Below, in pieces: positions 1 to 64,000 of a stretch of DNA of 64,000 bases; the stretch's first letter is position 1; each line of letters starts with the position of its first letter. Made by a program: the position numbers and the translations under genes. The DNA comes from Candidatus Rariloculaceae bacterium. Its GTDB lineage: Bacteria > Pseudomonadota > Gammaproteobacteria > Steroidobacterales > Rariloculaceae. Where the stretch lies: the NCBI GenBank assembly GCA_965237785.1, contig OZ250159.1, positions 455,989 to 519,988 of the forward strand, read 5' to 3'. The notes under the pieces were generated by a model that was not told the DNA's origin, searched no databases, and saw only the letters and a program-made list of their open reading frames with translations.

Positions 1-588
1 CTGGAGCGTACCGGAATCAGTGCGGCAATCGTGAACGTCGGCGACCGCATCAGGCTCGCGGGTCACCCCTCGAGCAGTCGTGACGACGGCGTTCAGCCCG
101 TGCTTCTCACGTTGGCGACCGGTCCGTCGTTCGTGTTGAACGAGAATTCAGCCGCCGAATTCGGGTTGGTCGATGGGGCTCTGCGAGTGGAGATGACCGG
201 CGACGCCTCCGATGCGAGCGCTGCGGCGAATCTCGAGGTGGACGTGGCGCCCTCACGGCTCGGTTACTCCGTGGGCCGTTGGGAGGACGGCACGCTGATC
301 GTTGAGACAGGCCGCATCGACTACCCCTACTTCAACGATCAGGGTATACCGCAGAGCGAGGCTGTCGAGATCGTGGAACGATTCATGTTGAGCGCGGACG
401 AAACGCGCCTCGACTGGACGGCGACCCTGGTCGATCCGGAAACGTTCACGGAGCTCATCACGATGCACGACATGCACTGGGAATGGATCCCCGCGAATGA
501 GATCAAACCTTATAACTGCGTGGTGGACGGCAATTTCTTCTCCGGGCTCGTGCAACGAACGGCGCTGATTCGTTATGAGCCGCTCTGA
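1..588 (+). CDS. hypothetical secreted-protein paralog, 5'-partial (frame open to window edge)
   Basis: ORF-track ORF 31..588 (GTG) has no in-frame stop upstream to nt 1. It contains the block LGYSVGRWEDGTLIVETGRIDYPYF...IVERF, which recurs twice in the 585-aa ORF 1502..3259. Confidence 0.55.
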   Translation: MERTGISAAIVNVGDRIRLAGHPSSSRDDGVQPVLLTLATGPSFVLNENSAAEFGLVDGALRVEMTGDASDASAAANLEVDVAPSRLGYSVGRWEDGTLIVETGRIDYPYFNDQGIPQSEAVEIVERFMLSADETRLDWTATLVDPETFTELITMHDMHWEWIPANEIKPYNCVVDGNFFSGLVQRTALIRYEPL

Positions 589-655
589 GAAGTCGCCGGT
601 TGAGCATACAATGCCACTCGGACATTCGGTCGGTCGCTGGGAAGGGAGGTACTCA

Positions 656-1369
656 ATGAGGCATATCGTTTCAGTATTATTATTTGTGCTCGCCTACGCG
701 TTGGCACTGACGGCGTCTTCCCAGGTCGAGGGCGAGCCGGTGCCCATGGAAGAGGCGCCGTTCCACGTCCCGGTCTTCTCCAATGATTACATCACTCTGA
801 TAAGCATCAATATTCCACCTGGACGCAACACGGGATTTCATACTCATTTCGCCGACTCGGTGTCCGTGAATCTGTCGCCGGCCTTGCGGACGAACCAAAT
901 TTACGGCTCTTCCGAGGTGAGCGAGCCGGCTGTGGGAGAGCCTGTTCCGGGCCGTACGTCGTTTACCAATGTGACCAGGAACGGGCCACATACGCACAAA
1001 GTAACCAACGTCGGTCCAATGCCGTTTCACAACGTCTCCTTCATCCTTAAAGATCGATCCGCGGCCGAAGTTCCAGTTTCCGACCGCTCTGGAATCTTCG
1101 GCTACACTCAGATCCTGGATAACGAGCGCATACGAGCCTGGCGGGTAATTCTGGAGCCAGAAGAGGCGACTGGACAAATCATGCAAACGGCGCCGGGACT
1201 CAGAGTTTACGTCCGCGGCGGGGTACTGGACGAAATCGTGCCTGGCTCGGCCGATCGTGGTATGGCTCCGTACGACGGAGATTTCATCTGGCAGGACGCT
1301 GGGCAGACGAGGGCGGTAAAGAACACCGGTGCAACCGTGATCGAGTTCGTGGAGTTCGAGCTCAGGTAG
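656..1369 (+). CDS. secreted cupin-like protein
   Basis: ATG 656 is preceded by GGGAGG. Signal-like N-terminus MRHIVSVLLFVLAYALALTASSQVEG. Cupin-like His/Gly blocks (GFHTHFADSV, GPHTHKVTNVG, GQTRAVKNTGATVIEFVEFE). ORF-track start 575 is an upstream alternative. Confidence 0.5.
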   Translation: MRHIVSVLLFVLAYALALTASSQVEGEPVPMEEAPFHVPVFSNDYITLISINIPPGRNTGFHTHFADSVSVNLSPALRTNQIYGSSEVSEPAVGEPVPGRTSFTNVTRNGPHTHKVTNVGPMPFHNVSFILKDRSAAEVPVSDRSGIFGYTQILDNERIRAWRVILEPEEATGQIMQTAPGLRVYVRGGVLDEIVPGSADRGMAPYDGDFIWQDAGQTRAVKNTGATVIEFVEFELR

Positions 1370-1501
1370 GAAGGAGCTGGAGTAGATGTTCCCGCTATCG
1401 TCGGCCGCAACGTTTCGGATCAGCGAAATAAACGAACTGCTAATTTCCAGCATCGCAAAGGAGAGCGTAGTCGAATGGGGCGCGACCCCGATGCCTTTAG
1501 C

Positions 1502-3259
1502 TCAGAGTTCCTCCAACATTCGCGTCAATCCATCGAGGTCGGGTGGCGTATCTTTCGGCCCCAGGTTGACACACACCCACGGGCGGATTTCCTCATCCGG
1601 CGCCCAGATGAACTCCCGGCCCACCTTGAAGGCCTCGGTGTAGTTCACGGGATCGTCGATCTCGACCTCAAGCTGCAGATCATTCGATCCGGGCTCGCGC
1701 CAATAACGTTCCGTGACCCGGGCATCCGGACTGAGTGGCCGCGCGTTGCCGCTCAAGACGCCACCTGACATGTGCGTCGTCTCGATGATCAGGACGTCTC
1801 CCTCCCAACGTCCCACCGAATAACCGAGATGAGTGTTCGGCTGGTTCGCTGCCGGGGGAGTCCCATTCATGACGATGGAACGGACGGCGCCGCCCCGCTC
1901 ATAATGAAACACGAGCTTTCCGTCCTCCTCACGGACCTCCATGGGATCGGGGGTCCAGAGGACTCTGCTCATGGTCTGCGGCGCGCAGTCGTCGAGAACT
2001 CTGGGGTTGAGCTCCGGGACATACGCATCGAAAGCACGCTGCCCCTCCGCGGTGTAAGGAATCGCGTCGGGTTCGGTATCGGGCGTGGCCGGGACTCCTC
2101 CCTCGCGGATCGGCTGGGCATAAAGGCCGAAGAAATCCGCTCCGGAACCGTCTTCGTACTCTATCAGCGTTCGCTCGTAGTCCGTGAAAGATTGATTGTC
2201 GAGGCAGACGCTCTCCTCAAGCCTCCAATCGACGCTGCCGAAAATTCGCCTTGCCGACCAGGGTTGGGTATAGGCGATGGGGTCGTCAACCGTAATATCG
2301 ATTGTCAGCTCGTCGTCGCCACTTCGCCGAATTCGTTCCACTACGCGCAGTTGGTCGCTATGAGGTAGACCGCGGCGGTCAACCCAGGTCCTGTCATTAA
2401 AATTCACACTCTGCACGACCAGGGTGTCGCCTTCCCAATGCCCGATGGATTCTCCCATCCACGACGGCGGGCGACCTTCACGATGATCGCGGCCGTCCGT
2501 GTAGATGTGTCGGACGAGATTCATCCATTCGTACGCGATCAGGACACGGCCGGGTGTCTGCACAATCTCGAACGGGGCTGGATGGGCGTAGATGCGGGGC
2601 GTGCCGGACGGCAAGCACTGGTAAGCGGGATCGTTCGTATCGGAAACAGCCACTCCACGCGGGCCAAACGTCGGTTTCGATGCCTCGAACCGTTCCCTGC
2701 CCCAAGGCGTCATCGGCGGCAGCTCGGCCGTAAACGCGTAGTTCTCCCAACTATGGCTGTAGCGGTAATTCCACATACCGCTCAAATTGACGCTGTCGGT
2801 GGCCGGCGGCGCCGCGCTGGCGTCCCCGGTTTCCACACGCGAAGCAGTATCGCTTGCGGCTCCACCGACGACGAAGGCGCCGTCAGCGTCGACGATGCTG
2901 AGAATTCGCATGGACGGGGCACCGTTTCTGGCAGGACTGCCGGTAAGCTCGATGACATCGCCTGGCTGGAGCGTATCGCTTGTCCAGCCAGCGTGCGTGG
3001 TACCGCCGGGGCCGATACCGCGAGCCAGGCGGTTGGGCGTGGTGAGTTCGCCGGACCACTCGACGATGTCGCCGTTGTCGGATTGCGTTGCGATGTAGAC
3101 CAACGCATGGGGAAACACGAACCGAAACTGAGTCACCGGTCCCTTGAGTGTGATCGTTTCAGCATTGTCATATAGCGCCGCGCCGTGGTGTGCGGACAGG
3201 TCGATACTCACGAGGAATGAAACTGAGACCAGGAAACTTGCTACGCGCCGGGTATTCAT
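1502..3259 (-). CDS. hypothetical secreted protein with an internally duplicated domain
   Basis: 585-aa ORF with signal-like N-terminus MNTRRVASFLVSVSFLVSIDLSAHH. Two copies of a G(H/R)WEGD(T/V)L(V/I)...ET motif domain (GHWEGDTLVVQSVNFNDRTW... and GYSVGRWEGDVLIIETTHMSGG...), paralogous to ORF 1..588. Confidence 0.65.
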   Translation of the reverse strand: MNTRRVASFLVSVSFLVSIDLSAHHGAALYDNAETITLKGPVTQFRFVFPHALVYIATQSDNGDIVEWSGELTTPNRLARGIGPGGTTHAGWTSDTLQPGDVIELTGSPARNGAPSMRILSIVDADGAFVVGGAASDTASRVETGDASAAPPATDSVNLSGMWNYRYSHSWENYAFTAELPPMTPWGRERFEASKPTFGPRGVAVSDTNDPAYQCLPSGTPRIYAHPAPFEIVQTPGRVLIAYEWMNLVRHIYTDGRDHREGRPPSWMGESIGHWEGDTLVVQSVNFNDRTWVDRRGLPHSDQLRVVERIRRSGDDELTIDITVDDPIAYTQPWSARRIFGSVDWRLEESVCLDNQSFTDYERTLIEYEDGSGADFFGLYAQPIREGGVPATPDTEPDAIPYTAEGQRAFDAYVPELNPRVLDDCAPQTMSRVLWTPDPMEVREEDGKLVFHYERGGAVRSIVMNGTPPAANQPNTHLGYSVGRWEGDVLIIETTHMSGGVLSGNARPLSPDARVTERYWREPGSNDLQLEVEIDDPVNYTEAFKVGREFIWAPDEEIRPWVCVNLGPKDTPPDLDGLTRMLEEL

Positions 3260-3514
3260 ATTCGGCTACCCTCTCTAGTTTGACTGAATTCTACTGGCTT
3301 TCGAGCCAGGGACTGGCAATTTGATGCAGACCTCGCCAGTTTGTCCAATGAGTTATGCAATTATTCGATTTGCGGGATGTGGGAAAGTCAGCGATGCGGG
3401 TTAAACGCGTAGGTAACCCTTCGGTGGAGCCGTGATGGGGCCGGCTGATTTTACCGATTGAGTGTACGTTTCCAATCTTTTCTGAGGGGCCTGAGCCAGA
3501 CGTCCTTCTTGGGT

Positions 3515-3695
3515 TTGTCGTACAGCTTGTCCCGGTCGTGGCGCCATCCGGACATCAAGGACCAGACGGTGGATGTGCGCGCCTATGCCGGTCGGATTGT
3601 CATCCGCCAGGATGGGGAGACTGTCGCGGAGCATCCGCGCAGCTTCGAGCATGGCAAGACCATCTACAATCTCACCCATCACGGCTCAGAAACCA
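3515..3695 (+). pseudogene. IS21-family transposase (IstA) C-terminal remnant
   Basis: The translation DQTVDVRAYAGRIVIRQDGETVAEHPRSFEHGKTIYNLTHH resembles the conserved IstA C-terminal block (V.VR...V.I......VA.H.R). There is no intact upstream ORF, and it abuts the 3' end of brnA. Confidence 0.45.
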
Positions 3696-3716
3696 TTTCT
3701 GCCACGGACTGCTGGT

Positions 3717-3959
3717 CTAGACGGCCTTGCGGAGTTCCTCGCGGACGACACGGCGAAGCGTCGCTTCCAGCTCGTCGCTGGCCAGGTGCTCCCGGAGCGC
3801 CTGGTTGATGGCGGTCTGGTAGCCGCGGCCCGTGTCGCTGGCGCGCGCGCGGAACGCCGCGACGATGTCCCGGTCCAGCAGGATGGTGATGCGGGTCTTG
3901 CCCGACGCCTTCAGCGCCGGGCCTCGCTCGGCGTCCGTGAGGTCATATTCCTTGCGCAT
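3717..3959 (-). CDS. brnA: BrnA-type antitoxin (ribbon-helix-helix)
   Basis: 80 aa. KTRITILLDRDIVAAFRARASDTGRGYQTAINQALREHL is the typical BrnA C-terminal RHH block. The start overlaps the upstream brnT 3' end by 17 nt. Confidence 0.85.
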   Translation of the reverse strand: MRKEYDLTDAERGPALKASGKTRITILLDRDIVAAFRARASDTGRGYQTAINQALREHLASDELEATLRRVVREELRKAV

Positions 3960-4215
3960 AGGCTTTCTTCTCCTTTCGTGTGGCGGGGCGCGCCGAGATC
4001 AATCTGACATCGTCGTTCCGGTAGGCGTAGACCACCGCCACGATTCTGCCGAGCGCGTCCGCGCCGACGGTGACGAAACGCTCCTCGCCGCGTGCGTCGG
4101 GGTCCCCGCGGGTGAGCCTCAGGGGATCGCTTAGGGCAAGCTCGGCATCCTCGAAGGCAACGCCGTGTTTGGCGAGGTTCGCGCGTGCCTTGAGCGGATC
4201 CCAGTTCGCTTCCAC
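3943..4215 (-). CDS. brnT: BrnT-type toxin (DUF497 ribonuclease)
   Basis: 90 aa with a GTG start. WDPLKARANLAKHGVAFEDA...ERFVTVG...IVAVVYAYRNDDVRLISARPATRKEKKAY matches the BrnT/DUF497 pattern. Toxin-first order with overlap is typical of brnTA. Confidence 0.85.
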   Translation of the reverse strand: MEANWDPLKARANLAKHGVAFEDAELALSDPLRLTRGDPDARGEERFVTVGADALGRIVAVVYAYRNDDVRLISARPATRKEKKAYAQGI

Positions 4216-4220
4216 GGCAG

Positions 4221-4251
4221 ATTATATGTATGAACGTATGCATCCTGTCAA
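4221..4251 (-). promoter_or_regulatory. candidate sigma70-type promoter of brnTA
   Basis: Minus strand reads TTGACA (4251-4246), 19 nt, TATAAT (4226-4221). The -10 lies only 5 nt from the GTG start, so the spacing is long and the mRNA would be leaderless. Uncertain. Confidence 0.3.
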
Positions 4252-4823
4252 CAATGTAGTCGACAAGTGGCACGCAGGCCTGGTCGCGTCAGGCGACCGG
4301 CGTCGGCGGAACCGGTGTCTGGGGACGACGCTTGAGGCGCCACAGCACGATCGACCAGCGCGTGGCCCGAGATGCTCAACGCGCCTGCCAAGATCAACAA
4401 GAATTGCCGGATGGGGGTAGCCATTGGTTTCGGATATGATGCCTTAGAGTAATGCAGCCGATTTACCTAAATATGTCGTCCACAAACACCCGCACGACTC
4501 TTTATTGCCTGGCGCTCCTCGTCCTTACTGCCGCTCGCACGGTCCAAGCGCAAGATGCCCGCGTCTTCGAGTGTGGATCCGTCTTTGGCCCCGATACCAC
4601 CCCGGCAAGCCTTGCAGCCGTGTTCGGTGTGCTTGCGATACTTACTCAAGATCAAAGACGGTCCGCGGTCTATCTGAGAGTTCTGAGATAACTTTAAATA
4701 AAACAATCATATAAAAATCAATTCGCATTGTAGGACATGGGGAAATTCAATATGCGGGTTAGACTCCGGTCGGCGGAAGCCGCCCAGGTGATGGCGAGCG
4801 CGCCCAAAAGCGGGGATCAGAAG

Positions 4824-6524
4824 ATGAGACGATTGATCGAATGGTGTGCCGTCGGAACAATTCTTGCGGTTGGCCTCACCGGCTGCGGCGCCGACGACAC
4901 CGGAACGCAGCTTCGGGAACCGGCCGCCGAACAGGACAATCGCCCCAATATCCTTTTGATCGTCGCTGACGACATGGGCTTTACGGACCTGGGTTCGTTC
5001 GGCGGTGAAATTCCCACGCCCCATCTCGATGAACTGGCGTACGCCGGGATTCGTCTGGCGAATTTTCATGCGGCACCGGTTTGTGCGCCGGCGCGGGCGA
5101 TGCTCCTGTCGGGAATGGACAATCACGAAGCCGGCATCGGGTCGATGACCTTGAAGCGCGCTTACGATGCCGGGCAGGCGCCGCGCAGGGACCAGCCCGG
5201 GCACGCCCGTCCCGGCTACGAAGGCTACCTCAGCTACCGTGTAGCGGCATTACCGGAGGTGCTTCGGGATGCGGGGTACCGCACCTATATGGCGGGCAAG
5301 TGGGACCTCGGCCGGGCATTGGTTGAAGAGCACAATCCCGCGGGTCGTGGATTTGAAGCGTCTTTTGCCTTGACGACGGGCAGCGCACTGCATCTGAGCA
5401 CGGCTGACGGTGGCGCGCACGGCGGCATTTTGCGCGCGGACCCGCTGGTCTACCGGGAAAATTGGGACAGTGTGGACTCGCTGCCGGAGGACTATTTCTC
5501 GACCGCGATGTTCACCGACAAGATCATCGAGTACATCGATGCCGACCAGGGCGACGGCCAGCCGTTCTTCGCGTACCTTGCGTTTACCGCGCCGCATTTC
5601 CCGCTGCAGGTGCCTGAAGACTGGCGGGACCGGTTCGCCGGCGACTACGACCAGGGCTACGACGCGATTCGCGACCGGCGGGTCGAAGCAGCGCTGGACC
5701 TGGGCGTTCTGCCTCCCGGTGCCGATATGGATGGCTACCGGCGCCGCTCCGTCCCATGGGCGTCCCTGGATTCCGCCGGCCGCGCCGATCGGGCGCGACG
5801 CATGGAGATCTATGCGGCCATGGTGGCGAACATGGATTTCCACGTCGGCCGCCTGATAGAGTACCTGCGCGCGATCGGTGAATTCGAAAATACCTTCATT
5901 CTGTTCATGTCCGACAACGGCGCTGCCTCCAGCACTCCCGCGGGAATGGACGAGGGCTATGACAACAGCGTGGCCAATATGGGGGACGTCGATTCTTTCA
6001 TCGATTACGGGATGGGCTGGGCCGAAGCAGCCATGGCGCCGTTTCGGGATACCAAGAGTTCCATGGCCGAAGGCGGCGTGCTCGCCGCGGCCTTCGCCAC
6101 CCACGGACCGGTTGCAAGCCCCGGCGGCGTGTCGCGGCAATACCTCACGATGCAAGACGTGATGCCGACGCTCTTGACGATCGCGGAAACGGAGTATCCA
6201 ATGGGCGAATACAATCATCGACCGATTCTGTCCATGCGAGGCAAATCCTTTCTGGGTCACCTGCAAGGCGATGCGACCCCTGTACACGACGCGGATGAGC
6301 CCATCGGATGGGAGTTGAGCGGCCAGCGCGCGTTGGTGCGCGGCGACTGGAAGTTGTTGTGGACGCCGCGTTCGGGGGAGGCACCGGGTTGGGAACTCTT
6401 CGACCTGTCCGTCGACCCGTTCGAGCGGAACGATGTATCCGCGCAATTCCCCGATCTGACCGCTGAACTGGTTAACGCCTGGAACGAATACGCTGACGAA
6501 GTCGGCGTCGTGACTGGCGACTGA
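4824..6524 (+). CDS. arylsulfatase (formylglycine-dependent sulfatase family), probable lipoprotein
   Basis: LLIVADDMGFTDLGSFGGEI...AAPVCAPARAMLLSG carries the C-x-P-x-R sulfatase signature. ATG 4824 gives MRRLIEWCAVGTILAVGLTGC, a lipobox. ORF-track start 4737 is an alternative. Confidence 0.9.
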   Translation: MRRLIEWCAVGTILAVGLTGCGADDTGTQLREPAAEQDNRPNILLIVADDMGFTDLGSFGGEIPTPHLDELAYAGIRLANFHAAPVCAPARAMLLSGMDNHEAGIGSMTLKRAYDAGQAPRRDQPGHARPGYEGYLSYRVAALPEVLRDAGYRTYMAGKWDLGRALVEEHNPAGRGFEASFALTTGSALHLSTADGGAHGGILRADPLVYRENWDSVDSLPEDYFSTAMFTDKIIEYIDADQGDGQPFFAYLAFTAPHFPLQVPEDWRDRFAGDYDQGYDAIRDRRVEAALDLGVLPPGADMDGYRRRSVPWASLDSAGRADRARRMEIYAAMVANMDFHVGRLIEYLRAIGEFENTFILFMSDNGAASSTPAGMDEGYDNSVANMGDVDSFIDYGMGWAEAAMAPFRDTKSSMAEGGVLAAAFATHGPVASPGGVSRQYLTMQDVMPTLLTIAETEYPMGEYNHRPILSMRGKSFLGHLQGDATPVHDADEPIGWELSGQRALVRGDWKLLWTPRSGEAPGWELFDLSVDPFERNDVSAQFPDLTAELVNAWNEYADEVGVVTGD

Positions 6525-6544
6525 GCGCTCGCCCGGGAAGAACC

Positions 6545-7324
6545 ATGTTTCCAATCCGCGACGACAATCCGCAAATACTCACGCCCTACACGACCTACGC
6601 GATAATCGGCTTGAACGCCCTGGCGTGGGTATTCCTGCAGGGATTGGGTTCCGACCCGGCGTTGGCGGGTTCCGTTTGCCGGCTTGGACTGATTCCCGGG
6701 GAACTCTTGCAGACGGTGCCCGCGGGGACTCGCTTCCAGGTCGGTCCAAACAGCCTCTGCGTGCTCGGCGATGCCTCGGCCTGGCATACCACGATCACGT
6801 CGATGTTCCTGCACGGCGGCTGGTTACACCTGGTCGGCAATATGTGGTTCATGTGGATTTTCGGTAACAATGTCGAAGATTCCATGGGACATGTGCGGTT
6901 CGCGCTCTTTTACGTGCTTTGCGGTCTGGCGGCCGCCGCCGCGCAGATCGTGTCGAATCCTGATTCCGCCGTGCCGATGGTCGGTGCATCGGGCGCCATT
7001 GGCGGCGTTATGGGCGCCTATATCCTGCTGTACCCACGCGTGCACGTTCATATGCTGGTGTTCTTTGGATTCTTCATTACGACGATTGCCGTGCCGGCCG
7101 TGTTGATGCTGGGTTACTGGCTGTTTGTGCAGGTCTTGAGCGGGTTCGCGTCGCTGGGCGCACAGGGCGGCGGGGTCGCATTCTGGGCGCATGTGGGCGG
7201 CTTCGCTGCCGGAGCCGTGCTCATATTTCTGTTTCGCGATCCGGAGTTGCTGCGCAGGCACCCCTACCACGGCTGGCATCAGCGTTCATCGCCGACCCGA
7301 AACTGGCGCCGGATAGGGCGCTAG
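6545..7324 (+). CDS. rhomboid-family intramembrane serine protease
   Basis: Motifs HGGWLHLVGNMWFMWIFG, GASGAIGGVMGAY (catalytic Ser) and AHVGGF (catalytic His), in a multi-TM hydrophobic profile. Confidence 0.9.
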   Translation: MFPIRDDNPQILTPYTTYAIIGLNALAWVFLQGLGSDPALAGSVCRLGLIPGELLQTVPAGTRFQVGPNSLCVLGDASAWHTTITSMFLHGGWLHLVGNMWFMWIFGNNVEDSMGHVRFALFYVLCGLAAAAAQIVSNPDSAVPMVGASGAIGGVMGAYILLYPRVHVHMLVFFGFFITTIAVPAVLMLGYWLFVQVLSGFASLGAQGGGVAFWAHVGGFAAGAVLIFLFRDPELLRRHPYHGWHQRSSPTRNWRRIGR

Positions 7325-7349
7325 CGTCAGGTTAACAGTGGACCCATTC

Positions 7350-7368
7350 AGCGCGCTGGCGCTTGTTT
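7350..7368 (+). terminator. weak candidate intrinsic terminator after the rhomboid gene
   Basis: AGCGC-GCTG-GCGCT hairpin (5-bp stem) followed by TGTTT. The stem is short, so confidence is low. Confidence 0.25.
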
Positions 7369-7398
7369 AACAGCAGACTCATTGAGGACCAGGAGACT

Positions 7399-8277
7399 AT
7401 GGCAAGCATCAAGGACATTTCGATCATCGATTCGAACACCGCGGCGGCGAGCGCCGTTCCCTCCGGTCTGGAGCGCACGCTGTGCAGCTCCGGGCTTTGC
7501 GGTTCCGAGACGCTGACGGTATACAGGCGGACGGTCCTCGCGGGGCGGAATTTCGATCTTAAGGCCAGCGATGATTACCACGTCGCCTACATCATCGAAC
7601 AACCGACGAGTGGCGTCGTTCACTACACGGGCGAAACGCATGACGCGGGCGAAACGCATGACGCCGGAGAAGGCGCCGGCGTCCTGCTCGCACCCGGCGA
7701 GACGGCTCGGTTCGAAGCCACCGGATCGAATATGGATCTGCTTCATATGGTGGTACCCAAGCCTCCGGCGGCAGTCGAGGGCGGGCTGCCGGGCGGGCCC
7801 GGGTACTATTTCGACAGAGGGACTCTGCGCGTGCTCACCGACGCGAGCGGCGGGCGCGTGCGCCGATTCTGCGCCGAATCCAGCGTAAGGCTGCTGGACG
7901 GAACCCGGCTCACGCCCACCAACGCCATTCAGGCGGGAGAAATGCACTATATCGAAGGCGGTTCATCGCCGTACCACTCGCACGTTGGCACAAGCGCCAA
8001 CCCCGACGGGCCCGACCACTGCTACATGACTTTCAAGGGGCGTGGACTGGTCGAGGTGGAAGGTATCTCCCAGGAGATCGAGCCGGGCACGCTTGTGTAT
8101 TTCCCCTCGGGCGTGCCACACCGGCTTAGCTCCCTGGGTGGCTCATTGGACTACTTCGAGATCCAGGCCTGGAGGAGCTTCAAGACCCATGTTCTGAGCG
8201 AGGAACCCCTCGGTCTGAGGTGGTACTACGAGCGCGAGAACCCGGATGCCGATCGGGTGGAGTGGAACCAGAGTTAG
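7399..8277 (+). CDS. cupin domain protein
   Basis: ATG 7399 after GGAG. C-terminal cupin core YHSHVGTSANPDGPDHCYMTFKGRGLVEVEG...GTLVYFPSGVPHRL. ORF-track start 7363 is upstream. Confidence 0.75.
   Translation: MASIKDISIIDSNTAAASAVPSGLERTLCSSGLCGSETLTVYRRTVLAGRNFDLKASDDYHVAYIIEQPTSGVVHYTGETHDAGETHDAGEGAGVLLAPGETARFEATGSNMDLLHMVVPKPPAAVEGGLPGGPGYYFDRGTLRVLTDASGGRVRRFCAESSVRLLDGTRLTPTNAIQAGEMHYIEGGSSPYHSHVGTSANPDGPDHCYMTFKGRGLVEVEGISQEIEPGTLVYFPSGVPHRLSSLGGSLDYFEIQAWRSFKTHVLSEEPLGLRWYYERENPDADRVEWNQS
7630..7671 (+). repeat. in-frame 18-nt tandem duplication (GETHDA x2 plus partial)
   Basis: ggcgaaacgcatgacgcg / ggcgaaacgcatgacgcc / ggagaa, read directly from the sequence. Confidence 0.9.
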
Positions 8278-8382
8278 AAACCAGAGCAAGCCCGTGGCAA
8301 AAGTCCCACCGCCTCGCCCACCAATGTTCACGGCGAGTTAGACTCCGCGTTTCATTTCGCGGCGAGTTCGAGGGGAACAGAT

Positions 8383-10050
8383 ATGTCGCAATCCGTTCAG
8401 GCGTTGCTGGCCGTGCTGCCGATTCTGGTTGCGGCGATTCTTCTGGTTGGTTTTCGTATGCCCGCGCGCGTCGCGATGCCGGCCGTGTACGTGCTTGCGG
8501 TGGTGATCGGGCTGTTTGCCTGGACGATGCCGGTCGCCCAAATCGCCGCGGCGTCGATTCAGGGTCTTTTCATCACCTTCGAGATCCTGTTCATCATTTT
8601 CGCGGCGATTCTCCTGCTCAATACCTTGAAACGCTCGGGTGCCATCGCCGCAATTCGGGCGGGCTTTGCCACCATCACCCCGGATCGGCGGGTGCAGGTC
8701 ATCATCATCAGTTGGCTCTTCGGAAGCTTCATCGAGGGCGCATCGGGTTTCGGGACGCCGGCGGCGATTACGGCTCCGTTGCTGGTTGCGCTGGGATTCC
8801 CGGCAATGACCGCGGTCATGCTGGGGATGATGGTTCAGAGTACGCCCGTGACGTTCGGCGCGGTGGGGACGCCGATTCTGGTGGGCGTGAGCGGTGGGCT
8901 GGATAGCCCGGAAGTGTCCCGGCAACTGGCGGCGGCAGGGATCGAGTTCGGAGACTATCTCCAGATCATCACCGAGCATGTGGTTTGGCTGCACGCGATC
9001 GTGGGGACGGTGATGCCGTTGTTCATGGTCGTGATGATGACGCGGTTTTTCGGCCGGAACCGCTCGTGGACGGAGGGCTTGTCGATCTGGCCGTTCGCGC
9101 TGCTCGGCGGAGTTGCCTTCACGTTGCCGTATTTGCTCAGCGGCATTTTTCTGGGACCCGCGTTTCCATCGCTGCTTGGCGGATTGGTCGGTCTGGCGAT
9201 TGTCACGACGGCGGCCAGGAAGCGGTTTCTGGTTCCCGATGACGAGTGGGATTTCGCGCCGCGCGCCGACTGGCCCCTCGATTGGGTCGGGCGCTTGGAA
9301 ATGCGCCTTGAAACGCCCAAAAAACAGATGTCGGGCGTGCGAGCATGGTCGCCCTACCTGTTGGTTGCCGGATTGCTCGTCATTTCGAGGCTCCCGCAAC
9401 TTCCTGTCGGCGAACTGTTGCGGACGCTGGTTTTTCGCTGGGAGTCGATCCTGGGTACGTCAGTGACGGCCACTACGACGCCCCTGTATCTGCCCGCCAC
9501 GATGGTGCTCGTGGCCGCGCTCGCGACAGTCGCGCTGCACCGCATGCGCGGGCGTCAGTTTGTCGCCGCGTTTACGGAATCGTCGAGAACGCTGTTGGGC
9601 GCCGGTTTCGTGCTCGTGTTCACGGTGCCCATGGTGCGCATCTATATCAACTCCGATGTGAACGCGCTGGGGCTCGAGAGCATGCCCATCGTGATGGCCG
9701 ACTGGGTTGCCGTCAATGTCGGCGCCGTGTGGCCATTCTTTGCGCCGTTCATCGGCGCGCTGGGGGCGTTCATCGCCGGCAGCAATACGGTCAGCAACCT
9801 CATGTTCGCCCTGTTGCAGCACGGTGTGGCCACCGCGCTGGGGATTTCCGCGGCGTTGGTGGTGGCGCTGCAAGCCGTGGGTGCGGCCGCGGGCAACATG
9901 ATTGCGATCCACAACGTCGTTGCGGCATCGGCCACGGTGGGGCTGCTTGGCCAGGAGGGCGCCACGCTGCGCCGCACGGTGATCCCGACGATCTACTATC
10001 TCGTCATGACCGGCGCGCTGGGCATGCTCGCGGTGAGTTTCCTCGGGTAG
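8383..10050 (+). CDS. lctP: L-lactate/glycolate permease family (LctP) transporter
   Basis: 555 aa, polytopic. [43 protein letters not shown] matches the conserved LctP-family block. Confidence 0.88.
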
Positions 10051-10222
10051 AACCGAATTTGTGCTCGGCGAACCGGAGACTGGATTCGGGCATACTATGC
10101 GCCCATCTCCACTTAGGAAGGCACCAAGTAGAGTTGGTCCCTTTCCGTAATTGGTTTCGGTGCCGGCAACGCTTGACGCGACCGTGCCGGGCACGCTTTA
10201 TGAGGATGTAGCAGGAGCATAG

Positions 10223-12991
10223 GTGGCACGTAAGAAGCAGGCAACGGGCCGCGCTGGCGCCCGTAAGAAAGGGCGGAGTGCCGGAAGTTACGCACATCCT
10301 GAAGCAAGCGCGCTGCTCCGGCCCGACATAGGTACACAGGCGCAGTTTCGTAAGAAAAAACCGCTGGCCAGGTACCGTTACGACTCCTCGCTTTCTCCAG
10401 CGCTTGACTGGGATGTGCAGAACCCCTCGCGTGAGCACGCTGAGGCGAAAATTGCGGCGCTGTCGGATCGAATTGCAAAGTTATCCGGGATTCTTGATTC
10501 GAAAAATCTGGCAGGAATTCCCGAGAGCGACCTCGCTGAAGTAAGGGCTGAATTAGCTGCGGCACGGGAAGATGCCGCTCAATTGGCAACGCTCTCCAGA
10601 CCGTTTCTCAACTGGACGGGCAAGGCCGAGCGGCTCTCCTTCGACGTACCGACACTGCCGCTGTTCGTCCATGAACGCCTATCGACATCGGCAATCCTGG
10701 AAACCCTGAAAGGGCACACCCGCGACCGTCAGGTGAATATGTTCGATCTGTTCGGGGAGAGTGATCTGCCGATTCACGAACGGTTGCTCAAGGCATATGA
10801 GCACCAGAACGGCTGGGTGAACCGGTTGATCCTTGGCGACGCCCTGGTAGTGATGAATTCCCTACTCAACTACGAGGGGCTCGGTGGTCAAGTGCAGACC
10901 ATCTACATGGATCCCCCCTATGCCGTGAAATTCGGTTCGAACTTCCAGCCGTTCGTGCGCAAACGCGGCGTTACGCACGGCGACGACGAAAACATGATCC
11001 GCGAACCGGAGATGGTGCAAGCCTACCGGGACACATGGGAACTGGGCATTCATTCCTTCCTGACCTATCTGCGGGATCGGCTGACACTGGCGCGGGAAAT
11101 GCTTCATCCTTCCGGAAGTATCTTCGTGCAGATGTCCGACACTAATCTGCATCACGTCCGCGAGGTGCTGGACGAGGTGTTCGGACCCGAGTGCTTCGTC
11201 TCGCAGATCAGCTTTCAGACCACCTCGGGCTTTCGGACCAAGACACTGGCGACACTCGGCGACTTCTTGCTGTGGTATGCGCGAGACCCGGAACGGCTGA
11301 AAGTTAGAAAGTTGTTCGAGGAGCAGCCTGCCATACCGGGCGAGGGGAATGCGAGATGGGTCCTGCTTCCGGACGGAACCTATCGGGGCGTGACCGCTGC
11401 GGAGAAACGCCGGGAAGTGCCACTGCCTGCCGATGCCCGGTATTATAATCCTGATAATTTGCAGTCGCAGGGAGCGGCCCGGGACCCGCAGCCCTTCGAA
11501 TTCGGGGGTAAAGTTTACCAACCGGGCGCCAATTCGCACTGGAAACCCAACTACCCCGACGGGCTTGAGGAGCTTGTCGCTGCGGGTCGGATTCACGTGG
11601 CCGCCAACAGCATTAGATACCGCCGGTTTGCCACGGATTTTCCATTCAAGGAGCGGGGAAACCTCTGGACGGACACCCTCACAGGCAGCTTCACGGGCGA
11701 GAAAACATACGTCGTGCAGACGAATCCCAAGGTTATCGAGCGCTGCCTGCTGATGACCACCGATCCGGGCGACCTCGTTCTGGATCCTACCTGCGGTTCG
11801 GGGACGACCGCCTATTGCGCGGAGAAATGGGGGCGGCGGTGGATCACCGTCGACACTTCCCGAGTACCCATCGCGCTCGCCCGGCAGCGGCTGCTCACCA
11901 GCACTTTCGACTTCTATCAACTCAAGGAGCCTGATCGGGGACCTGCCGGAGGCTTCGACTATCGTCGCAAAACGAACTCCAAGGGGGAAGAAGTCGGCGG
12001 AATCGCGCCACACGTGACACTCGAATCGATCGCTAACAACGAGCCGGCGAAGGAGGAAGTGCTCGTTGACCGGCCGGAAAAGGACGGCGGCATAACGCGC
12101 GTGAGCGGGCCATTCTGGATTGAAGCGACCATACCGACTCCGGTGGATTGGGAGGGGGACGGTGAGGAGGACTCGGGCGACATTCTTGCTGCCGCCGCTT
12201 ACACGAACCATGTAGAGCGTATGGTCGAGGTGCTGCGGCGTTCGCCGGTGCTGCATCTCGGTGGCGGTCGAAGGCTCAGCCTGTCCAAGGTACGTCCGCC
12301 CGCCCGTTCCATGAGTCTGTCCGCGGAGGCTCTGGTGGAAGATGACGGCAAGCAGAGGGTTGCAATTGTCTTCGGACCCGAGAATGGCGCAGTCTCGGAA
12401 ACTCTGGTGTTCGAGGCGGCACGCGAAGCCTACGGCAAAGCATACGACCACCTCTACGCGATCGGATTTGCCATCCAGCCCGACGCAAGGCGTCTGGTCG
12501 AGGAATGCGAGAAAGCGGTCGGAGTGGCCGCGACTTACGTGCAGGCGAGCATGGATCTGGTGATGGGAGACTTGCTCAAGAACCTGCGGTCGAGCCAGAT
12601 TTTCTCGGTCTGTGGGTTGCCGGACATACGGATACGCCGAGCAGAAACGAAAAGCTACCAGGTTGAACTTCTCGGACTCGACGTTTTCGATCCCGTGGAG
12701 ATGGATTCCGACCATCGGAGCGGAAATGACGTCCCCGCGTGGTTCCTCGATACGGACTACAACGGACTCTGTTTCCATGTCTGTCAGGCGTTCTTTCCGC
12801 GGACTTCAGCGTGGAGCGCACTCAGGCGTTCGCTTCGCGGCGAATTCGATGACGATGTGTGGTCACATTTATCGGGCACGGTCAGCACTCCGTTTCAAGC
12901 GGGTGGACACGGCCAGATCGCGGTGAAAGTTGTCGATGATCGAGGCAATGAACTGATGGTCGTCAAGCCGCTTTCGGATACCGAGACGTGA
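10223..12991 (+). CDS. mod: Type III restriction-modification Mod subunit (beta-class N6/N4 DNA methyltransferase)
   Basis: GTG 10223 after AGGAG. Motif IV IYMDPPYAVKF (~10901-10930) precedes motif I LVLDPTCGSGTTA (~11771-11812). The stop overlaps the next start (GTGA at 12988-12991). Confidence 0.88.
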   Translation: MARKKQATGRAGARKKGRSAGSYAHPEASALLRPDIGTQAQFRKKKPLARYRYDSSLSPALDWDVQNPSREHAEAKIAALSDRIAKLSGILDSKNLAGIPESDLAEVRAELAAAREDAAQLATLSRPFLNWTGKAERLSFDVPTLPLFVHERLSTSAILETLKGHTRDRQVNMFDLFGESDLPIHERLLKAYEHQNGWVNRLILGDALVVMNSLLNYEGLGGQVQTIYMDPPYAVKFGSNFQPFVRKRGVTHGDDENMIREPEMVQAYRDTWELGIHSFLTYLRDRLTLAREMLHPSGSIFVQMSDTNLHHVREVLDEVFGPECFVSQISFQTTSGFRTKTLATLGDFLLWYARDPERLKVRKLFEEQPAIPGEGNARWVLLPDGTYRGVTAAEKRREVPLPADARYYNPDNLQSQGAARDPQPFEFGGKVYQPGANSHWKPNYPDGLEELVAAGRIHVAANSIRYRRFATDFPFKERGNLWTDTLTGSFTGEKTYVVQTNPKVIERCLLMTTDPGDLVLDPTCGSGTTAYCAEKWGRRWITVDTSRVPIALARQRLLTSTFDFYQLKEPDRGPAGGFDYRRKTNSKGEEVGGIAPHVTLESIANNEPAKEEVLVDRPEKDGGITRVSGPFWIEATIPTPVDWEGDGEEDSGDILAAAAYTNHVERMVEVLRRSPVLHLGGGRRLSLSKVRPPARSMSLSAEALVEDDGKQRVAIVFGPENGAVSETLVFEAAREAYGKAYDHLYAIGFAIQPDARRLVEECEKAVGVAATYVQASMDLVMGDLLKNLRSSQIFSVCGLPDIRIRRAETKSYQVELLGLDVFDPVEMDSDHRSGNDVPAWFLDTDYNGLCFHVCQAFFPRTSAWSALRRSLRGEFDDDVWSHLSGTVSTPFQAGGHGQIAVKVVDDRGNELMVVKPLSDTET

Positions 12992-14631
12992 TCCACACAG
13001 TCCGAATTTGCGGCTTCAAGCGATTCCAGGATGTGGAATTCCACTTGCCGGGGCACCTGGTTTTAGCAGGTCCCAACAATACCGGTAAAACTACAGTGCT
13101 TCAGGCCATCGCCTCATGGTCGCTTGCCTTGCGGCAGTGGAGAGCGCTGAACGACTTCAATCCTCGACAAGGATACACGAATGCGCCGATTGCCCGGCAT
13201 GCGTTCGCGTCGGTTCCCCTCAGGAGCTTCGATCTGATGTGGACGGACCGCCAATATCGGGGGAAGATCGAGATCGAGATTCGGCACAACACGGGCTGGT
13301 CAGTGACGATGGAGTTCATCGCCGACAGCACGGAGCAGATATACGTTCGGCCAGCGAACACGCCTGCTGATGTTTTACGAGAGCTCGATCTTCGTGCGGT
13401 ATTCATCCCTCCCATGACTGGTCTTGAAGTCGACGAGCCACTTTATCAGCGTCCGAAAATTGAGCAGCTTCTCGGCCTCGGCCGTCCAGGCGATGTCCTG
13501 CGAAATCTGCTGGTGGAAGTGAACACCAACGAGTCTGCTTGGGATGCGCTCCAAGCTTCCATAAAAAAGCTATTCGGCTACGAACTCCTGCCTCCCGATT
13601 CCAGCGGCGCGCACATTCTTTCCGAATACAGGATGGTGGAAGGCGGGCAATCTTTGGACATCGCGAGTGCCGGCAGCGGTTTTCAACAAGTTCTGATGCT
13701 GCTCGCGTTTCTCAACACACGAGAGGGCGCGGTACTGCTCCTGGACGAACCGGACGCGCATCTACACTTGATTCTCCAGGACGCGATTTACCATGAGTTA
13801 CGGACGGTTGCCGCCCGGCAGCATTCGCAGCTCATCGTTGCGACCCACTCTGAGGTCGTGATCAACACGGTCGAACCTCGTGAGTTGTGCGTCTTGGTCA
13901 ACCAACCGCGTATGGTTGCCGACAACGTTGAGCGAGGGAGACTAATTTCTTCGCTTCGCGTATTGAGCAACGCGGACGTGATGCAGGCCCTGAGTGTCCG
14001 TGGCGTCCTTTATGTGGAGGATTTTACTGACATCAATATCCTTCGTTCGTGGGCTGCCCAGCTCGGACACCAGGCCGAGAATCTATTGACCACGGAATTG
14101 ATGTGGAAACCGGTGGTCTTTCAGGCGCAGGACGGACGACCGGGAATCAGGGCGCGGGATCATTTCGATGCCTTGCGGATCGTGCACGACAATCTTCCTG
14201 GACTCGAACTCGTCGACGGTGATGCGCATCCGGCGATCCAGGCCAGCGAGATCACTGGGACTGGCTTGCAGCGGCAACGCTGGCAGCGCTACGAGATCGA
14301 AAGCTACCTCATCCACCCGGATGCGCTCGCCCGTTTCGTGACAGCCATGGTAGGGGCAGACTCTGCTGCACCGCATGTGGAGGACATGCTTGCCTACTGG
14401 CGCGACGAGTTTCCGCCGGCGGTGGTAAGGAATCCGCTCGCTGACCACGAATTCCTGAATACGACCAAGGCTCGTACGCGGCTAATTCCGCCGCTACTGG
14501 AAGCGGCGGAAATCTTCATTCCCTACACCCGCTACCATGAGATTGCAGCGTTGATGCTTCCTGAAGAAATCCACCCCGAAGTCGTGGAGAAACTGGATGC
14601 AATCTGCCTCGCATTCCGAGTCGAGCCGTGA
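12988..14631 (+). CDS. ABC-type ATPase fused to a TOPRIM/DUF4435-like domain (OLD-family / PARIS-like protein)
   Basis: Walker A GPNNTGKTT (13069-13095). Signature-like SAGSGFQQVL. Walker B/D-loop LLLDEPDAHLH (~13735-13767). H-loop VATHSE. C-terminal half has YVEDFTD (~14010-14030), LVDGDAH (~14208-14230) and YEIESYL (~14290-14310), matching the TOPRIM order Glu ... DxD ... E. The ATPase call is confident; the TOPRIM call is motif-level only. Confidence 0.65.
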   Translation: MIHTVRICGFKRFQDVEFHLPGHLVLAGPNNTGKTTVLQAIASWSLALRQWRALNDFNPRQGYTNAPIARHAFASVPLRSFDLMWTDRQYRGKIEIEIRHNTGWSVTMEFIADSTEQIYVRPANTPADVLRELDLRAVFIPPMTGLEVDEPLYQRPKIEQLLGLGRPGDVLRNLLVEVNTNESAWDALQASIKKLFGYELLPPDSSGAHILSEYRMVEGGQSLDIASAGSGFQQVLMLLAFLNTREGAVLLLDEPDAHLHLILQDAIYHELRTVAARQHSQLIVATHSEVVINTVEPRELCVLVNQPRMVADNVERGRLISSLRVLSNADVMQALSVRGVLYVEDFTDINILRSWAAQLGHQAENLLTTELMWKPVVFQAQDGRPGIRARDHFDALRIVHDNLPGLELVDGDAHPAIQASEITGTGLQRQRWQRYEIESYLIHPDALARFVTAMVGADSAAPHVEDMLAYWRDEFPPAVVRNPLADHEFLNTTKARTRLIPPLLEAAEIFIPYTRYHEIAALMLPEEIHPEVVEKLDAICLAFRVEP

Positions 14632-17600
14632 ACCCTCACGAGGTTCCCGAGCCAATCCTGAACTCGCCTTTCGAGGAACCGAGGGAGCATTGGCGCATCG
14701 TGGAGTACGAACCGCCGGAGCGGCGGGTTGGCCGGCGCCCAGCCATGTACTTCTACCGGCCGCCCGGAAGCGAATCCTCGCCGGAACGGCAGGGAGTCGG
14801 AACGGCAATCGGGTTGAAGTTGGTCAACCGGATTCGCGCCAAACTCGCCGAGTGGAGAACATTGGCGCTACGGGGCGAAGGCGGCGTGACTCGAACCACA
14901 ATGGAGTTGTTGCGCTATTGGCGCCGGGAGGATCGCAAGCACCGGCTGTTTTTCGCGCAGCTTGAAGCTGCTGAAACGATCATTTTCCTCGCGGAGGCAC
15001 GGGCGGACTTCTTGCAAGGGATCGATGTCCCGCTCGACCAGCCCAGTGCGGATGCGCAGGCCGACGGAATCCGGGCTTTCCGGCGTTACGCATGCAAGAT
15101 GGCGACGGGCACGGGAAAGACGACGGTCATGGGCATGCTTGCCGCCTGGAGCATTCTCAACAAGGTGACGGATCGGGGAAACGCACGGTACTCGGACGTG
15201 GTACTCGTTGTCTGCCCTAACGTAACAATCCGAAACCGGCTCGAAGAACTCAAGCCGCAAGGGGGCGAAGCCAGCCTGTACCGCACGCGCGACCTCGTCC
15301 CGCCGCGCTTCATGCCGCAACTCGCTCAAGGACACGTGCTGGTCACCAACTGGCACGTGTTCGAACCAAAAGCGATTCAAGTTGCGGGCCAGTCGGCGAA
15401 GGTCGTTCGCGCCGGTCGCGAGGTCCGGACAAGGGAAACTATCCGTATCGGCGCCAAGACAACGACAGTGCGCGGTGTGCGCTATCTGACCTTGAATGCT
15501 CTCGAACGGCAAACGGCCGCTGGGCTGATTGACATTCTGGATGAACACCGGGATCGGCAAGACAACCTCAAGGCCGTCTCGGTGGAATCGTTTCGGTATG
15601 TCGAGAGCGACACCAAGCTCATCGAACGCGTGCTCGGGCGCGAAATCGGAGGCAAACGAAATATCCTGGTCATGAACGACGAAGCCCATCACGCTTATCG
15701 GTTACGGCCCACCGAAACGGACGAAGGCGAGAAAGACTTGTTCGGCGAATTGGACGATGTAGAGGAGTACTACCGAGAGGCCACCGTGTGGGTCGACGGT
15801 CTGGATCGAATTCACAAGCATCGCGGCATCAACCTATGCATCGACCTTTCCGCGACGCCGTACTTTCTGGGGCGGGCCGGACAGGACGCGAACCGCCCGT
15901 TTCCCTGGGTCGTCTGCGATTTTGGGCTCATCGATGCCATCGAGTCGGGTCTGGTCAAGATCCCGCAACTCGCTGTTCGCGACACCAGCGGTAACGCGGT
16001 TCCCGGTTACTTCAACATCTGGCGCTGGATTCTTCCGAAGCTGACGCCAGCGGAACGCGGTGGGAGGCGCGGACGCGTGAAGCCGGAAGCCGTGCTCAAG
16101 TACGCGCACGTGCCGGTGGTGATGCTCGGTGGTTTGTGGGATGCGCTACGTGCGGAGTGGTCGCGGCGCGAAGGAGATAGCCGGCCACCCGTTTTCATCA
16201 TCGTTTGCAACAATACCGCGCTCGCCAAGGTTATTTTTCAGTGGCTCGCCGAGGACAAGGCGCCGGTGGGTATACCCCCGGCGCGGATCGACGAATTGCG
16301 TAACGCGAACGGGAATAACTACACGATTCGCGTGGACTCCAAGGTCGTGCGTGAATCTGACAGCGGGCAGGCGAAGTCTGACGAAGATCGGTGGATGCGT
16401 TTTACGCTGGATACGGTCGGAAAGATCGATTGGCCAATGGACGGGCAAAGGCGCTCTATCTACCCGGAGGGGTTCGAGGCGTTAGCGAAGAAACTTGAGC
16501 GCACACTACATCCGCCTGGCCGGGATGTGCGGTGCATTGTAAGCGTGGGAATGTTAACAGAGGGATGGGACTGCAATACCGTTACCCATATCATCGGACT
16601 TCGCCCCTTCATGTCCCAATTGCTTTGCGAGCAAGTTGTCGGTAGAGGTCTGCGGAGATCCAGCTATGCCGTGGGAGAAGATGGCAAGCTGGGCGAGGAA
16701 GTCGCCAAGATCTTCGGCGTCCCGTTCGAGATCGTGCCGCTGAAGGAGAACCCTCCGGGCGTTGACCCGAAGCCCGACGCGAAGACCTGGCGGATCCGGG
16801 CAGTGCCTGAGAAGGTGCATCTGGAGATTCGTTTTCCGCGCGTGGAGGGCTACATCCAGGGGATCCGGCACCGCGTGAAGGTGGACTGGGAGAACATAGC
16901 CCCGCTCCGACTCGATCCGATGGACATCCCGCCCGAGGTGGAAATGAAGGCGGGGCTTCCGAGCAACACGGGCAGGCCGTCCCTCGTCGGTCCGGGACAT
17001 CTTGAGCGCGTGGATCTCAACCCTTACCGCAAGGGGCGTCGCCTCCAGCAACTGGTATTCGAAATGGCGCGAGACCTTACTCGGGAATACCGGCAACAAC
17101 CCGGCTGCGATGCGCCGGCGCATGTGTTGTTTTCCCAGCTTGCGCTCATCGTCACTCGCTACCTCAAAGAGAAGGTTCATCCCATCGATCCGGCGCGGGA
17201 CGTCGACGCGTTCCTTTCTCCTTGGTACGGGTGGCTCGTGGAACGGCTTGTAACCGCCATCCAGCCAGACAACGAGAGCGGGGAGGATGCCGAGTTGCCA
17301 CGTTTCGAGAGCGGTCGGCGACCCGGATCAACGAACGAGGTTGACTTTGACACGCGTCAAGAACCTTATCCGGTCGTCAAGAGCCATATCAATGCGGTCG
17401 TGCCCGATACGGCCAAGTGGGAGCAAATGGCTGCGTATCGACTGGACAAGCATGACCATGTGCAGGCTTTCGTAAAGAATGCTGGGCTCGGTTTTGCAAT
17501 CCCGTATTTTCACAATGGTGAGCACCATGAGTATCTGCCCGACTTTATTATCCGGCTGACGGGAGACCGAGAGCGCTACCTTATACTGGAAACGAAGGGC

Positions 17601-17753
17601 TACGATCCACTTGAGGAGGTAAAAGCGCAGGCGGCGAACAGGTGGGTCCGGGCTGTGAATACCGACGCGGGCTTCGGCACTTGGGATTATGCCGTCGTAT
17701 CGGATATGAGCAAGGTTGGAGATGAGGTCGACCGGTCGGCGGCCTCATTGTAG
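14628..17753 (+). CDS. res: Type III restriction enzyme Res subunit (SF2 helicase plus C-terminal PD-(D/E)xK nuclease)
   Basis: The GTG start overlaps the upstream stop (GTGA 14628-14631). Motif I KMATGTGKTT (~15096-15131), motif II VMNDEAHHAY (~15666-15695), MLTEGWDCNTV, motif VI QVVGRGLRR (~16631-16657). C-terminal YLPDFIIRL...YLILETKGYD (~17538-17607) is nuclease-like. Confidence 0.9.
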   Translation: MNPHEVPEPILNSPFEEPREHWRIVEYEPPERRVGRRPAMYFYRPPGSESSPERQGVGTAIGLKLVNRIRAKLAEWRTLALRGEGGVTRTTMELLRYWRREDRKHRLFFAQLEAAETIIFLAEARADFLQGIDVPLDQPSADAQADGIRAFRRYACKMATGTGKTTVMGMLAAWSILNKVTDRGNARYSDVVLVVCPNVTIRNRLEELKPQGGEASLYRTRDLVPPRFMPQLAQGHVLVTNWHVFEPKAIQVAGQSAKVVRAGREVRTRETIRIGAKTTTVRGVRYLTLNALERQTAAGLIDILDEHRDRQDNLKAVSVESFRYVESDTKLIERVLGREIGGKRNILVMNDEAHHAYRLRPTETDEGEKDLFGELDDVEEYYREATVWVDGLDRIHKHRGINLCIDLSATPYFLGRAGQDANRPFPWVVCDFGLIDAIESGLVKIPQLAVRDTSGNAVPGYFNIWRWILPKLTPAERGGRRGRVKPEAVLKYAHVPVVMLGGLWDALRAEWSRREGDSRPPVFIIVCNNTALAKVIFQWLAEDKAPVGIPPARIDELRNANGNNYTIRVDSKVVRESDSGQAKSDEDRWMRFTLDTVGKIDWPMDGQRRSIYPEGFEALAKKLERTLHPPGRDVRCIVSVGMLTEGWDCNTVTHIIGLRPFMSQLLCEQVVGRGLRRSSYAVGEDGKLGEEVAKIFGVPFEIVPLKENPPGVDPKPDAKTWRIRAVPEKVHLEIRFPRVEGYIQGIRHRVKVDWENIAPLRLDPMDIPPEVEMKAGLPSNTGRPSLVGPGHLERVDLNPYRKGRRLQQLVFEMARDLTREYRQQPGCDAPAHVLFSQLALIVTRYLKEKVHPIDPARDVDAFLSPWYGWLVERLVTAIQPDNESGEDAELPRFESGRRPGSTNEVDFDTRQEPYPVVKSHINAVVPDTAKWEQMAAYRLDKHDHVQAFVKNAGLGFAIPYFHNGEHHEYLPDFIIRLTGDRERYLILETKGYDPLEEVKAQAANRWVRAVNTDAGFGTWDYAVVSDMSKVGDEVDRSAASL

Positions 17754-17802
17754 TCATCCCGTACTCGGCAGGATTAAAACTTGATTAAGCGATAGTAGCG
17801 GC

Positions 17803-19011
17803 CTACTGGAGGACAAACTTCTGCACGCGCTTGCCGGTCAGGACCTCGCCCGTGTAGATGTTGCCCTGTGAATCGCTGGCGATGCCGTCGATCCAGTAGA
17901 ACTGCCCGGCGTTGCGGCCGGGGCTTCCGAATTGCCCCACCTCCTCGCCGGTGAAGCGATCATGGATCCACACCCTGTGGTTCGTGCCGTCGGCGACGAA
18001 TACGTATTGCTGGTTCTCATCGTGGGAAAACGCCAGGTTGTAGGTGGTTCCGCACATGGGCCACTCGTTGCTGCCGGGGCCACCGCAGCCGGTTCCGTCC
18101 GGATTGCTGCGCGCCTGCGTGTTCGGGGACACCATGAACTCCGATACGTACTCGCCGGCCTTGGTGAAGACCTGGATTCGATTCATGCCGCGCTCGCAAA
18201 CATAGACCAGTCCATCGTCGGAAAGCATGACGCAGTGAACGGCCGGGACAAAACCGTCGTGATCGGGCGGCGGCCCACCGGTCCATAGGTAACCAGGCTC
18301 GGGGTCGTTGCTGATTTCACTGAGCGGTTTGCCGCGTCCGCCCCAGCCTCGCTTGTAGTCGCCATTGTCCATGTCGTATACAAGCACGCGCTTGCCGTTT
18401 TCGAGCACGTAGATCTCGCGTGCTTCCTCATCCAGGGCGATGTTGAATACGCCGTTGCGGAGGATTTCGGTTTCCTGATTGTCCTGGAAGTTGCGCGGCA
18501 TCGGCGCCTCGCCGGGGGCGGGCCTCGACCCACGATGGGGAAAATCCCAGAGAAACTCGCCTTCCCGGGTGAACTTCATGAGACCCTCGCCTTGACCCAG
18601 CGCCGCGACCCAGACGTTGAACTCGCTGTCGACAATCACTGTCTGCGGCCGTGTGGGCCAAAGGGGATGGTGATCCGGGCCGCCCCAGGCATTGACCACG
18701 TTCCCCGCCGGATCGAACTCGACGATATCGGGCGCGGCGATGCAGCAATCGCCTCGGGGCGGATCGTAGGAGGCCATGGCCTCATCGGGCCGTATGTCGT
18801 CGGACCGACTGATGATCCAGACGTGGTCCCGGTCATCCGTGGTCATGGTCGGTACCCCCTGGACAATCCAGGCATTGGGCAGTGGCACGTTGGGCCAGAA
18901 AGGATCCACCTGGTACTGCGGGACCGGGACGTCTTGAGCCTGGACGCCCGAAAGCGGAATGAGCCCGAAGAGCGCGATCGCGATTAAAGGAGTTGACGGC
19001 CGAATTCTCAT
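17803..19011 (-). CDS. NHL-repeat beta-propeller protein (secreted)
   Basis: ATG 19011 after AGGAGG gives the signal peptide MRIRPSTPLIAIALFGLIPLSGVQAQ. NHL-type repeats include VADGTNHRVWIHD...GSPGRNAGQFYWIDGIASDSQGNIYTGEV..KRVQKF. ORF-track start 19164 is probably spurious. Confidence 0.8.
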   Translation of the reverse strand: MRIRPSTPLIAIALFGLIPLSGVQAQDVPVPQYQVDPFWPNVPLPNAWIVQGVPTMTTDDRDHVWIISRSDDIRPDEAMASYDPPRGDCCIAAPDIVEFDPAGNVVNAWGGPDHHPLWPTRPQTVIVDSEFNVWVAALGQGEGLMKFTREGEFLWDFPHRGSRPAPGEAPMPRNFQDNQETEILRNGVFNIALDEEAREIYVLENGKRVLVYDMDNGDYKRGWGGRGKPLSEISNDPEPGYLWTGGPPPDHDGFVPAVHCVMLSDDGLVYVCERGMNRIQVFTKAGEYVSEFMVSPNTQARSNPDGTGCGGPGSNEWPMCGTTYNLAFSHDENQQYVFVADGTNHRVWIHDRFTGEEVGQFGSPGRNAGQFYWIDGIASDSQGNIYTGEVLTGKRVQKFVLQ

Positions 19012-19060
19012 TTGCGTGCCTCCTGTTTTGGACAGCTGTTGGCGTCGGCGAATTTCATTG

Positions 19061-20992
19061 TCAATACGCCATGGCGTAACAATCCCGCCGCACGTCGGCG
19101 CCCGCGATGCGTGCGCCGTGGTTAGGATCGAGCAGGACGACGGTGCCGCACGATGGGATTCCAAGCGGCTGGAGTCGATTCACGGCGTGACCGCGTTCTT
19201 CCAGGGAGCGGATGACCTGTGGCGGCAGATCATTCTCGACGTTGAGTCGATTGAAACCCGTGTCGTGGGGCCAGAACGACGCGTAGTAGTGCAACGTCTG
19301 CACCCGCGGCGCCTGGATCGCCTGATGCAGATTGGGGTACCACTGGGACGGAAATTCGACGATGTTCAGGAACATCTGCAATATCGTCTGCTCCTGGCTG
19401 TCGCCGCCCGGTGTACCGATGGCGAGGAAAGGCTCGCCATCGCGCAGCACGATACTCGGTGTCAGGGTATAGCGGGGCCGCGAGCGGGGCCGCAGTTGCG
19501 CGGCGCGGGTCTCGTCGAGCCAGAACTGCTCGCCGCGAACGCTCATGCCGATACCGGTATCGCCGAGAATGACCGCGCCCCCGATCCAACCGCCGCTCGG
19601 CGTGCTGTCGAATATGTTCCCGTCCTTGTCGATGACGGCGATGTGGGTCGTATCCTTCATGGTCCCGTCGTCGTCCACCGCGGCCACCCGCAGTCGTTCC
19701 CCGGTCTCGCTTTCGGCGGCCATCCAGAATGGCCAGTCCTCGCGGTCGAGCGTCTCGTCGAATGGAAACGGATCGCCGGCCATAAAGGATTCCGAAGCCT
19801 GCCGCATGTCGATGAGTTGCGCGCGTTGCGCGGCGTACTCCTTGGACAGGAGTCCCTGGGCCGGGATGTCCACGAATTCGGGGTCGGCGTAATAGGTATC
19901 CCGGTCCGCGAACGCCAGTTTCAACGCTTCGACGATGGTGTGGAGGTAGTCGGCGCTGTTGTGCCCCATTCTTTGAAGATCGAAATTTTCGAGGATATTC
20001 AATGCTTGCAGAAGCGTTGGCCCCTGGCTGTTGAACGACTGCTTGTAGATCGTGTAACGCTTGTAGGTGGTGCTGAGCGGTTCCTCCACCCTGGCGTAAA
20101 ACTCCGCAAAGTCGTCGAGCGCAAACGGGGCGCCGTACGCCTGCAGGAACGCCACGATCTCCTCGGCGATGTCGCCCTTGTAGAAGCGGTCGCGTGCCGC
20201 GGCAACACCGGCTTCGCGCCCCTCGGCGCGGTGCTCGCGTTCGGCTTCCACCATCTTCTTCAGCGTATTGGCAAGGGTGGGAAGCTGGATGAGTTCGCCG
20301 GGCGTATACAGCGAGCCATCCGGGTGCGTCCAGTATTCGCGGTTGTCGGGCCATCGATTGATGAAGTCGAGTTCGCGGCGAATCGTATACACCGTTCGGG
20401 ATCGCAGGGGAAAGCCGGCCTCCGCGTAGTCGATGGCGCGAGCGGCGACTTCCTCGAAACTCATGGTGCCCCAGCGCTCGAGTACGGTGAGCGCGCCGTG
20501 CAATGCGCCGGGCACCACCGCGGGGTCCAGCCCGTAGCCGTACAAGGTCTTGGCGTGCTCGTTGTACCAGTCAATGGTCGCCTCGCGCGGCGCCCAGCCC
20601 TGGCCGACGATAGAGGTTACGCTTCCCTCGCTCCGGGGATACACCAGAATCAGCGCTTCGCCGCCGAGACTGAAAAGGTCCTGCTCGACCACGCCGCCCG
20701 TCAGCAGGGCAGCCACGCCCGCGTCGAATGCATTGCCGCCGTTTTGCAGGATTTCGATGGCGGCGGCCGTGGTCAGGGGATGGCCGGCGGACACGCCGCC
20801 GCTGCTGCCCATCACGGGGGGTCGCAGGAAGTTCGGAACCACGGTGACGACGTCCACCGGCGCCTCGGTGACGACATCCACCGGCGCTTCGGTATCGGCG
20901 GTTTGCGGCTCACAGGCACCGATCAGGCCCAGGGCGCCGGCGGCGAGTATCAATCGGCTGATGGATCGGCTCATATGCGGTCCTTGCGTCAT
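19061..20992 (-). CDS. ggt: gamma-glutamyltransferase family protein, probable lipoprotein
   Basis: 643 aa. Nucleophile region DTTHIAVIDKDGNIFDSTPSGGW. N-terminus ...LGLIGAC is a lipobox. The start overlaps the ALDH stop (ATGA at 20989-20992). Confidence 0.85.
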   Translation of the reverse strand: MTQGPHMSRSISRLILAAGALGLIGACEPQTADTEAPVDVVTEAPVDVVTVVPNFLRPPVMGSSGGVSAGHPLTTAAAIEILQNGGNAFDAGVAALLTGGVVEQDLFSLGGEALILVYPRSEGSVTSIVGQGWAPREATIDWYNEHAKTLYGYGLDPAVVPGALHGALTVLERWGTMSFEEVAARAIDYAEAGFPLRSRTVYTIRRELDFINRWPDNREYWTHPDGSLYTPGELIQLPTLANTLKKMVEAEREHRAEGREAGVAAARDRFYKGDIAEEIVAFLQAYGAPFALDDFAEFYARVEEPLSTTYKRYTIYKQSFNSQGPTLLQALNILENFDLQRMGHNSADYLHTIVEALKLAFADRDTYYADPEFVDIPAQGLLSKEYAAQRAQLIDMRQASESFMAGDPFPFDETLDREDWPFWMAAESETGERLRVAAVDDDGTMKDTTHIAVIDKDGNIFDSTPSGGWIGGAVILGDTGIGMSVRGEQFWLDETRAAQLRPRSRPRYTLTPSIVLRDGEPFLAIGTPGGDSQEQTILQMFLNIVEFPSQWYPNLHQAIQAPRVQTLHYYASFWPHDTGFNRLNVENDLPPQVIRSLEERGHAVNRLQPLGIPSCGTVVLLDPNHGARIAGADVRRDCYAMAY

Positions 20993-22548
20993 GCGTTTGA
21001 GGGAAAGAATTTTTCCAAGAGTGGTTGGTACCCCTGCACGGCAGTGCGCTGCAGGTAGAATGACAGTCCGCGCAGGCCGCCCAATTCCTCGCCGCCGCCG
21101 GCACGGCCCGGTCCGCCGTGAACCATCGCCGGGGACACCACGCCGGGACTCGGCGCGAACGCGGCAACCTTGTTCCCGCCCAGCGTGAGCCGGCCATGAA
21201 ACGGCGCAAGCGCCAGCAACATGGACCGCGCGAATCCCCGGTCATCGGTGTAGACGGATGAGACCAGCGCGCCGTTCCCGCGAGCGCAGAGATCGGCTGC
21301 ATCTTCCATCGACTCATAGGCCATGACCGTCACGGCGGGGCCGAACACCTCGCGGGCGTGTATGGCGTTGGCCGCGCCGGCGTCCTCGCACTTGAATACG
21401 TGCGGGGTGACGAAATAGCCGCGCCCGTTCTCAACGCCGGGCAGACCCCCGGGCGCGGAATCGCCTGTTACGCGGGTTGCCTCAGCGCCAATGGCGTCAA
21501 GGCCCGCGCGAACATCGTGCAACTGCGCCTCGTTGACAAGGGGCCCAATTCGCACAGATGCGTCGGCCGGATTGCCCACCGTGAGAAATCCGAGTTCATC
21601 TTCGAGCGCTTCGACGCAATCGTCGAGACGGCCCGGAGGGACGAGGACACGCCGGATGGCTGTGCACTTCTGGCCAGCCTTCTGGCGGATGTCGGTAGTG
21701 ACATCGCGGATCAGTTGTTGCCACGCCTCGGTTCCCGGGCGGACATCGGGGCCGAGTATGGCTGCATTGAGGCTGTCCGCCTCTACGTTGATGCGCATGG
21801 ATGACCTGACGTGCGCATCGAGGCTGCGCAGGCGCTGAGCCGTATCGCTTGAGCCGGTGAACGCGAGCACGTCCTGTGGCCCGAGATGCGCCAGGAGGTC
21901 GCCCGTGGAACCGGCAATGAACGACAGCGCACCGGCCGGCACGACCTGGGCACCCACGACCAACTCCATCATCCGGTAGGCCAACAGCGCCGTGCTGGTG
22001 GCGGGTTTGGAGATGACCGGCATGCCGGCGAGCAAGGCCACCGCGGCCTTTTCCATGAATCCCCACGCAGGAAAGTTGTAGGCGTTGATATGAACCGCGG
22101 CGCCCTGCAGCGGAGTCAGAATGTGCTTGCCTGCGTAGCGGGGGTTGCGCCCCAGGCGCTCGGAGTCGCCGTCCACAAGGAGCGTCCGCTCCCCGAGCGT
22201 CTTGCCGTAGGCCGAATAGGCCAGCAGGGTTCCGGTGGCGCCATCGACGTCGAACTTGGCATCGTTGCGGGTGTTGCCGCCATTGCGGATGGACAGTTCG
22301 AGCAGTTCTTCCCGGTGCGCGTATAGGACTTCATAGACGCCTCGCAGGCATGCGCCGCGTTCCCCAAACGTCAGTTCACGCAGCGCCGGGCCACCGACGT
22401 TCCGGGCATGATCCAGCGCCGCGGCGAAATCGATGCCGCCGGTGCCGGTTTCGGCCAGTCGTTCCTCCGTGGCGGGATTGAGCAATACGGCGGACTCGCC
22501 CCGGCCTTCCTGCCAGGCGCCGTTGACATAGCTCTTGAGCTTGATCAC
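20989..22548 (-). CDS. NAD(P)-dependent aldehyde dehydrogenase family (PaaZ-N/BoxD-like subgroup)
   Basis: 519 aa. N-terminus MIKLKSYVNGAWQEG...LLNPATEE, then ...AGQKCTAIRR (catalytic Cys region) and FTGS. The subgroup assignment is a judgement from the N-terminal pattern only. Confidence 0.8.
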   Translation of the reverse strand: MIKLKSYVNGAWQEGRGESAVLLNPATEERLAETGTGGIDFAAALDHARNVGGPALRELTFGERGACLRGVYEVLYAHREELLELSIRNGGNTRNDAKFDVDGATGTLLAYSAYGKTLGERTLLVDGDSERLGRNPRYAGKHILTPLQGAAVHINAYNFPAWGFMEKAAVALLAGMPVISKPATSTALLAYRMMELVVGAQVVPAGALSFIAGSTGDLLAHLGPQDVLAFTGSSDTAQRLRSLDAHVRSSMRINVEADSLNAAILGPDVRPGTEAWQQLIRDVTTDIRQKAGQKCTAIRRVLVPPGRLDDCVEALEDELGFLTVGNPADASVRIGPLVNEAQLHDVRAGLDAIGAEATRVTGDSAPGGLPGVENGRGYFVTPHVFKCEDAGAANAIHAREVFGPAVTVMAYESMEDAADLCARGNGALVSSVYTDDRGFARSMLLALAPFHGRLTLGGNKVAAFAPSPGVVSPAMVHGGPGRAGGGEELGGLRGLSFYLQRTAVQGYQPLLEKFFPSNA

Positions 22549-22690
22549 CCGGATAAGCCTCTGTAGTCGAGTCCGTATTCTACGTTGGCGGCGGGCTGGC
22601 GTCTGCCACCGCTGGATTTTCGGAAAATGTCCGTCTTCCTGAAGAAAACTTAACTGAGCGTCGCTGTCTCTTTTGGCAAAATATCACGGT

Positions 22691-24910
22691 ATGAGCGGTT
22701 CACATCAACTCGCGACGGCGCAACGGCGAATGAGTCGTCCGTGCCTGCCTGCCGCCGCCGCCCTGGCGACCGCGTTGTCGTTTGCGATCGCCACGCCTCT
22801 CAGCGCCCAACAGGCCACTGTCTCGGCGTCAGGTGGCGCCAAGGTGCTGGCGGTAGCGCGCACCGACGCACCCCCGGCGATCGACGGCGTGCTGGACGAT
22901 GCCGTTTGGGCGAACGCGCCGTCCATGGACGACATGCACCAATATGCCCCAATCGACCAAGCCGATCCATCCGAGCGCACCGAAGTCTATATCCTCTACG
23001 ACAGCGACAACCTCTATGTCGGCGCGCGGATGTGGGATAGCGATCCCGAGCAGATCACCGCCCGGCAAATGGTTCAGGGCGGTACGCTGCGGTGGGACGA
23101 TTCGATCGGGATTTATCTCGATCCCTTCAACAACAATCGCAGCGGATACAGCTTTCAGGTCAATCCCAACAGCAGCCGCGAGGACGGCATGTTCGAAACG
23201 CCCACGCGCCTGAACCGGGATTGGAATGGCGTGTGGTTCGCGGAGGCTGCCATCGATGAACATGGCTGGACGGCCGAGATCGCCATTCCATTCAAGACCT
23301 TGAACTTCAATCCGGACAACCCGGATTGGGGATTTACGGTAGAGCGCACCATCGCTCGCCGCCAGGAAGAAATTGCCTGGGTATCGTTCAACCGCCAGGT
23401 CAATCCCGGCACCACGGGAACGATTACCGGCCTGACCGGGCTCCGGCAGGGCAGGGGACTCGATGTAGTGCCCTCTTTGGTGACATCCGGTGTCAAAAAC
23501 TTCGCCACGAGCGTGAGCGATTCGTCCACGGAGCCGGCGCTGGACATTTTCTACAACCTCACCCCGTCTCTGAGCGGTGTGCTGACCTTGAATACCGATT
23601 TTTCCGCCACCGAAGTGGACGATCGGCAGATCAATCTGACCCGCTTTTCGCAGTTCTTTCCGGAGAAGCGGGACTTCTTTCTGCAAGACGTGGACATTTT
23701 CGCCTTCGGCGGCTTGCGGCGGAACGGCATCCCGTTCTTTTCGCGCCGGATCGGCTTGAGCCTACGAGGTCAGCCAGTGGACCTGGGCGTGGGCGCAAAG
23801 CTGACCGGGCGTATCGGCCGGTGGAATGTCGGCGTATTGGATATCCAGCAGGATGAATTCCAGGGAGTCGACAGTACCAATCTGTTTGTCGGTCGCGTTG
23901 CGGCCAACGTCCTGGAGGAGTCCAGCGTCGGCATGATCGTTACCAACGGCGACCCCCGAGCCAATCTCGATAACTCCCTGTTGGGCGTGGACTTCCGGTA
24001 TCGCAATACGCGTCTTCCGGGTGGCCGGACCCTGGAAGGAGAAGCCTGGTACCAACAGTCCGACACCGAAGGCGTCACGGGCGATGAGAGCGCCTGGGGT
24101 GTCCGGTTGTCGACGCCGAACAACACGGGCCTGCGCGGCGAAGTGGGCCTGGAGCATTTCGATGAGGATTTCAACCCTGCTTTGGGGTTCGTAAACCGCC
24201 ACGGGATCGAGCGCACCGAGGTCGGAGTCGGTTACACGAGCAGACCCGTCCATCCGTGGATCAGGGCTGTATCCCATGGTGTTTTTTATGAGGGCTACGA
24301 AAAAATTTCCGGCGGGCTGGAGAGCGAACGCCTGTTCGCCGAGTTGATCGAGCTGGAGACCAATTCCGGCGATGACTTCAGCATCAATCTGAATTATCGG
24401 CGTGAGGTGCTGTTCGAAGAATTCGAAGTGGTGGACGGTAACGTTATTCCAGCAGGCGAATATGAATACGGTGGATTTAGTTTCGAGGTTTCGGGAGCCT
24501 CGGAACGGGTCTTCGCGCCGGGATTCGAGTATTTTCGTGGGAAATTTTTTAACGGCGACCGGGTGGAAATGTCCGCGGAACTGGACTGGCGTCCGAATCG
24601 GCGGCTGTCGATGGGCTTCGAGTACGAATACAACGACATCGAATTGCCGGGCGGCCAATTCATCACGCGGTTGATCGCCGTCAACGCCGATGTGGCCTTC
24701 AACGTCCGCTGGTCATGGCTCAACCTGATGCAGTATGACAACGAGTCGGAATCTCTCGGTATCAATAGCCGCCTGCGGTGGAATCCCCGCGCCGGGCAGG
24801 ATCTGTTCATTGTCGTCAATCACGGCTATTCAGCCGAGGGCGTGTTCTCCGGGCTGAGTTCCGAGCAGTCCCAGATCGCCGTGAAATATACTCATACGTT
24901 TCGTTTTTAA
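22691..24910 (+). CDS. CBM9/DOMON-like plus DUF5916-like beta-rich secreted or outer-membrane protein
   Basis: Signal-like MSRPCLPAAAALATALSFAIATPLSAQQ, then DGVLDDAVWANAP...YILYDSDNLYVGARMWD (CBM9-like), a long beta-strand-rich C-terminus and a terminal F. Start ambiguous among 22673, 22691 and 22730. Confidence 0.7.
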   Translation: MSGSHQLATAQRRMSRPCLPAAAALATALSFAIATPLSAQQATVSASGGAKVLAVARTDAPPAIDGVLDDAVWANAPSMDDMHQYAPIDQADPSERTEVYILYDSDNLYVGARMWDSDPEQITARQMVQGGTLRWDDSIGIYLDPFNNNRSGYSFQVNPNSSREDGMFETPTRLNRDWNGVWFAEAAIDEHGWTAEIAIPFKTLNFNPDNPDWGFTVERTIARRQEEIAWVSFNRQVNPGTTGTITGLTGLRQGRGLDVVPSLVTSGVKNFATSVSDSSTEPALDIFYNLTPSLSGVLTLNTDFSATEVDDRQINLTRFSQFFPEKRDFFLQDVDIFAFGGLRRNGIPFFSRRIGLSLRGQPVDLGVGAKLTGRIGRWNVGVLDIQQDEFQGVDSTNLFVGRVAANVLEESSVGMIVTNGDPRANLDNSLLGVDFRYRNTRLPGGRTLEGEAWYQQSDTEGVTGDESAWGVRLSTPNNTGLRGEVGLEHFDEDFNPALGFVNRHGIERTEVGVGYTSRPVHPWIRAVSHGVFYEGYEKISGGLESERLFAELIELETNSGDDFSINLNYRREVLFEEFEVVDGNVIPAGEYEYGGFSFEVSGASERVFAPGFEYFRGKFFNGDRVEMSAELDWRPNRRLSMGFEYEYNDIELPGGQFITRLIAVNADVAFNVRWSWLNLMQYDNESESLGINSRLRWNPRAGQDLFIVVNHGYSAEGVFSGLSSEQSQIAVKYTHTFRF

Positions 24911-24960
24911 GCCTCGCGGCGTCAAGCCGCATTCAGACAACGCGAGAAGGTGCCATCAGT

Positions 24961-25083
24961 ATGAATCGATGTACGGCGCTGGTCGTGGTCGTGCGTACCG
25001 GTCGAGATGGTCGCACGCGGTTGATTTCCGCCCGTCCGGCGTCCCGTAAGGAAAGGCTGGCTTATCATGAACGAATACGATAG
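24961..25083 (+). pseudogene. brnT remnant (C-terminal ~40 codons only)
   Basis: ALVVVVRTGRDGRTRLISARPASRKERLAYHE aligns with IVAVVYAYRNDDVRLISARPATRKEKKAYAQ of the intact brnT at 3943..4215. The N-terminal two thirds are absent. Confidence 0.7.
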
Positions 25084-25230
25084 ACCTCTTACACCCGCGG
25101 AGATCGCGGCCACGAAGGACGAGCGCATCGGCTTCAGCGATATACCCGAATTAGATGAGGCATTCTGGCGGCAGGCGAAACTTGTCGAACCTGCCGTACT
25201 TGGGCGCAAGCGAAAACAAGTCCGGTTCCA
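25067..25230 (+). pseudogene. brnA-like antitoxin remnant (N-terminal part only)
   Basis: MNEYDRPLTPAEIAATKDERIGFSDIPELDEAFWRQAKLVEP is a BrnA-type N-terminus that overlaps the brnT remnant as in intact modules. The RHH C-terminus is missing, and the frame continues into unrelated antisense sequence. Confidence 0.55.
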
Positions 25231-25760
25231 GGGTCCGCGGCGCTGCAGTAAACAGAACTTCATCGTAGTAAACGCGGTTCATCCCGTGGGTAACGATTAT
25301 GGACCCGCGGGCGGCGTATGTGCGAACCCCACCCAAGTGATCGAAATGATGATGTGTGTTGACGAGGTATCGAATTGGCTTATTGGAAGTCAGCCGATCG
25401 ACTTCCGCAATCACCGCCAGCGAACGAGCCTCGTTTACCGGCGCTTCGATTACCGTGACAAAATCGCCGAACTCGACAGCTACGCTGTTGTGCGACCCTC
25501 CGCCCAGAAACTACACTCCGTCTGCTATCTCGCGAGACTCTACCCGAACTGGCGGAACCTTCGCCTGTCGCACAACTTCGGGAACCGGTAACGCAGCAAC
25601 CGCAACATTCGGTCTAACGTCGTTCACCGTAAGCAGCATAATATTGTGGGCCGCAGTGACTCGGGCATCTCCGAAATGTTGGTCCATGTCGATTGGAAAT
25701 CCGATTTCCCCAAAATCCTTGTAACCACCACGGTAAAAAACTTCATATAGCATGTCCCCC
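25151..25760 (-). pseudogene. metallo-beta-lactamase-fold hydrolase pseudogene (in-frame TAG, truncated 3' end; 5' extent uncertain)
   Basis: Same-frame translation reads ...ESREIADGV*FLGGGSHNSVAVEFGDFVTVIEAPVNEARSLAVIAEVDRLTSNKPIRYLVNTHHHFDHLGG (HxHxDH motif). The TAG is at 25511-25513. Only ~55 codons follow the motif, and the 5' boundary is approximate. Confidence 0.6.
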
Positions 25761-25840
25761 AGAACCGGGCGAAAGCCGCCGTTGCTCGCCCTGGATAGGA
25801 AAACCGGGACCGCCGCCGAGGGGTCGCCAGTTAAGTCCAG

Positions 25841-26638
25841 TTGCGAATGAGCAAGCACATCCTGCCCGGCTTGGGCGACCTGCTGGTTTCGGAAGTGGAG
25901 CGCAAGCACATCCTGAAGTTCCAGTACGGGCTGAGGGAGATGCCGACCGTCGCGAACCGCACGGTCGACATGCTGGTGAAGATGTTCAACCTGGCCGAAC
26001 TGTGGGAGATGCGTCCTGCGGGACGAAACCCCTGCAAGTCGGTGCGCCGCTACAAGGTGCAACGGCACAAGGAGCGGTTCCTGACGTCGGAGGAACTGGC
26101 GCGGCTCGGGCGTGTACTGGACGTCGCCCCGGCGAAGCGGCTGGCGTCGCGGCATTCGGCGGCGGCGATCCGGCTCCTGATCCTGACCGGGTGCCGGAGA
26201 AACGAGATCATGGGACTGGCCTGGGACGATCTCGACTTCGAGGCGGGCGAGATGCGATTGAGGGACAGCAAGACCGGGGCGCGGATCGTGCCGCTGCCGC
26301 CCGCGGCCGCGGAGGTACTGGCGGACCTCCCGAACGTCGCGGGCAACCCGTGGGTGTTTCCCGGCAGGAAGAAGGGAACCCATCAGGTGAACATCAACGA
26401 TTCCTGGGATCGCATTCGCCGGCGCGCCGGTCTCGATGGCGTGCGGCTGCACGATCTGCGCCACACCTTCGCGTCGAGGGCACTCGCGCTCGGGGAGGGC
26501 TTGGCGATGATTGGCGAACTGCTCGGTCATACGCAGGTCAACACCACGGCCCGCTACGCGCACCTGGCCCGGGAATCCATCCAGGCCTCCACCGCGAAGG
26601 TCGCCGACAGCATTGGCGCGGACATCCTTGCGGAGTAG
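25841..26638 (+). CDS. tyrosine recombinase/integrase, 5'-truncated copy (lacks N-terminal arm-binding domain)
   Basis: Aligns with the downstream integrase from its residue ~125 onward (HILPGLGDLLVSEV... vs RHILDRHLLPALGNLRLGEL...). Catalytic region HDLRHTFASRAL...LGHTQVNTTARYAHL is present. TTG/ATG start with an in-frame TAA just upstream. Confidence 0.8.
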   Translation: MRMSKHILPGLGDLLVSEVERKHILKFQYGLREMPTVANRTVDMLVKMFNLAELWEMRPAGRNPCKSVRRYKVQRHKERFLTSEELARLGRVLDVAPAKRLASRHSAAAIRLLILTGCRRNEIMGLAWDDLDFEAGEMRLRDSKTGARIVPLPPAAAEVLADLPNVAGNPWVFPGRKKGTHQVNINDSWDRIRRRAGLDGVRLHDLRHTFASRALALGEGLAMIGELLGHTQVNTTARYAHLARESIQASTAKVADSIGADILAE

Positions 26639-26642
26639 TGGC

Positions 26643-27842
26643 ATGGCGAAGCTCGACCGGCAAACGATTTCCAGGCGGACCGTCGAGTCGCTCCCGGTGG
26701 GCGGCCGCGAAGCGGTGTACTGGGACACGGAGCTTTCGGGCTTCGGGGTCCGGGTGTACCCGTCGGGATCGAAGGTCTTCCTGGTGCAGACGCGCGCGGG
26801 GGGCAAGTCGCGGCGGATGACCGTCGGACGGCACGGCCTGATCTCGGCGGAGCGGGCGCGGCGCAAGGCGGCAAAGCTCATCGCGGATATCAAGGCCGGA
26901 AACGAGCCCGATGCGGTCAACGGCGCCTCCCGGCGCGACGCCGGCCCCACGGTGGCCGAGGTGGCGGAGCGGTACATGACGGAGCACGTTGCGGTGCGCT
27001 GCAAGCCCGCCACAATGCGGCATTGCCGGCACATTCTGGACCGCCATCTGCTACCGGCGCTGGGCAACCTGCGCCTCGGGGAACTCGGGCGCGAGCGCGT
27101 CGCGGCCCTGCAATACGCTCTCCACGAGACGCCGGCGATGGCGAACAAGGCGGTGGACATGCTTTCTCGCCTGTTCCACATGGCCGAGCTCTGGGGCGTC
27201 GCGCCGGAGGGCGGCAATCCCTGCCGTTTCGTACGCAAGTACAAGGAACGCCCGCGCGAACGATTTCTGTCGGACGGAGAGTTCCAACGCCTCGGACGCG
27301 TACTGTGCGAGGTTCAATCCGAAGGCAAGGTCTATCCGAGCGCGGTGGCGGCGTTCCGTCTGCTGATGCTCACCGGTTGCCGGAGAAACGAGATCCTGAC
27401 GCTGCGCTGGGAGGATGTGGACCTCGGGGCCGGAGAGCTTCGATTGCGCGACGCCAAGACGGGTGCGCGATCCGTCGCCCTATCGCCTTCGGCGCGGAGC
27501 GTGCTGGAAGGTCTGCCGCGCCAACAGGACAATCCCTGGGTAATGCCCGGCGCGAAGCCGGGCCAACACTACAGCAATCTCAACAACGCCTGGGCGGTCG
27601 TGCGGTCCCGCGCCGGCCTGGACGATGTGCGCATTCACGATCTGAGGCACAGCTTCGCGTCTCGTGCGTTGGCTCTGGGCGAGAGCCTGCCGATGATCGG
27701 CAAGCTGCTCGGCCACCGGAAGGTGCAGACCACGGCGCGCTACGCGCACCTGGCGCGGGATTCCGTGAAGGTGGCCGCCGCGCGCGTCGCCGAAAGCCTG
27801 CGGGCGGATCTGGCGGGCGAGCCTGCCGCGACGGGACCGTGA
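26643..27842 (+). CDS. P4-like tyrosine integrase (DUF4102 N-terminal domain plus phage-integrase catalytic domain)
   Basis: ATG 26643. N-terminus LPVGGREAVYWDTELSGFGVRVYPSGSKVFLVQTRAGGKSRRMTVG (DUF4102-type). Catalytic R...HDLRHSFASRAL...LGHRKVQTTARYAHL. Confidence 0.9.
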   Translation: MAKLDRQTISRRTVESLPVGGREAVYWDTELSGFGVRVYPSGSKVFLVQTRAGGKSRRMTVGRHGLISAERARRKAAKLIADIKAGNEPDAVNGASRRDAGPTVAEVAERYMTEHVAVRCKPATMRHCRHILDRHLLPALGNLRLGELGRERVAALQYALHETPAMANKAVDMLSRLFHMAELWGVAPEGGNPCRFVRKYKERPRERFLSDGEFQRLGRVLCEVQSEGKVYPSAVAAFRLLMLTGCRRNEILTLRWEDVDLGAGELRLRDAKTGARSVALSPSARSVLEGLPRQQDNPWVMPGAKPGQHYSNLNNAWAVVRSRAGLDDVRIHDLRHSFASRALALGESLPMIGKLLGHRKVQTTARYAHLARDSVKVAAARVAESLRADLAGEPAATGP

Positions 27843-28103
27843 CGCGGCCCGCCCCGGAAACTCGTTCAGCATACTGACAGGCCAATGATAATGAAGTGAC
27901 AGCCGCCGGAAGGAGTCGATCCCGGTTTGCCTAACTCTTGTCATCTAGAAAAACTCAGGAGCACACGCCATACACGGCTCGGCGAGCTCGGGTCCCTCGG
28001 CCACCGGCGCGCCGCGTGTCGTGTTGTAGGCGAAGCGCGTGCGATGTACGCTGCAAGAACCGCCACGAATGAACTTGAGGTCGGATCCTTGCCGTTCCCC
28101 GCC

Positions 28104-28736
28104 ATGAGGCGCCCTGACGCCGTTTCCCACTTGTTTCGGGCACTTCTCTTCTGTCTTCTGGCCTGTCTTGTTCCCATCGGGGCCACCGCCCAATCATTGG
28201 ACACCCTGTTTGGTGTCTACCCGGGACAGATGAACGATAGCGGCGTGACGCTGTACGGTGTCGTCGGTCGGATACCCGATTCCCCGACGGCGATGGGCAC
28301 CGTGCTGGCCGTGCAGATCACGGCAGCCGACCCGCAGGCGACGACGGCCGCGCGCGAACAGGCTGGCGATGCACCGTGCGCGAACTGCACCGCAGCCCAC
28401 TACTTCCTCCTGAGCGAGCGTTCCCGGACGCGCCCGAACGTCTTCATTCACGCACCCGGACCCGTGACGTATCTCGTCGCGAACGACAAGGAGTACATGC
28501 TTACGAGTATTCGTCTGGCGTGGACGGACGACCGTCCACGCCTCGAGCGAGCCACGCTGATGCGCACCGGTTTCCTCCCCCCTCTCTTCAAGCAGAAGAT
28601 CAGGATTCACTTCGACGCCCCGCTGGAACCCGGTACCCGCACCGAGGAAATCGCCGGCATGGCCTTGGCGGACATGATGGAATCCGAACGAATCGCTCAA
28701 GCAGCCTACCAAAACGCCCTGAACGCCCATCGGTGA
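28104..28736 (+). CDS. hypothetical secreted protein
   Basis: ATG 28104 gives the signal-like MRRPDAVSHLFRALLFCLLACLVPIGATAQS. No recognisable motif. Confidence 0.45.
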   Translation: MRRPDAVSHLFRALLFCLLACLVPIGATAQSLDTLFGVYPGQMNDSGVTLYGVVGRIPDSPTAMGTVLAVQITAADPQATTAAREQAGDAPCANCTAAHYFLLSERSRTRPNVFIHAPGPVTYLVANDKEYMLTSIRLAWTDDRPRLERATLMRTGFLPPLFKQKIRIHFDAPLEPGTRTEEIAGMALADMMESERIAQAAYQNALNAHR

Positions 28737-28768
28737 CCGTCAGCCGCTCGCCTGACAACGTCGCGAGC

Positions 28769-29345
28769 TCAAGGGTTTTGGTCCGACGCCGGCCGATACA
28801 CGAACTCGTCCTCCGAGAGAACCAGCTTGCGCAGGCGCGCGTTGGTGAACTCCTGATTCGTTGTTGCGGTTTGGAGAACGTCCCTGAACGCCGGCAGCTC
28901 GGTGAACCGCGCGGTGAACGGCTCGAACGTGGTCGCGCTCGCCTCGACCACGGGACCGAAGGTACTGGTGCCCGTTTTGTGCCTCAGCTTGAACGCGTAT
29001 TCGGTACTCGAGGCGAGGTTCGGGACCTCGTACTGGTTGCCATTGGGCTCGCTCGGCCTGCTCAGGGGAATTTCCGTCCAGGCACCGAACGATCCGCCGC
29101 TCGCCGCGACTTGGTACTCGATGTCCGAACGGTCGGGGCGACCCCGGAATACCCAGGACAGCACCACGCTGTTGTGCGTCGGGTCGGCGGCGGCACGGTT
29201 GGGAGCGGGTGCCGCCTCGTCTTCCTCGATCGCGACCGTGCTGGAGAGAATGTCCACGACCGCGGTCGTGGTACCCGAAAGCGTCACGCGTCGGTCGCCG
29301 GTGTAGGTGTCGTCCGAAATCCGCGTCGCGAAGTACCGGCACGGC
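28769..29345 (-). pseudogene. orphan 5'-truncated fragment of an adhesin passenger (Fn3-containing), paralog of the middle of 32573..35338
   Basis: DDTYTGDRRVTLSGTTTAVVD...PTHNSVVLSWVF...GGSFGAWTEIP...YEVPNLASSTEYAFKLRHK...ATTFEPFTARFTELPAF aligns with NSDTYTGDRSVTLSGASAEDVD...PTHNSAVLSWRF...YEVPNLASSTEYAFKLRYK...ATTFEPFTARFTDLPAF. There is no signal peptide and no beta-barrel. Confidence 0.75.
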
Positions 29346-29392
29346 GAGCCCCGGCACCCCTGAATTGGATGTGTACGGGGCTCGACGGCAAC

Positions 29393-32300
29393 CTACCAGC
29401 GCACCGAGCCCTGAAGCCGGAACGCGTCCTCGGCCATGCCGCGCGTGCCCGTGCGCCGGCCGAGCTCGAGCCCCGCCTCGAGGTTCGCGCCCGAAGTGAG
29501 TTTCAGGCCCATCCGGTACGCCTGTTGCCCGGCCGAGGATTCGGTGGCGAAGAACGGGACCCAGAGCGCGCGGCCCTTGCGTCCCTCGAGACCGTAGCCG
29601 AGCTGGGCGTGGAACCGCTGTGCCGTATCCATCGCCGCGCCCCGCGGGGCAAGCCCCGAGGCATCGGCCCGCGACCACAGCCCCTGTACGCCGCTCTGCG
29701 TCGCGCCCCAGCTCGAACCCACGTCCATCGCCCAGCCTCGTCCGTCCGGGTTGGGCTGCCACCTGAGGGCGGTACTGAACCCCCATTCCTCGTACTCCGC
29801 ATCCTCGTGCGCGAGCAACCCCCGCACGTTGAGCTCGACCGACAGCCGCCCGGCCGACCAGGCCAGTCCGCCGCCGATCTCGATACCCGCGCCCGTCTCC
29901 GCGTCGCCGCCGTCGTACCTCACGCCCGCCTCGAGCGTCGGGCGCAACACCGCGCCGTTCGGGAGCGGCATGGATCCGGAACCTTCCAGCATCAGCCGCA
30001 CGCGGCTCGACGCGCCCTCGGCGCCCATCAGACCCGTCGCGGCCTCGGACACTGTGTTCGTGAACAACGCGTCGGACACCACCGCCAGCTTCAACCCGCC
30101 CGCGCGGCGGGAAAATACGCCCCGCCCGCCGAACGCCGCCATGGTGGATTCGAGGCCCGTCTCGATCGCGTCGTCGGCGCGCTTGCTTTGAAGACTCAGA
30201 TCGCCCACGCCGTAACCGACCGCGCCCCACAGGCTCAACCGCTCGTTGAGCGTGAAGTTCGCGTACGGGTTGATGCTCGTCAGGCGGCTCGTCACATCGC
30301 CGCCCGCGGCGGTGGCATGGCTGTAACCGCCTTCGCCGAAGCTGTGGGACACCGCCACGCCCGCCAGCCACCGGCCCCACTGGGCGTCGGCGCCGACGGT
30401 GGCCGTGGCCACGGCTCCGTCGATCGAAAGCTCCCCGTCGGCACCGCTGAACCGGATCTCCGCCGCCCGGCCCCAGGCCGTCCAGCTTGAAAGTCCGTTC
30501 CGCGTCTCCGTCCCGTCCGCAAGCGTTCGCGAGTAATCAAACGAACTGCCTATGAGCAGCGCCCGCCAGTCGTCGCGTCCCCTCGACAGCAGGTCCGCGA
30601 ACGGCCGCGCCGCGGACAACAGTCCTGCGGACGACAGTCCCGCCGGCAGCACGCCCGCGGACGACAGTCCGGCGGACACCAGATTCTCGAGTCCCGCGCG
30701 TGCCGCGGACGGCAGTCCTGCAGACGGCACGCCTGTGCTCGGCGGCGCCGCGGGCGACAGTCCTGCGGACGGCAGTCCCGCGTCGTTCGATCCTGAAGGC
30801 GACGCGCCTGAAGACGAAAAACCCGTGGGCGCCGGTCCGCCCATCCGCGGCGTCCCGCCCGCGGACTCGCCCCCTGCAAGCCCAATGCCGCCGCCTGCAA
30901 GCCCGCTGCCTACAAGGCCAGTGCCGCCCGGCGCGGTCCCCCAACGCATGGATTCCGCTTTGAGGCGGTCCATGCGCTCCCAGGCCGACTCGTCCTCAAG
31001 ACGCCTGTCCGGCGCGGCCCGGTCCCCGGTCTCCTTCGCATCGGCGCCCCGGGCGGCGTTGCGGAAGTCGTCGAACAGTTGGTCCACGCGCCGTCCGCCC
31101 ACCGTGAAGTGGTTGTCCGCCGAGCGCCGCGGCCCGCCGGCGAGCCGTTCGCGGATCGCATCGACCGTCTGAACCGATGCCGTTCGCCCGAACCGCGCCA
31201 GCCACGCCTTCGGCATCGGGTCGGAATTCACGATCGTGCCCGTCGCCTCGGCGTCGGCCAGGTACGCGTTGCCGCCCGCGGCGTTCGAGAGCCTCAGCGT
31301 CAGGGTCTGCTCGCCCTCGTCGTGGCCGTCGTCGAGCACCGCCACCGACACCGTCTTCGACGTCTCGCCCACGAGGAACGTCAGCGTGCCGGAGTCCGGC
31401 TCGTAGTCCTCGTCCGCCGTCGCCGTCCCGTCCGCGGTCGCGTAGCCCACGCTCACCGTCTCCGGCGACGCCCGTGCGAGCGTCACCGCGAAGTCGAGCG
31501 TCGCGTTTTCCTCGGCCTCGTCCACGCGCGCATCGGCCACCGAGAGTCCCCGCGGCCCGAGGATCGTCTCCGACACTTCGTTCGCGAGCACCTCGCCGTC
31601 CGCGGTGCACACCGCGCCGGTGTCGGTGCAGAGCGAGAACGGCCCGATGGAGACCGTCACGTCCTCCTCCGACCCCGGCGCGACCCTGACCTCCCACCGG
31701 TCGTTGTGCGGCGGGTTGAGGCGCCGCACCTCCGGCGTGAGCCGCGTCTGCCCGCCCCGGCGTATGTTCAGGGTGCTGCCGCGCAGCGTCGTGTAGCTGT
31801 AGTCCGCATGCGGCTCCTTCGTGAACTCGACCGTGAACACGATCTCGCCCGTCCCGGCGTGCTCGTCGGGAAAGCCCACCAGCCGGACCCGCAACGGCGC
31901 CGCCTCCTGCACCGCCTCCGGCACCGTCTCCGCGCTCGGCTCCCCGGCGCCCGGCGCCGCGGTCGGCTCCGTGGCGTCATGGCGCAGATCCGCCGCGATC
32001 CCCGACGCCAGCGACACGATGTCCACTCCGTTCGACGCCATGGCATTCGCCGCGATCGCGACCTCGCTGAAGTAAAGCGTCCTTGCAAGCGCCACCCACG
32101 CGAACACGAGCGTGTCGCTGCCCGAGCCCGATGTGTATCCGACCAGCGCCGTGTGTCCCTTGACCGTGAGCTTGATGACGGGAATGAGGTCGGTGATCGT
32201 CACCGCGAGCGGCTCGTTGAACGTGACATGCACCTCGAACGTCTCGTTCGCAATCCATTCCAGGGCGCCGGGGTCGTCCGGCGTGATTGCGATCCCGGTC

Positions 32301-32566
32301 ACATAGGGTGCGACGGCGAAGCCGAGCTCGACGTCGTTCCCGCGGGCGTCGAGGATCCGCGCGCCGCCGGTTGCCAATCCGTTTGCCGCCACGCGCGCCC
32401 GCCGCGCGCCTTCGTCCCCGGCCGTCGCGGTGTAGCTGAACGTCAGGGTATCGGTGCCCGATCCGCCGCTATAGGCGGCCATGCGTGGCGTGCCGCCGAG
32501 CACGATCTTGAGTGTCGGCCCGGCGTCCGGCGCTCCGTCGACGGTCACGGTTTCGGTGAAGCGCAC
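29393..32566 (-). CDS. autotransporter adhesin, C-terminal portion (Calx-beta, linker, autotransporter beta-barrel); no signal peptide of its own
   Basis: Calx-beta block VADARVDEAEENATLDFAVTL...ATADGTATADEDYEPDSGTLTF...VLDDGHDEGEQTLTLRL (~31230-31545). Junction NSDPMPKAWLARFGRT. ~300-aa beta-barrel ending RLQGSVRW. Lies in frame with the upstream ORF, separated by one TAG. Confidence 0.85.
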   Translation of the reverse strand: MRFTETVTVDGAPDAGPTLKIVLGGTPRMAAYSGGSGTDTLTFSYTATAGDEGARRARVAANGLATGGARILDARGNDVELGFAVAPYVTGIAITPDDPGALEWIANETFEVHVTFNEPLAVTITDLIPVIKLTVKGHTALVGYTSGSGSDTLVFAWVALARTLYFSEVAIAANAMASNGVDIVSLASGIAADLRHDATEPTAAPGAGEPSAETVPEAVQEAAPLRVRLVGFPDEHAGTGEIVFTVEFTKEPHADYSYTTLRGSTLNIRRGGQTRLTPEVRRLNPPHNDRWEVRVAPGSEEDVTVSIGPFSLCTDTGAVCTADGEVLANEVSETILGPRGLSVADARVDEAEENATLDFAVTLARASPETVSVGYATADGTATADEDYEPDSGTLTFLVGETSKTVSVAVLDDGHDEGEQTLTLRLSNAAGGNAYLADAEATGTIVNSDPMPKAWLARFGRTASVQTVDAIRERLAGGPRRSADNHFTVGGRRVDQLFDDFRNAARGADAKETGDRAAPDRRLEDESAWERMDRLKAESMRWGTAPGGTGLVGSGLAGGGIGLAGGESAGGTPRMGGPAPTGFSSSGASPSGSNDAGLPSAGLSPAAPPSTGVPSAGLPSAARAGLENLVSAGLSSAGVLPAGLSSAGLLSAARPFADLLSRGRDDWRALLIGSSFDYSRTLADGTETRNGLSSWTAWGRAAEIRFSGADGELSIDGAVATATVGADAQWGRWLAGVAVSHSFGEGGYSHATAAGGDVTSRLTSINPYANFTLNERLSLWGAVGYGVGDLSLQSKRADDAIETGLESTMAAFGGRGVFSRRAGGLKLAVVSDALFTNTVSEAATGLMGAEGASSRVRLMLEGSGSMPLPNGAVLRPTLEAGVRYDGGDAETGAGIEIGGGLAWSAGRLSVELNVRGLLAHEDAEYEEWGFSTALRWQPNPDGRGWAMDVGSSWGATQSGVQGLWSRADASGLAPRGAAMDTAQRFHAQLGYGLEGRKGRALWVPFFATESSAGQQAYRMGLKLTSGANLEAGLELGRRTGTRGMAEDAFRLQGSVRW

Positions 32567-32572
32567 CTGCGC

Positions 32573-35338
32573 CTAGACGGTTTCGCCCTCGTTCCACACC
32601 CCGTCCTCGCCGGGCCCGGAGGTCACGCCCGCACCGCCCGCCGTCACCTCGACGCTCCCCGGCAGTCCCGTGTCGAACGCCGGCGCGCCGTAGACCGGTA
32701 CCGTGACGGACGCGCCCTGCGTCAGCGGATGCAAGGCAGCACTGCAGATACGAGCGGTCTCGTCCGGCGCGCAGCGAAGCTGTGGAGGCTGCTCGGCGTT
32801 GACCCCGACGGTCACCTCCGTTGCGCCCGAGTCCGGACGAATTGTCAGGTTCCAGGCGCGCCCCTGGCCTTGGCCCGCCCGCGCGAGTCGTTCATAGGTT
32901 CCGCCCTGAACGACGACCTGGCTCGTATGCTCGTGATGCAGCCCTTCGAAGCGCAGAAGATCCGCGCTGAACACGACCGTTACCTCGAATGCCTCACCGG
33001 GCAGGAAATGTGTCGGCGGATCCTCCAATTCGACGGTGTACTCGGACAGCGTCGTCACGTCGGCGGATCTCGCGACGCTCACGATGTCCGTTCCGGCCCT
33101 GGCGCGGACTTCGAACGTGTAGGCCGTCTGCTTCGCAAGCCCGGACACCAGGAAGCCTGAATGGTTCGCCCCGCCCACGCCGCTGTCGGGGACGTCCTGC
33201 CAATCGGGCGCGGTTCCGGTGCGCCAGTACCGGTACTGGTAGGTGTGCGCCGCCGCGTTCACGGACGGGTCCCAGCTCAATCGGACCGCCTCGGGTCCCG
33301 GAGTCGCCTCGAAATCGTCCGGCGCCAGCAATCCCACATCGTCTTCCTCGATTTCAAGCTCCACGCGGCCGGTCTCGGAATCCAGCGCGACGTGCCCTTC
33401 GGAGGGCGTTCCCGCGGCGATCGCGATGCGCCTGTTCCCGGTGGCTTCGCCGTTGTCGCGCGCGGTCAGCGCGATCGCGTTCGAATCCCGCGAGCCGGCG
33501 GGAATCGTGAGCCGCGTCCCGGAGGCTTCAACGTCGCCCGCCTCATCCGTGATTTGAACGTCGACGTACACGTCCACGTCGCTCGTTTCGTTGACCGGAT
33601 CGGTTTCCCGGCTTCTGGGCTTGTAAAGCCTGGCGGTCAGGTTCGCGACGCCGCCGTTTTCGGAGATCGACGCGGTGTCCAGGGCCAGCCGGACCTCCCT
33701 CCTCGCCCTGACGATGCCCGTGACGTCCTCGCTGAGGGGCCGCAGGTCGGCACTGCAGAGCTTCCGTATCGGGGCGGAGCTGGCTTCGGCCTCCGTGCAC
33801 CTCACCTTGGGTCCGTCCGGCGCCTTCAGGGTGATCGCGACCGACGTGGTGTCGGCCATGGCCCGGAGCTCCATCCAGAAGCTGTCCGGGTCGCGTCCGT
33901 CATCACGGCCCACGTAGACGGCGCCGTCGACCTCGACCAGGCCGTGACGGGGGCCCAATGCCCTGCTGGTGCGCAATGCGCTGCTGTACTCCCCCGTCAC
34001 GGTGAACAACTGATCCGATCTTGCGGTTGAGCGAGTGTCGCTGAACGCCGGCAGGTCGGTGAACCGCGCGGTGAACGGCTCGAACGTGGTCGCGCCCGCC
34101 TCGACCTCGGGGCCGGGACTGTTGTCCCTCTTGTATCTCAGCTTGAACGCGTACTCGGTACTCGAGGCGAGGTTCGGGACCTCGTACCGGCTGCCGTGGC
34201 TCTGGTACGGCCTGCTCTGGGGAATTTCCGTCCAGGCACCGAACGATCCGCCGTTCGCCGAGAGCCGGTACTCGACGACCGAAGTGCGGGGTCGATACGG
34301 GAATCTCCAGGACAGCACCGCGCTGTTGTGCGTCGGGTTGGTCTCGAGACCGGACGGATCCTCGTCCTCCTCGATCACGACCGTGCTGGAGGGAATGTCC
34401 ACGTCCTCGGCCGAGGCGCCGGAAAGGGTCACGCTTCGGTCGCCGGTGTAGGTGTCGCTGTTCACCGCGGTGAGGGTGACCGTACCGGTACTCGTCGTCT
34501 CGCCGGCGGCGAACGAGAGCGTGGTGTTGGCACTCAGCGTAAAGTCCGATGCCGTGGCGGGAGCATGAGGAGAAAACGCCACATCCACCGTAAATTCCGT
34601 GTCCAACGCCGGACCCACGGTTCCGGTAACCGTCGCCATACCGCCGTCCTGGGTGATGTTTCGAGGGGTCGCACGCAGCGTGACAACGGAATTGCTTCCC
34701 ACCCGTGTCCCCAAAACCTTCATCTTCATTACATCGTCTCTGGTCCCCCACCGATATCCAGTCCGTTTCCAATAGCTATTATCTGCAATCGACCAATAAT
34801 CCAGTTGCGTTTCACGATCGCTGTCAGTGGCATCTATCGTGAACCAACGCAGGGTTCCCGGGTTGTCGAGCCTGAATTGAACTACATAGTCCGTATTGGG
34901 CAAGAGCGTCCTGCTCTCCTCGGATGTACCGTCGACAGGAAAAAAGCTCATGGCGCCGCCGGCGCCGATGTACGTCCCATACGACGTCGGAATTGTAAAA
35001 TCCAGAATCTTTTTTCCGAGCGGGTTCCTGGCGTTGCCGAACAAATGGAGCGATGCCTCCAAATTCTCTCCGTCTATTTTTTCGTAGTCGACCCAAACGA
35101 ATTCCACCGATGACAGCTTGTAGCCATCCCTTGCGTCCCCGGTGGTAAAAAGCTGCGCCCCTCGTTGGTTGTAGCTCTTGGTGGAGCTTGGATGTTGCTC
35201 TTCCCTGCCCACCTCGGGTCGCGCATCCATCCGTTGGTTCATATTGCTGACGAATGTAATGTCTTCCTGACCTTGAACGGCCGCGGAACCCAGTGACACC
35301 GCGATGACGAGCAAGCCGGGAGTGAATTTGGCGAGCAT
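32573..35338 (-). CDS. autotransporter adhesin, N-terminal portion (signal peptide plus passenger: N-terminal domain, Fn3 x2, beta-sandwich modules); ends at an in-frame TAG
   Basis: Signal peptide MLAKFTPGLLVIAVSLGSAAVQGQ. Fn3-like blocks (PTHNSAVLSWRF...YAFKLRY; AVRLSWDPS...YTFEVRA). The stop TAG 32573-32575 is followed 6 nt later, in frame, by ORF 29393..32566. Confidence 0.85.
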   Translation of the reverse strand: MLAKFTPGLLVIAVSLGSAAVQGQEDITFVSNMNQRMDARPEVGREEQHPSSTKSYNQRGAQLFTTGDARDGYKLSSVEFVWVDYEKIDGENLEASLHLFGNARNPLGKKILDFTIPTSYGTYIGAGGAMSFFPVDGTSEESRTLLPNTDYVVQFRLDNPGTLRWFTIDATDSDRETQLDYWSIADNSYWKRTGYRWGTRDDVMKMKVLGTRVGSNSVVTLRATPRNITQDGGMATVTGTVGPALDTEFTVDVAFSPHAPATASDFTLSANTTLSFAAGETTSTGTVTLTAVNSDTYTGDRSVTLSGASAEDVDIPSSTVVIEEDEDPSGLETNPTHNSAVLSWRFPYRPRTSVVEYRLSANGGSFGAWTEIPQSRPYQSHGSRYEVPNLASSTEYAFKLRYKRDNSPGPEVEAGATTFEPFTARFTDLPAFSDTRSTARSDQLFTVTGEYSSALRTSRALGPRHGLVEVDGAVYVGRDDGRDPDSFWMELRAMADTTSVAITLKAPDGPKVRCTEAEASSAPIRKLCSADLRPLSEDVTGIVRARREVRLALDTASISENGGVANLTARLYKPRSRETDPVNETSDVDVYVDVQITDEAGDVEASGTRLTIPAGSRDSNAIALTARDNGEATGNRRIAIAAGTPSEGHVALDSETGRVELEIEEDDVGLLAPDDFEATPGPEAVRLSWDPSVNAAAHTYQYRYWRTGTAPDWQDVPDSGVGGANHSGFLVSGLAKQTAYTFEVRARAGTDIVSVARSADVTTLSEYTVELEDPPTHFLPGEAFEVTVVFSADLLRFEGLHHEHTSQVVVQGGTYERLARAGQGQGRAWNLTIRPDSGATEVTVGVNAEQPPQLRCAPDETARICSAALHPLTQGASVTVPVYGAPAFDTGLPGSVEVTAGGAGVTSGPGEDGVWNEGETV

Positions 35339-35432
35339 GAGGCTCTTCAGGACCGATACGACTCTCCTCGCGCGAGACCCGCGGGGGGCGTCCCGGAGGG
35401 TCTTCGGCGCGGATCGAGCATCGGCCTGGCGT

Positions 35433-38400
35433 TCACCAGCGCACCGAGCCCTGCAGCCGCAACGCTGCCTCGGCCACGCCGCGCGTGCCCGTTCGCCGGC
35501 CGAGCTCGAGCCCCGCCTCGAGGTTCGCGCCCGACGTGAGCTTCACGCCCATCCGCAAGGCCCGTTGCCCGGCGGAAGCTTCCGTGCCGAGGAACGGCAC
35601 CCAGAGCGCGCGGCCCCTGCGTCCCTCAAGGCCGTAGCCGAGCTCGGCGTGCAACCGCCGGGCGGCATCCATCCCTGCGCCCCGGGCGATTCCCGAGGCG
35701 TCCTGGCGGCTCCACAGCGCGTTCACGCCGCTTGCGGTGTCGCCCCAGCTCGAACCCGCGTCCATCGCCCAGCCGCGCCCGTCCTCGTTGGGCTGCCACT
35801 TCACCGATCCGCTGAACCCCCATTCCTCGTACGCGGCGTCCTCGTGCGCGACAAGCCCCCGCACGTTGACCTCGACCGACACCCGCCCGGCCGTGTAGGC
35901 CACTCCGCCGCCGAGCTCCACACCGGCGCCCGTCTCGGCGTCCCCGCCGTCGTAGCGCAGCCCCGCCTCGAGCGTCGGGCGCAGCACCGCGCCGTTCGAA
36001 AGCGCCATGGATCCCGAACCTTCAAGCATCAGCCGCACGCGGCTCGACGCGCCCTCGGCGCCCATCAGACCCGTCGCGGCCTCGGACACCGTGTTCGTGA
36101 AGAGCGCGTCGGACACGACCGCGAGCTCCAACCCGCCCCCGCGGCGGGAAAACACGCCCCGCCCGCCGAACGCCGCCAGAGCGGATTCAAGACCCGTCCC
36201 GATCGCGTCGTCGGCGCGCTCGCTCCGAAGAGCGAGATCGCCCACGCCGTAACCGACCGCGCCCCACAGGCTCAACCGCTCGTTGAGCGTGAAGTTCGCG
36301 TACGGGTTGACGCTCGTCAGACGGCTCGTCAGTTCGCCGCCGGCGCCGGCGCTTGCATGGCTGTAGGCGCCCTCGCCGAAACTGTGCGACACCGCCACGC
36401 CCGCCAGCCACCGGCCCCACCGGGCGTCGGCGCCGACGGTGGCCGTGGCCACCTCGCCGTCGATCGAAAGCTTCCCGTCGGCGCCGCTGAACCGCGTCTC
36501 CGCCGCCCGGCCCCAGGCCGACCAGCTTGCAAGCCCGTTCGCGGTCCCCGCCCCGTCGTCCAGCGTTCGCGAGTAATCGAACGAACTGCCCATGAGCAGC
36601 GCCCGCCAGTCCTCGCGCCCCCTCGACAGCAGATCCGCGAACGGCCGGGCCGTGGACAGCAGTCCGGCGGACGACAGTCCCGCCGGCAGCACGCCCGCGG
36701 ACGACAGCCCGGCGGACACCAGATCTTCGAGTCCCGCGCGTGCTGCCGACGGCAGTCCTGCGGACGCCAGTTCTGCGGACGCCAGTCCTGCGTCGTTCGA
36801 TCCTGAACGCGACGCGCCTGAAGACGACAAGCCCGTGGGCGCCGGTCCGCCCATCCGCGGGGCCCCGCCCGCGGACCCGCCCGCCGCAAGCCCGATGCTG
36901 CCGGGCGTCGCCCACCAGCCCATGGATTCGGCCTTGAGCCGGTCCATGCGCTCCCAGGCCGATTCGTCCTCAAGGCGCCTGTCCGGCGCGGCCCGGTCCG
37001 CGGTCTCCTTCGCATTGCCGCCCCGGGCGGCGCTGCGCAACTCGTTCAACAGTTGATCCACGCGCCGTCCGCCCACCGTGAACTGGTTTTCCTCGGGCCG
37101 GCGCGGCCCGCCGGTGAGCCGCTCGCGGATCGCATCGACCGTCTGAACCGACGAGGTGCGACCGAACCGCGCCAGCCACGCCTTCGGCATGGGGTCGGAG
37201 TTGTTGATGGTGCCCGTCGCCTTGCCGTCGGCGATGGTTGCGCCGGAAGGGTTGGAGAGCGTCATCGTCAGGGTCTCCGCGCCCTCGTCGTGGCTGTCGT
37301 CCAGCACCGCGATGGAGACGATCCTTCGCTGCTGCCCGCGGGCGAAGGTGAGCGTGCCGCTGCGCGAGTGGTAGTCCTGGCCCGCGGTCGCGGGATTCGC
37401 GCCGGCGCCGTCCGCGGTCGCGTAGTCCACCGTGACCGTGGTGCTCGGCGCCCGGTTCAGCGTGACCGCGAAGTCGAGCAGCGTCGCGTCGTTCTCCTTC
37501 TCGTCCACCGACGCGTCCGCCACCGAGAGTGCCGGCGGCGGTGGGCCTTCCTCAACGGCTTCCTCCTCTACGGGGTCATCCTCGGCCGGGTCATCCTCGG
37601 CCGCGTCGTCCTCGGCCGGGTCGTCCTCGGCCGGATCATCCTCAGCCGGGTCATCCTCAACCGGGTCGTCCTCGGCCGCGTCACCCTCGGCCGGCTCCCG
37701 GTCCGTGTCGGCTCCGCTCGCGGAGTCGCCCGGAGCCTCATCCTCGCGGTTCAGGATCGTCCCCGTCGCCCGGTCGTCGCCGATTTGCGCGCCCCTGGCC
37801 TCGTAGAGGTGAAAGTAAAACGTCTCGCCGCTGTCCTTGTCCTCATCGTCCACGATCGGCACCTCGACGATTTTCCGCCACTCGCCGGCGGCAAAGGTCA
37901 GCGTGCCCGTGGTCTCCTCGTAGTCCGCTCTCACCGTCGCCGTGCCGGACGACGTGTAGTACCGCACCGTCACCTCCCCGGCGGCCGCCGGCGACAGCCT
38001 CACCGCGAACCGGATCGCCGGGTTCGTCCCTTCCCGGCCCTCGGCGTCCGCCACCGACAACGCCGGCGTCGTCCCCACCGGGTCCGCCACGATCCGGCTG
38101 AACTCCGCCACGTGGGGCACGGAGTGCCATTTTCCCGCGGCCCGCAGGTTGTCCGATTCTTCGTACGACTTCCAGTAGCTGACCGAGACGGTCTCGCCGT
38201 CCGACGGCCCGTCGTACTCCGTCCCCCCGCGTATCACCGGGTTCAACGTGAGCCGCACGATCCGGCAGGCCTGGCCGTTGGACGTGCAGGCGCTCCCATT
38301 GCGCGCCTGCACGATCTCGGTCAGGTTCACGCTGTTCGCGGCCAGGGTGTCTGGAAGACCGGCCGGCGCCGATTCCGAATAATGCACCCCGAACTGCGGC

Positions 38401-41400
38401 GTCAGTTTGTTGTGGCGCGCAACGCCCGTATCGAGGTCGCGGTCGAAGAAGATCCAGACCTTGTCGCCATGGCGCTCGATGCGCTCGACCTCGGGCGCGC
38501 CCCGGTTCGAACCCTGGCCCGTCCCGCCGACGTTGTACACCGTCGTCCACGGCCCCGGGCCGCGCTCGTTCTCCCAACGCACCCGCACGTCGTAGGCCTG
38601 CCCGGCCGCGACGTCGAAGATGACGTCGCTGTCGCGTCCGGTGCGCTTCTGGCCGCGCCAGCCCTCCCTCTCGCCGGGCGATGCCCACGCCTTGCCGGCG
38701 CGCTGCCACTGGATGCGGTAGTCGACGCCCACCGGGTCCAGGTCGAAGTTCACCCGCAGGTCCGGCTGCGCGTTCCCGTTGTAATCGATCGGTTCCACCG
38801 TGACGTGCCCCGGCGCCTCCGGCGGCCCGGTCACCCCGCGCACCGTGAGGGTCAGGCGCTTCGACAGCCCGTTCGACCCCGCGCACATCGCGCCCGCGCC
38901 GGGACACGGCAGCGGCTGGACCCTCACGGTCACGTCTTCCGTGCCCGTCGGCGTCAGCTCCATCCGAATGCGGTGGTACGCCGTGTCGATGAAGCGCACG
39001 GTGGCGCCGGTCACCCGCAGCGCCCCGTTCGGCCCGAGCCACTGGTCCGGGGCCGGGCCACGCGCGCATACCGTGAATGACGAGAGGCTCTGGTACTGCT
39101 CCCAGGTGAGTGGCTGGCACCGCTCAGTCAGCAACACGTAGTCGCCCGCCCGCCGGAACTGCACCGCGAGCTGGAACGGCTCGCCGAAGTGGATGTCCGG
39201 CAGGGGACCGCCCCACCCGGCCACGTCGTCCGCGCCGCCTCTCACCGCCGTGAAATGGGCGTCGATCGAGCCGAAGGAGCCCTCGTCGTCCGTGACCGTA
39301 ACCTCCACGTCGCCCGCCGTCACCCCGTTGTAGTTCGCGCCCCTCACCCGGTGGCTGACCGTGGCGAGGTCGTCCTCGTCGTCCGCGTCATGGTCCGCCG
39401 ACACCGTCACGTCCTGCGGCTCGGCCCAGTTCATGGCCGTGAAGGTCAGCGCAGCCGATACCCTCACTTCGGCGTTGTCCACCACCCGCGGCGTCACCGT
39501 CACCGGTCCCGTGGGCGGCGCCTTCAATACGACCGTGTAGGTCGCCTCGGCGCCCTCGTCGACCGCCAGCGACGTCGCGCTCAGCGTCACGCCCGCGGCG
39601 GTGGCGGTGGCGCCCGAACCGGGTTCCGACCACTCGCTGTCGGTCTCGCCGTTCAGCGCCCGCACCCGCACCTGGTAGCTGGTGTCCGCGGACAGGCCCG
39701 TGATCGGCGCGCTCGTGCCGGTGACGTTCTGCGGGCCGTCCATGAAGTCGTCGCCGGTGCCCGGGCGGTATTGCAGGTCGTAGCCTGCGATGTCCGGGCC
39801 GCCGTTCAGACCCGGTTTCGTCCAGGTCACCTCCAGGCTCGTGGTCGAGCCCGGCGTCGCGCCCACCGACGGCGCCGCCGGCGTCTCCGGCTGCTCGTCC
39901 GCGTCGGTCACGTTGATCGTCACGGCGATGCTTTCGGCGCCGCCGTTGCCGTCGGAGACCGAAACCGTCACCGCGTAGCTGGACTTCGCCTCGAAATTCA
40001 ACGCCGCCTTGGTCCGGAGCTGCCCGGAGGTCGAGACCATGGCGAAGGCCGCGGCGTCCGTCCCGCCCAGGGTGTAGGTCAGCGTGTCGCCCGTGTCCGT
40101 ATCCGCGGCCGCGACACGATCCCCGATATCGGCGCCCGCCGCCGTGTTCTCGGCCACGCTGCGCGTGGCGCTCGCGCCCTCGGTGAAGGTCGGGGCATTG
40201 TTGGCGGGCGACCCGGTGTTGCCGGTTCCCGACGGGGACCACTCGCTGGGGGTCTCGCCGTTCAGCGCCCGGACCTGCACCTGGTACCTGGTGGCCGCGT
40301 TCAGGCCCGTGATCGGCGCGCTCGTGCCGGTGACGTTCTGCGGGCCGTCCATGAAGTCGCCGCTGGTGCCAGGGCGGTATTGCAGGTCGTAGCCGGCGAT
40401 GGCCGGGCCGCCGTTCAGCCCCGGCGCGGTCCAGCTCACCGTCAGGCTGGCGGTGGTTCCGGCGGTGGCGCTGACGTCCGGCGCGGCGGGCCTCGCCGGC
40501 TGCTCGTCCGCGTCGGTCACGTTGATCGTCACGGCGATGCTGTCGGCGCCGCCGTTGCCGTCGGAGACCGAAACCGTCACCGCGTAGCTGGACTTCGCCT
40601 CGAAATTCAGCGCCGCCTTGGTCCGGAGCTGGCCGGAGGTCGAGACCATGGCGAAGGCCGCGGCGTCCGTCCCGCCCAGGGTGTAGGTCAGCGTGTCGCC
40701 CGTGTCCGTATCCGCGGCCGCGACACGATCCCCGATATCGGCGCCCGCCGCCGTGTTCTCGGCGACGCTGCGCGTGGCGCTCGCGCCCTCGGTGAAGGTC
40801 GGGGCATTGTTGGCGGGGTCAACCGTCCCGCTCAAGGGATAGGCCGCGCTGGTCAGTGCCTCGTCGTTGCCCTCGTTATCCTGGAAGCTGACCCGCACCT
40901 TGATCTTCTTGCCCTCGTCGTCCGCCACCAGCGCGTAGGTGTACAAGTCTGTCCCGATGTTCACCGGGTTCGTCCCGTCCGCATTCACCCGGACCCACTG
41001 CAAGGTGTAGTCGTCCGGGAAGGTGTCCGGCAGCCCGTCGGTGTCGGCGATGTTGTCGATCGCCGCGGTCAGCGTCTCCCCGACCCGCGCCGTGCCGGAT
41101 ATCGCCGGCGCCCCGGTGGCGGGGTTGTTGGCCACGCCAACCGTTGCGGTGCCCGACGGGTATGGCTCGCTGGTCACTTCCTCGTCGGCGCCACCCTTGT
41201 CCTGGAAGCTCACCTCCACCTTGATCTTCTTGCCCACGTCGGCCGCCACCAGCGCGTAGGTGTACAAGTCTGTCCCGATGTTCACCGGGTTCGTATCGTC
41301 CGCATTCACCCGGACCCACTGGAAGGTGTAGTCGTCCGGGAAGGTGTCCGGCAGCATGTCGGTGTCGGCGATGTTGCCGATCGCCGCGGTCAGCGTCTCG

Positions 41401-41675
41401 CCGGCCCGCGCCGTCCCGGATATGGCCGGCGCGCCGGTGGCGAAGTTGTTGTCCACGCCAACCGTCCCGCTCGCGGGATAGGCGGCACTGGTCACTTCCT
41501 CGTCGGCGCCGCCCTTGTCCTGGAAGCTCACCTCCACCTTGATCTTCTTGCCCACGTCGGCCGCCACCAGCGCGTAGGTGTACAAGTCTGTCCCGATGTT
41601 CACCGGGTTCGTATCGTCCGCATTCACCCGGACCCACTGGAAGGTGTAGTCGTCCGGGAAGGTGTCCGGCAGCAT
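35433..41675 (-). CDS. giant adhesin, C-terminal segment (Ig-like repeats, cadherin-Fn3 x2, Calx-beta x2, autotransporter beta-barrel)
   Basis: The apparent ATG 41675 is an internal Met of the repeat (…DTDMLPDTF…). Contains NAPTFTEGASATRSVAENTAAGADIG...DTDTGDTLTYTL (cadherin-like), Fn3 (LTVSWTAPGLNGGPAIAGYDLQYR), two Calx-beta blocks, NSDPMPKAWLARFGRT, and a barrel ending LQGSVRW. Confidence 0.88.
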   Translation of the reverse strand: MLPDTFPDDYTFQWVRVNADDTNPVNIGTDLYTYALVAADVGKKIKVEVSFQDKGGADEEVTSAAYPASGTVGVDNNFATGAPAISGTARAGETLTAAIGNIADTDMLPDTFPDDYTFQWVRVNADDTNPVNIGTDLYTYALVAADVGKKIKVEVSFQDKGGADEEVTSEPYPSGTATVGVANNPATGAPAISGTARVGETLTAAIDNIADTDGLPDTFPDDYTLQWVRVNADGTNPVNIGTDLYTYALVADDEGKKIKVRVSFQDNEGNDEALTSAAYPLSGTVDPANNAPTFTEGASATRSVAENTAAGADIGDRVAAADTDTGDTLTYTLGGTDAAAFAMVSTSGQLRTKAALNFEAKSSYAVTVSVSDGNGGADSIAVTINVTDADEQPARPAAPDVSATAGTTASLTVSWTAPGLNGGPAIAGYDLQYRPGTSGDFMDGPQNVTGTSAPITGLNAATRYQVQVRALNGETPSEWSPSGTGNTGSPANNAPTFTEGASATRSVAENTAAGADIGDRVAAADTDTGDTLTYTLGGTDAAAFAMVSTSGQLRTKAALNFEAKSSYAVTVSVSDGNGGAESIAVTINVTDADEQPETPAAPSVGATPGSTTSLEVTWTKPGLNGGPDIAGYDLQYRPGTGDDFMDGPQNVTGTSAPITGLSADTSYQVRVRALNGETDSEWSEPGSGATATAAGVTLSATSLAVDEGAEATYTVVLKAPPTGPVTVTPRVVDNAEVRVSAALTFTAMNWAEPQDVTVSADHDADDEDDLATVSHRVRGANYNGVTAGDVEVTVTDDEGSFGSIDAHFTAVRGGADDVAGWGGPLPDIHFGEPFQLAVQFRRAGDYVLLTERCQPLTWEQYQSLSSFTVCARGPAPDQWLGPNGALRVTGATVRFIDTAYHRIRMELTPTGTEDVTVRVQPLPCPGAGAMCAGSNGLSKRLTLTVRGVTGPPEAPGHVTVEPIDYNGNAQPDLRVNFDLDPVGVDYRIQWQRAGKAWASPGEREGWRGQKRTGRDSDVIFDVAAGQAYDVRVRWENERGPGPWTTVYNVGGTGQGSNRGAPEVERIERHGDKVWIFFDRDLDTGVARHNKLTPQFGVHYSESAPAGLPDTLAANSVNLTEIVQARNGSACTSNGQACRIVRLTLNPVIRGGTEYDGPSDGETVSVSYWKSYEESDNLRAAGKWHSVPHVAEFSRIVADPVGTTPALSVADAEGREGTNPAIRFAVRLSPAAAGEVTVRYYTSSGTATVRADYEETTGTLTFAAGEWRKIVEVPIVDDEDKDSGETFYFHLYEARGAQIGDDRATGTILNREDEAPGDSASGADTDREPAEGDAAEDDPVEDDPAEDDPAEDDPAEDDAAEDDPAEDDPVEEEAVEEGPPPPALSVADASVDEKENDATLLDFAVTLNRAPSTTVTVDYATADGAGANPATAGQDYHSRSGTLTFARGQQRRIVSIAVLDDSHDEGAETLTMTLSNPSGATIADGKATGTINNSDPMPKAWLARFGRTSSVQTVDAIRERLTGGPRRPEENQFTVGGRRVDQLLNELRSAARGGNAKETADRAAPDRRLEDESAWERMDRLKAESMGWWATPGSIGLAAGGSAGGAPRMGGPAPTGLSSSGASRSGSNDAGLASAELASAGLPSAARAGLEDLVSAGLSSAGVLPAGLSSAGLLSTARPFADLLSRGREDWRALLMGSSFDYSRTLDDGAGTANGLASWSAWGRAAETRFSGADGKLSIDGEVATATVGADARWGRWLAGVAVSHSFGEGAYSHASAGAGGELTSRLTSVNPYANFTLNERLSLWGAVGYGVGDLALRSERADDAIGTGLESALAAFGGRGVFSRRGGGLELAVVSDALFTNTVSEAATGLMGAEGASSRVRLMLEGSGSMALSNGAVLRPTLEAGLRYDGGDAETGAGVELGGGVAYTAGRVSVEVNVRGLVAHEDAAYEEWGFSGSVKWQPNEDGRGWAMDAGSSWGDTASGVNALWSRQDASGIARGAGMDAARRLHAELGYGLEGRRGRALWVPFLGTEASAGQRALRMGVKLTSGANLEAGLELGRRTGTRGVAEAALRLQGSVRW
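37566..37695 (-). repeat. 15-nt in-frame tandem repeat encoding an acidic (A/V)EDDP spacer
   Basis: ggccgggtcatcctc / ggccgcgtcgtcctc / ggccgggtcgtcctc / ggccggatcatcctc / agccgggtcatcctc / aaccgggtcgtcctc... It translates as DAAEDDPVEDDPAEDDPAEDDPAEDDAAEDDPAEDDPVEE. Confidence 0.9.
39600..40817 (-). repeat. 609-nt tandem duplication (cadherin-like plus Fn3 pair x2)
   Basis: The sequence gaaaccgtcaccgcgtagctggacttcgcctcgaaattca... at 39961 recurs at 40570 (offset 609). The cadherin halves are near-identical and the Fn3 halves are more diverged. Confidence 0.9.
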
Positions 41676-44600
41676 CGTCGGTGTCGGCGATGTTGCCGAT
41701 CGCCGCGGTCAGCGTCTCGCCGGCCCGCGCCGTCCCGGATATCGCCGGCGCGCCGGTGGCGGGGTTGTTGGCGGCGGCCACCGTTGCGGTGCCCGACGGG
41801 TATGGCTCGCTGGTCACTTCCTCGTCGTTGCCGTCGTCGTCCTGGAAGCTCACCTCCACCTTGATCTTCTTGCCCACGTCGGCCGCGACCAGCGCGTAGG
41901 TGCCGGAGTCTGTCCCGATGTTCACCGGGTTCGTCCCGTCCGCGTCCACCCGGACCCACTGCAAGGTGTAGTCGTCCGGGAAGGTGGCCGGCAGCCCGTC
42001 GGCGTCGGCGATGGTGTCTTTCGCCGCGGTCAGCGTCTCGCCGGCCCGCGCCGTCCCGGATATCGCCGGCGCGCCGGTGGCGGGGTTGTTGGCGGCGGCC
42101 ACCGTTGCGGTGCCCGACGGGTATGGCTCGCTGGTCACTTCCTCGTCGTTGCCGTCGTCGTCCTGGAAGCTGACCTCCACCTTGATCTTCTTGCCCACGT
42201 CGGCCGCGACCAGCGCGTAGGTGCCGGAGTCCGTCCCGATGTTCACCGGGTTCGTCCCGTCCGCGTCCACCCGGACCCACTGCAAGGTGTAGTCGTCCGG
42301 GAAGGTGGCGGGCAGCCCGTCGGCGTCGGCGATGGTGTCTTTCGCCGCGGTCAGCGTCTCGCCGGCCCGCGCCGTCCCGGATATCGCCGGCGCGCCGGTG
42401 GCGGGGTTGTTGGCGGCGGCCACCGTTGCGGTGCCCGACGGGTATGGCTCGCTGGTCACTTCCTCGTCGTTGCCGTCGTCGTCCTGGAAGCTCACCTCCA
42501 CCTTGATCTTCTTGCCCACGTCGGCCGCGACCAGCGCGTAGGTGCCGGAGTCTGTCCCGATGTTCACCGGGTTCGTCCCGTCCGCGTCCACCCGGACCCA
42601 CTGCAAGGTGTAGTCGTCCGGGAAGGTGGCGGGCAGCCCGTCGGCGTCGGCGATGGTGTCTTTCGCCGCGGTCAGCGTCTCGCCGGCCCGCGCCGTCCCG
42701 GATATCGCCGGCGCGCCGGTGGCGGGGTTGTTGGCGACGCCAACCGTTGCGGTGCCCGACGGGTATGGCTCGCTGGTCACTTCCTCGTCGTTGCCGTCGT
42801 CGTCCTGGAAGCTGACCCGCACCTTGATCTTCTTGCCCTCGTCCGCCGCGACCAGCATGTAGGTGCTTGAGTCCGTCCCGATGTCGACCGAGTTCGACTC
42901 GCCGTCCGCGTCCACCCGGACCCACTGCAAGGTGTAGTCGTCCGGGAAGGTGTCCGGCAGCCCGTCGGCGTCGGCGATGGTGTCTTTCGCCGCGGTCAGC
43001 GTCTCGCCGGCCCGCGCCGTCCCGGATATCGCCGGCGCGCCGGTGGCGGGGTTGTTGGCGGCGGCCACCGTTGCGGTGCCCGACGGGTATGGCTCGCTGG
43101 TCACTTCCTCGTCGTTGCCGTCGTCGTCCTGGAAGCTCACCTCCACCTTGATCTTCTTGCCCACGTCGGCCGCGACCAGCGCGTAGGTGCCGGAGTCCGT
43201 CCCGATGTTCACCGGGTTCGTCCCGTCCGCGTCCACCCGGACCCACTGCAAGGTGTAGTCGTCCGGGAAGGTGGCGGGCAGCCCGTCGGCGTCGGCGATG
43301 GTGTCTTTCGCCGCGGTCAGCGTCTCGCCGGCCCGCGCCGTCCCGGATATCGCCGGCGCGCCGGTGGCGGGGTTGTTGGCGGCGGCCACCGTTGCGGTGC
43401 CCGACGGGTATGGCTCGCTGGTCACTTCCTCGTCGTTGCCGTCGTCGTCCTGGAAGCTCACCTCCACCTTGATCTTCTTGCCCACGTCGGCCGCGACCAG
43501 CGCGTAGGTGCCGGAGTCCGTCCCGATGTCGACCGAGTTCGACTCGCCGTCCGCGTCCACCCGGACCCACTGCAAGGTGTAGTCGTCCGGGAAGGTGGCC
43601 GGCAGCCCGTCGGCGTCGGCGATGGTGTCTTTCGCCGCGGTCAGCGTCTCCCCGACCCGCGCCGTGCCGGAAATCGCCGGGACGCCGGTGGCGGGGTTGT
43701 TGGCGACGCCAACCGTTGCGGTGCCCGACGGGTATGGCTCGCTGGTCACTTCCTCGTCGTTGCCGTCGTCGTCCTGGAAGCTGACCTCCACCTTGATCTT
43801 CTTGCCCACGTCGGCCGCCACCAGCGCGTAGGTGTACAAGTCTGTCCCGATGTTCACCGGGTTCGTCCCGTCCGCGTCCACCCGGACCCACTGCAAGGTG
43901 TAGTCGTCCGGGAAGGTGGCCGGCAGCCCGTCGGCGTCGGCGATGGTGTCTTTCGCCGCGGTCAGCGTCTCCCCGACCCGCGCCGTGCCGGAAATCGCCG
44001 GGACGCCGGTGGCGGGGTTGTTGGCGACGCCAACCGTTGCGGTGCCCGACGGGTATGGCTCGCTGGTCACTTCCTCGTCGTTGCCGTCGTCGTCCTGGAA
44101 GCTGACCTCCACCTTGATCTTCTTGCCCACGTCGGCCGCCACCAGCGCGTAGGTGTACAAGTCTGTCCCGATGTTCACCGGGTTCGTCCCGTCCGCGTCC
44201 ACCCGGACCCACTGCAAGGTGTAGTCGTCCGGGAAGGTGGCGGGCAGCCCGTCGGTGTCCTCGATGCTGCCCCGCGCCGCGGTCAGCGTCTCCCCGACCC
44301 GCGCCGTGCCGGAAATCGCCGGGACGCCGGTGGCGGGGTTGTTGGCGGCGGCCACGGCGAGGGAAACCTTCACCCTGTCGCCTTCGTTCCAGGAGAGCCC
44401 GGCGGCGTCGAATGCGAACACAAGCTGGCTGCCGAGGCCGGCGGTGAAGGTGAAGGTTTCGGAGCCGAGGGTGAGGGCGAGCTCCTCGCTGCCCAGCAGC
44501 CCGTCGGCAGGGGTGGTGCCGGAGATGCGGCGTATCTGGAGACTGAGCTGCCCGCCCGTGCCACTGTTGTAGGCGACGTAGGGGACGCCGACGACGGCGG

Positions 44601-47600
44601 TGCCGCGGGTAAAGCTGTCGGGGGAGAGCGAGCCGATGTCGACGGGAGGTAAATCGCTGTAGCCGTAAAGGGTGCTGAGGTTCCCGACGGTGAGGGTGGC
44701 GCACCACAGGACCTCGCAGGCCTCCGCCACTGTTTCCATCCCCGAGGGATAGGCGGCGCCGGTCAGTGCCTCGTCGTTGCCCTCGTTATCCTGGAAGCTG
44801 ACCCGCACCTTGATCTTCTTGCCCTCGTCCGCCGCGACCAGCATGTAGGTGCTTGAGTCCGTCCCGATGTCGACCGAGTTCGACTCGCCGTCCGCGTCCA
44901 CCCGGACCCACTGCAAGGTGTAGTCGTCCGGGAAGGTGGCCGGCAGCCCGTCGGCGTCGGCGATGTTGTCTTTCGCCGCGGTCAGCGTCTCGCCGGCCCG
45001 CGCCGTCCCGGATATCGCCGGCGCGCCGGTGGCGGGGTTGTTGGCGACGCCAACCGTTGCGGTGCCCGACGGGTATGGCTCGCTGGTCACTTCCTCGTCG
45101 TTGCCGTCGTCGTCCTGGAAGCTGACCCGCACCTTGATCTTCTTGCCCTCGTCCGCCGCGACCAGCATGTAGGTGCTTGAGTCCGTCCCGATGTCGACCG
45201 AGTTCGACTCGCCGTCCGCGTCCACCCGGACCCACTGCAAGGTGTAGTCGTCCGGGAAGGTGTCCGGCAGCCCGTCGGCGTCGGCGATGGTGTCTTTCGC
45301 CGCGGTCAGCGTCTCGCCGGCCCGCGCCGTCCCGGATATCGCCGGCGCGCCGGTGGCGGGGTTGTTGGCGGCGGCCACCGTTGCGGTGCCCGACGGGTAT
45401 GGCTCGCTGGTCACTTCCTCGTCGTTGCCGTCGTCGTCCTGGAAGCTCACCTCCACCTTGATCTTCTTGCCCACGTCGGCCGCGACCAGCGCGTAGGTGC
45501 CGGAGTCCGTCCCGATGTTCACCGGGTTCGTCCCGTCCGCGTCCACCCGGACCCACTGCAAGGTGTAGTCGTCCGGGAAGGTGGCCGGCAGCCCGTCGGC
45601 GTCGGCGATGGTGTCTTTCGCCGCGGTCAGCGTCTCGCCGGCCCGCGCCGTCCCGGATATCGCCGGCGCGCCGGTGGCGGGGTTGTTGGCGGCGGCCACC
45701 GTTGCGGTGCCCGACGGGTATGGCTCGCTGGTCACTTCCTCGTCGTTGCCGTCGTCGTCCTGGAAGCTCACCTCCACCTTGATCTTCTTGCCCACGTCGG
45801 CCGCGACCAGCGCGTAGGTGCCGGAGTCCGTCCCGATGTTCACCGGGTTCGACTCGCCGTCCGCGTCCACCCGGACCCACTGCAAGGTGTAGTCGTCCGG
45901 GAAGGTGGCCGGCAGCCCGTCGGCGTCGGCGATGGTGTCTTTCGCCGCGGTCAGCGTCTCCCCGGCCCGCGCCGTGCCGGATATCGCCGGCGCGCCGGTG
46001 GCGGGGTTGTTGGCGGCGCCAACCGTTGCGGTGCCCGACGGGTATGGCTCGCTGGTCACTTCCTCGTCGTTGCCGTCGTCGTCCTGGAAGCTGACCTCCA
46101 CCTTGATCTTCTTGCCCACGTCCGCCGCGACCAGCGCGTAGGTGCTTGAGTCCGTCCCGATGTCGACCGAGTTCGACTCGCCGTCCGCGTCCACCCGGAC
46201 CCACTGCAAGGTGTAGTCGTCCGGGAAGGTGGCGGGCAGCCCGTCGGCGTCGGCGATGGTGTCTTTCGCCGCGGTCAGCGTCTCGCCGGCCCGCGCCGTG
46301 CCGGATATCGCCGGCGCGCCGGTGGCGGGGTTGTTGGCGGCGCCAACCGTTGCGGTGCCCGACGGGTATGGCTCGCTGGTCACTTCCTCGTCGTTGCCGT
46401 CGTCGTCCTGGAAGCTGACCTCCACCTTGATCTTCTTGCCCACGTCGGCCGCCACCAGCGCGTAGGTGTACAAGTCTGTCCCGATGTTCACCGGGTTCGT
46501 CCCGTCCGCGTCCACCCGGACCCACTGCAAGGTGTAGTCGTCCGGGAAGGTGGCCGGCAGCCCGTCGGCGTCGGCGATGGTGTCTTTCGCCGCGGTCAGC
46601 GTCTCGCCGGCCCGCGCCGTGCCGGATATCGCCGGCGCGCCGGTGGCGGGGTTGTTGGCGGCGGCCACGGCGAGGGAAACCTTCACCCTGTCGCCTTCGT
46701 TCCAGGAGAGCCCGGCGGCGTCGAATGCGAACACAAGCTGGCTGCCGAGGCCGGCGGTGAAGGTGAAGGTTTCGGAGCCGAGGGTGAGGGCGAGCTCCTC
46801 GCTGCCCAGCAGCCCGTCGGCAGGGGTGGTGCCGGAGATGCGGCGTATCTGGAGACTGAGCTGCCCGCCCGTGCCACTGTTGTAGGCGACGTAGGGGACG
46901 CCGACGACGGCGGTGCCGCGGGTGAAGCTGTCGGGGGAGAGCGAGCCGATGTCGACGGGAGGTAAATCGCTGTAGCCGTAGAGGGTGCTGAGGTTCCCGA
47001 CGGTGAGGGTGGCGCACCACAGGACCTCGCAGGCCTCCGCCACTGTTTCCATCCCCGAGGGATAGGCGGCGCCGGTCAGTGCCTCGTCGTTGCCCTCGTT
47101 ATCCTGGAAGCTGACCCGCACCTTGATCTTCTTGCCCTCGTCCGCCGCGACCAGCATGTAGGTGCTTGAGTCCGTCCCGATGTCGACCGAGTTCGACTCG
47201 CCGTCCGCGTCCACCCGGACCCACTGCAAGGTGTAGTCGTCCGGGAAGGTGGCGGGCAGCCCGTCGGTGTCGGCGATGGTGTCTTTCGCCGCGGTCAGCG
47301 TCTCCCCGGCCCGCGCCGTCCCGGATATCGCCGGCGCGCCGGTGGCGGGGTTGTTGGCGGCGGCCACCGTTGCGGTGCCCGACGGGTATGGCTCGCTGGT
47401 CACTTCCTCGTCGTTGCCGTCGTCGTCCTGGAAGCTGACCTCCACCTTGATCTTCTTGCCCACGTCCGCCGCGACCAGCGCGTAGGTGCTTGAGTCCGTC
47501 CCGATGTCGACCGGGTTCGACTCGCCGTCCGCGTCCACCCGGACCCACTGCAAGGTGTAGTCGTCCGGGAAGGTGGCCGGCAGCCCGTCGGCGTCGGCGA

Positions 47601-50600
47601 TGGTGTCTTTCGCCGCGGTCAGCGTCTCGCCGGCCCGCGCCGTCCCGGATATCGCCGGCGCGCCGGTGGCGGGGTTGTTGGCGGCGGCCACCGTTGCGGT
47701 GCCCGACGGGTATGGCTCGCTGGTCACTTCCTCGTCGTTGCCGTCGTCGTCCTGGAAGCTCACCTCCACCTTGATCTTCTTGCCCACGTCGGCCGCGACC
47801 AGCGCGTAGGTGCCGGAGTCCGTCCCGATGTTCACCGGGTTCGTCCCGTCCGCGTCCACCCGGACCCACTGCAAGGTGTAGTCGTCCGGGAAGGTGGCCG
47901 GCAGCCCGTCGGCGTCGGCGATGGTGTCTTTCGCCGCGGTCAGCGTCTCGCCGCGGTCAGCGTCTCGGGAAGGTGGCCCGTGTCTTTCCCGCGCCGTCCC
48001 CGGCCCGCGCCGTGCCGGATATCGCCGGCGCGCCGGTGGCGGGGTTGTTGGCGGCGCCAACCGTTGCGGTGCCCGACGGGTATGGCTCGCTGGTCACTTC
48101 CTCGTCGTTGCCGTCGTCGTCCTGGAAGCTGACCTCCACCTTGATCTTCTTGCCCACGTCCGCCGCGACCAGCGCGTAGGTGCTTGAGTCCGTCCCGATG
48201 TCGACCGAGTTCGACTCGCCGTCCGCGTCCACCCGGACCCACTGCAAGGTGTAGTCGTCCGGGAAGGTGGCGGGCAGCCCGTCGGTGTCGGCGATGTTGT
48301 CTTTCGCCGCGGTCAGCGTCTCGCCGGCCCGCGCCGTCCCGGATATCGCCGGCGCGCCGGTGGCGGGGTTGTTGGCGGCGCCAACCGTTGCGGTGCCCGA
48401 CGGGTATGGCTCGCTGGTCACTTCCTCGTCGTTGCCGTCGTCGTCCTGGAAGCTCACCTCCACCTTGATCTTCTTGCCCACGTCGGCCGCGACCAGCGCG
48501 TAGGTGCCGGAGTCTGTCCCGATGTTCACCGGGTTCGTCCCGTCCGCGTCCACCCGGACCCACTGCAAGGTGTAGTCGTCCGGGAAGGTGGCCGGCAGCC
48601 CGTCGGCGTCGGCGATGGTGTCTTTCGCCGCGGTCAGCGTCTCGCCGGCCCGCGCCGTCCCGGATATCGCCGGCGCGCCGGTGGCGGGGTTGTTGGCGGC
48701 GGCCACGGCGAGGGAAACCTTCACCCTGTCGCCTTCGTTCCAGGAGAGCCCGGCGGCGTCGAATGCGAACACAAGCTGGCTGCCGAGGCCGGCGGTGAAG
48801 GTGAAGGTTTCGGAGCCGAGGGTGAGGGCGAGCTCCTCGCTGCCCAGCAGCCCGTCGGCAGGGGTGGTGCCGGAGATGCGGCGTATCTGGAGACTGAGCT
48901 GCCCGCCCGTGCCACTGTTGTAGGCGACGTAGGGGACGCCGACGACGGCGGTGCCGCGGGTGAAGCTGTCGGGGGAGAGCGAGCCGATGTCGACGGGAGG
49001 TAAATCGCTGTAGCCGTAGAGGGTGCTGAGGTTCCCGACGGTGAGGGTGGCGCACCACAGGACCTCGCAGGCCTCCGCCACTGTTTCCATCCCCGAGGGA
49101 TAGGCGGCGCCGGTCAGTGCCTCGTCGTTGCCCTCGTTATCCTGGAAGCTGACCCGCACCTTGATCTTCTTGCCCTCGTCCGCCGCGACCAGCATGTAGG
49201 TGCTTGAGTCCGTCCCGATGTCGACCGAGTTCGACTCGCCGTCCGCGTCCACCCGGACCCACTGCAAGGTGTAGTCGTCCGGGAAGGTGGCGGGCAGCCC
49301 GTCGGTGTCGGCGATGGTGTCTTTCGCCGCGGTCAGCGTCTCCCCGACCCGCGCCGTCCCGGATATCGCCGGCGCGCCGGTGGCAGGGTTGTTGGCGGCG
49401 GCCACCGTTGCGGTGCCCGACGGGTATGGCTCGCTGGTCACTTCCTCGTCGTTGCCGTCGTCGTCCTGGAAGCTGATCTCCACCTTGATCTTCTTGCCCA
49501 CGTCCGCCGCGACCAGCGCGTAGGTGCTTGAGTCCGTCCCGATGTCGACCGCGTTCGACTCGCCGTCCGCGTCCACCCGGCTCCACTGGAAGGTGTAGTC
49601 GTCCGGGAAGGTGTCCGGCAGCTCGTCGATGTCGGCGATGTTGCCGACCGCCGCGGTCAGCGTCTCGCCGGCCCGCGCCGTCCCGGATATCGCCGGCGCG
49701 CCGGTGGCGGGGTTGTTGGCGACGCCAACCGTTGCGGTGCCCGACGGGTATGGCTCGCTGGTCACTTCCTCGTCGTTGCCGTCGTCGTCCTGGAAGCTCA
49801 CCTCCACCTTGATCTTCTTGCCCACGTCGGCCGCCACCAGCGCGTAGGTGCCGGAGTCTGTCCCGATGTTCACCGGGTTCGTCCCGTCCGCGTCCACCCG
49901 GACCCACTGCAAGGTGTAGTCGTCCGGGAAGGTGGCCGGCAGCCCGTCGGCGTCGGCGATGTTGTCTTTCGCCGCGGTCAGCGTCTCCCCGACCCGCGCC
50001 GTCCCGGATATCGCCGGCGCGCCGGTGGCGGGGCGGTTGGCAATGGCGAGGGAGACCTTCACCGTGTCGCCTTCGTTCCAGGAGAGCCCGGCGGCGTCGA
50101 ATGCGAACACAAGCTGGCTGCCGAGGCCGGCAGTGAAGGTGAAGGTTTCGGAGCCGAGGGTGAGGGCGAGCTCCTCGCTGCCCAGCAGCCCGTCGGCAGG
50201 GGTGGTGCCGGAGATACGGCGTATCTGGAGACTGAGCTGCCCGCCCGTGCCACTGTTGTAGGCGACGTAGGGGACGCCGACGACGGCGGTGCCGCGGGTG
50301 AAGCTGTCGGGGGAGAGCGAGCCGATGTCGACGGGAGGTAAATCGCTGTAGCCGTAGAGGGTGCTGAGGTTTCCGACGGTGAGGGTGGCGCACCACAGGA
50401 CCTCGCAGGCCTCCGCCACTGTTTCCATCCCCGAGGGATAGGCGGCGCCGGTCACTTCCTCGTCGTTGCCCTCGTTATCCTGGAAGCTGACCCGCACCTT
50501 GATCTTCTTGCCCACGTCCGCCGCGACCAGCGTGTAGGTGCTTGAGTCCGTCCCGATGTCGACCGAGTTCGACTCGCCGTCCGCGTCCACCCGGCTCCAC

Positions 50601-51060
50601 TGGAAGGTGTAGTCGTCCGGGAAGTTGGCGGGCAGCCCGTCGGTGTCGGCGATGTTGCCCTGCCCGGCGGTCAGATCTTCGCGCACCTGCGCCGTGCCCG
50701 TGATCGCCGGGGCGCCCGTGGCGGCGTTGTTGGCAGCGGCGACCACGCCCGTGGCCGCGCTGGTGAGCGACTCGGCGTTGCCGTCGTCGTCCTGGAAGCT
50801 GGCCCGGACCTTGATCGTCTTGCCCTCGTCAGCGTCCACCAGCGTGTAGGTGCTTGACGTAGCGCCCGATATATCAGCAGGGTTCGAGCTGCCGTCCGCA
50901 TCGAGCCGGATCCACTGGTAGGTGTAGCTCACGTTGGTAAGCCCGTCCATGTCCATGATGCCGGTGGTGGCCGCGGTGAGTTCCTGGCCTACCTGCGCGG
51001 TGCCGGTGATGGTGGGGGCGCCGGTGGCGTTGGCGCTGTCCACCTCGGTGACGGTTACCG
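40820..51060 (-). repeat. coding tandem array: ~27 contiguous copies of a 321/324-nt unit interspersed with four 378-nt modules
   Basis: The periodic antisense ORFs in the ORF track start 321 or 324 nt apart (41984, 42305, 42626, 42950, 43271, 43595, 43916, 44237; 44936...46550; 47249...48588; 49287...49932). The steps are 699 nt across each inserted module. Many units are near-identical at nucleotide level. Confidence 0.95.
41677..47952 (-). CDS. giant adhesin, central repeat segment (in-frame part of ORF-track ORF 40876..48060)
   Basis: About 18 copies of the ~107/108-aa repeat ANNPATGAPAISGTARAGETLTAAKDTIADADGLPATFPDDYTLQWVRVDADG...GKKIKVEVSFQDDDGNDEEVTSEPYPSGTATV, plus 2 copies of a 126-aa Cys-containing module. 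Both ends of the ORF-track ORF are out-of-frame read-through. Confidence 0.85.
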
Positions 51061-54000
51061 TGGGGTACGGCGCGCCGCCGTAGGTGCCGATTATCGCCAC
51101 GTGGGCGATGGTCGTCGTGCCGTTCTCGGTGTCCGTGTCCGCAGCGGCGTTCACCGTCACGGTCTGGGCCGTGCTCCAGTCGGATGTCGTGAAGGTCAGC
51201 CCGGCCTCCGAGTCATGCGTGATGTCCTCGTCGCCGCCGTCGGCTAGTGCCACCCGCAGTATCACCGTCGCGGTTGGCGCCGTGGCGAACACCACGGTGT
51301 AGCTCGCGCTGCCGCCCTCCGGAACCTTCAGCTCCGTCGGCGTGATCAGCACCCCAGGCGTCTGGTTGATCACCGCCTGGTCCGTCAGCGCCGCCGCGGC
51401 GTTGCCATCCTCGTCCCGCACCGGATTCGACGCCGGCACCCTGTAGCTCACCGTGACGCTCTCGCCCGGCCCGGCCGCCGTCGACAGCATCAGCGTCACC
51501 GCCTGCCCGGCCACGGCCACCGCGCTGCTCGACGCCAGCGCGCGCTCCGCGCCCGCCACCATCACCGTGAACGCCGCCGCGTCCGTCTTCGAGTTCTCGT
51601 CCAACGCCACGTCGTAGGTCAGCGTCAGCACCGCGCCGTTAATCGTCGCGCTCTCAAGCGCCGGCGTCGTGTCCGCCGCGGCAACCGGCGTCGCGGATTG
51701 CTCCGCGCTGGCGACGCCACCGCCCACGTCGTTCACCGCCCGGAGCTGGAAGGTGTGGGCCGTGTCGTTCGGCAAGCCCGTGACGGTGAAGCTGGCTTCG
51801 TTGGCTTCGCCCGGCGCGCTGTCGGCAATCGCCGTCCATGCACCGTAGGCGGCGGTTGTTTTCACCCGGTACTCGTGGCCGGCGATCCCCGACGCGCTCG
51901 GCACGGTCCAGCCCAGGGTCACCGCGCCGTCGCCCGCCGTGGCCGCGAACCCGGCCGGCGCCGCCGGCGCCAGTGCCACCGTCCCGGTGCGCGTGAACAC
52001 GAGCCGCGCGATGCGCTCGCCGGTGAACTTGCCCCTGCCGCGCAGGCTGGCGATGGGCGCCTTCGGGTTCGTGCCGGCGTTGCTCATGTCGAACCCGGTC
52101 CCGTCCTCCGTTCCCGCGTCCCACGGATACAGCTCCACCGTGCGCGACGACAGCCAGTCGCCGGACGAGTCCAGCAGCGACAGCCCGGAGACCCCCACGA
52201 ACCAGTCCGGCGTCGGGGCGATCATCGACGTGAGCGTGATGCGCGGGTGGTCGCTGGTGAAGACGACGCCGGTCTCGGTGCGGTTGCCGGCGATGCCGGG
52301 CGCGTCATAGGTGACCGCCGCAAGCGCATCGGGCTTCCCGGCGTTGACCTCGCCCGCCAGGGTAGCCGTGGTCCCTTCCTCGGCCATGGCCTCCACACCG
52401 GCGCTCGCCGTCTCGCCGGCCTCGAGGAACGCGACCTGGTCGTTGTGGATGCCGCCCACGAAGGTCGTGAAGTGGGCGCCGGGCGGCACCCCGCCCGGCG
52501 TGACGCCGCTGTCCCAGTCCCCTTCGATCCGAATGCTGTAGGTGGCCCGCGACGTGCGCGCCACCGCCGGGTCGTCGTCCGGCGGCGTCAGCGAGTCGTC
52601 CCCGGTGTCGCTTTCATCGGTGACGCTGACGGTCACGGCGTGGGTCGCCGAAGCCCCGCCGTCGGACACCTTCACCGTCACCGAGTGGCTGATCTTGGCC
52701 TCGTGGTCGAGGTGGGCCCTGGTTTGTATCCGGCCGGTGTCCGTGATCGCGAAGTTATCGCCGTCATCGCCTTTCAGGGTGTAGGTCAGGGTGTCGCCGG
52801 CGTCCGGGTCGGTGGCCGTGAACGGGTTGCCGATGTTCGTGTCCGGCGCGGTGTTCTCCGCCACGGACAACGTCGCCGGCAGGCCGGTGTCGAACACCGG
52901 GGGAGCGTTCGGCAGGAGCTCCACGGTCACGAACGCCCCGTCGGCCAGGCCCCGGATCGCCGCGGGCGCGGGGGTCCACCGGTAGTTGTTGGCTACCCCA
53001 TCTTCACCGTCTCTATTGCCTCTGGTCGCGCTGCCCGGGGCGAAGAAATGCGACCCCACCCTCAGCGTCACGCGGCCCAGGCCGGCGGCGGGAAAGTCGC
53101 GGTCCAGGGTCAGGTGGAGCGAGCCACTGCCATCGACAAGATCAGTATCCCATCTGAGGCTCTCGACCGTGTAGGGCGCGCCGTCCAGGTCGAAATCCGT
53201 GTCGCTGAGCCCGCCGTAGGGTGTCGAACACCGTCCAGCCGCGGCGTCGCAGTACCCATGGGGCACGTCTTGATCCCCCACCTGTACAGCCCCCACCGTC
53301 AGCGTCGCGCACCAGATGTGTCCCGCGGTGCAGGCCGGGGGCGGCACCGTCGCGGCGCTGGTCCGCGCCTCTGCGTTGCCCTCGCCGTCCGTGAAGCCCA
53401 CCCTGACCCGGAACCGCTTGCCCGCGTCGGCCGCGACCAGCGTGTAGGTGCGGGCGCTCGCCCCGGAAATCTCCACCCGGTTCGACTCGCCGTCCGCGTC
53501 CACCCGGACCCACTGCAAGGTGTAGTCGTCCGGGAAGGTGTCCGGCAGCCCGTCGGCGTCGGCGATGTTGCCGATCGCCGCGGTCAGCGTCTCCCCGACC
53601 CGCGCCGTGCCGGAAATCGTCGGGACGCCGGTGGCGGGGGTGTTGGTGGACATTGCCGGGAGCGTTGTCAGCCGGACGTTGACCGTGTCGCCGTCGGACC
53701 AGGTCAGACCGCTATTGGCCCAGCGTAGGTCCCGGTTGCCCCTGAGCCGGCTCGCATCGTCGAACGCGAACGCGGCGTCGTCCACATGAAGCGTCCAGCC
53801 GGACGGCGGCTCCTTGTCGAATTCAAGGGACAACTCACCATCGCCCAACACGGCGAGATAGATGATGGTGTACCCAGTGCCGTCATATGTGAAACTGCTC
53901 GGGTTGAGCGACCCCACTCTGCCGGAGGAATAGCCCACGGCTCCTGGCGTTGGTGCTCCCGCCTCCATTGTTGCGGAGTGGATTCCCTGGACCGAGAGCG

Positions 54001-57000
54001 ACGCGACCGCCTTGGACGCGGGATACGCCGCGCTGGTCAGTTCCTCGTCGTTGCCGTCGTCATCCTGGAAGCTCACCCGCACCTTGATCTTCTTGCCCTC
54101 ATCGGCCGCGACCAGCGCGTAGGTGCTCAAGGTCGCCCCGGGGATGTCAACCGCGTTCGAGCCGTCCGAATCCTCCCGAATCCACTGGAAGCTGTAGTCG
54201 CCCGGGAAGTTGACCGGCAGCCCGTCGGCGTCGGCGATGTTGCCGATCGCCGCGGTCAGCGTCTCCCCGACCCGCGCCGTGCCGGAAATCGCCGGCGCGC
54301 CGATGGCGTTGCTGTGGCCCGTCGGCGTCAGACTGCCGTCGACCTTGTGCTCGGATTGCCTGCCGGGGCCAGCGTGGTTGAGGAAGGCGGAAACCTGGTC
54401 GTCGACGGCGCGAATGTATTCGCCGTCGTCAAGCTTGATGGTTCTCGTTTGATTCCCGATCCAGATGCCGTTGTCGTCCATGTCGGCGGCCAGCACCGTG
54501 TAGACGAACACCAGGGCCGTCGTGCCCGAGCCCCTCTCGTAGGCCGCCCGCGTGTCCGTCCCGTCGAGCGAGAACTCGAAATGCGGCCGGCTCGCGCTCA
54601 CCTCCACCTCATCGGTGAAGGTCACCGTGAAACGGATCAGCTCGCCCACCCCGTAGGTGTCGGATTCAGCGGTCGGCGTCGAGGTGACCGCCACCGAGGA
54701 AACCGTAGGGGCGGCGGCGCCAACCCGAAAAATTCCCGACAGGCCGTAAAAACGGCGAAGGTCTGTTTTGGCGGTGGGCAAGGCATCAATTTCGAAGCCT
54801 GCGGAGGCAGGATAGCCCTGATTAACCCGATCTGCACCGAGGTAGTTGCTTCCGCTACTCGCGCCTGATTCCAAACAACCGGTAAATACTCGCGATTCCG
54901 CCCCGCTTACCGGGGCATTCGTCCCGCCGGGATATTTGGGCCTGTTGGAATCCCAATTCCCGTCGTAAAGATCCGCGTAGTTGTCCGCGACCTTCGCCCC
55001 GTTGAGCCAGTAAATGGCGGCTGCCGTATCGGTGCTTCCAGTGTATGTATTCGCGATGGCGCTGGTAGTCTCGGTACAACCCAGTACATTGAAGCCTGCG
55101 GAATAACTTCGAATGTCCGCGTGACCGTCACTGGAAACATCGCCCTGGACCACACTGTTGTAGTCGGCGATAGCGGTATCTTCCGCGTCTTGTCGAGTGG
55201 ACGTGACGATCAGCAGGCGGAAAGCGTCGCCCTCACTCAGTCCCGAAGGAATCAGGCCCCAGTTCGGCGGAACCTCCGCCGGCGGGGGCGGCGGCGGGGG
55301 CGGCGTCAGGCTGCCGTCCACCTTGTGGCCGCCCAGAAGCCCCAACCCAATATGGGTCAGCACGGCATCGGCCGTATTGCTGACCAGGTCCCGGATCGTC
55401 TCCCCGGCGTCCAGCTTGACGGTTCGCGTGTGATCCCTGACCCAGATGCCGTTGTCGTCCATGTCGGCGGCCAGCACCGTGTAGGCGAACACCAGCGCGG
55501 TCGTGCCGTCCCCGCTCTCCAGCGCCGCCTCCTTGTCCACGTCGCTTCCCGACGGACCGAGCGAGAACTCGAAATGCGGGGCGCCCGTCACGCGGACCGG
55601 ACCGTTGAAGGTCACCGTGAAACGGATCGTCTCGCCCACCCCGTAGGTGTCCTCCATCGCCGTGGGCATCGAGCTCACCGCCACCAATGAAAGCGCCGGC
55701 GGCGTGACGTCGAGCTCGAGCGCGACGGCGACGATCTCGCCGTAGCTCCAGCCCAGCCCCCCCGCCGGCCGCGGCCACGCGTAGCAGTCGCTCGTCGTGA
55801 TCGCCGTGGAGGCGTCGAACCGGAAGGTTTTGCCGCTGATGAGCAGAACCAGCGCGTTGCGCACCGCGTCCGGGGGGGTCGCGGAAGCGACAAAGCAGGC
55901 AACGACCGTCTCGGCATCGTAAGGGGTCGGGGCGGTCGCGCCGAACTCGCCGAGCAGGCCAAGCTCGTAGCGCGTGCTGTCGACCTCGAAGTCGGCGCCG
56001 GTTATCGCGCCGATCGTCGGCGAGAGGAGCGCGTTGTATCCGGGGAAGCCATCCCTCTCGCCCACCGTCATGCTGGCGGTGAGCAGCGCCGCGGGATGCG
56101 CGCTCGGCGCCGCGGCCTCGCGCACCAGCGTCACCGTGTAGGCCTCGGTCGTGTTGCCGTCCTCCGCCGTCACCGTCACCTTGACCGTGTTGCGGCCCGT
56201 GTCGAGCGACAGGGCGGCGGTGCCGCGCGTGGCGGCGTCGTCGTCGCCCGCGATCGCCACCGTGGCGGCCTCGTCGTTCTTCGTCGCCGTCACCGTCACC
56301 GAGTCCACCGGGTTCGCCACCCAGGCGCGGTACTCCGTCGTGGCGCTCGCGAACGCCGGGTCGAGCGTCACGCCCGTGCCGAGCGACAGCGCGCTCAGCG
56401 TGGCGTCGGTGGAGGCCGAGGCGCCCGCTACCCGAAAAATTTCAGACAGGCCGTAAAAACGGTAACTGTCTGTACGAGGAAAACTAACATTACTAAATTC
56501 GAATCCTGCGTTGCCAGGATAACCCACGTTAACATCCGCATCTGTTGAACCGAGGTACCCAAGTGCTCTGACCACTCCTGTGTCACCACAACCCGTAAAT
56601 GCCACTGAAGCAAGGCCGATTGTCGGGGCATCCGTCCCGGCGGGATACTTGGGCGCGTTGGAATCCCAACTCCCGTCATACAAATCCGCGTAGTCGTCCG
56701 CGACCTTCGCCCCGTTGAGCCAGTAAATGGGGGCCGCCGTATCGGTGCTTGCCGTGTTTGTATTCGCGCTGGCGCTGGTCGTCTCGGTACAACCCAGCAT
56801 ATTGAATTTTGCGGAATAACCTTGAATGTCCGTGTGACCGTTGCCGGACACGTCGCCCTGGACCACCGTGTTGTAGTGGACGATATCGGTATTCTCAGCG
56901 GTTTGTTGAGTAGACGTGACGATCAGCAGGCGAAAATCGTCGCCCGCGCTCAGTCCCGAAGGAATCAAGCTCCAGTCCGCCGGAACCTCCGTCTGCGTCT

Positions 57001-57655
57001 GCGCCGGCGGCGGGGCGGTGTCGTCGTTGACGCGGATTTTCAGCAGGTGACCGTTCGTAACCCAAGCGTTATTCGACCCCCTCGCACGCCACAGCCGGTC
57101 GTCGTGAATACTCCAGCCCTCGGCGGATGTATCATCCTCCGCATCCGACTGCGTGCGCTGCACGAGTATTTGAATGTTCCCGCTGTAGCTCAAATGCACG
57201 AAGTAGTCCGTGCTTGCCGACAGCGTCGTATTCGGCAGCGCGCTGAATGTCCCCACGCCCTCCTCCGACAGACTCGCCGGATTGTTCAACGTGGCGATAC
57301 TGCTGCCCGGGATATCGCTGTCGTTCTCATCCGCGGTCCAAAGTGTCGCCGTCAGGGATTGAAGCGCATCGTCACTGGCAGAAAAAAACTCGACTTCGAT
57401 CGACCCCAGGGTGTACCCACCCGGTGTTGGTCCGGTCTCAAAGCCCATGGCCATTTCGTTGATCGCCAGTACTATAGTGCTTGAGTTATCCTGCCCGATG
57501 TTGCTGACCAGTTCGGCGGCCTGGGCGGACGCGGGGATGACCAGTAACGCGCCGAACGCGAGCCTGAAGAAGGCGCCCGAAGGGCGAAGCAGCCGCGGGG
57601 CCCTCACACACGTAATTCCTGACAGTCTGCGCCCGCCGTCCCGCTCGCCGGCCAT
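48002..57655 (-). CDS. giant adhesin, N-terminal segment (ORF-track ORF 47957..58069, true start ~57655)
   Basis: ATG 57655 gives MAGERDGG...FFRLAFGALLVIPASAQA|AE. The ORF-track N-terminus 57656-58069 is antisense to the upstream barrel. Domains: N-terminal domain, duplicated lectin-like modules, cadherin-like beta-sandwich, cadherin, Spondin_N-like, Fn3, Ig-like repeats. Confidence 0.85.
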
Positions 57656-57678
57656 CAACTTGAGAATCGGCCCGGTAT

Positions 57679-60600
57679 TCACCAGCGCACCGAGCCCTGC
57701 AGTTGGATTGCGTTGTCGGCCACGCCGCGCGTGCCCGTTCGCCGGCCGATCTCGAGCCCCGCCTCGAGGTTCGGACCCGACGTGAGCTTCACGCCCATCC
57801 GCAAGGCCCGTTGCCCGGCGGAGGCTTCCGTGCCGACGAACGGCACCCAGAGCGCGCGGCCCCCGCGTCCCCCGAGGCCGTAGCCGAGCTCGACGTGGAA
57901 CCGTTGAGCGGCATCCATTCCCGCGCCCCTGGCCATTCCCGAGGCGTCCCGGCGGCTCCAGAGCGCATTCACGCCGCTCGCCGTGGCGCCCCAGCTCGAT
58001 CCCGCGTCCATCGCCCAGCCGCGCCCGTCCTCGCCGGGCTGCCACTTCACCGAACCGCTCAACCCCCATTCCTCGTACGCGGCGTCCTCGTGCGCCAGCA
58101 ACCCGCGCGCGTTGACCTCCACCGACACCCGCCCGGCCGAGTACGCCAGTCCTCCGCCGACCTCAAGCCCGGCGCCCGTCTCGGCGTCCCCGCCGTCGTA
58201 GCGAAGCCCCGCCTCGAGCGTAGGCGTCAGCACCCCGCCGCCGAGCGGGAGCGAGCCCTTGCCTTCCAGGGTGAGCCGCACGCGGCTCGTGGCGCCCGTG
58301 GCGCCGAGCAGGTTCTCCGACGCGCCCGATACCGTCTCGGTCAGCATGGCGTCGGAACGCACCGCCAGCTCGAACGAGCCCGACGCGCCGGTTCGCACCG
58401 ACAGCACACCGCGCCCTCCAAACGCCGCCATGGTCGTGCTCAGGTCCGTATCCACGCTCGCGGCCGCCCCCTCGGGCGTCAGCGAAAGGTCGCCCACGCC
58501 ATAGCCGATCGTGCCCCACACGCTGGTGCGCTCGTTGAACCGGTACTGCGCGTATGGGTGCAGGCTCGTGAGCGTGCTGGTCACGGAACCGCCGCTGGCC
58601 GTGGCGTGCGTGAAGCCGCCTTCGCCCTCGCTGTGCGCGAGCACGACGCCCCCGAGCCATCGGTTCCAGCGGGCATCCGCGCCAAGCATCGCCGTCGAGA
58701 CCTCGCCGTCGAGCGACAGCGGCCCGTCCTCGCCCCGGAAGCGCGTCGCGGCCGTGCGGCCCCACGCGGACCAGTCCCTGAACCCGCCCGCGTCCGGCGC
58801 ATCGGGATTCTGCTCACCGTTCTCCTGCTCACCGTCCGCGCTCGAATAGAAGAAGGAGCTGCCCATGAGAATGTCTCTCAGGCTCGGCAGCCCGCGGCCT
58901 GAGCCCGTGCCGGCGTGCGCCGCGGTCCGAGGCTCAACGCCGCCCGCAAGACCGCTGCCTGGGTATGCGGCGGTTCCGGGCACCCCGCCGCCGACCGCCG
59001 GGTTGCCGCCCGCGGGCCGCTGCGTGGCGTCGTCGCGGGCGAAAAAGCCGTCCACACGCAGCCCGCCCAGCGTGAAATGCGTCTCCCGGGGCGCGTCGGC
59101 GTCGCGCAATCGCGCCTGGATCGCCTCGACCACATGATCCGACACGGTTCGTCCGAACCGCGCGATCCAGGCCTTCGGCATGGGATCGGAGTTCTGGATG
59201 GTGCCTGTGGCCGTAGCCTGCACCAGGTACGCGTTGCCGCCCGATGGGTTGCTGAGCGTCAGCGTGAAGGTCTCCCCGTCGTCGTCGTGGGCATCGTCGA
59301 GCACCTCCACCGCCACCGTCTTCGAGATTTCCCCGGCCTCGAAGGTCAGCGTCCCGGAGGTTTCGGTGTAGTCCTCCCCTGGCGTCGCCGTGCCTTCGGC
59401 GGTCGCGAAGTCGACGCTCACCGCCTCGGTCAGCGCGCGGCCCAGGGTCACCGCGAAGTCCATGGTCGCGTCCGGTCCCTCCGCCACCCGGGCGTCGGCC
59501 ACGCCGAGCCCCGGCGGGCCCTTGACGACCGCGTGAATGTTGTTCGCCAGCCTGCGCCCGTCCCCGGTGCACACCGCGCCCTCCCCGGCGCAGTCGAAGG
59601 TCGGGCCGAGGCTGATGGAGACATCGGCCTTCGAATCGGGCTCGATGCCGACCACCCAGTATTGGTTGTCGCCCGCTTCGAGCCGCGAGACGTCCGTTAT
59701 CCGCCCGCCCGTGACCAGGAACGACGACGCGCTCAGCGTCAACCCGTCGAGATCGGGAGGCGTCTCCGTCGCCGGCGGATCGTCCTGAGCCGGGCCGTCC
59801 GTCTGTCCGGCGCCATCCGTCTGCGCGGTCCCGTCGTCGCCGGCCGTGCCGTCCGTCGAACCCGGTTCACCGAAACCGACCTGTACGCTGAACGCCGTCT
59901 CCCCGTCATGCGCTTCCGGCACGGAGTCCGGTTCGAAGCCGGCCGTCAGCGCTTCTTCCGGAGATCTCGCCAGGACCGTCGAGCCCTCGGAGATCGTCGT
60001 CAGCGGGTTTCGCAGGTTCGCCGCGTGACCGCCCGGACCCGTCGCATCCACGATCGTGGCGCCGCCGGAGATTGAGATCGCGTCCGCCGGCACGAAGATG
60101 CCGCCCGAGAGGTCGTCGCCCTCCTGGACCCGGTAGCGGAACTCCAGCCGGCTGCCGATGTGACCCGAACCGTAGTTCCGGAATGCCGGCGGTTTCGACG
60201 CGGCGGCGAACGCGGCCTGGCGCGTCTCCTCGCCGAACCCGATCCCGAGCGTAGGCGAGCCGTCCGCGGCCGCGACCCTCACCGGTTCGGTGAAGGCCAT
60301 GACGAACACGAGATCGTCGTCCGCCTCGAACGTATCCACATCTACCGCGTCCAGCCAGAGTCCGACCACCCGCGGCGCCTCGTCCCTCATCCGCGCCTCG
60401 GTCGACGGCGCCGACACCCTCGGCGTCATCCCCTCCTCACCGGAGGTCACCGCGCGCACCTGGGCCCGCAGCTCGAACGTATCGGGCAGCACGTAGCAGC
60501 CGAGCGCCTGGGCGTCGAAGCGGTAGGAACGCGCGTTGGCGCCGTCCGGTCCGCTGTCCGGGATCCGCCACCAGCCGTCCGGCTCGAACGGCCGGTTGCC

Positions 60601-63600
60601 GGCGCACTGGAACGGCGCCGGCGCAAGCCCGTTGTACGACTCCGGATACCGCCCGAGCCGGAACTCGAACCAGGAAGTGTCCTCCATGGCCTCTTCCATG
60701 GCCTCGTCCGAGGGCTCATCCGAAGTCCCGTCCGAAGTCCCGTCCGAGAGCTCATCCGAAGCGTCCTCCGGATCCTCCGGTTCCGGCGCATTCCACCGCA
60801 GCGCGATCTCGGTCTGCACGGTGTTGTTGGCGTCCAGGCTCAACGACCGGCTCATTGTCACGCCGGTGGGCGCCTCGGGTCCGAGCGCCGCCTGTTGCTC
60901 CTGCGTGTCGATCAGCTCGATGGCGACCTCGACCGTGTCGGCGCCGCCCTGGCCGTCGCTGGCCGTCACCGTCACCGCGTGCGACGGCTTCGTCTCGTAG
61001 TCGAGCACCGCGCGGGTCAGGATCTGGCCGGTCTGCGGGTCGATGTCGAAGGACGCCGCGTCGTCGCCGTCCAGCGTGTAAGTCAGGCTGTCCCGGTCCA
61101 TGTCCACCGCCGTGAGCGGGGCGCCGACCGGTTCGCGCCTGCCACTGTCCTCGGGGACGCTGCGCGTCGCCCTCTCGTCTGCGAACTCCGGCGGGTTGTT
61201 GTCCTCCCTGCCGGTGCTCCCGGCGCCCGGCTCCGACCACTCGCCCGGCGCCTCGCCGTTGAGCGCCCGCACGCGCGCCTGGTAGTCCGCGGACACCGCA
61301 AGCTCCTCGATCGCCGTGCGCGTCTCCGCACCCTCGTGCCCGTGGTCGATCCACTCGCCCTCCGTGCCCTCGCGGTACTGCACCTCGTAACCGGTGACGG
61401 GCGGGCCGCCGCCGGCATCCGGCGCGCGCCAGCGCACGTCCAGGCTCATGGTGGTCCCGGCCGTCGCCAGCACCAGCGGCGGCGAGGGTTGCGCGGGCTG
61501 TTCTTCCACGTCGGCGACGTTGACCGTCACCGCGAGCGCGGCGGCGCCGCCCGCGCCGTCGCTGACCCGAACGCTCAGCGACCGGGAGCCCCCGGCCTCG
61601 TGGTCGAGCGCCGCTCGGGTCCTGAGCTGGCCGCTGTCGGCGTCGATCGCGAACGCGGGCCTGTCCGGGCCGTCGAGCAGCCAGGTCAGCGTGTCGCCGT
61701 CCGTATCGGCGGCGGCGAAGGGCGCGCCGATGTCGGTGTCCGCGCCGGTGTTCTCGTCCACCGTCAAGGTGGCGGGCAGGCCGGCGTCGAAGACCGGCAC
61801 GCTGTTGACCGCCCGGCCGGTGCGCCCGGCGCCCGGCGCCGACCACTCGCCCGGAATTTCGCCGTTCAGCGCCCGCACCCGGGCCTGATACTCGGTGGCC
61901 GCCACGAGATCCGCGATGCTCGCGCGCGTTTCCGCGCCCTCGTGCTCGTGCTCGATCCACTCGCCCTCCGTGCCCTCGCGGTACTGCACCGCGTAACCCG
62001 TGACGGACGGGCCGCCGTTGCGGCGCGGCGCGGTCCAGTGCAGGTCGAGGCCAGTGGTCGAGTCCGCCGTCGCCAGCACGCCCGGCGCCGACAGCGGCGG
62101 GGCCTGCTCGTCCAGGTCGGCGACGCCGACCCTCACCCGGATGGCATCGGCGCCGCCCTTGCCGTCGTCGGCCCGCACCGTCAGGAAATAGCGGGGCTTC
62201 GCCTCATGGTCGAGTGCCGCCCTCGTCCTGAGCTGCCCGCTTTCCGGATCGATGGCGAAGACGCGCCGGTCGGCGCCGTCGAGCCGGTACGTCAACGCAT
62301 CGCCGTCGGTGTCGGTGGCGGCGAAGGGCGCCCCGATGTCGATGTCCGCGGCGGTGTGCTCGTCCACGGTCACCTCAACCGGCAGGCCGTCGTCGAACAC
62401 GGGCGGACTGTTGACCGGTTCGCCGGTGCTGCCGGCGCCAGGCTCCGACCACTCGCCCGGGATCTCGCGGTTCAGTGCACGCACCCGCGCCTGGTACGCG
62501 GTGGACGGCTCAAGATACGCGATCGCCGTGCGCGTGCCCGCGCCCCGGTGCCGATGCGTCAGCCAGGGACCTTCCTCGCCGGTGGCCGTTTCCGTGGCTG
62601 TGTCTGTATTTGTTTCCGTGGCTGTTTCCGTGCCGGTATCCGCGACCGCGCGGTACTGCACTTCGTAGCCGGCGATGGCCGGGCCGCCGTTGATATCCGG
62701 CGCGCTCCAGTTCACCCCCAGGCTCGTGGTCGAGCCCCGGGCCGCGAGCACCGCCGGCGCCACCGGCGTGCCGGCCTGCTCGTCGATGTCCGCGACGCTC
62801 ACCGTCAACGCGATACCGTCGCGTCCGCCGTTGCCGTCGTCGGCCCGCACCGTCAGCGAATAGCGCCGCTTCGACTCATGGTCGAGTGCCGCCCGGGTAC
62901 GGAGCTGCCCCAACGAGTCGATCGCGAAGGCGTGCCTGTCGGCGCCCTCGAGCAGGTAGGTCAGCGTGTCGCCGTCGCTGTCGGTGGCGGTGAAGGGAGC
63001 GCCCAGCTCGGCGCCGGCGTCGGTGTTCTCATCCACCGTCAGCGTTGTCGGCAGCGCGGCGTCGAAGGCCGGGGCGCTGTTGTCCGGTTGGCCGGTGTTG
63101 CCGGAGCCCGGTTCGGACCATTCGCCCGGCGCCTCGCCGTTCAGCGCGCGCACCCGCGCCTGGTGTTGCGTCGCCGCCGCCAGACGCGCGATGGTCGCGC
63201 GCGTGTCCGTGCCGATGTGCCGGTGATTGCTCCAGGCGCCCGTCGTGCCGGCGCGGTACTGCACCTCGTAGCCGGTGATGGCCGGACCGCCGTTCCTCTC
63301 CGGCACGTTCCAACGCAAGCTCACGCTCGTGGTCGAGCCCGGGGCCGCCAGCACCGTCGGCGCCTCGGCCGTGCCGGGCTGCTCGTCCACGTCCGTCACC
63401 GTCACCACGGCCGCGAAACCGGCCGTCTCGCCGTGACCGTCGTCGGCCGTCACCGTCACCGAGTAGCGGGTCCTGGTCTCGTGGTCCAGTGCCGCCCGGG
63501 TGCGGAGCTGTCCGCTCTCGGGATCGACTGCGAAGCTGTCCGCGTCGACGCCCTGCACCGTGTAGGCAAGCGCGTGGCCGTCTTCGTCGGTGGCCGCCAG

Positions 63601-64000
63601 CAGTGGGCCGATGGCCGTGTCCACGGCGGTGTTTTCCGCCACCTCCAGCGTCACCGGCAGCTCCGCCGGGAACACCGGGGCGTTATTCTCCCGCACCGTC
63701 ACCGTGTAGGTCGCGGTGGCTTCGTTGTACTCGCCGGTGCCCGCCGCCGTGGCGGTGACCGCGCAAGCGCCCACGCCGACGATCGTCAACTCGCCGGTGG
63801 CGGTGTCGACCGTGCACACGCCGGCGGGCGCGGCCGAGTAGCTCAGGCCGGTCTGCGCCCCGGTGGGGGCCGTGACGGTGGGGGCGATGGAACCGAACGT
63901 CACCGAGGCCGTGCCGTAGCCGAACCCGACGAGCGTCTGATCCCTCCTGGCCACCGGCGGGAGCGCGACGGTCACCGTGTCGGTGTTGCCGGCGGTGTCC
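57679..64000 (-). CDS. autotransporter adhesin, 5'-partial (frame open to window edge): cadherin-Fn3 array, Calx-beta, beta-barrel
   Basis: No stop between 63975 and 64000 in frame. Four cadherin-like plus Fn3 pairs and one extra cadherin-like domain (N(N/S)(A/P)PVF...TD.DGD.LTY...DHE...VTV.D(V/I)DEQ; then L..W..P..NGGP..GY.VQYR). Calx-beta ~59160-59520. Barrel ending LQGSVRW. Confidence 0.88.
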   Translation of the reverse strand, partial: DTAGNTDTVTVALPPVARRDQTLVGFGYGTASVTFGSIAPTVTAPTGAQTGLSYSAAPAGVCTVDTATGELTIVGVGACAVTATAAGTGEYNEATATYTVTVRENNAPVFPAELPVTLEVAENTAVDTAIGPLLAATDEDGHALAYTVQGVDADSFAVDPESGQLRTRAALDHETRTRYSVTVTADDGHGETAGFAAVVTVTDVDEQPGTAEAPTVLAAPGSTTSVSLRWNVPERNGGPAITGYEVQYRAGTTGAWSNHRHIGTDTRATIARLAAATQHQARVRALNGEAPGEWSEPGSGNTGQPDNSAPAFDAALPTTLTVDENTDAGAELGAPFTATDSDGDTLTYLLEGADRHAFAIDSLGQLRTRAALDHESKRRYSLTVRADDGNGGRDGIALTVSVADIDEQAGTPVAPAVLAARGSTTSLGVNWSAPDINGGPAIAGYEVQYRAVADTGTETATETNTDTATETATGEEGPWLTHRHRGAGTRTAIAYLEPSTAYQARVRALNREIPGEWSEPGAGSTGEPVNSPPVFDDGLPVEVTVDEHTAADIDIGAPFAATDTDGDALTYRLDGADRRVFAIDPESGQLRTRAALDHEAKPRYFLTVRADDGKGGADAIRVRVGVADLDEQAPPLSAPGVLATADSTTGLDLHWTAPRRNGGPSVTGYAVQYREGTEGEWIEHEHEGAETRASIADLVAATEYQARVRALNGEIPGEWSAPGAGRTGRAVNSVPVFDAGLPATLTVDENTGADTDIGAPFAAADTDGDTLTWLLDGPDRPAFAIDADSGQLRTRAALDHEAGGSRSLSVRVSDGAGGAAALAVTVNVADVEEQPAQPSPPLVLATAGTTMSLDVRWRAPDAGGGPPVTGYEVQYREGTEGEWIDHGHEGAETRTAIEELAVSADYQARVRALNGEAPGEWSEPGAGSTGREDNNPPEFADERATRSVPEDSGRREPVGAPLTAVDMDRDSLTYTLDGDDAASFDIDPQTGQILTRAVLDYETKPSHAVTVTASDGQGGADTVEVAIELIDTQEQQAALGPEAPTGVTMSRSLSLDANNTVQTEIALRWNAPEPEDPEDASDELSDGTSDGTSDEPSDEAMEEAMEDTSWFEFRLGRYPESYNGLAPAPFQCAGNRPFEPDGWWRIPDSGPDGANARSYRFDAQALGCYVLPDTFELRAQVRAVTSGEEGMTPRVSAPSTEARMRDEAPRVVGLWLDAVDVDTFEADDDLVFVMAFTEPVRVAAADGSPTLGIGFGEETRQAAFAAASKPPAFRNYGSGHIGSRLEFRYRVQEGDDLSGGIFVPADAISISGGATIVDATGPGGHAANLRNPLTTISEGSTVLARSPEEALTAGFEPDSVPEAHDGETAFSVQVGFGEPGSTDGTAGDDGTAQTDGAGQTDGPAQDDPPATETPPDLDGLTLSASSFLVTGGRITDVSRLEAGDNQYWVVGIEPDSKADVSISLGPTFDCAGEGAVCTGDGRRLANNIHAVVKGPPGLGVADARVAEGPDATMDFAVTLGRALTEAVSVDFATAEGTATPGEDYTETSGTLTFEAGEISKTVAVEVLDDAHDDDGETFTLTLSNPSGGNAYLVQATATGTIQNSDPMPKAWIARFGRTVSDHVVEAIQARLRDADAPRETHFTLGGLRVDGFFARDDATQRPAGGNPAVGGGVPGTAAYPGSGLAGGVEPRTAAHAGTGSGRGLPSLRDILMGSSFFYSSADGEQENGEQNPDAPDAGGFRDWSAWGRTAATRFRGEDGPLSLDGEVSTAMLGADARWNRWLGGVVLAHSEGEGGFTHATASGGSVTSTLTSLHPYAQYRFNERTSVWGTIGYGVGDLSLTPEGAAASVDTDLSTTMAAFGGRGVLSVRTGASGSFELAVRSDAMLTETVSGASENLLGATGATSRVRLTLEGKGSLPLGGGVLTPTLEAGLRYDGGDAETGAGLEVGGGLAYSAGRVSVEVNARGLLAHEDAAYEEWGLSGSVKWQPGEDGRGWAMDAGSSWGATASGVNALWSRRDASGMARGAGMDAAQRFHVELGYGLGGRGGRALWVPFVGTEASAGQRALRMGVKLTSGPNLEAGLEIGRRTGTRGVADNAIQLQGSVRW

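Follow-up and report, generated by a model that had tools for sequence, protein, structure and literature searches.

What does a 10-kb run of near-identical coding repeats encode in the genome of an uncultured gammaproteobacterium, and how did its units come to share the same few variants? We analyzed a stretch of 64,000 nucleotides (here, the window) from “Candidatus Rariloculaceae” bacterium, an organism near “Candidatus Foliamicus” whose habitat is probably a marine sponge. The interval is probably the repeat stalk of an outer-membrane surface protein of about 7,400 residues, reshuffled by recombination among its own units. As such, the array is a well-known kind of feature, that of the variable-length “periscope”-type adhesins, and not a new one.

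Architecture of the gene

The repeats belong to a single giant gene on the minus strand (35433..57682), as do all features described below. After removal of two lesions, about 22.2 kb (some 7,390 to 7,399 codons) form one open frame in which the only stop is the terminal one at 35433, and this holds for the approximately 4,000 non-repetitive codons as well. The start is either the GTG at 57682, which is the gene caller's choice on a related contig (L021), or the ATG at 57655. In the assembly as written, the C-terminal open reading frame (ORF) has 2080 amino acids (aa), and the middle ORF has been annotated by the public pipeline as a separate protein of 2332 aa. No tRNA genes were found within the window. 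Exact-protein look-ups with the 2080-aa ORF, a 921-aa neighbor, and P0242 returned no match, and P0002, considered as a candidate copy of the neighboring paralogue, proved not to be one.

At the N terminus, a Sec signal peptide is predicted (57518..57655; MAGERDGGRRLSG...FFRLAFGALLVIPASA/QA), as read by eye from the translation, where a charged n-region and a hydrophobic core precede an ASA/AQA site. The N-terminal part includes two domains of about 190 aa without an assigned function. Further on lies unit u1 with a diverged module copy (53645..54316), recognized by its motif and by alignment of the copy with the module family. Next come unit u2, a second diverged module, and cadherin, Spondin_N, FN3, and SWM_repeat domains identified by Pfam (51038..53644). 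The array proper (40809..51037) consists of 27 contiguous Ig-like units (u3 to u29) and four interspersed modules, delimited by Tandem Repeats Finder, motif counts, and identities. Directly C-terminal of it lie two cadherin-FN3 pairs (39606..40808; Pfam) and, further on, two Calx-beta domains (36900..38399; Pfam) on either side of an acidic 15-nt repeat (37573..37694) detected by a repeat finder. The last 400 aa (35436..36635), ending in SVRW, are predicted by AlphaFold2 (AF2) and Foldseek to form an alpha-helix and then an outer-membrane beta-barrel. Domain content and predicted folds suggest a surface location, a rod-like geometry, and an adhesive function.

Units, modules, and superblocks

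A scan for the motif I[ST]GTA[RQ] returned 29 matches, every one in a minus-strand frame. Of these, two lie toward the N terminus (54289 and 53617) and 27 span 51010 to 41102, in agreement with the count of a preliminary sequence-only reading, which had proposed about 29 copies, about 27 of them contiguous. Tandem Repeats Finder independently gave a period of 321/324 with scores of up to 6333. Unit-to-unit steps are 321 or 324 nt, apart from those of u3 (306), u10 (370, that is, 321 + 49), and u27 (319). Module-to-module distances are exactly 1338, 2038, and 2313 nt, as had been read. The step of a unit together with its module had been given as 699 nt, which holds for u7, u12, and u18, whereas that of u4 is 693 nt. 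The module itself is not 378 nt long, as previously stated, but 375 nt, given 324-nt carrier units, and 369 nt after u4. Likewise, the two unit lengths described, 107 aa (..DADGTNPVNIG..) and 108 aa (..DADGESNSVDIG..), are both present, but a third type of 106 aa (318 nt), resembling u27, exists too.

The description of the repeats as near identical applies to the core units u5 to u26 (84 to 100% nucleotide identity) but not to the outliers, namely, u3 (about 63%), u4 (78 to 91%), and u27 to u29 (81 to 92% to core units). Within the core, 67 of 327 nucleotide columns and 33 of 108 amino acid columns vary. The claim that variation is confined to a few positions therefore does not hold, although the 48 informative sites can be reduced to no more than 18 linked patterns and every variant string quoted in support of that claim is present in the units. 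Many units have identical protein sequences, and at the DNA level 21 of 22 units in the core are unique.

The four conserved modules follow u4 (50039..50407), u7 (48695..49069), u12 (46657..47031), and u18 (44344..44718). The first, without a Pfam match, is a predicted beta-sandwich in AF2; the second was used in the structure model and shares a 687-nt exact repeat with the third. Three superblocks can be delimited: B2 (u7 with its module and u8 to u11; 47356..49393), B3 (u12 with its module and u13 to u17; 45043..47355), and B4 (u18 with its module and u19 to u23; 42733..45042). B2 is 98.9% identical to B3 when a 49-nt patch is excluded, and B3 is 98.0% identical to B4, with only three gap columns. 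Overall, the blocks share 96.6 to 98.9% identity across 2.0 to 2.3 kb. A 619-nt exact repeat joins u16-u17 and u22-u23, and this and the 687-nt repeat are the longest exact repeats in the array.

Predicted folds of the unit and the module

The whole protein matches the Pfam families IG_AIR9 (PF23197) and SCAB-Ig (PF16709) at 118.8 and 122 bits, against cutoffs of 27.5 and 27.6, while a lone unit scores 21.6 and 17.5 bits, which is below these gathering thresholds. An AF2 model of a unit with its module (pLDDT of 86) comprises two all-beta domains connected by a low-confidence linker (residues 102 to 109), the unit (residues 1 to 101) being a seven-strand beta-sandwich. The top Protein Data Bank (PDB) match of this model in Foldseek is the SCAB1 Ig-PH structure 4dix_A (E = 1.1e-3); among the weak matches (E of about 0.01 to 0.03) are 6xi3 and 4p99, which are extender repeats of adhesins. 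The Ig-like beta-sandwich that the sequence-only reading had expected is thus borne out by the model, the Pfam profiles, and the 4dix match. As modeled, the unit has the fold of an Ig-like beta-sandwich and belongs to the AIR9-A9/SCAB-Ig type. It resembles the A9 and SCAB Ig domains in profile match, modeled seven-strand sandwich, and best PDB match. However, those families are defined on eukaryotic cytoskeleton-associated proteins, whereas the unit described here is bacterial and predicted to be extracellular.

The module (125 aa) is the second beta-sandwich of the AF2 model. None of 16 diverse members searched has a Pfam match, and Foldseek with the two-domain model gave no significant PDB fold match for it. 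The module family comprises 4,761 representative clusters, a single protein carrying as many as 17 copies, and is without a Pfam model; the module is a common but unannotated domain. JGI metagenome contigs, scanned with the unit plus module, yielded no relative.

The predicted C-terminal barrel and known secretion systems

The C-terminal domain was modeled by AF2 with a pLDDT of 78 as a helix (residues 2 to 14) and about 19 strand segments over approximately 380 aa. Its Foldseek matches are outer-membrane barrels, including the autotransporter beta-domains of BrkA, NalP, Hbp, and EspP, at 16 to 18% identity; BrkA reaches a TM score of 0.55 on the target, and the scores of 22-stranded TonB-dependent receptor barrels are just as good. 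In the best 60 of 109 homologues, the domain lies at most about 55 residues from the C terminus and is usually exactly terminal. The gene product resembles type Va autotransporters in its predicted signal peptide, long passenger, C-terminal helix and barrel, terminal aromatic residue, and Foldseek matches, but the barrel of that class has about 280 residues and 12 strands. By sequence, a classical autotransporter is ruled out: the last 488 aa have no match to PF03797 (Autotransporter) in hmmscan at E <= 1, and phmmer with the C-terminal region found no autotransporter among PDB sequences.

A type I-secreted RTX adhesin is ruled out as well, since the N- and C-terminal ORFs have no match to RTX repeats (PF00353) and the C terminus is a predicted beta-barrel. 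Among giant Gram-negative adhesins, MpIBP has about 120 near-identical 104-aa BIg repeats that act as a giant-adhesin extender (PMC7493085). Like MpIBP, LapA, and SiiE (PMC7493085), the protein described here has several thousand residues, a chain of beta-sandwich repeats of about 100 aa, an acidic and probably Ca2+-binding composition, and cadherin and Calx-beta domains alongside. Those giant adhesins differ in being type I-secreted RTX proteins, in which the repeats named RTX lie at the C terminus and a retention module at the N terminus.

A close parallel is provided by the Periscope Proteins, variable-length surface proteins that include SasG/Aap, Rib/alpha C, Sgo_0707, Esp, and CdrA and that combine high DNA identity between repeats, repeat number variation, and rod-like stalks (PMC8201768). 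Shared with the locus studied here are (i) very high identity in DNA among folded domains arranged in tandem, (ii) a strain-dependent repeat number, (iii) proposed intragenic homologous recombination, and (iv) a stalk that separates the N-terminal domains from an anchor at the C terminus, which here is predicted. Periscope Proteins are known from cultured pathogens and carry an LPXTG anchor, whereas the present protein comes from an uncultured Gram-negative marine bacterium and has a predicted outer-membrane barrel. Furthermore, the present array is distinguished by an A9/SCAB-type Ig-like repeat, by a second domain interspersed among the units, and by a higher-order repeat of 2 kb.

Recombination and constraint among units

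All four gametes are present in 282 of 1,128 pairs of informative sites, and the Hudson-Kaplan method puts the minimum of exchanges (Rm) at 6 or more. Incompatibility at neighboring sites is 0.169, compared with 0.25 in site-order permutations (0 of 2,000 as low), as expected from recombination and not from recurrent mutation. The variant sites are thus shared mosaics and are not randomly distributed, as the sequence-only reading had held. Divergence between units shows minima at lags of 5, 6, and 11 units. Similarity does not simply decay with distance (Mantel r = -0.04, p = 0.65) but follows the superblocks of five to six units. Together with the identity between superblocks and a chimeric unit in a related strain (see below), the four-gamete test supports the proposal of unequal crossing-over and gene conversion.

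The signature of concerted evolution, which had also been invoked, is likewise seen. Units of the 107-aa type are 97 to 100% identical within the window and at most 90.8% identical to any unit of a sister species (L002), and identity is thus higher within the array than between species. Outside the array, by contrast, unit u1 is 99.1% identical in these two species. The amplified 107-aa type is shared at 99% or more with the strain contig L022. The pattern reflects mostly recent, lineage-specific amplification and exchange between unit types, and not the homogenization of ancient copies.

Selection for diversity offers another account of the variants, in which patches are kept for binding or antigenic specificity and the unit is a ligand-binding cassette instead of a neutral spacer. 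Consistent with it, the amino acid is changed in 33 of 49 variable codon columns, and the variant patches (KDTIADADG, ESNSVD/TNPVN, and SG/SS/LY) cluster and could be loops. However, pN/pS among units is below 1 (about 0.45), the same few haplotype blocks are reshuffled, and a number of protein sequences recur in many units. We regard this account as quite improbable: the units show purifying to relaxed constraint, and diversifying selection was not supported.

Our preferred explanation is the following. The stalk would be a chain of 106- to 108-residue Ig-like domains, interrupted at intervals by the 125-residue module of an undescribed family. Because most units are 95 to 100% identical in DNA, homologous recombination could pair them out of register. 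Unequal exchange would then add or remove single units and 2-kb superblocks, and short conversion tracts would carry variant patches from unit to unit. In the resulting mosaic array, length and composition would change more rapidly than the flanks diverge. By analogy with Periscope adhesins and giant-adhesin extenders, the array most likely sets the distance to which the N-terminal domains project from the cell.

Related assemblies

Length variation between strains or cells, which had been thought likely, is seen between assemblies: the window has 29 units, L022 has 22, L002 has about 7, and L023 has 1, the comparison contigs having a coverage of only 3x to 7x (3x for L022) and private indels of their own, so that some of the differences could be assembly noise or collapse. 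The flanks of L022 are 99.0% and 96.7% identical to those of the window. This allele has three conserved modules as opposed to four in the window, lacks most of the region at 51038..53644, and contains a run of eight units of the 106-aa type (KGGADEEV), all 318 nt long except for one of 321 nt. At its deletion junction lies a chimeric unit, the tail of which is 100% identical to u7/u18. L002, from the sister species, has an uninterrupted ORF of 4667 aa or more, in which a differently sequenced cadherin-FN3 pair has been amplified seven times at the position corresponding to 39606..40808. The amplified cassette differs by lineage: the 107-aa A9 type (window), the 106-aa type (L022), the cadherin-FN3 pair (sister species), and almost none (L023).

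Two frame breaks

The 49-nt insertion reported in the sequence-only reading is present in u10 (47954..48002) and consists of scrambled 8- to 18-nt pieces of the first 114 nt of that unit. A second break escaped that reading: an extra G in u27 at 41676 (GACGATGCTG), in a codon that is GGG or ATG in other units of the window and that encodes E, M, or G among the units of L022. Because of these two breaks in the frame, the full protein cannot be produced from the allele as written.

The lesions could indicate an assembly artefact, with an inflated or misjoined array, the patch as the scar of a wrong join, the extra G as a consensus error, and a true gene that is shorter or reordered. In this sense, the patch is a collage of the unit's own sequence and sits exactly where the unit order of L021 departs from that of the window, and the extra G falls at a unit-variable codon, where GATG resembles a merged consensus. 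Furthermore, in sample ERZ26167216, L021 terminates within the array, and a second contig (L020, ctg466411_7.25x) would stop at about 48.9 kb of the window if it is collinear past the part examined; the assembler apparently failed to span the array in that sample. On the other hand, L021 reproduces u1 to u9, including two modules, at 99.4 to 100% per unit, and the long array of 22 units of the same types in L022 was obtained independently. Nearly all core units can be told apart by their DNA, the longest exact repeats are far below long-read length, and the source contig measures 4.39 Mb. An array that was inflated or misjoined in assembly is unlikely in our view.

If both lesions are real, the gene would be dead in this strain and the array a relic, a reading that is compatible with the recombinational origin proposed above. 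The two breaks are independent, neither lies at a homopolymer run, and the middle ORF is annotated on its own. Host-associated bacteria commonly lose or vary surface proteins. Against a genuine pseudogene, there is no further stop in the 22.2 kb outside the two lesions, the orthologue in L002 is intact, and the pN/pS among units points to constraint until recently. In addition, each lesion is missing from the sole other assembly checked at the equivalent position: the patch from L021, and the extra G from L022, in which related units are in frame. We consider a genuine pseudogene less likely than not. The lesions would be secondary: either the consensus is in error at points that are polymorphic or ambiguous in structure, or this allele was inactivated very recently.

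Implications

For annotation, the locus is a warning, in that a gene of about 7,400 codons has been split into three ORFs at two possible consensus errors. It could also be used to benchmark metagenome assemblers on coding tandem repeats. The same gene with 1, about 7, 22, and 29 units, together with a recombinant junction unit, provides a natural series in which the rate of stalk change can be compared with point divergence. With this locus, the variable-length surface proteins gain an uncultured Gram-negative member that probably lives in association with a sponge. More tentatively, the orthologous giant gene may be a rapidly retunable scaffold in which lineages amplify different cassettes, and the module, as a widespread undescribed extracellular family, may serve host or matrix recognition. 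If so, coexisting strains within one host would differ in stalk length and valency.

Repeat array of the giant gene

A six-frame scan for I[ST]GTA[RQ] found 29 matches in a giant minus-strand gene (35433..57682), two of them N-terminal (54289 and 53617) and 27 between 51010 and 41102, the same numbers as in the sequence-only reading (about 29 copies, about 27 contiguous). With unit boundaries set as NNPATGAPA...TATVAAA, the units (here, u1 to u29, from N to C terminus; contiguous array u3 to u29, 40809..51037) measure 321 nt (107 aa) or 324 nt (108 aa), and Tandem Repeats Finder also recovers the array with a period of 321/324. Exceptions are u3 (306 nt), u10 (370 nt), u27 (319 nt), and the units followed by a second, 125-aa domain (here, the module), namely, u4 (693 nt with its module) and u7, u12, and u18 (699 nt each). 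The distances between module-bearing units (1338, 2038, and 2313 nt) exactly match those first reported. The description of the units as near-identical holds for u5 to u26 (84 to 100% nucleotide identity) but not for u3 (about 63% identity to other units) or for u4 and u27 to u29 (78 to 92% to core units); diverged edges are usual for repeat arrays. As a whole, the repeat-array observation stands, with minor corrections.

Exchange between units

The 22 units u5 to u26 comprise 21 distinct DNA sequences, with 67 variable columns out of 327. Only 18 patterns account for their 48 informative biallelic sites, which form linked blocks: a 3-nt indel (ESNSVD/TNPVN), SG/SS/LY, M..EGKKIKVRV, and a 19-site tail block that marks module-bearing units. 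All four gametes occur in 282 of 1128 site pairs, at least six exchanges are required, and incompatibility between neighboring sites (0.169) is below that of all 2000 permutations of site order (mean, 0.25). Recombination or conversion between units leaves such a signature, and random or recurrent mutation does not; the variant sites are shared mosaics, as had been proposed, rather than randomly distributed. The pN/pS ratio among units (about 0.45) points to constraint on them and not to diversifying selection. A decay of similarity with distance between units was rejected (Mantel r = -0.04). Instead, divergence dips at lags 5, 6, and 11, because the array holds three superblocks, each opening with a unit plus module (u7-11, u12-17, and u18-23). 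The first and second are 98.9% identical, the second and third 98.0% (with 3 gap columns), and the first and third 96.6%; the longest exact repeats within the array are 687 and 619 nt.

Alleles in related genomes

The nearest species-representative genome is a metagenome-assembled genome (MAG) labelled Candidatus Foliamicus sp. (OZ250178.1; 88% amino acid identity in the C-terminal flank). Four further alleles were readable, on contigs L021, L022, L002 (sister species), and L023. L021 (ERZ26167216, 4.55x) is 99.6% identical to window 58242..47997 and carries u1 to u9 at 99.4 to 100% per unit; this contig ends inside the array. L022 (ERZ25766727, 3x) covers the locus from end to end. Its flanks share 99.0% and 96.7% identity with the window, but its gene, with 22 units and three conserved modules, is about 5 kb shorter. 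Eight of its units form a run of the 106-aa type (KGGADEEV; seven of 318 nt and one of 321 nt), a type represented in the window by only two or three units, and L022 lacks the cadherin/Spondin_N/FN3/SWM segment (window about 53352-51000). At this junction lies a chimeric unit (L022 14039-14362) whose head is nearest to window u2, whose last 180 nt or so are 100% identical to window u7/u18, and which is followed by a module; it looks like the product that unequal exchange or crossover would be expected to leave.

The ORF of the L002 gene is intact, spans at least 4,667 aa, and includes about 7 units, four of them in 699-nt unit-plus-module repeats, as well as a 208-aa cadherin-FN3 pair present in seven near-identical copies (L002 about 4700-9000). 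Thus, another cassette of the orthologous gene has been amplified there. L023 (18x) encodes a 2,463-aa homologue with one unit plus module. At L023 6110-7669, this homologue is directly preceded by a reverse transcriptase of the group II intron type (RVT_1 plus GIIM) and a separate 642-aa F5/8-type-C/FN3 ORF; disruption or replacement may have affected the N-terminal part of the L023 gene. The anticipated length variation is seen between these assemblies, at 22, about 7, and 1 units against 29 in the window. Window and L022 units of the amplified 107-aa type share 99% identity or more, whereas this type reaches at most 90.8% with any L002 unit, and u1, which lies outside the array, is 99.1% identical in the window and the L002 species; the expansion is therefore lineage specific and recent. 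The flanks diverge more slowly than the array changes its structure.

Two frame-breaking lesions

The region is covered by three minus-strand ORFs (58069..47957, 48060..40876, and 41675..35433), into which two lesions split the gene of about 7,390 codons. Removal of 50 nt joins them in a single frame from 58069 to 35433 with no internal stop, giving a product of 7,390 residues counted from the ATG at 57655; an alternative start, GTG at 57682, is chosen by the gene caller on the sister contig. The middle ORF is recorded in NCBI/ENA as a 2332-aa protein on a 4,388,645-nt contig.

The first lesion consists of 49 extra nt inside u10 (48002..47954), made up of unit coordinates 35-46, 70-77, 102-114, and 53-70 placed out of order. 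L021 lacks this patch, and from exactly its position, a structural breakpoint, the order of L021 units departs from that of the window. The second is one extra G inside u27 (41676), giving GACGATGCTG against GACATGCTG or GACGGGCTG in other units. The codon at this site varies by unit (GGG or ATG in the window; E, M, or G in L022 units), and “GATG” is what the merging of two unit alleles would give. Neither lesion lies in a homopolymer, each is absent from the sole other assembly checkable at its position, and no further stop occurs in the 22.2 kb of the repaired frame. Five private 1-nt indels were seen in the low-coverage comparison contigs, three of them at short G or C runs, showing that such errors do occur in these assemblies. 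Consensus or assembly error is judged somewhat more likely than real inactivation as the origin of the lesions.

Domain architecture

The repeat unit matches IG_AIR9 (PF23197) and SCAB-Ig (PF16709) at 119 to 122 bits when the whole protein is searched (threshold, about 27.5); a single unit alone scores 21.6 bits, below threshold. An AlphaFold2 model of u7 plus module, built from 25 homologous sequences (mean pLDDT, 86), has all-beta domains at residues 1-101 and 110-232 and a low-confidence linker between them. Of PDB structures, SCAB1 Ig-PH (4dix; E = 1.1e-3) matches the model best, in agreement with the Ig-like sandwich foreseen from the sequence; other matches are FN3/Ig tandems and, weakly, adhesin extender repeats (E about 0.01-0.03).

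The module (48695-49069 and three other copies, with diverged copies after u1 and u2) is a predicted beta-sandwich with the consensus W-x-A-T-L-T-V-G ... G-Y ... F ... Y-T-V ... W ... G-L-x-W-x-x-G-D-x-V-x-V-x-L. No Pfam match was obtained across 16 diverse members, and a profile search collected 4,761 representative protein clusters at E <= 1e-3 (2,490 at 1e-10), often with several copies per protein (maximum, 17). By these searches, the module appears to be a common domain family, so far undescribed.

The N terminus reads as a putative Sec signal peptide (...FFRLAFGALLVIPASA|QA). Pfam matches N-terminal to the array are Cadherin-like, Cadherin, Spondin_N, fn3, and SWM_repeat; C-terminal to it are two cadherin-fn3 pairs and two Calx-beta domains, separated by an acidic EDDPA/EDDPV tract encoded by eight copies of a 15-nt tandem repeat (37573-37694). 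In L002 these pentapeptides differ in number and mix. Two N-terminal repeats of about 190 aa (…WSLIPSGLSAGDDFRLLIVTS…IYWLNGAKVADDYADLYDG…; about 55000-57200, minus strand), with no Pfam match, are candidates for functional “head” domains, which the stalk would present. A segment of about 100 aa just past the FN3 domains (…TFTAMNWAEPQDVTVSADHDADDEDD…VTVTDDE), with which the C-terminal flank used as a query begins, recurs at 34 to 57% identity in MAGs of very different phyla (loci L003-L019), including Nitrospirales, Latescibacteria, Dehalococcoidia, Vicinamibacterales, Gemmatimonadota (Longimicrobiales and Candidatus Palauibacter), and AqS3, which is known as a sponge symbiont. Such a spread may reflect domains shared inside one habitat, in the case of the window organism presumably a sponge.

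In the model of the last 400 residues (pLDDT, 78), an alpha-helix leads into a beta-barrel. PDB matches of this barrel are to outer-membrane barrels, among them the BrkA autotransporter beta-domain (E = 1.3e-5, 18% identity), those of NalP, Hbp, and EspP, and likewise TonB-dependent receptors. In the 60 best of 109 homologues, the domain lies at most about 55 residues from the C terminus, mostly exactly there. Because the giant protein's C-terminal domain has no match to Pfam Autotransporter, we describe it not as an autotransporter but as a barrel that, by its model, would work like an autotransporter anchor.

Genes around the giant gene

The upstream neighbor (57679-63975, minus strand) encodes a paralogous 2,098-aa protein with five cadherin-plus-FN3 pairs, a Calx-beta domain, and a C-terminal barrel as in the giant protein. 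Its stop overlaps the GTG at 57682, which suggests that the two genes may be cotranscribed. Two more large Calx-beta/FN3-type proteins are encoded downstream on the same strand (29393-32566 and 32573-35338), making at least four large surface-protein genes in a row. From 12730 to about 32950, the strain contig L020 differs from the window by a single mismatch; it then diverges, with indels, inside the 32573-35338 gene. Two adjacent tyrosine-recombinase (Phage_integrase) genes (25847-26638 and 26643-27842, plus strand), where G+C climbs from about 0.59 to about 0.70, may mark the edge of an acquired island bearing the surface-protein genes; no tRNA gene was found within the window. In a defense-type cluster (10223-17753, plus strand), a large protein resembling DNA methyltransferases is accompanied by an AAA ATPase weakly similar to PtuA/MAD3 and by a full-length restriction endonuclease of the BPTD_3080 family (1022 bits).

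A probable remodeled surface stalk

The best-supported reading of the locus is a variable-length Ig-like-domain stalk of a giant outer-membrane-anchored surface protein. The stalk would be remodeled through unequal homologous recombination between near-identical units, which may also exchange short conversion tracts. Mosaic sites, superblocks, and the chimeric L022 unit support the unequal crossing-over and gene conversion originally suggested. Periscope Proteins were proposed as having high DNA identity between repeats, repeat-number variation among similar strains, and rod-like stalks (PMC8201768). The stalk fits this concept, its rod geometry being, like its projection function and any ligand, something that we infer, and it is similar to the extender regions of giant Gram-negative adhesins (PMC7493085). 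What sets it apart from both is its repeat family, interspersed module, 2-kb higher-order repeat, and barrel anchor. All features fall inside known biology; what is new is a known type of stalk in an uncultured lineage, together with an unannotated domain family.
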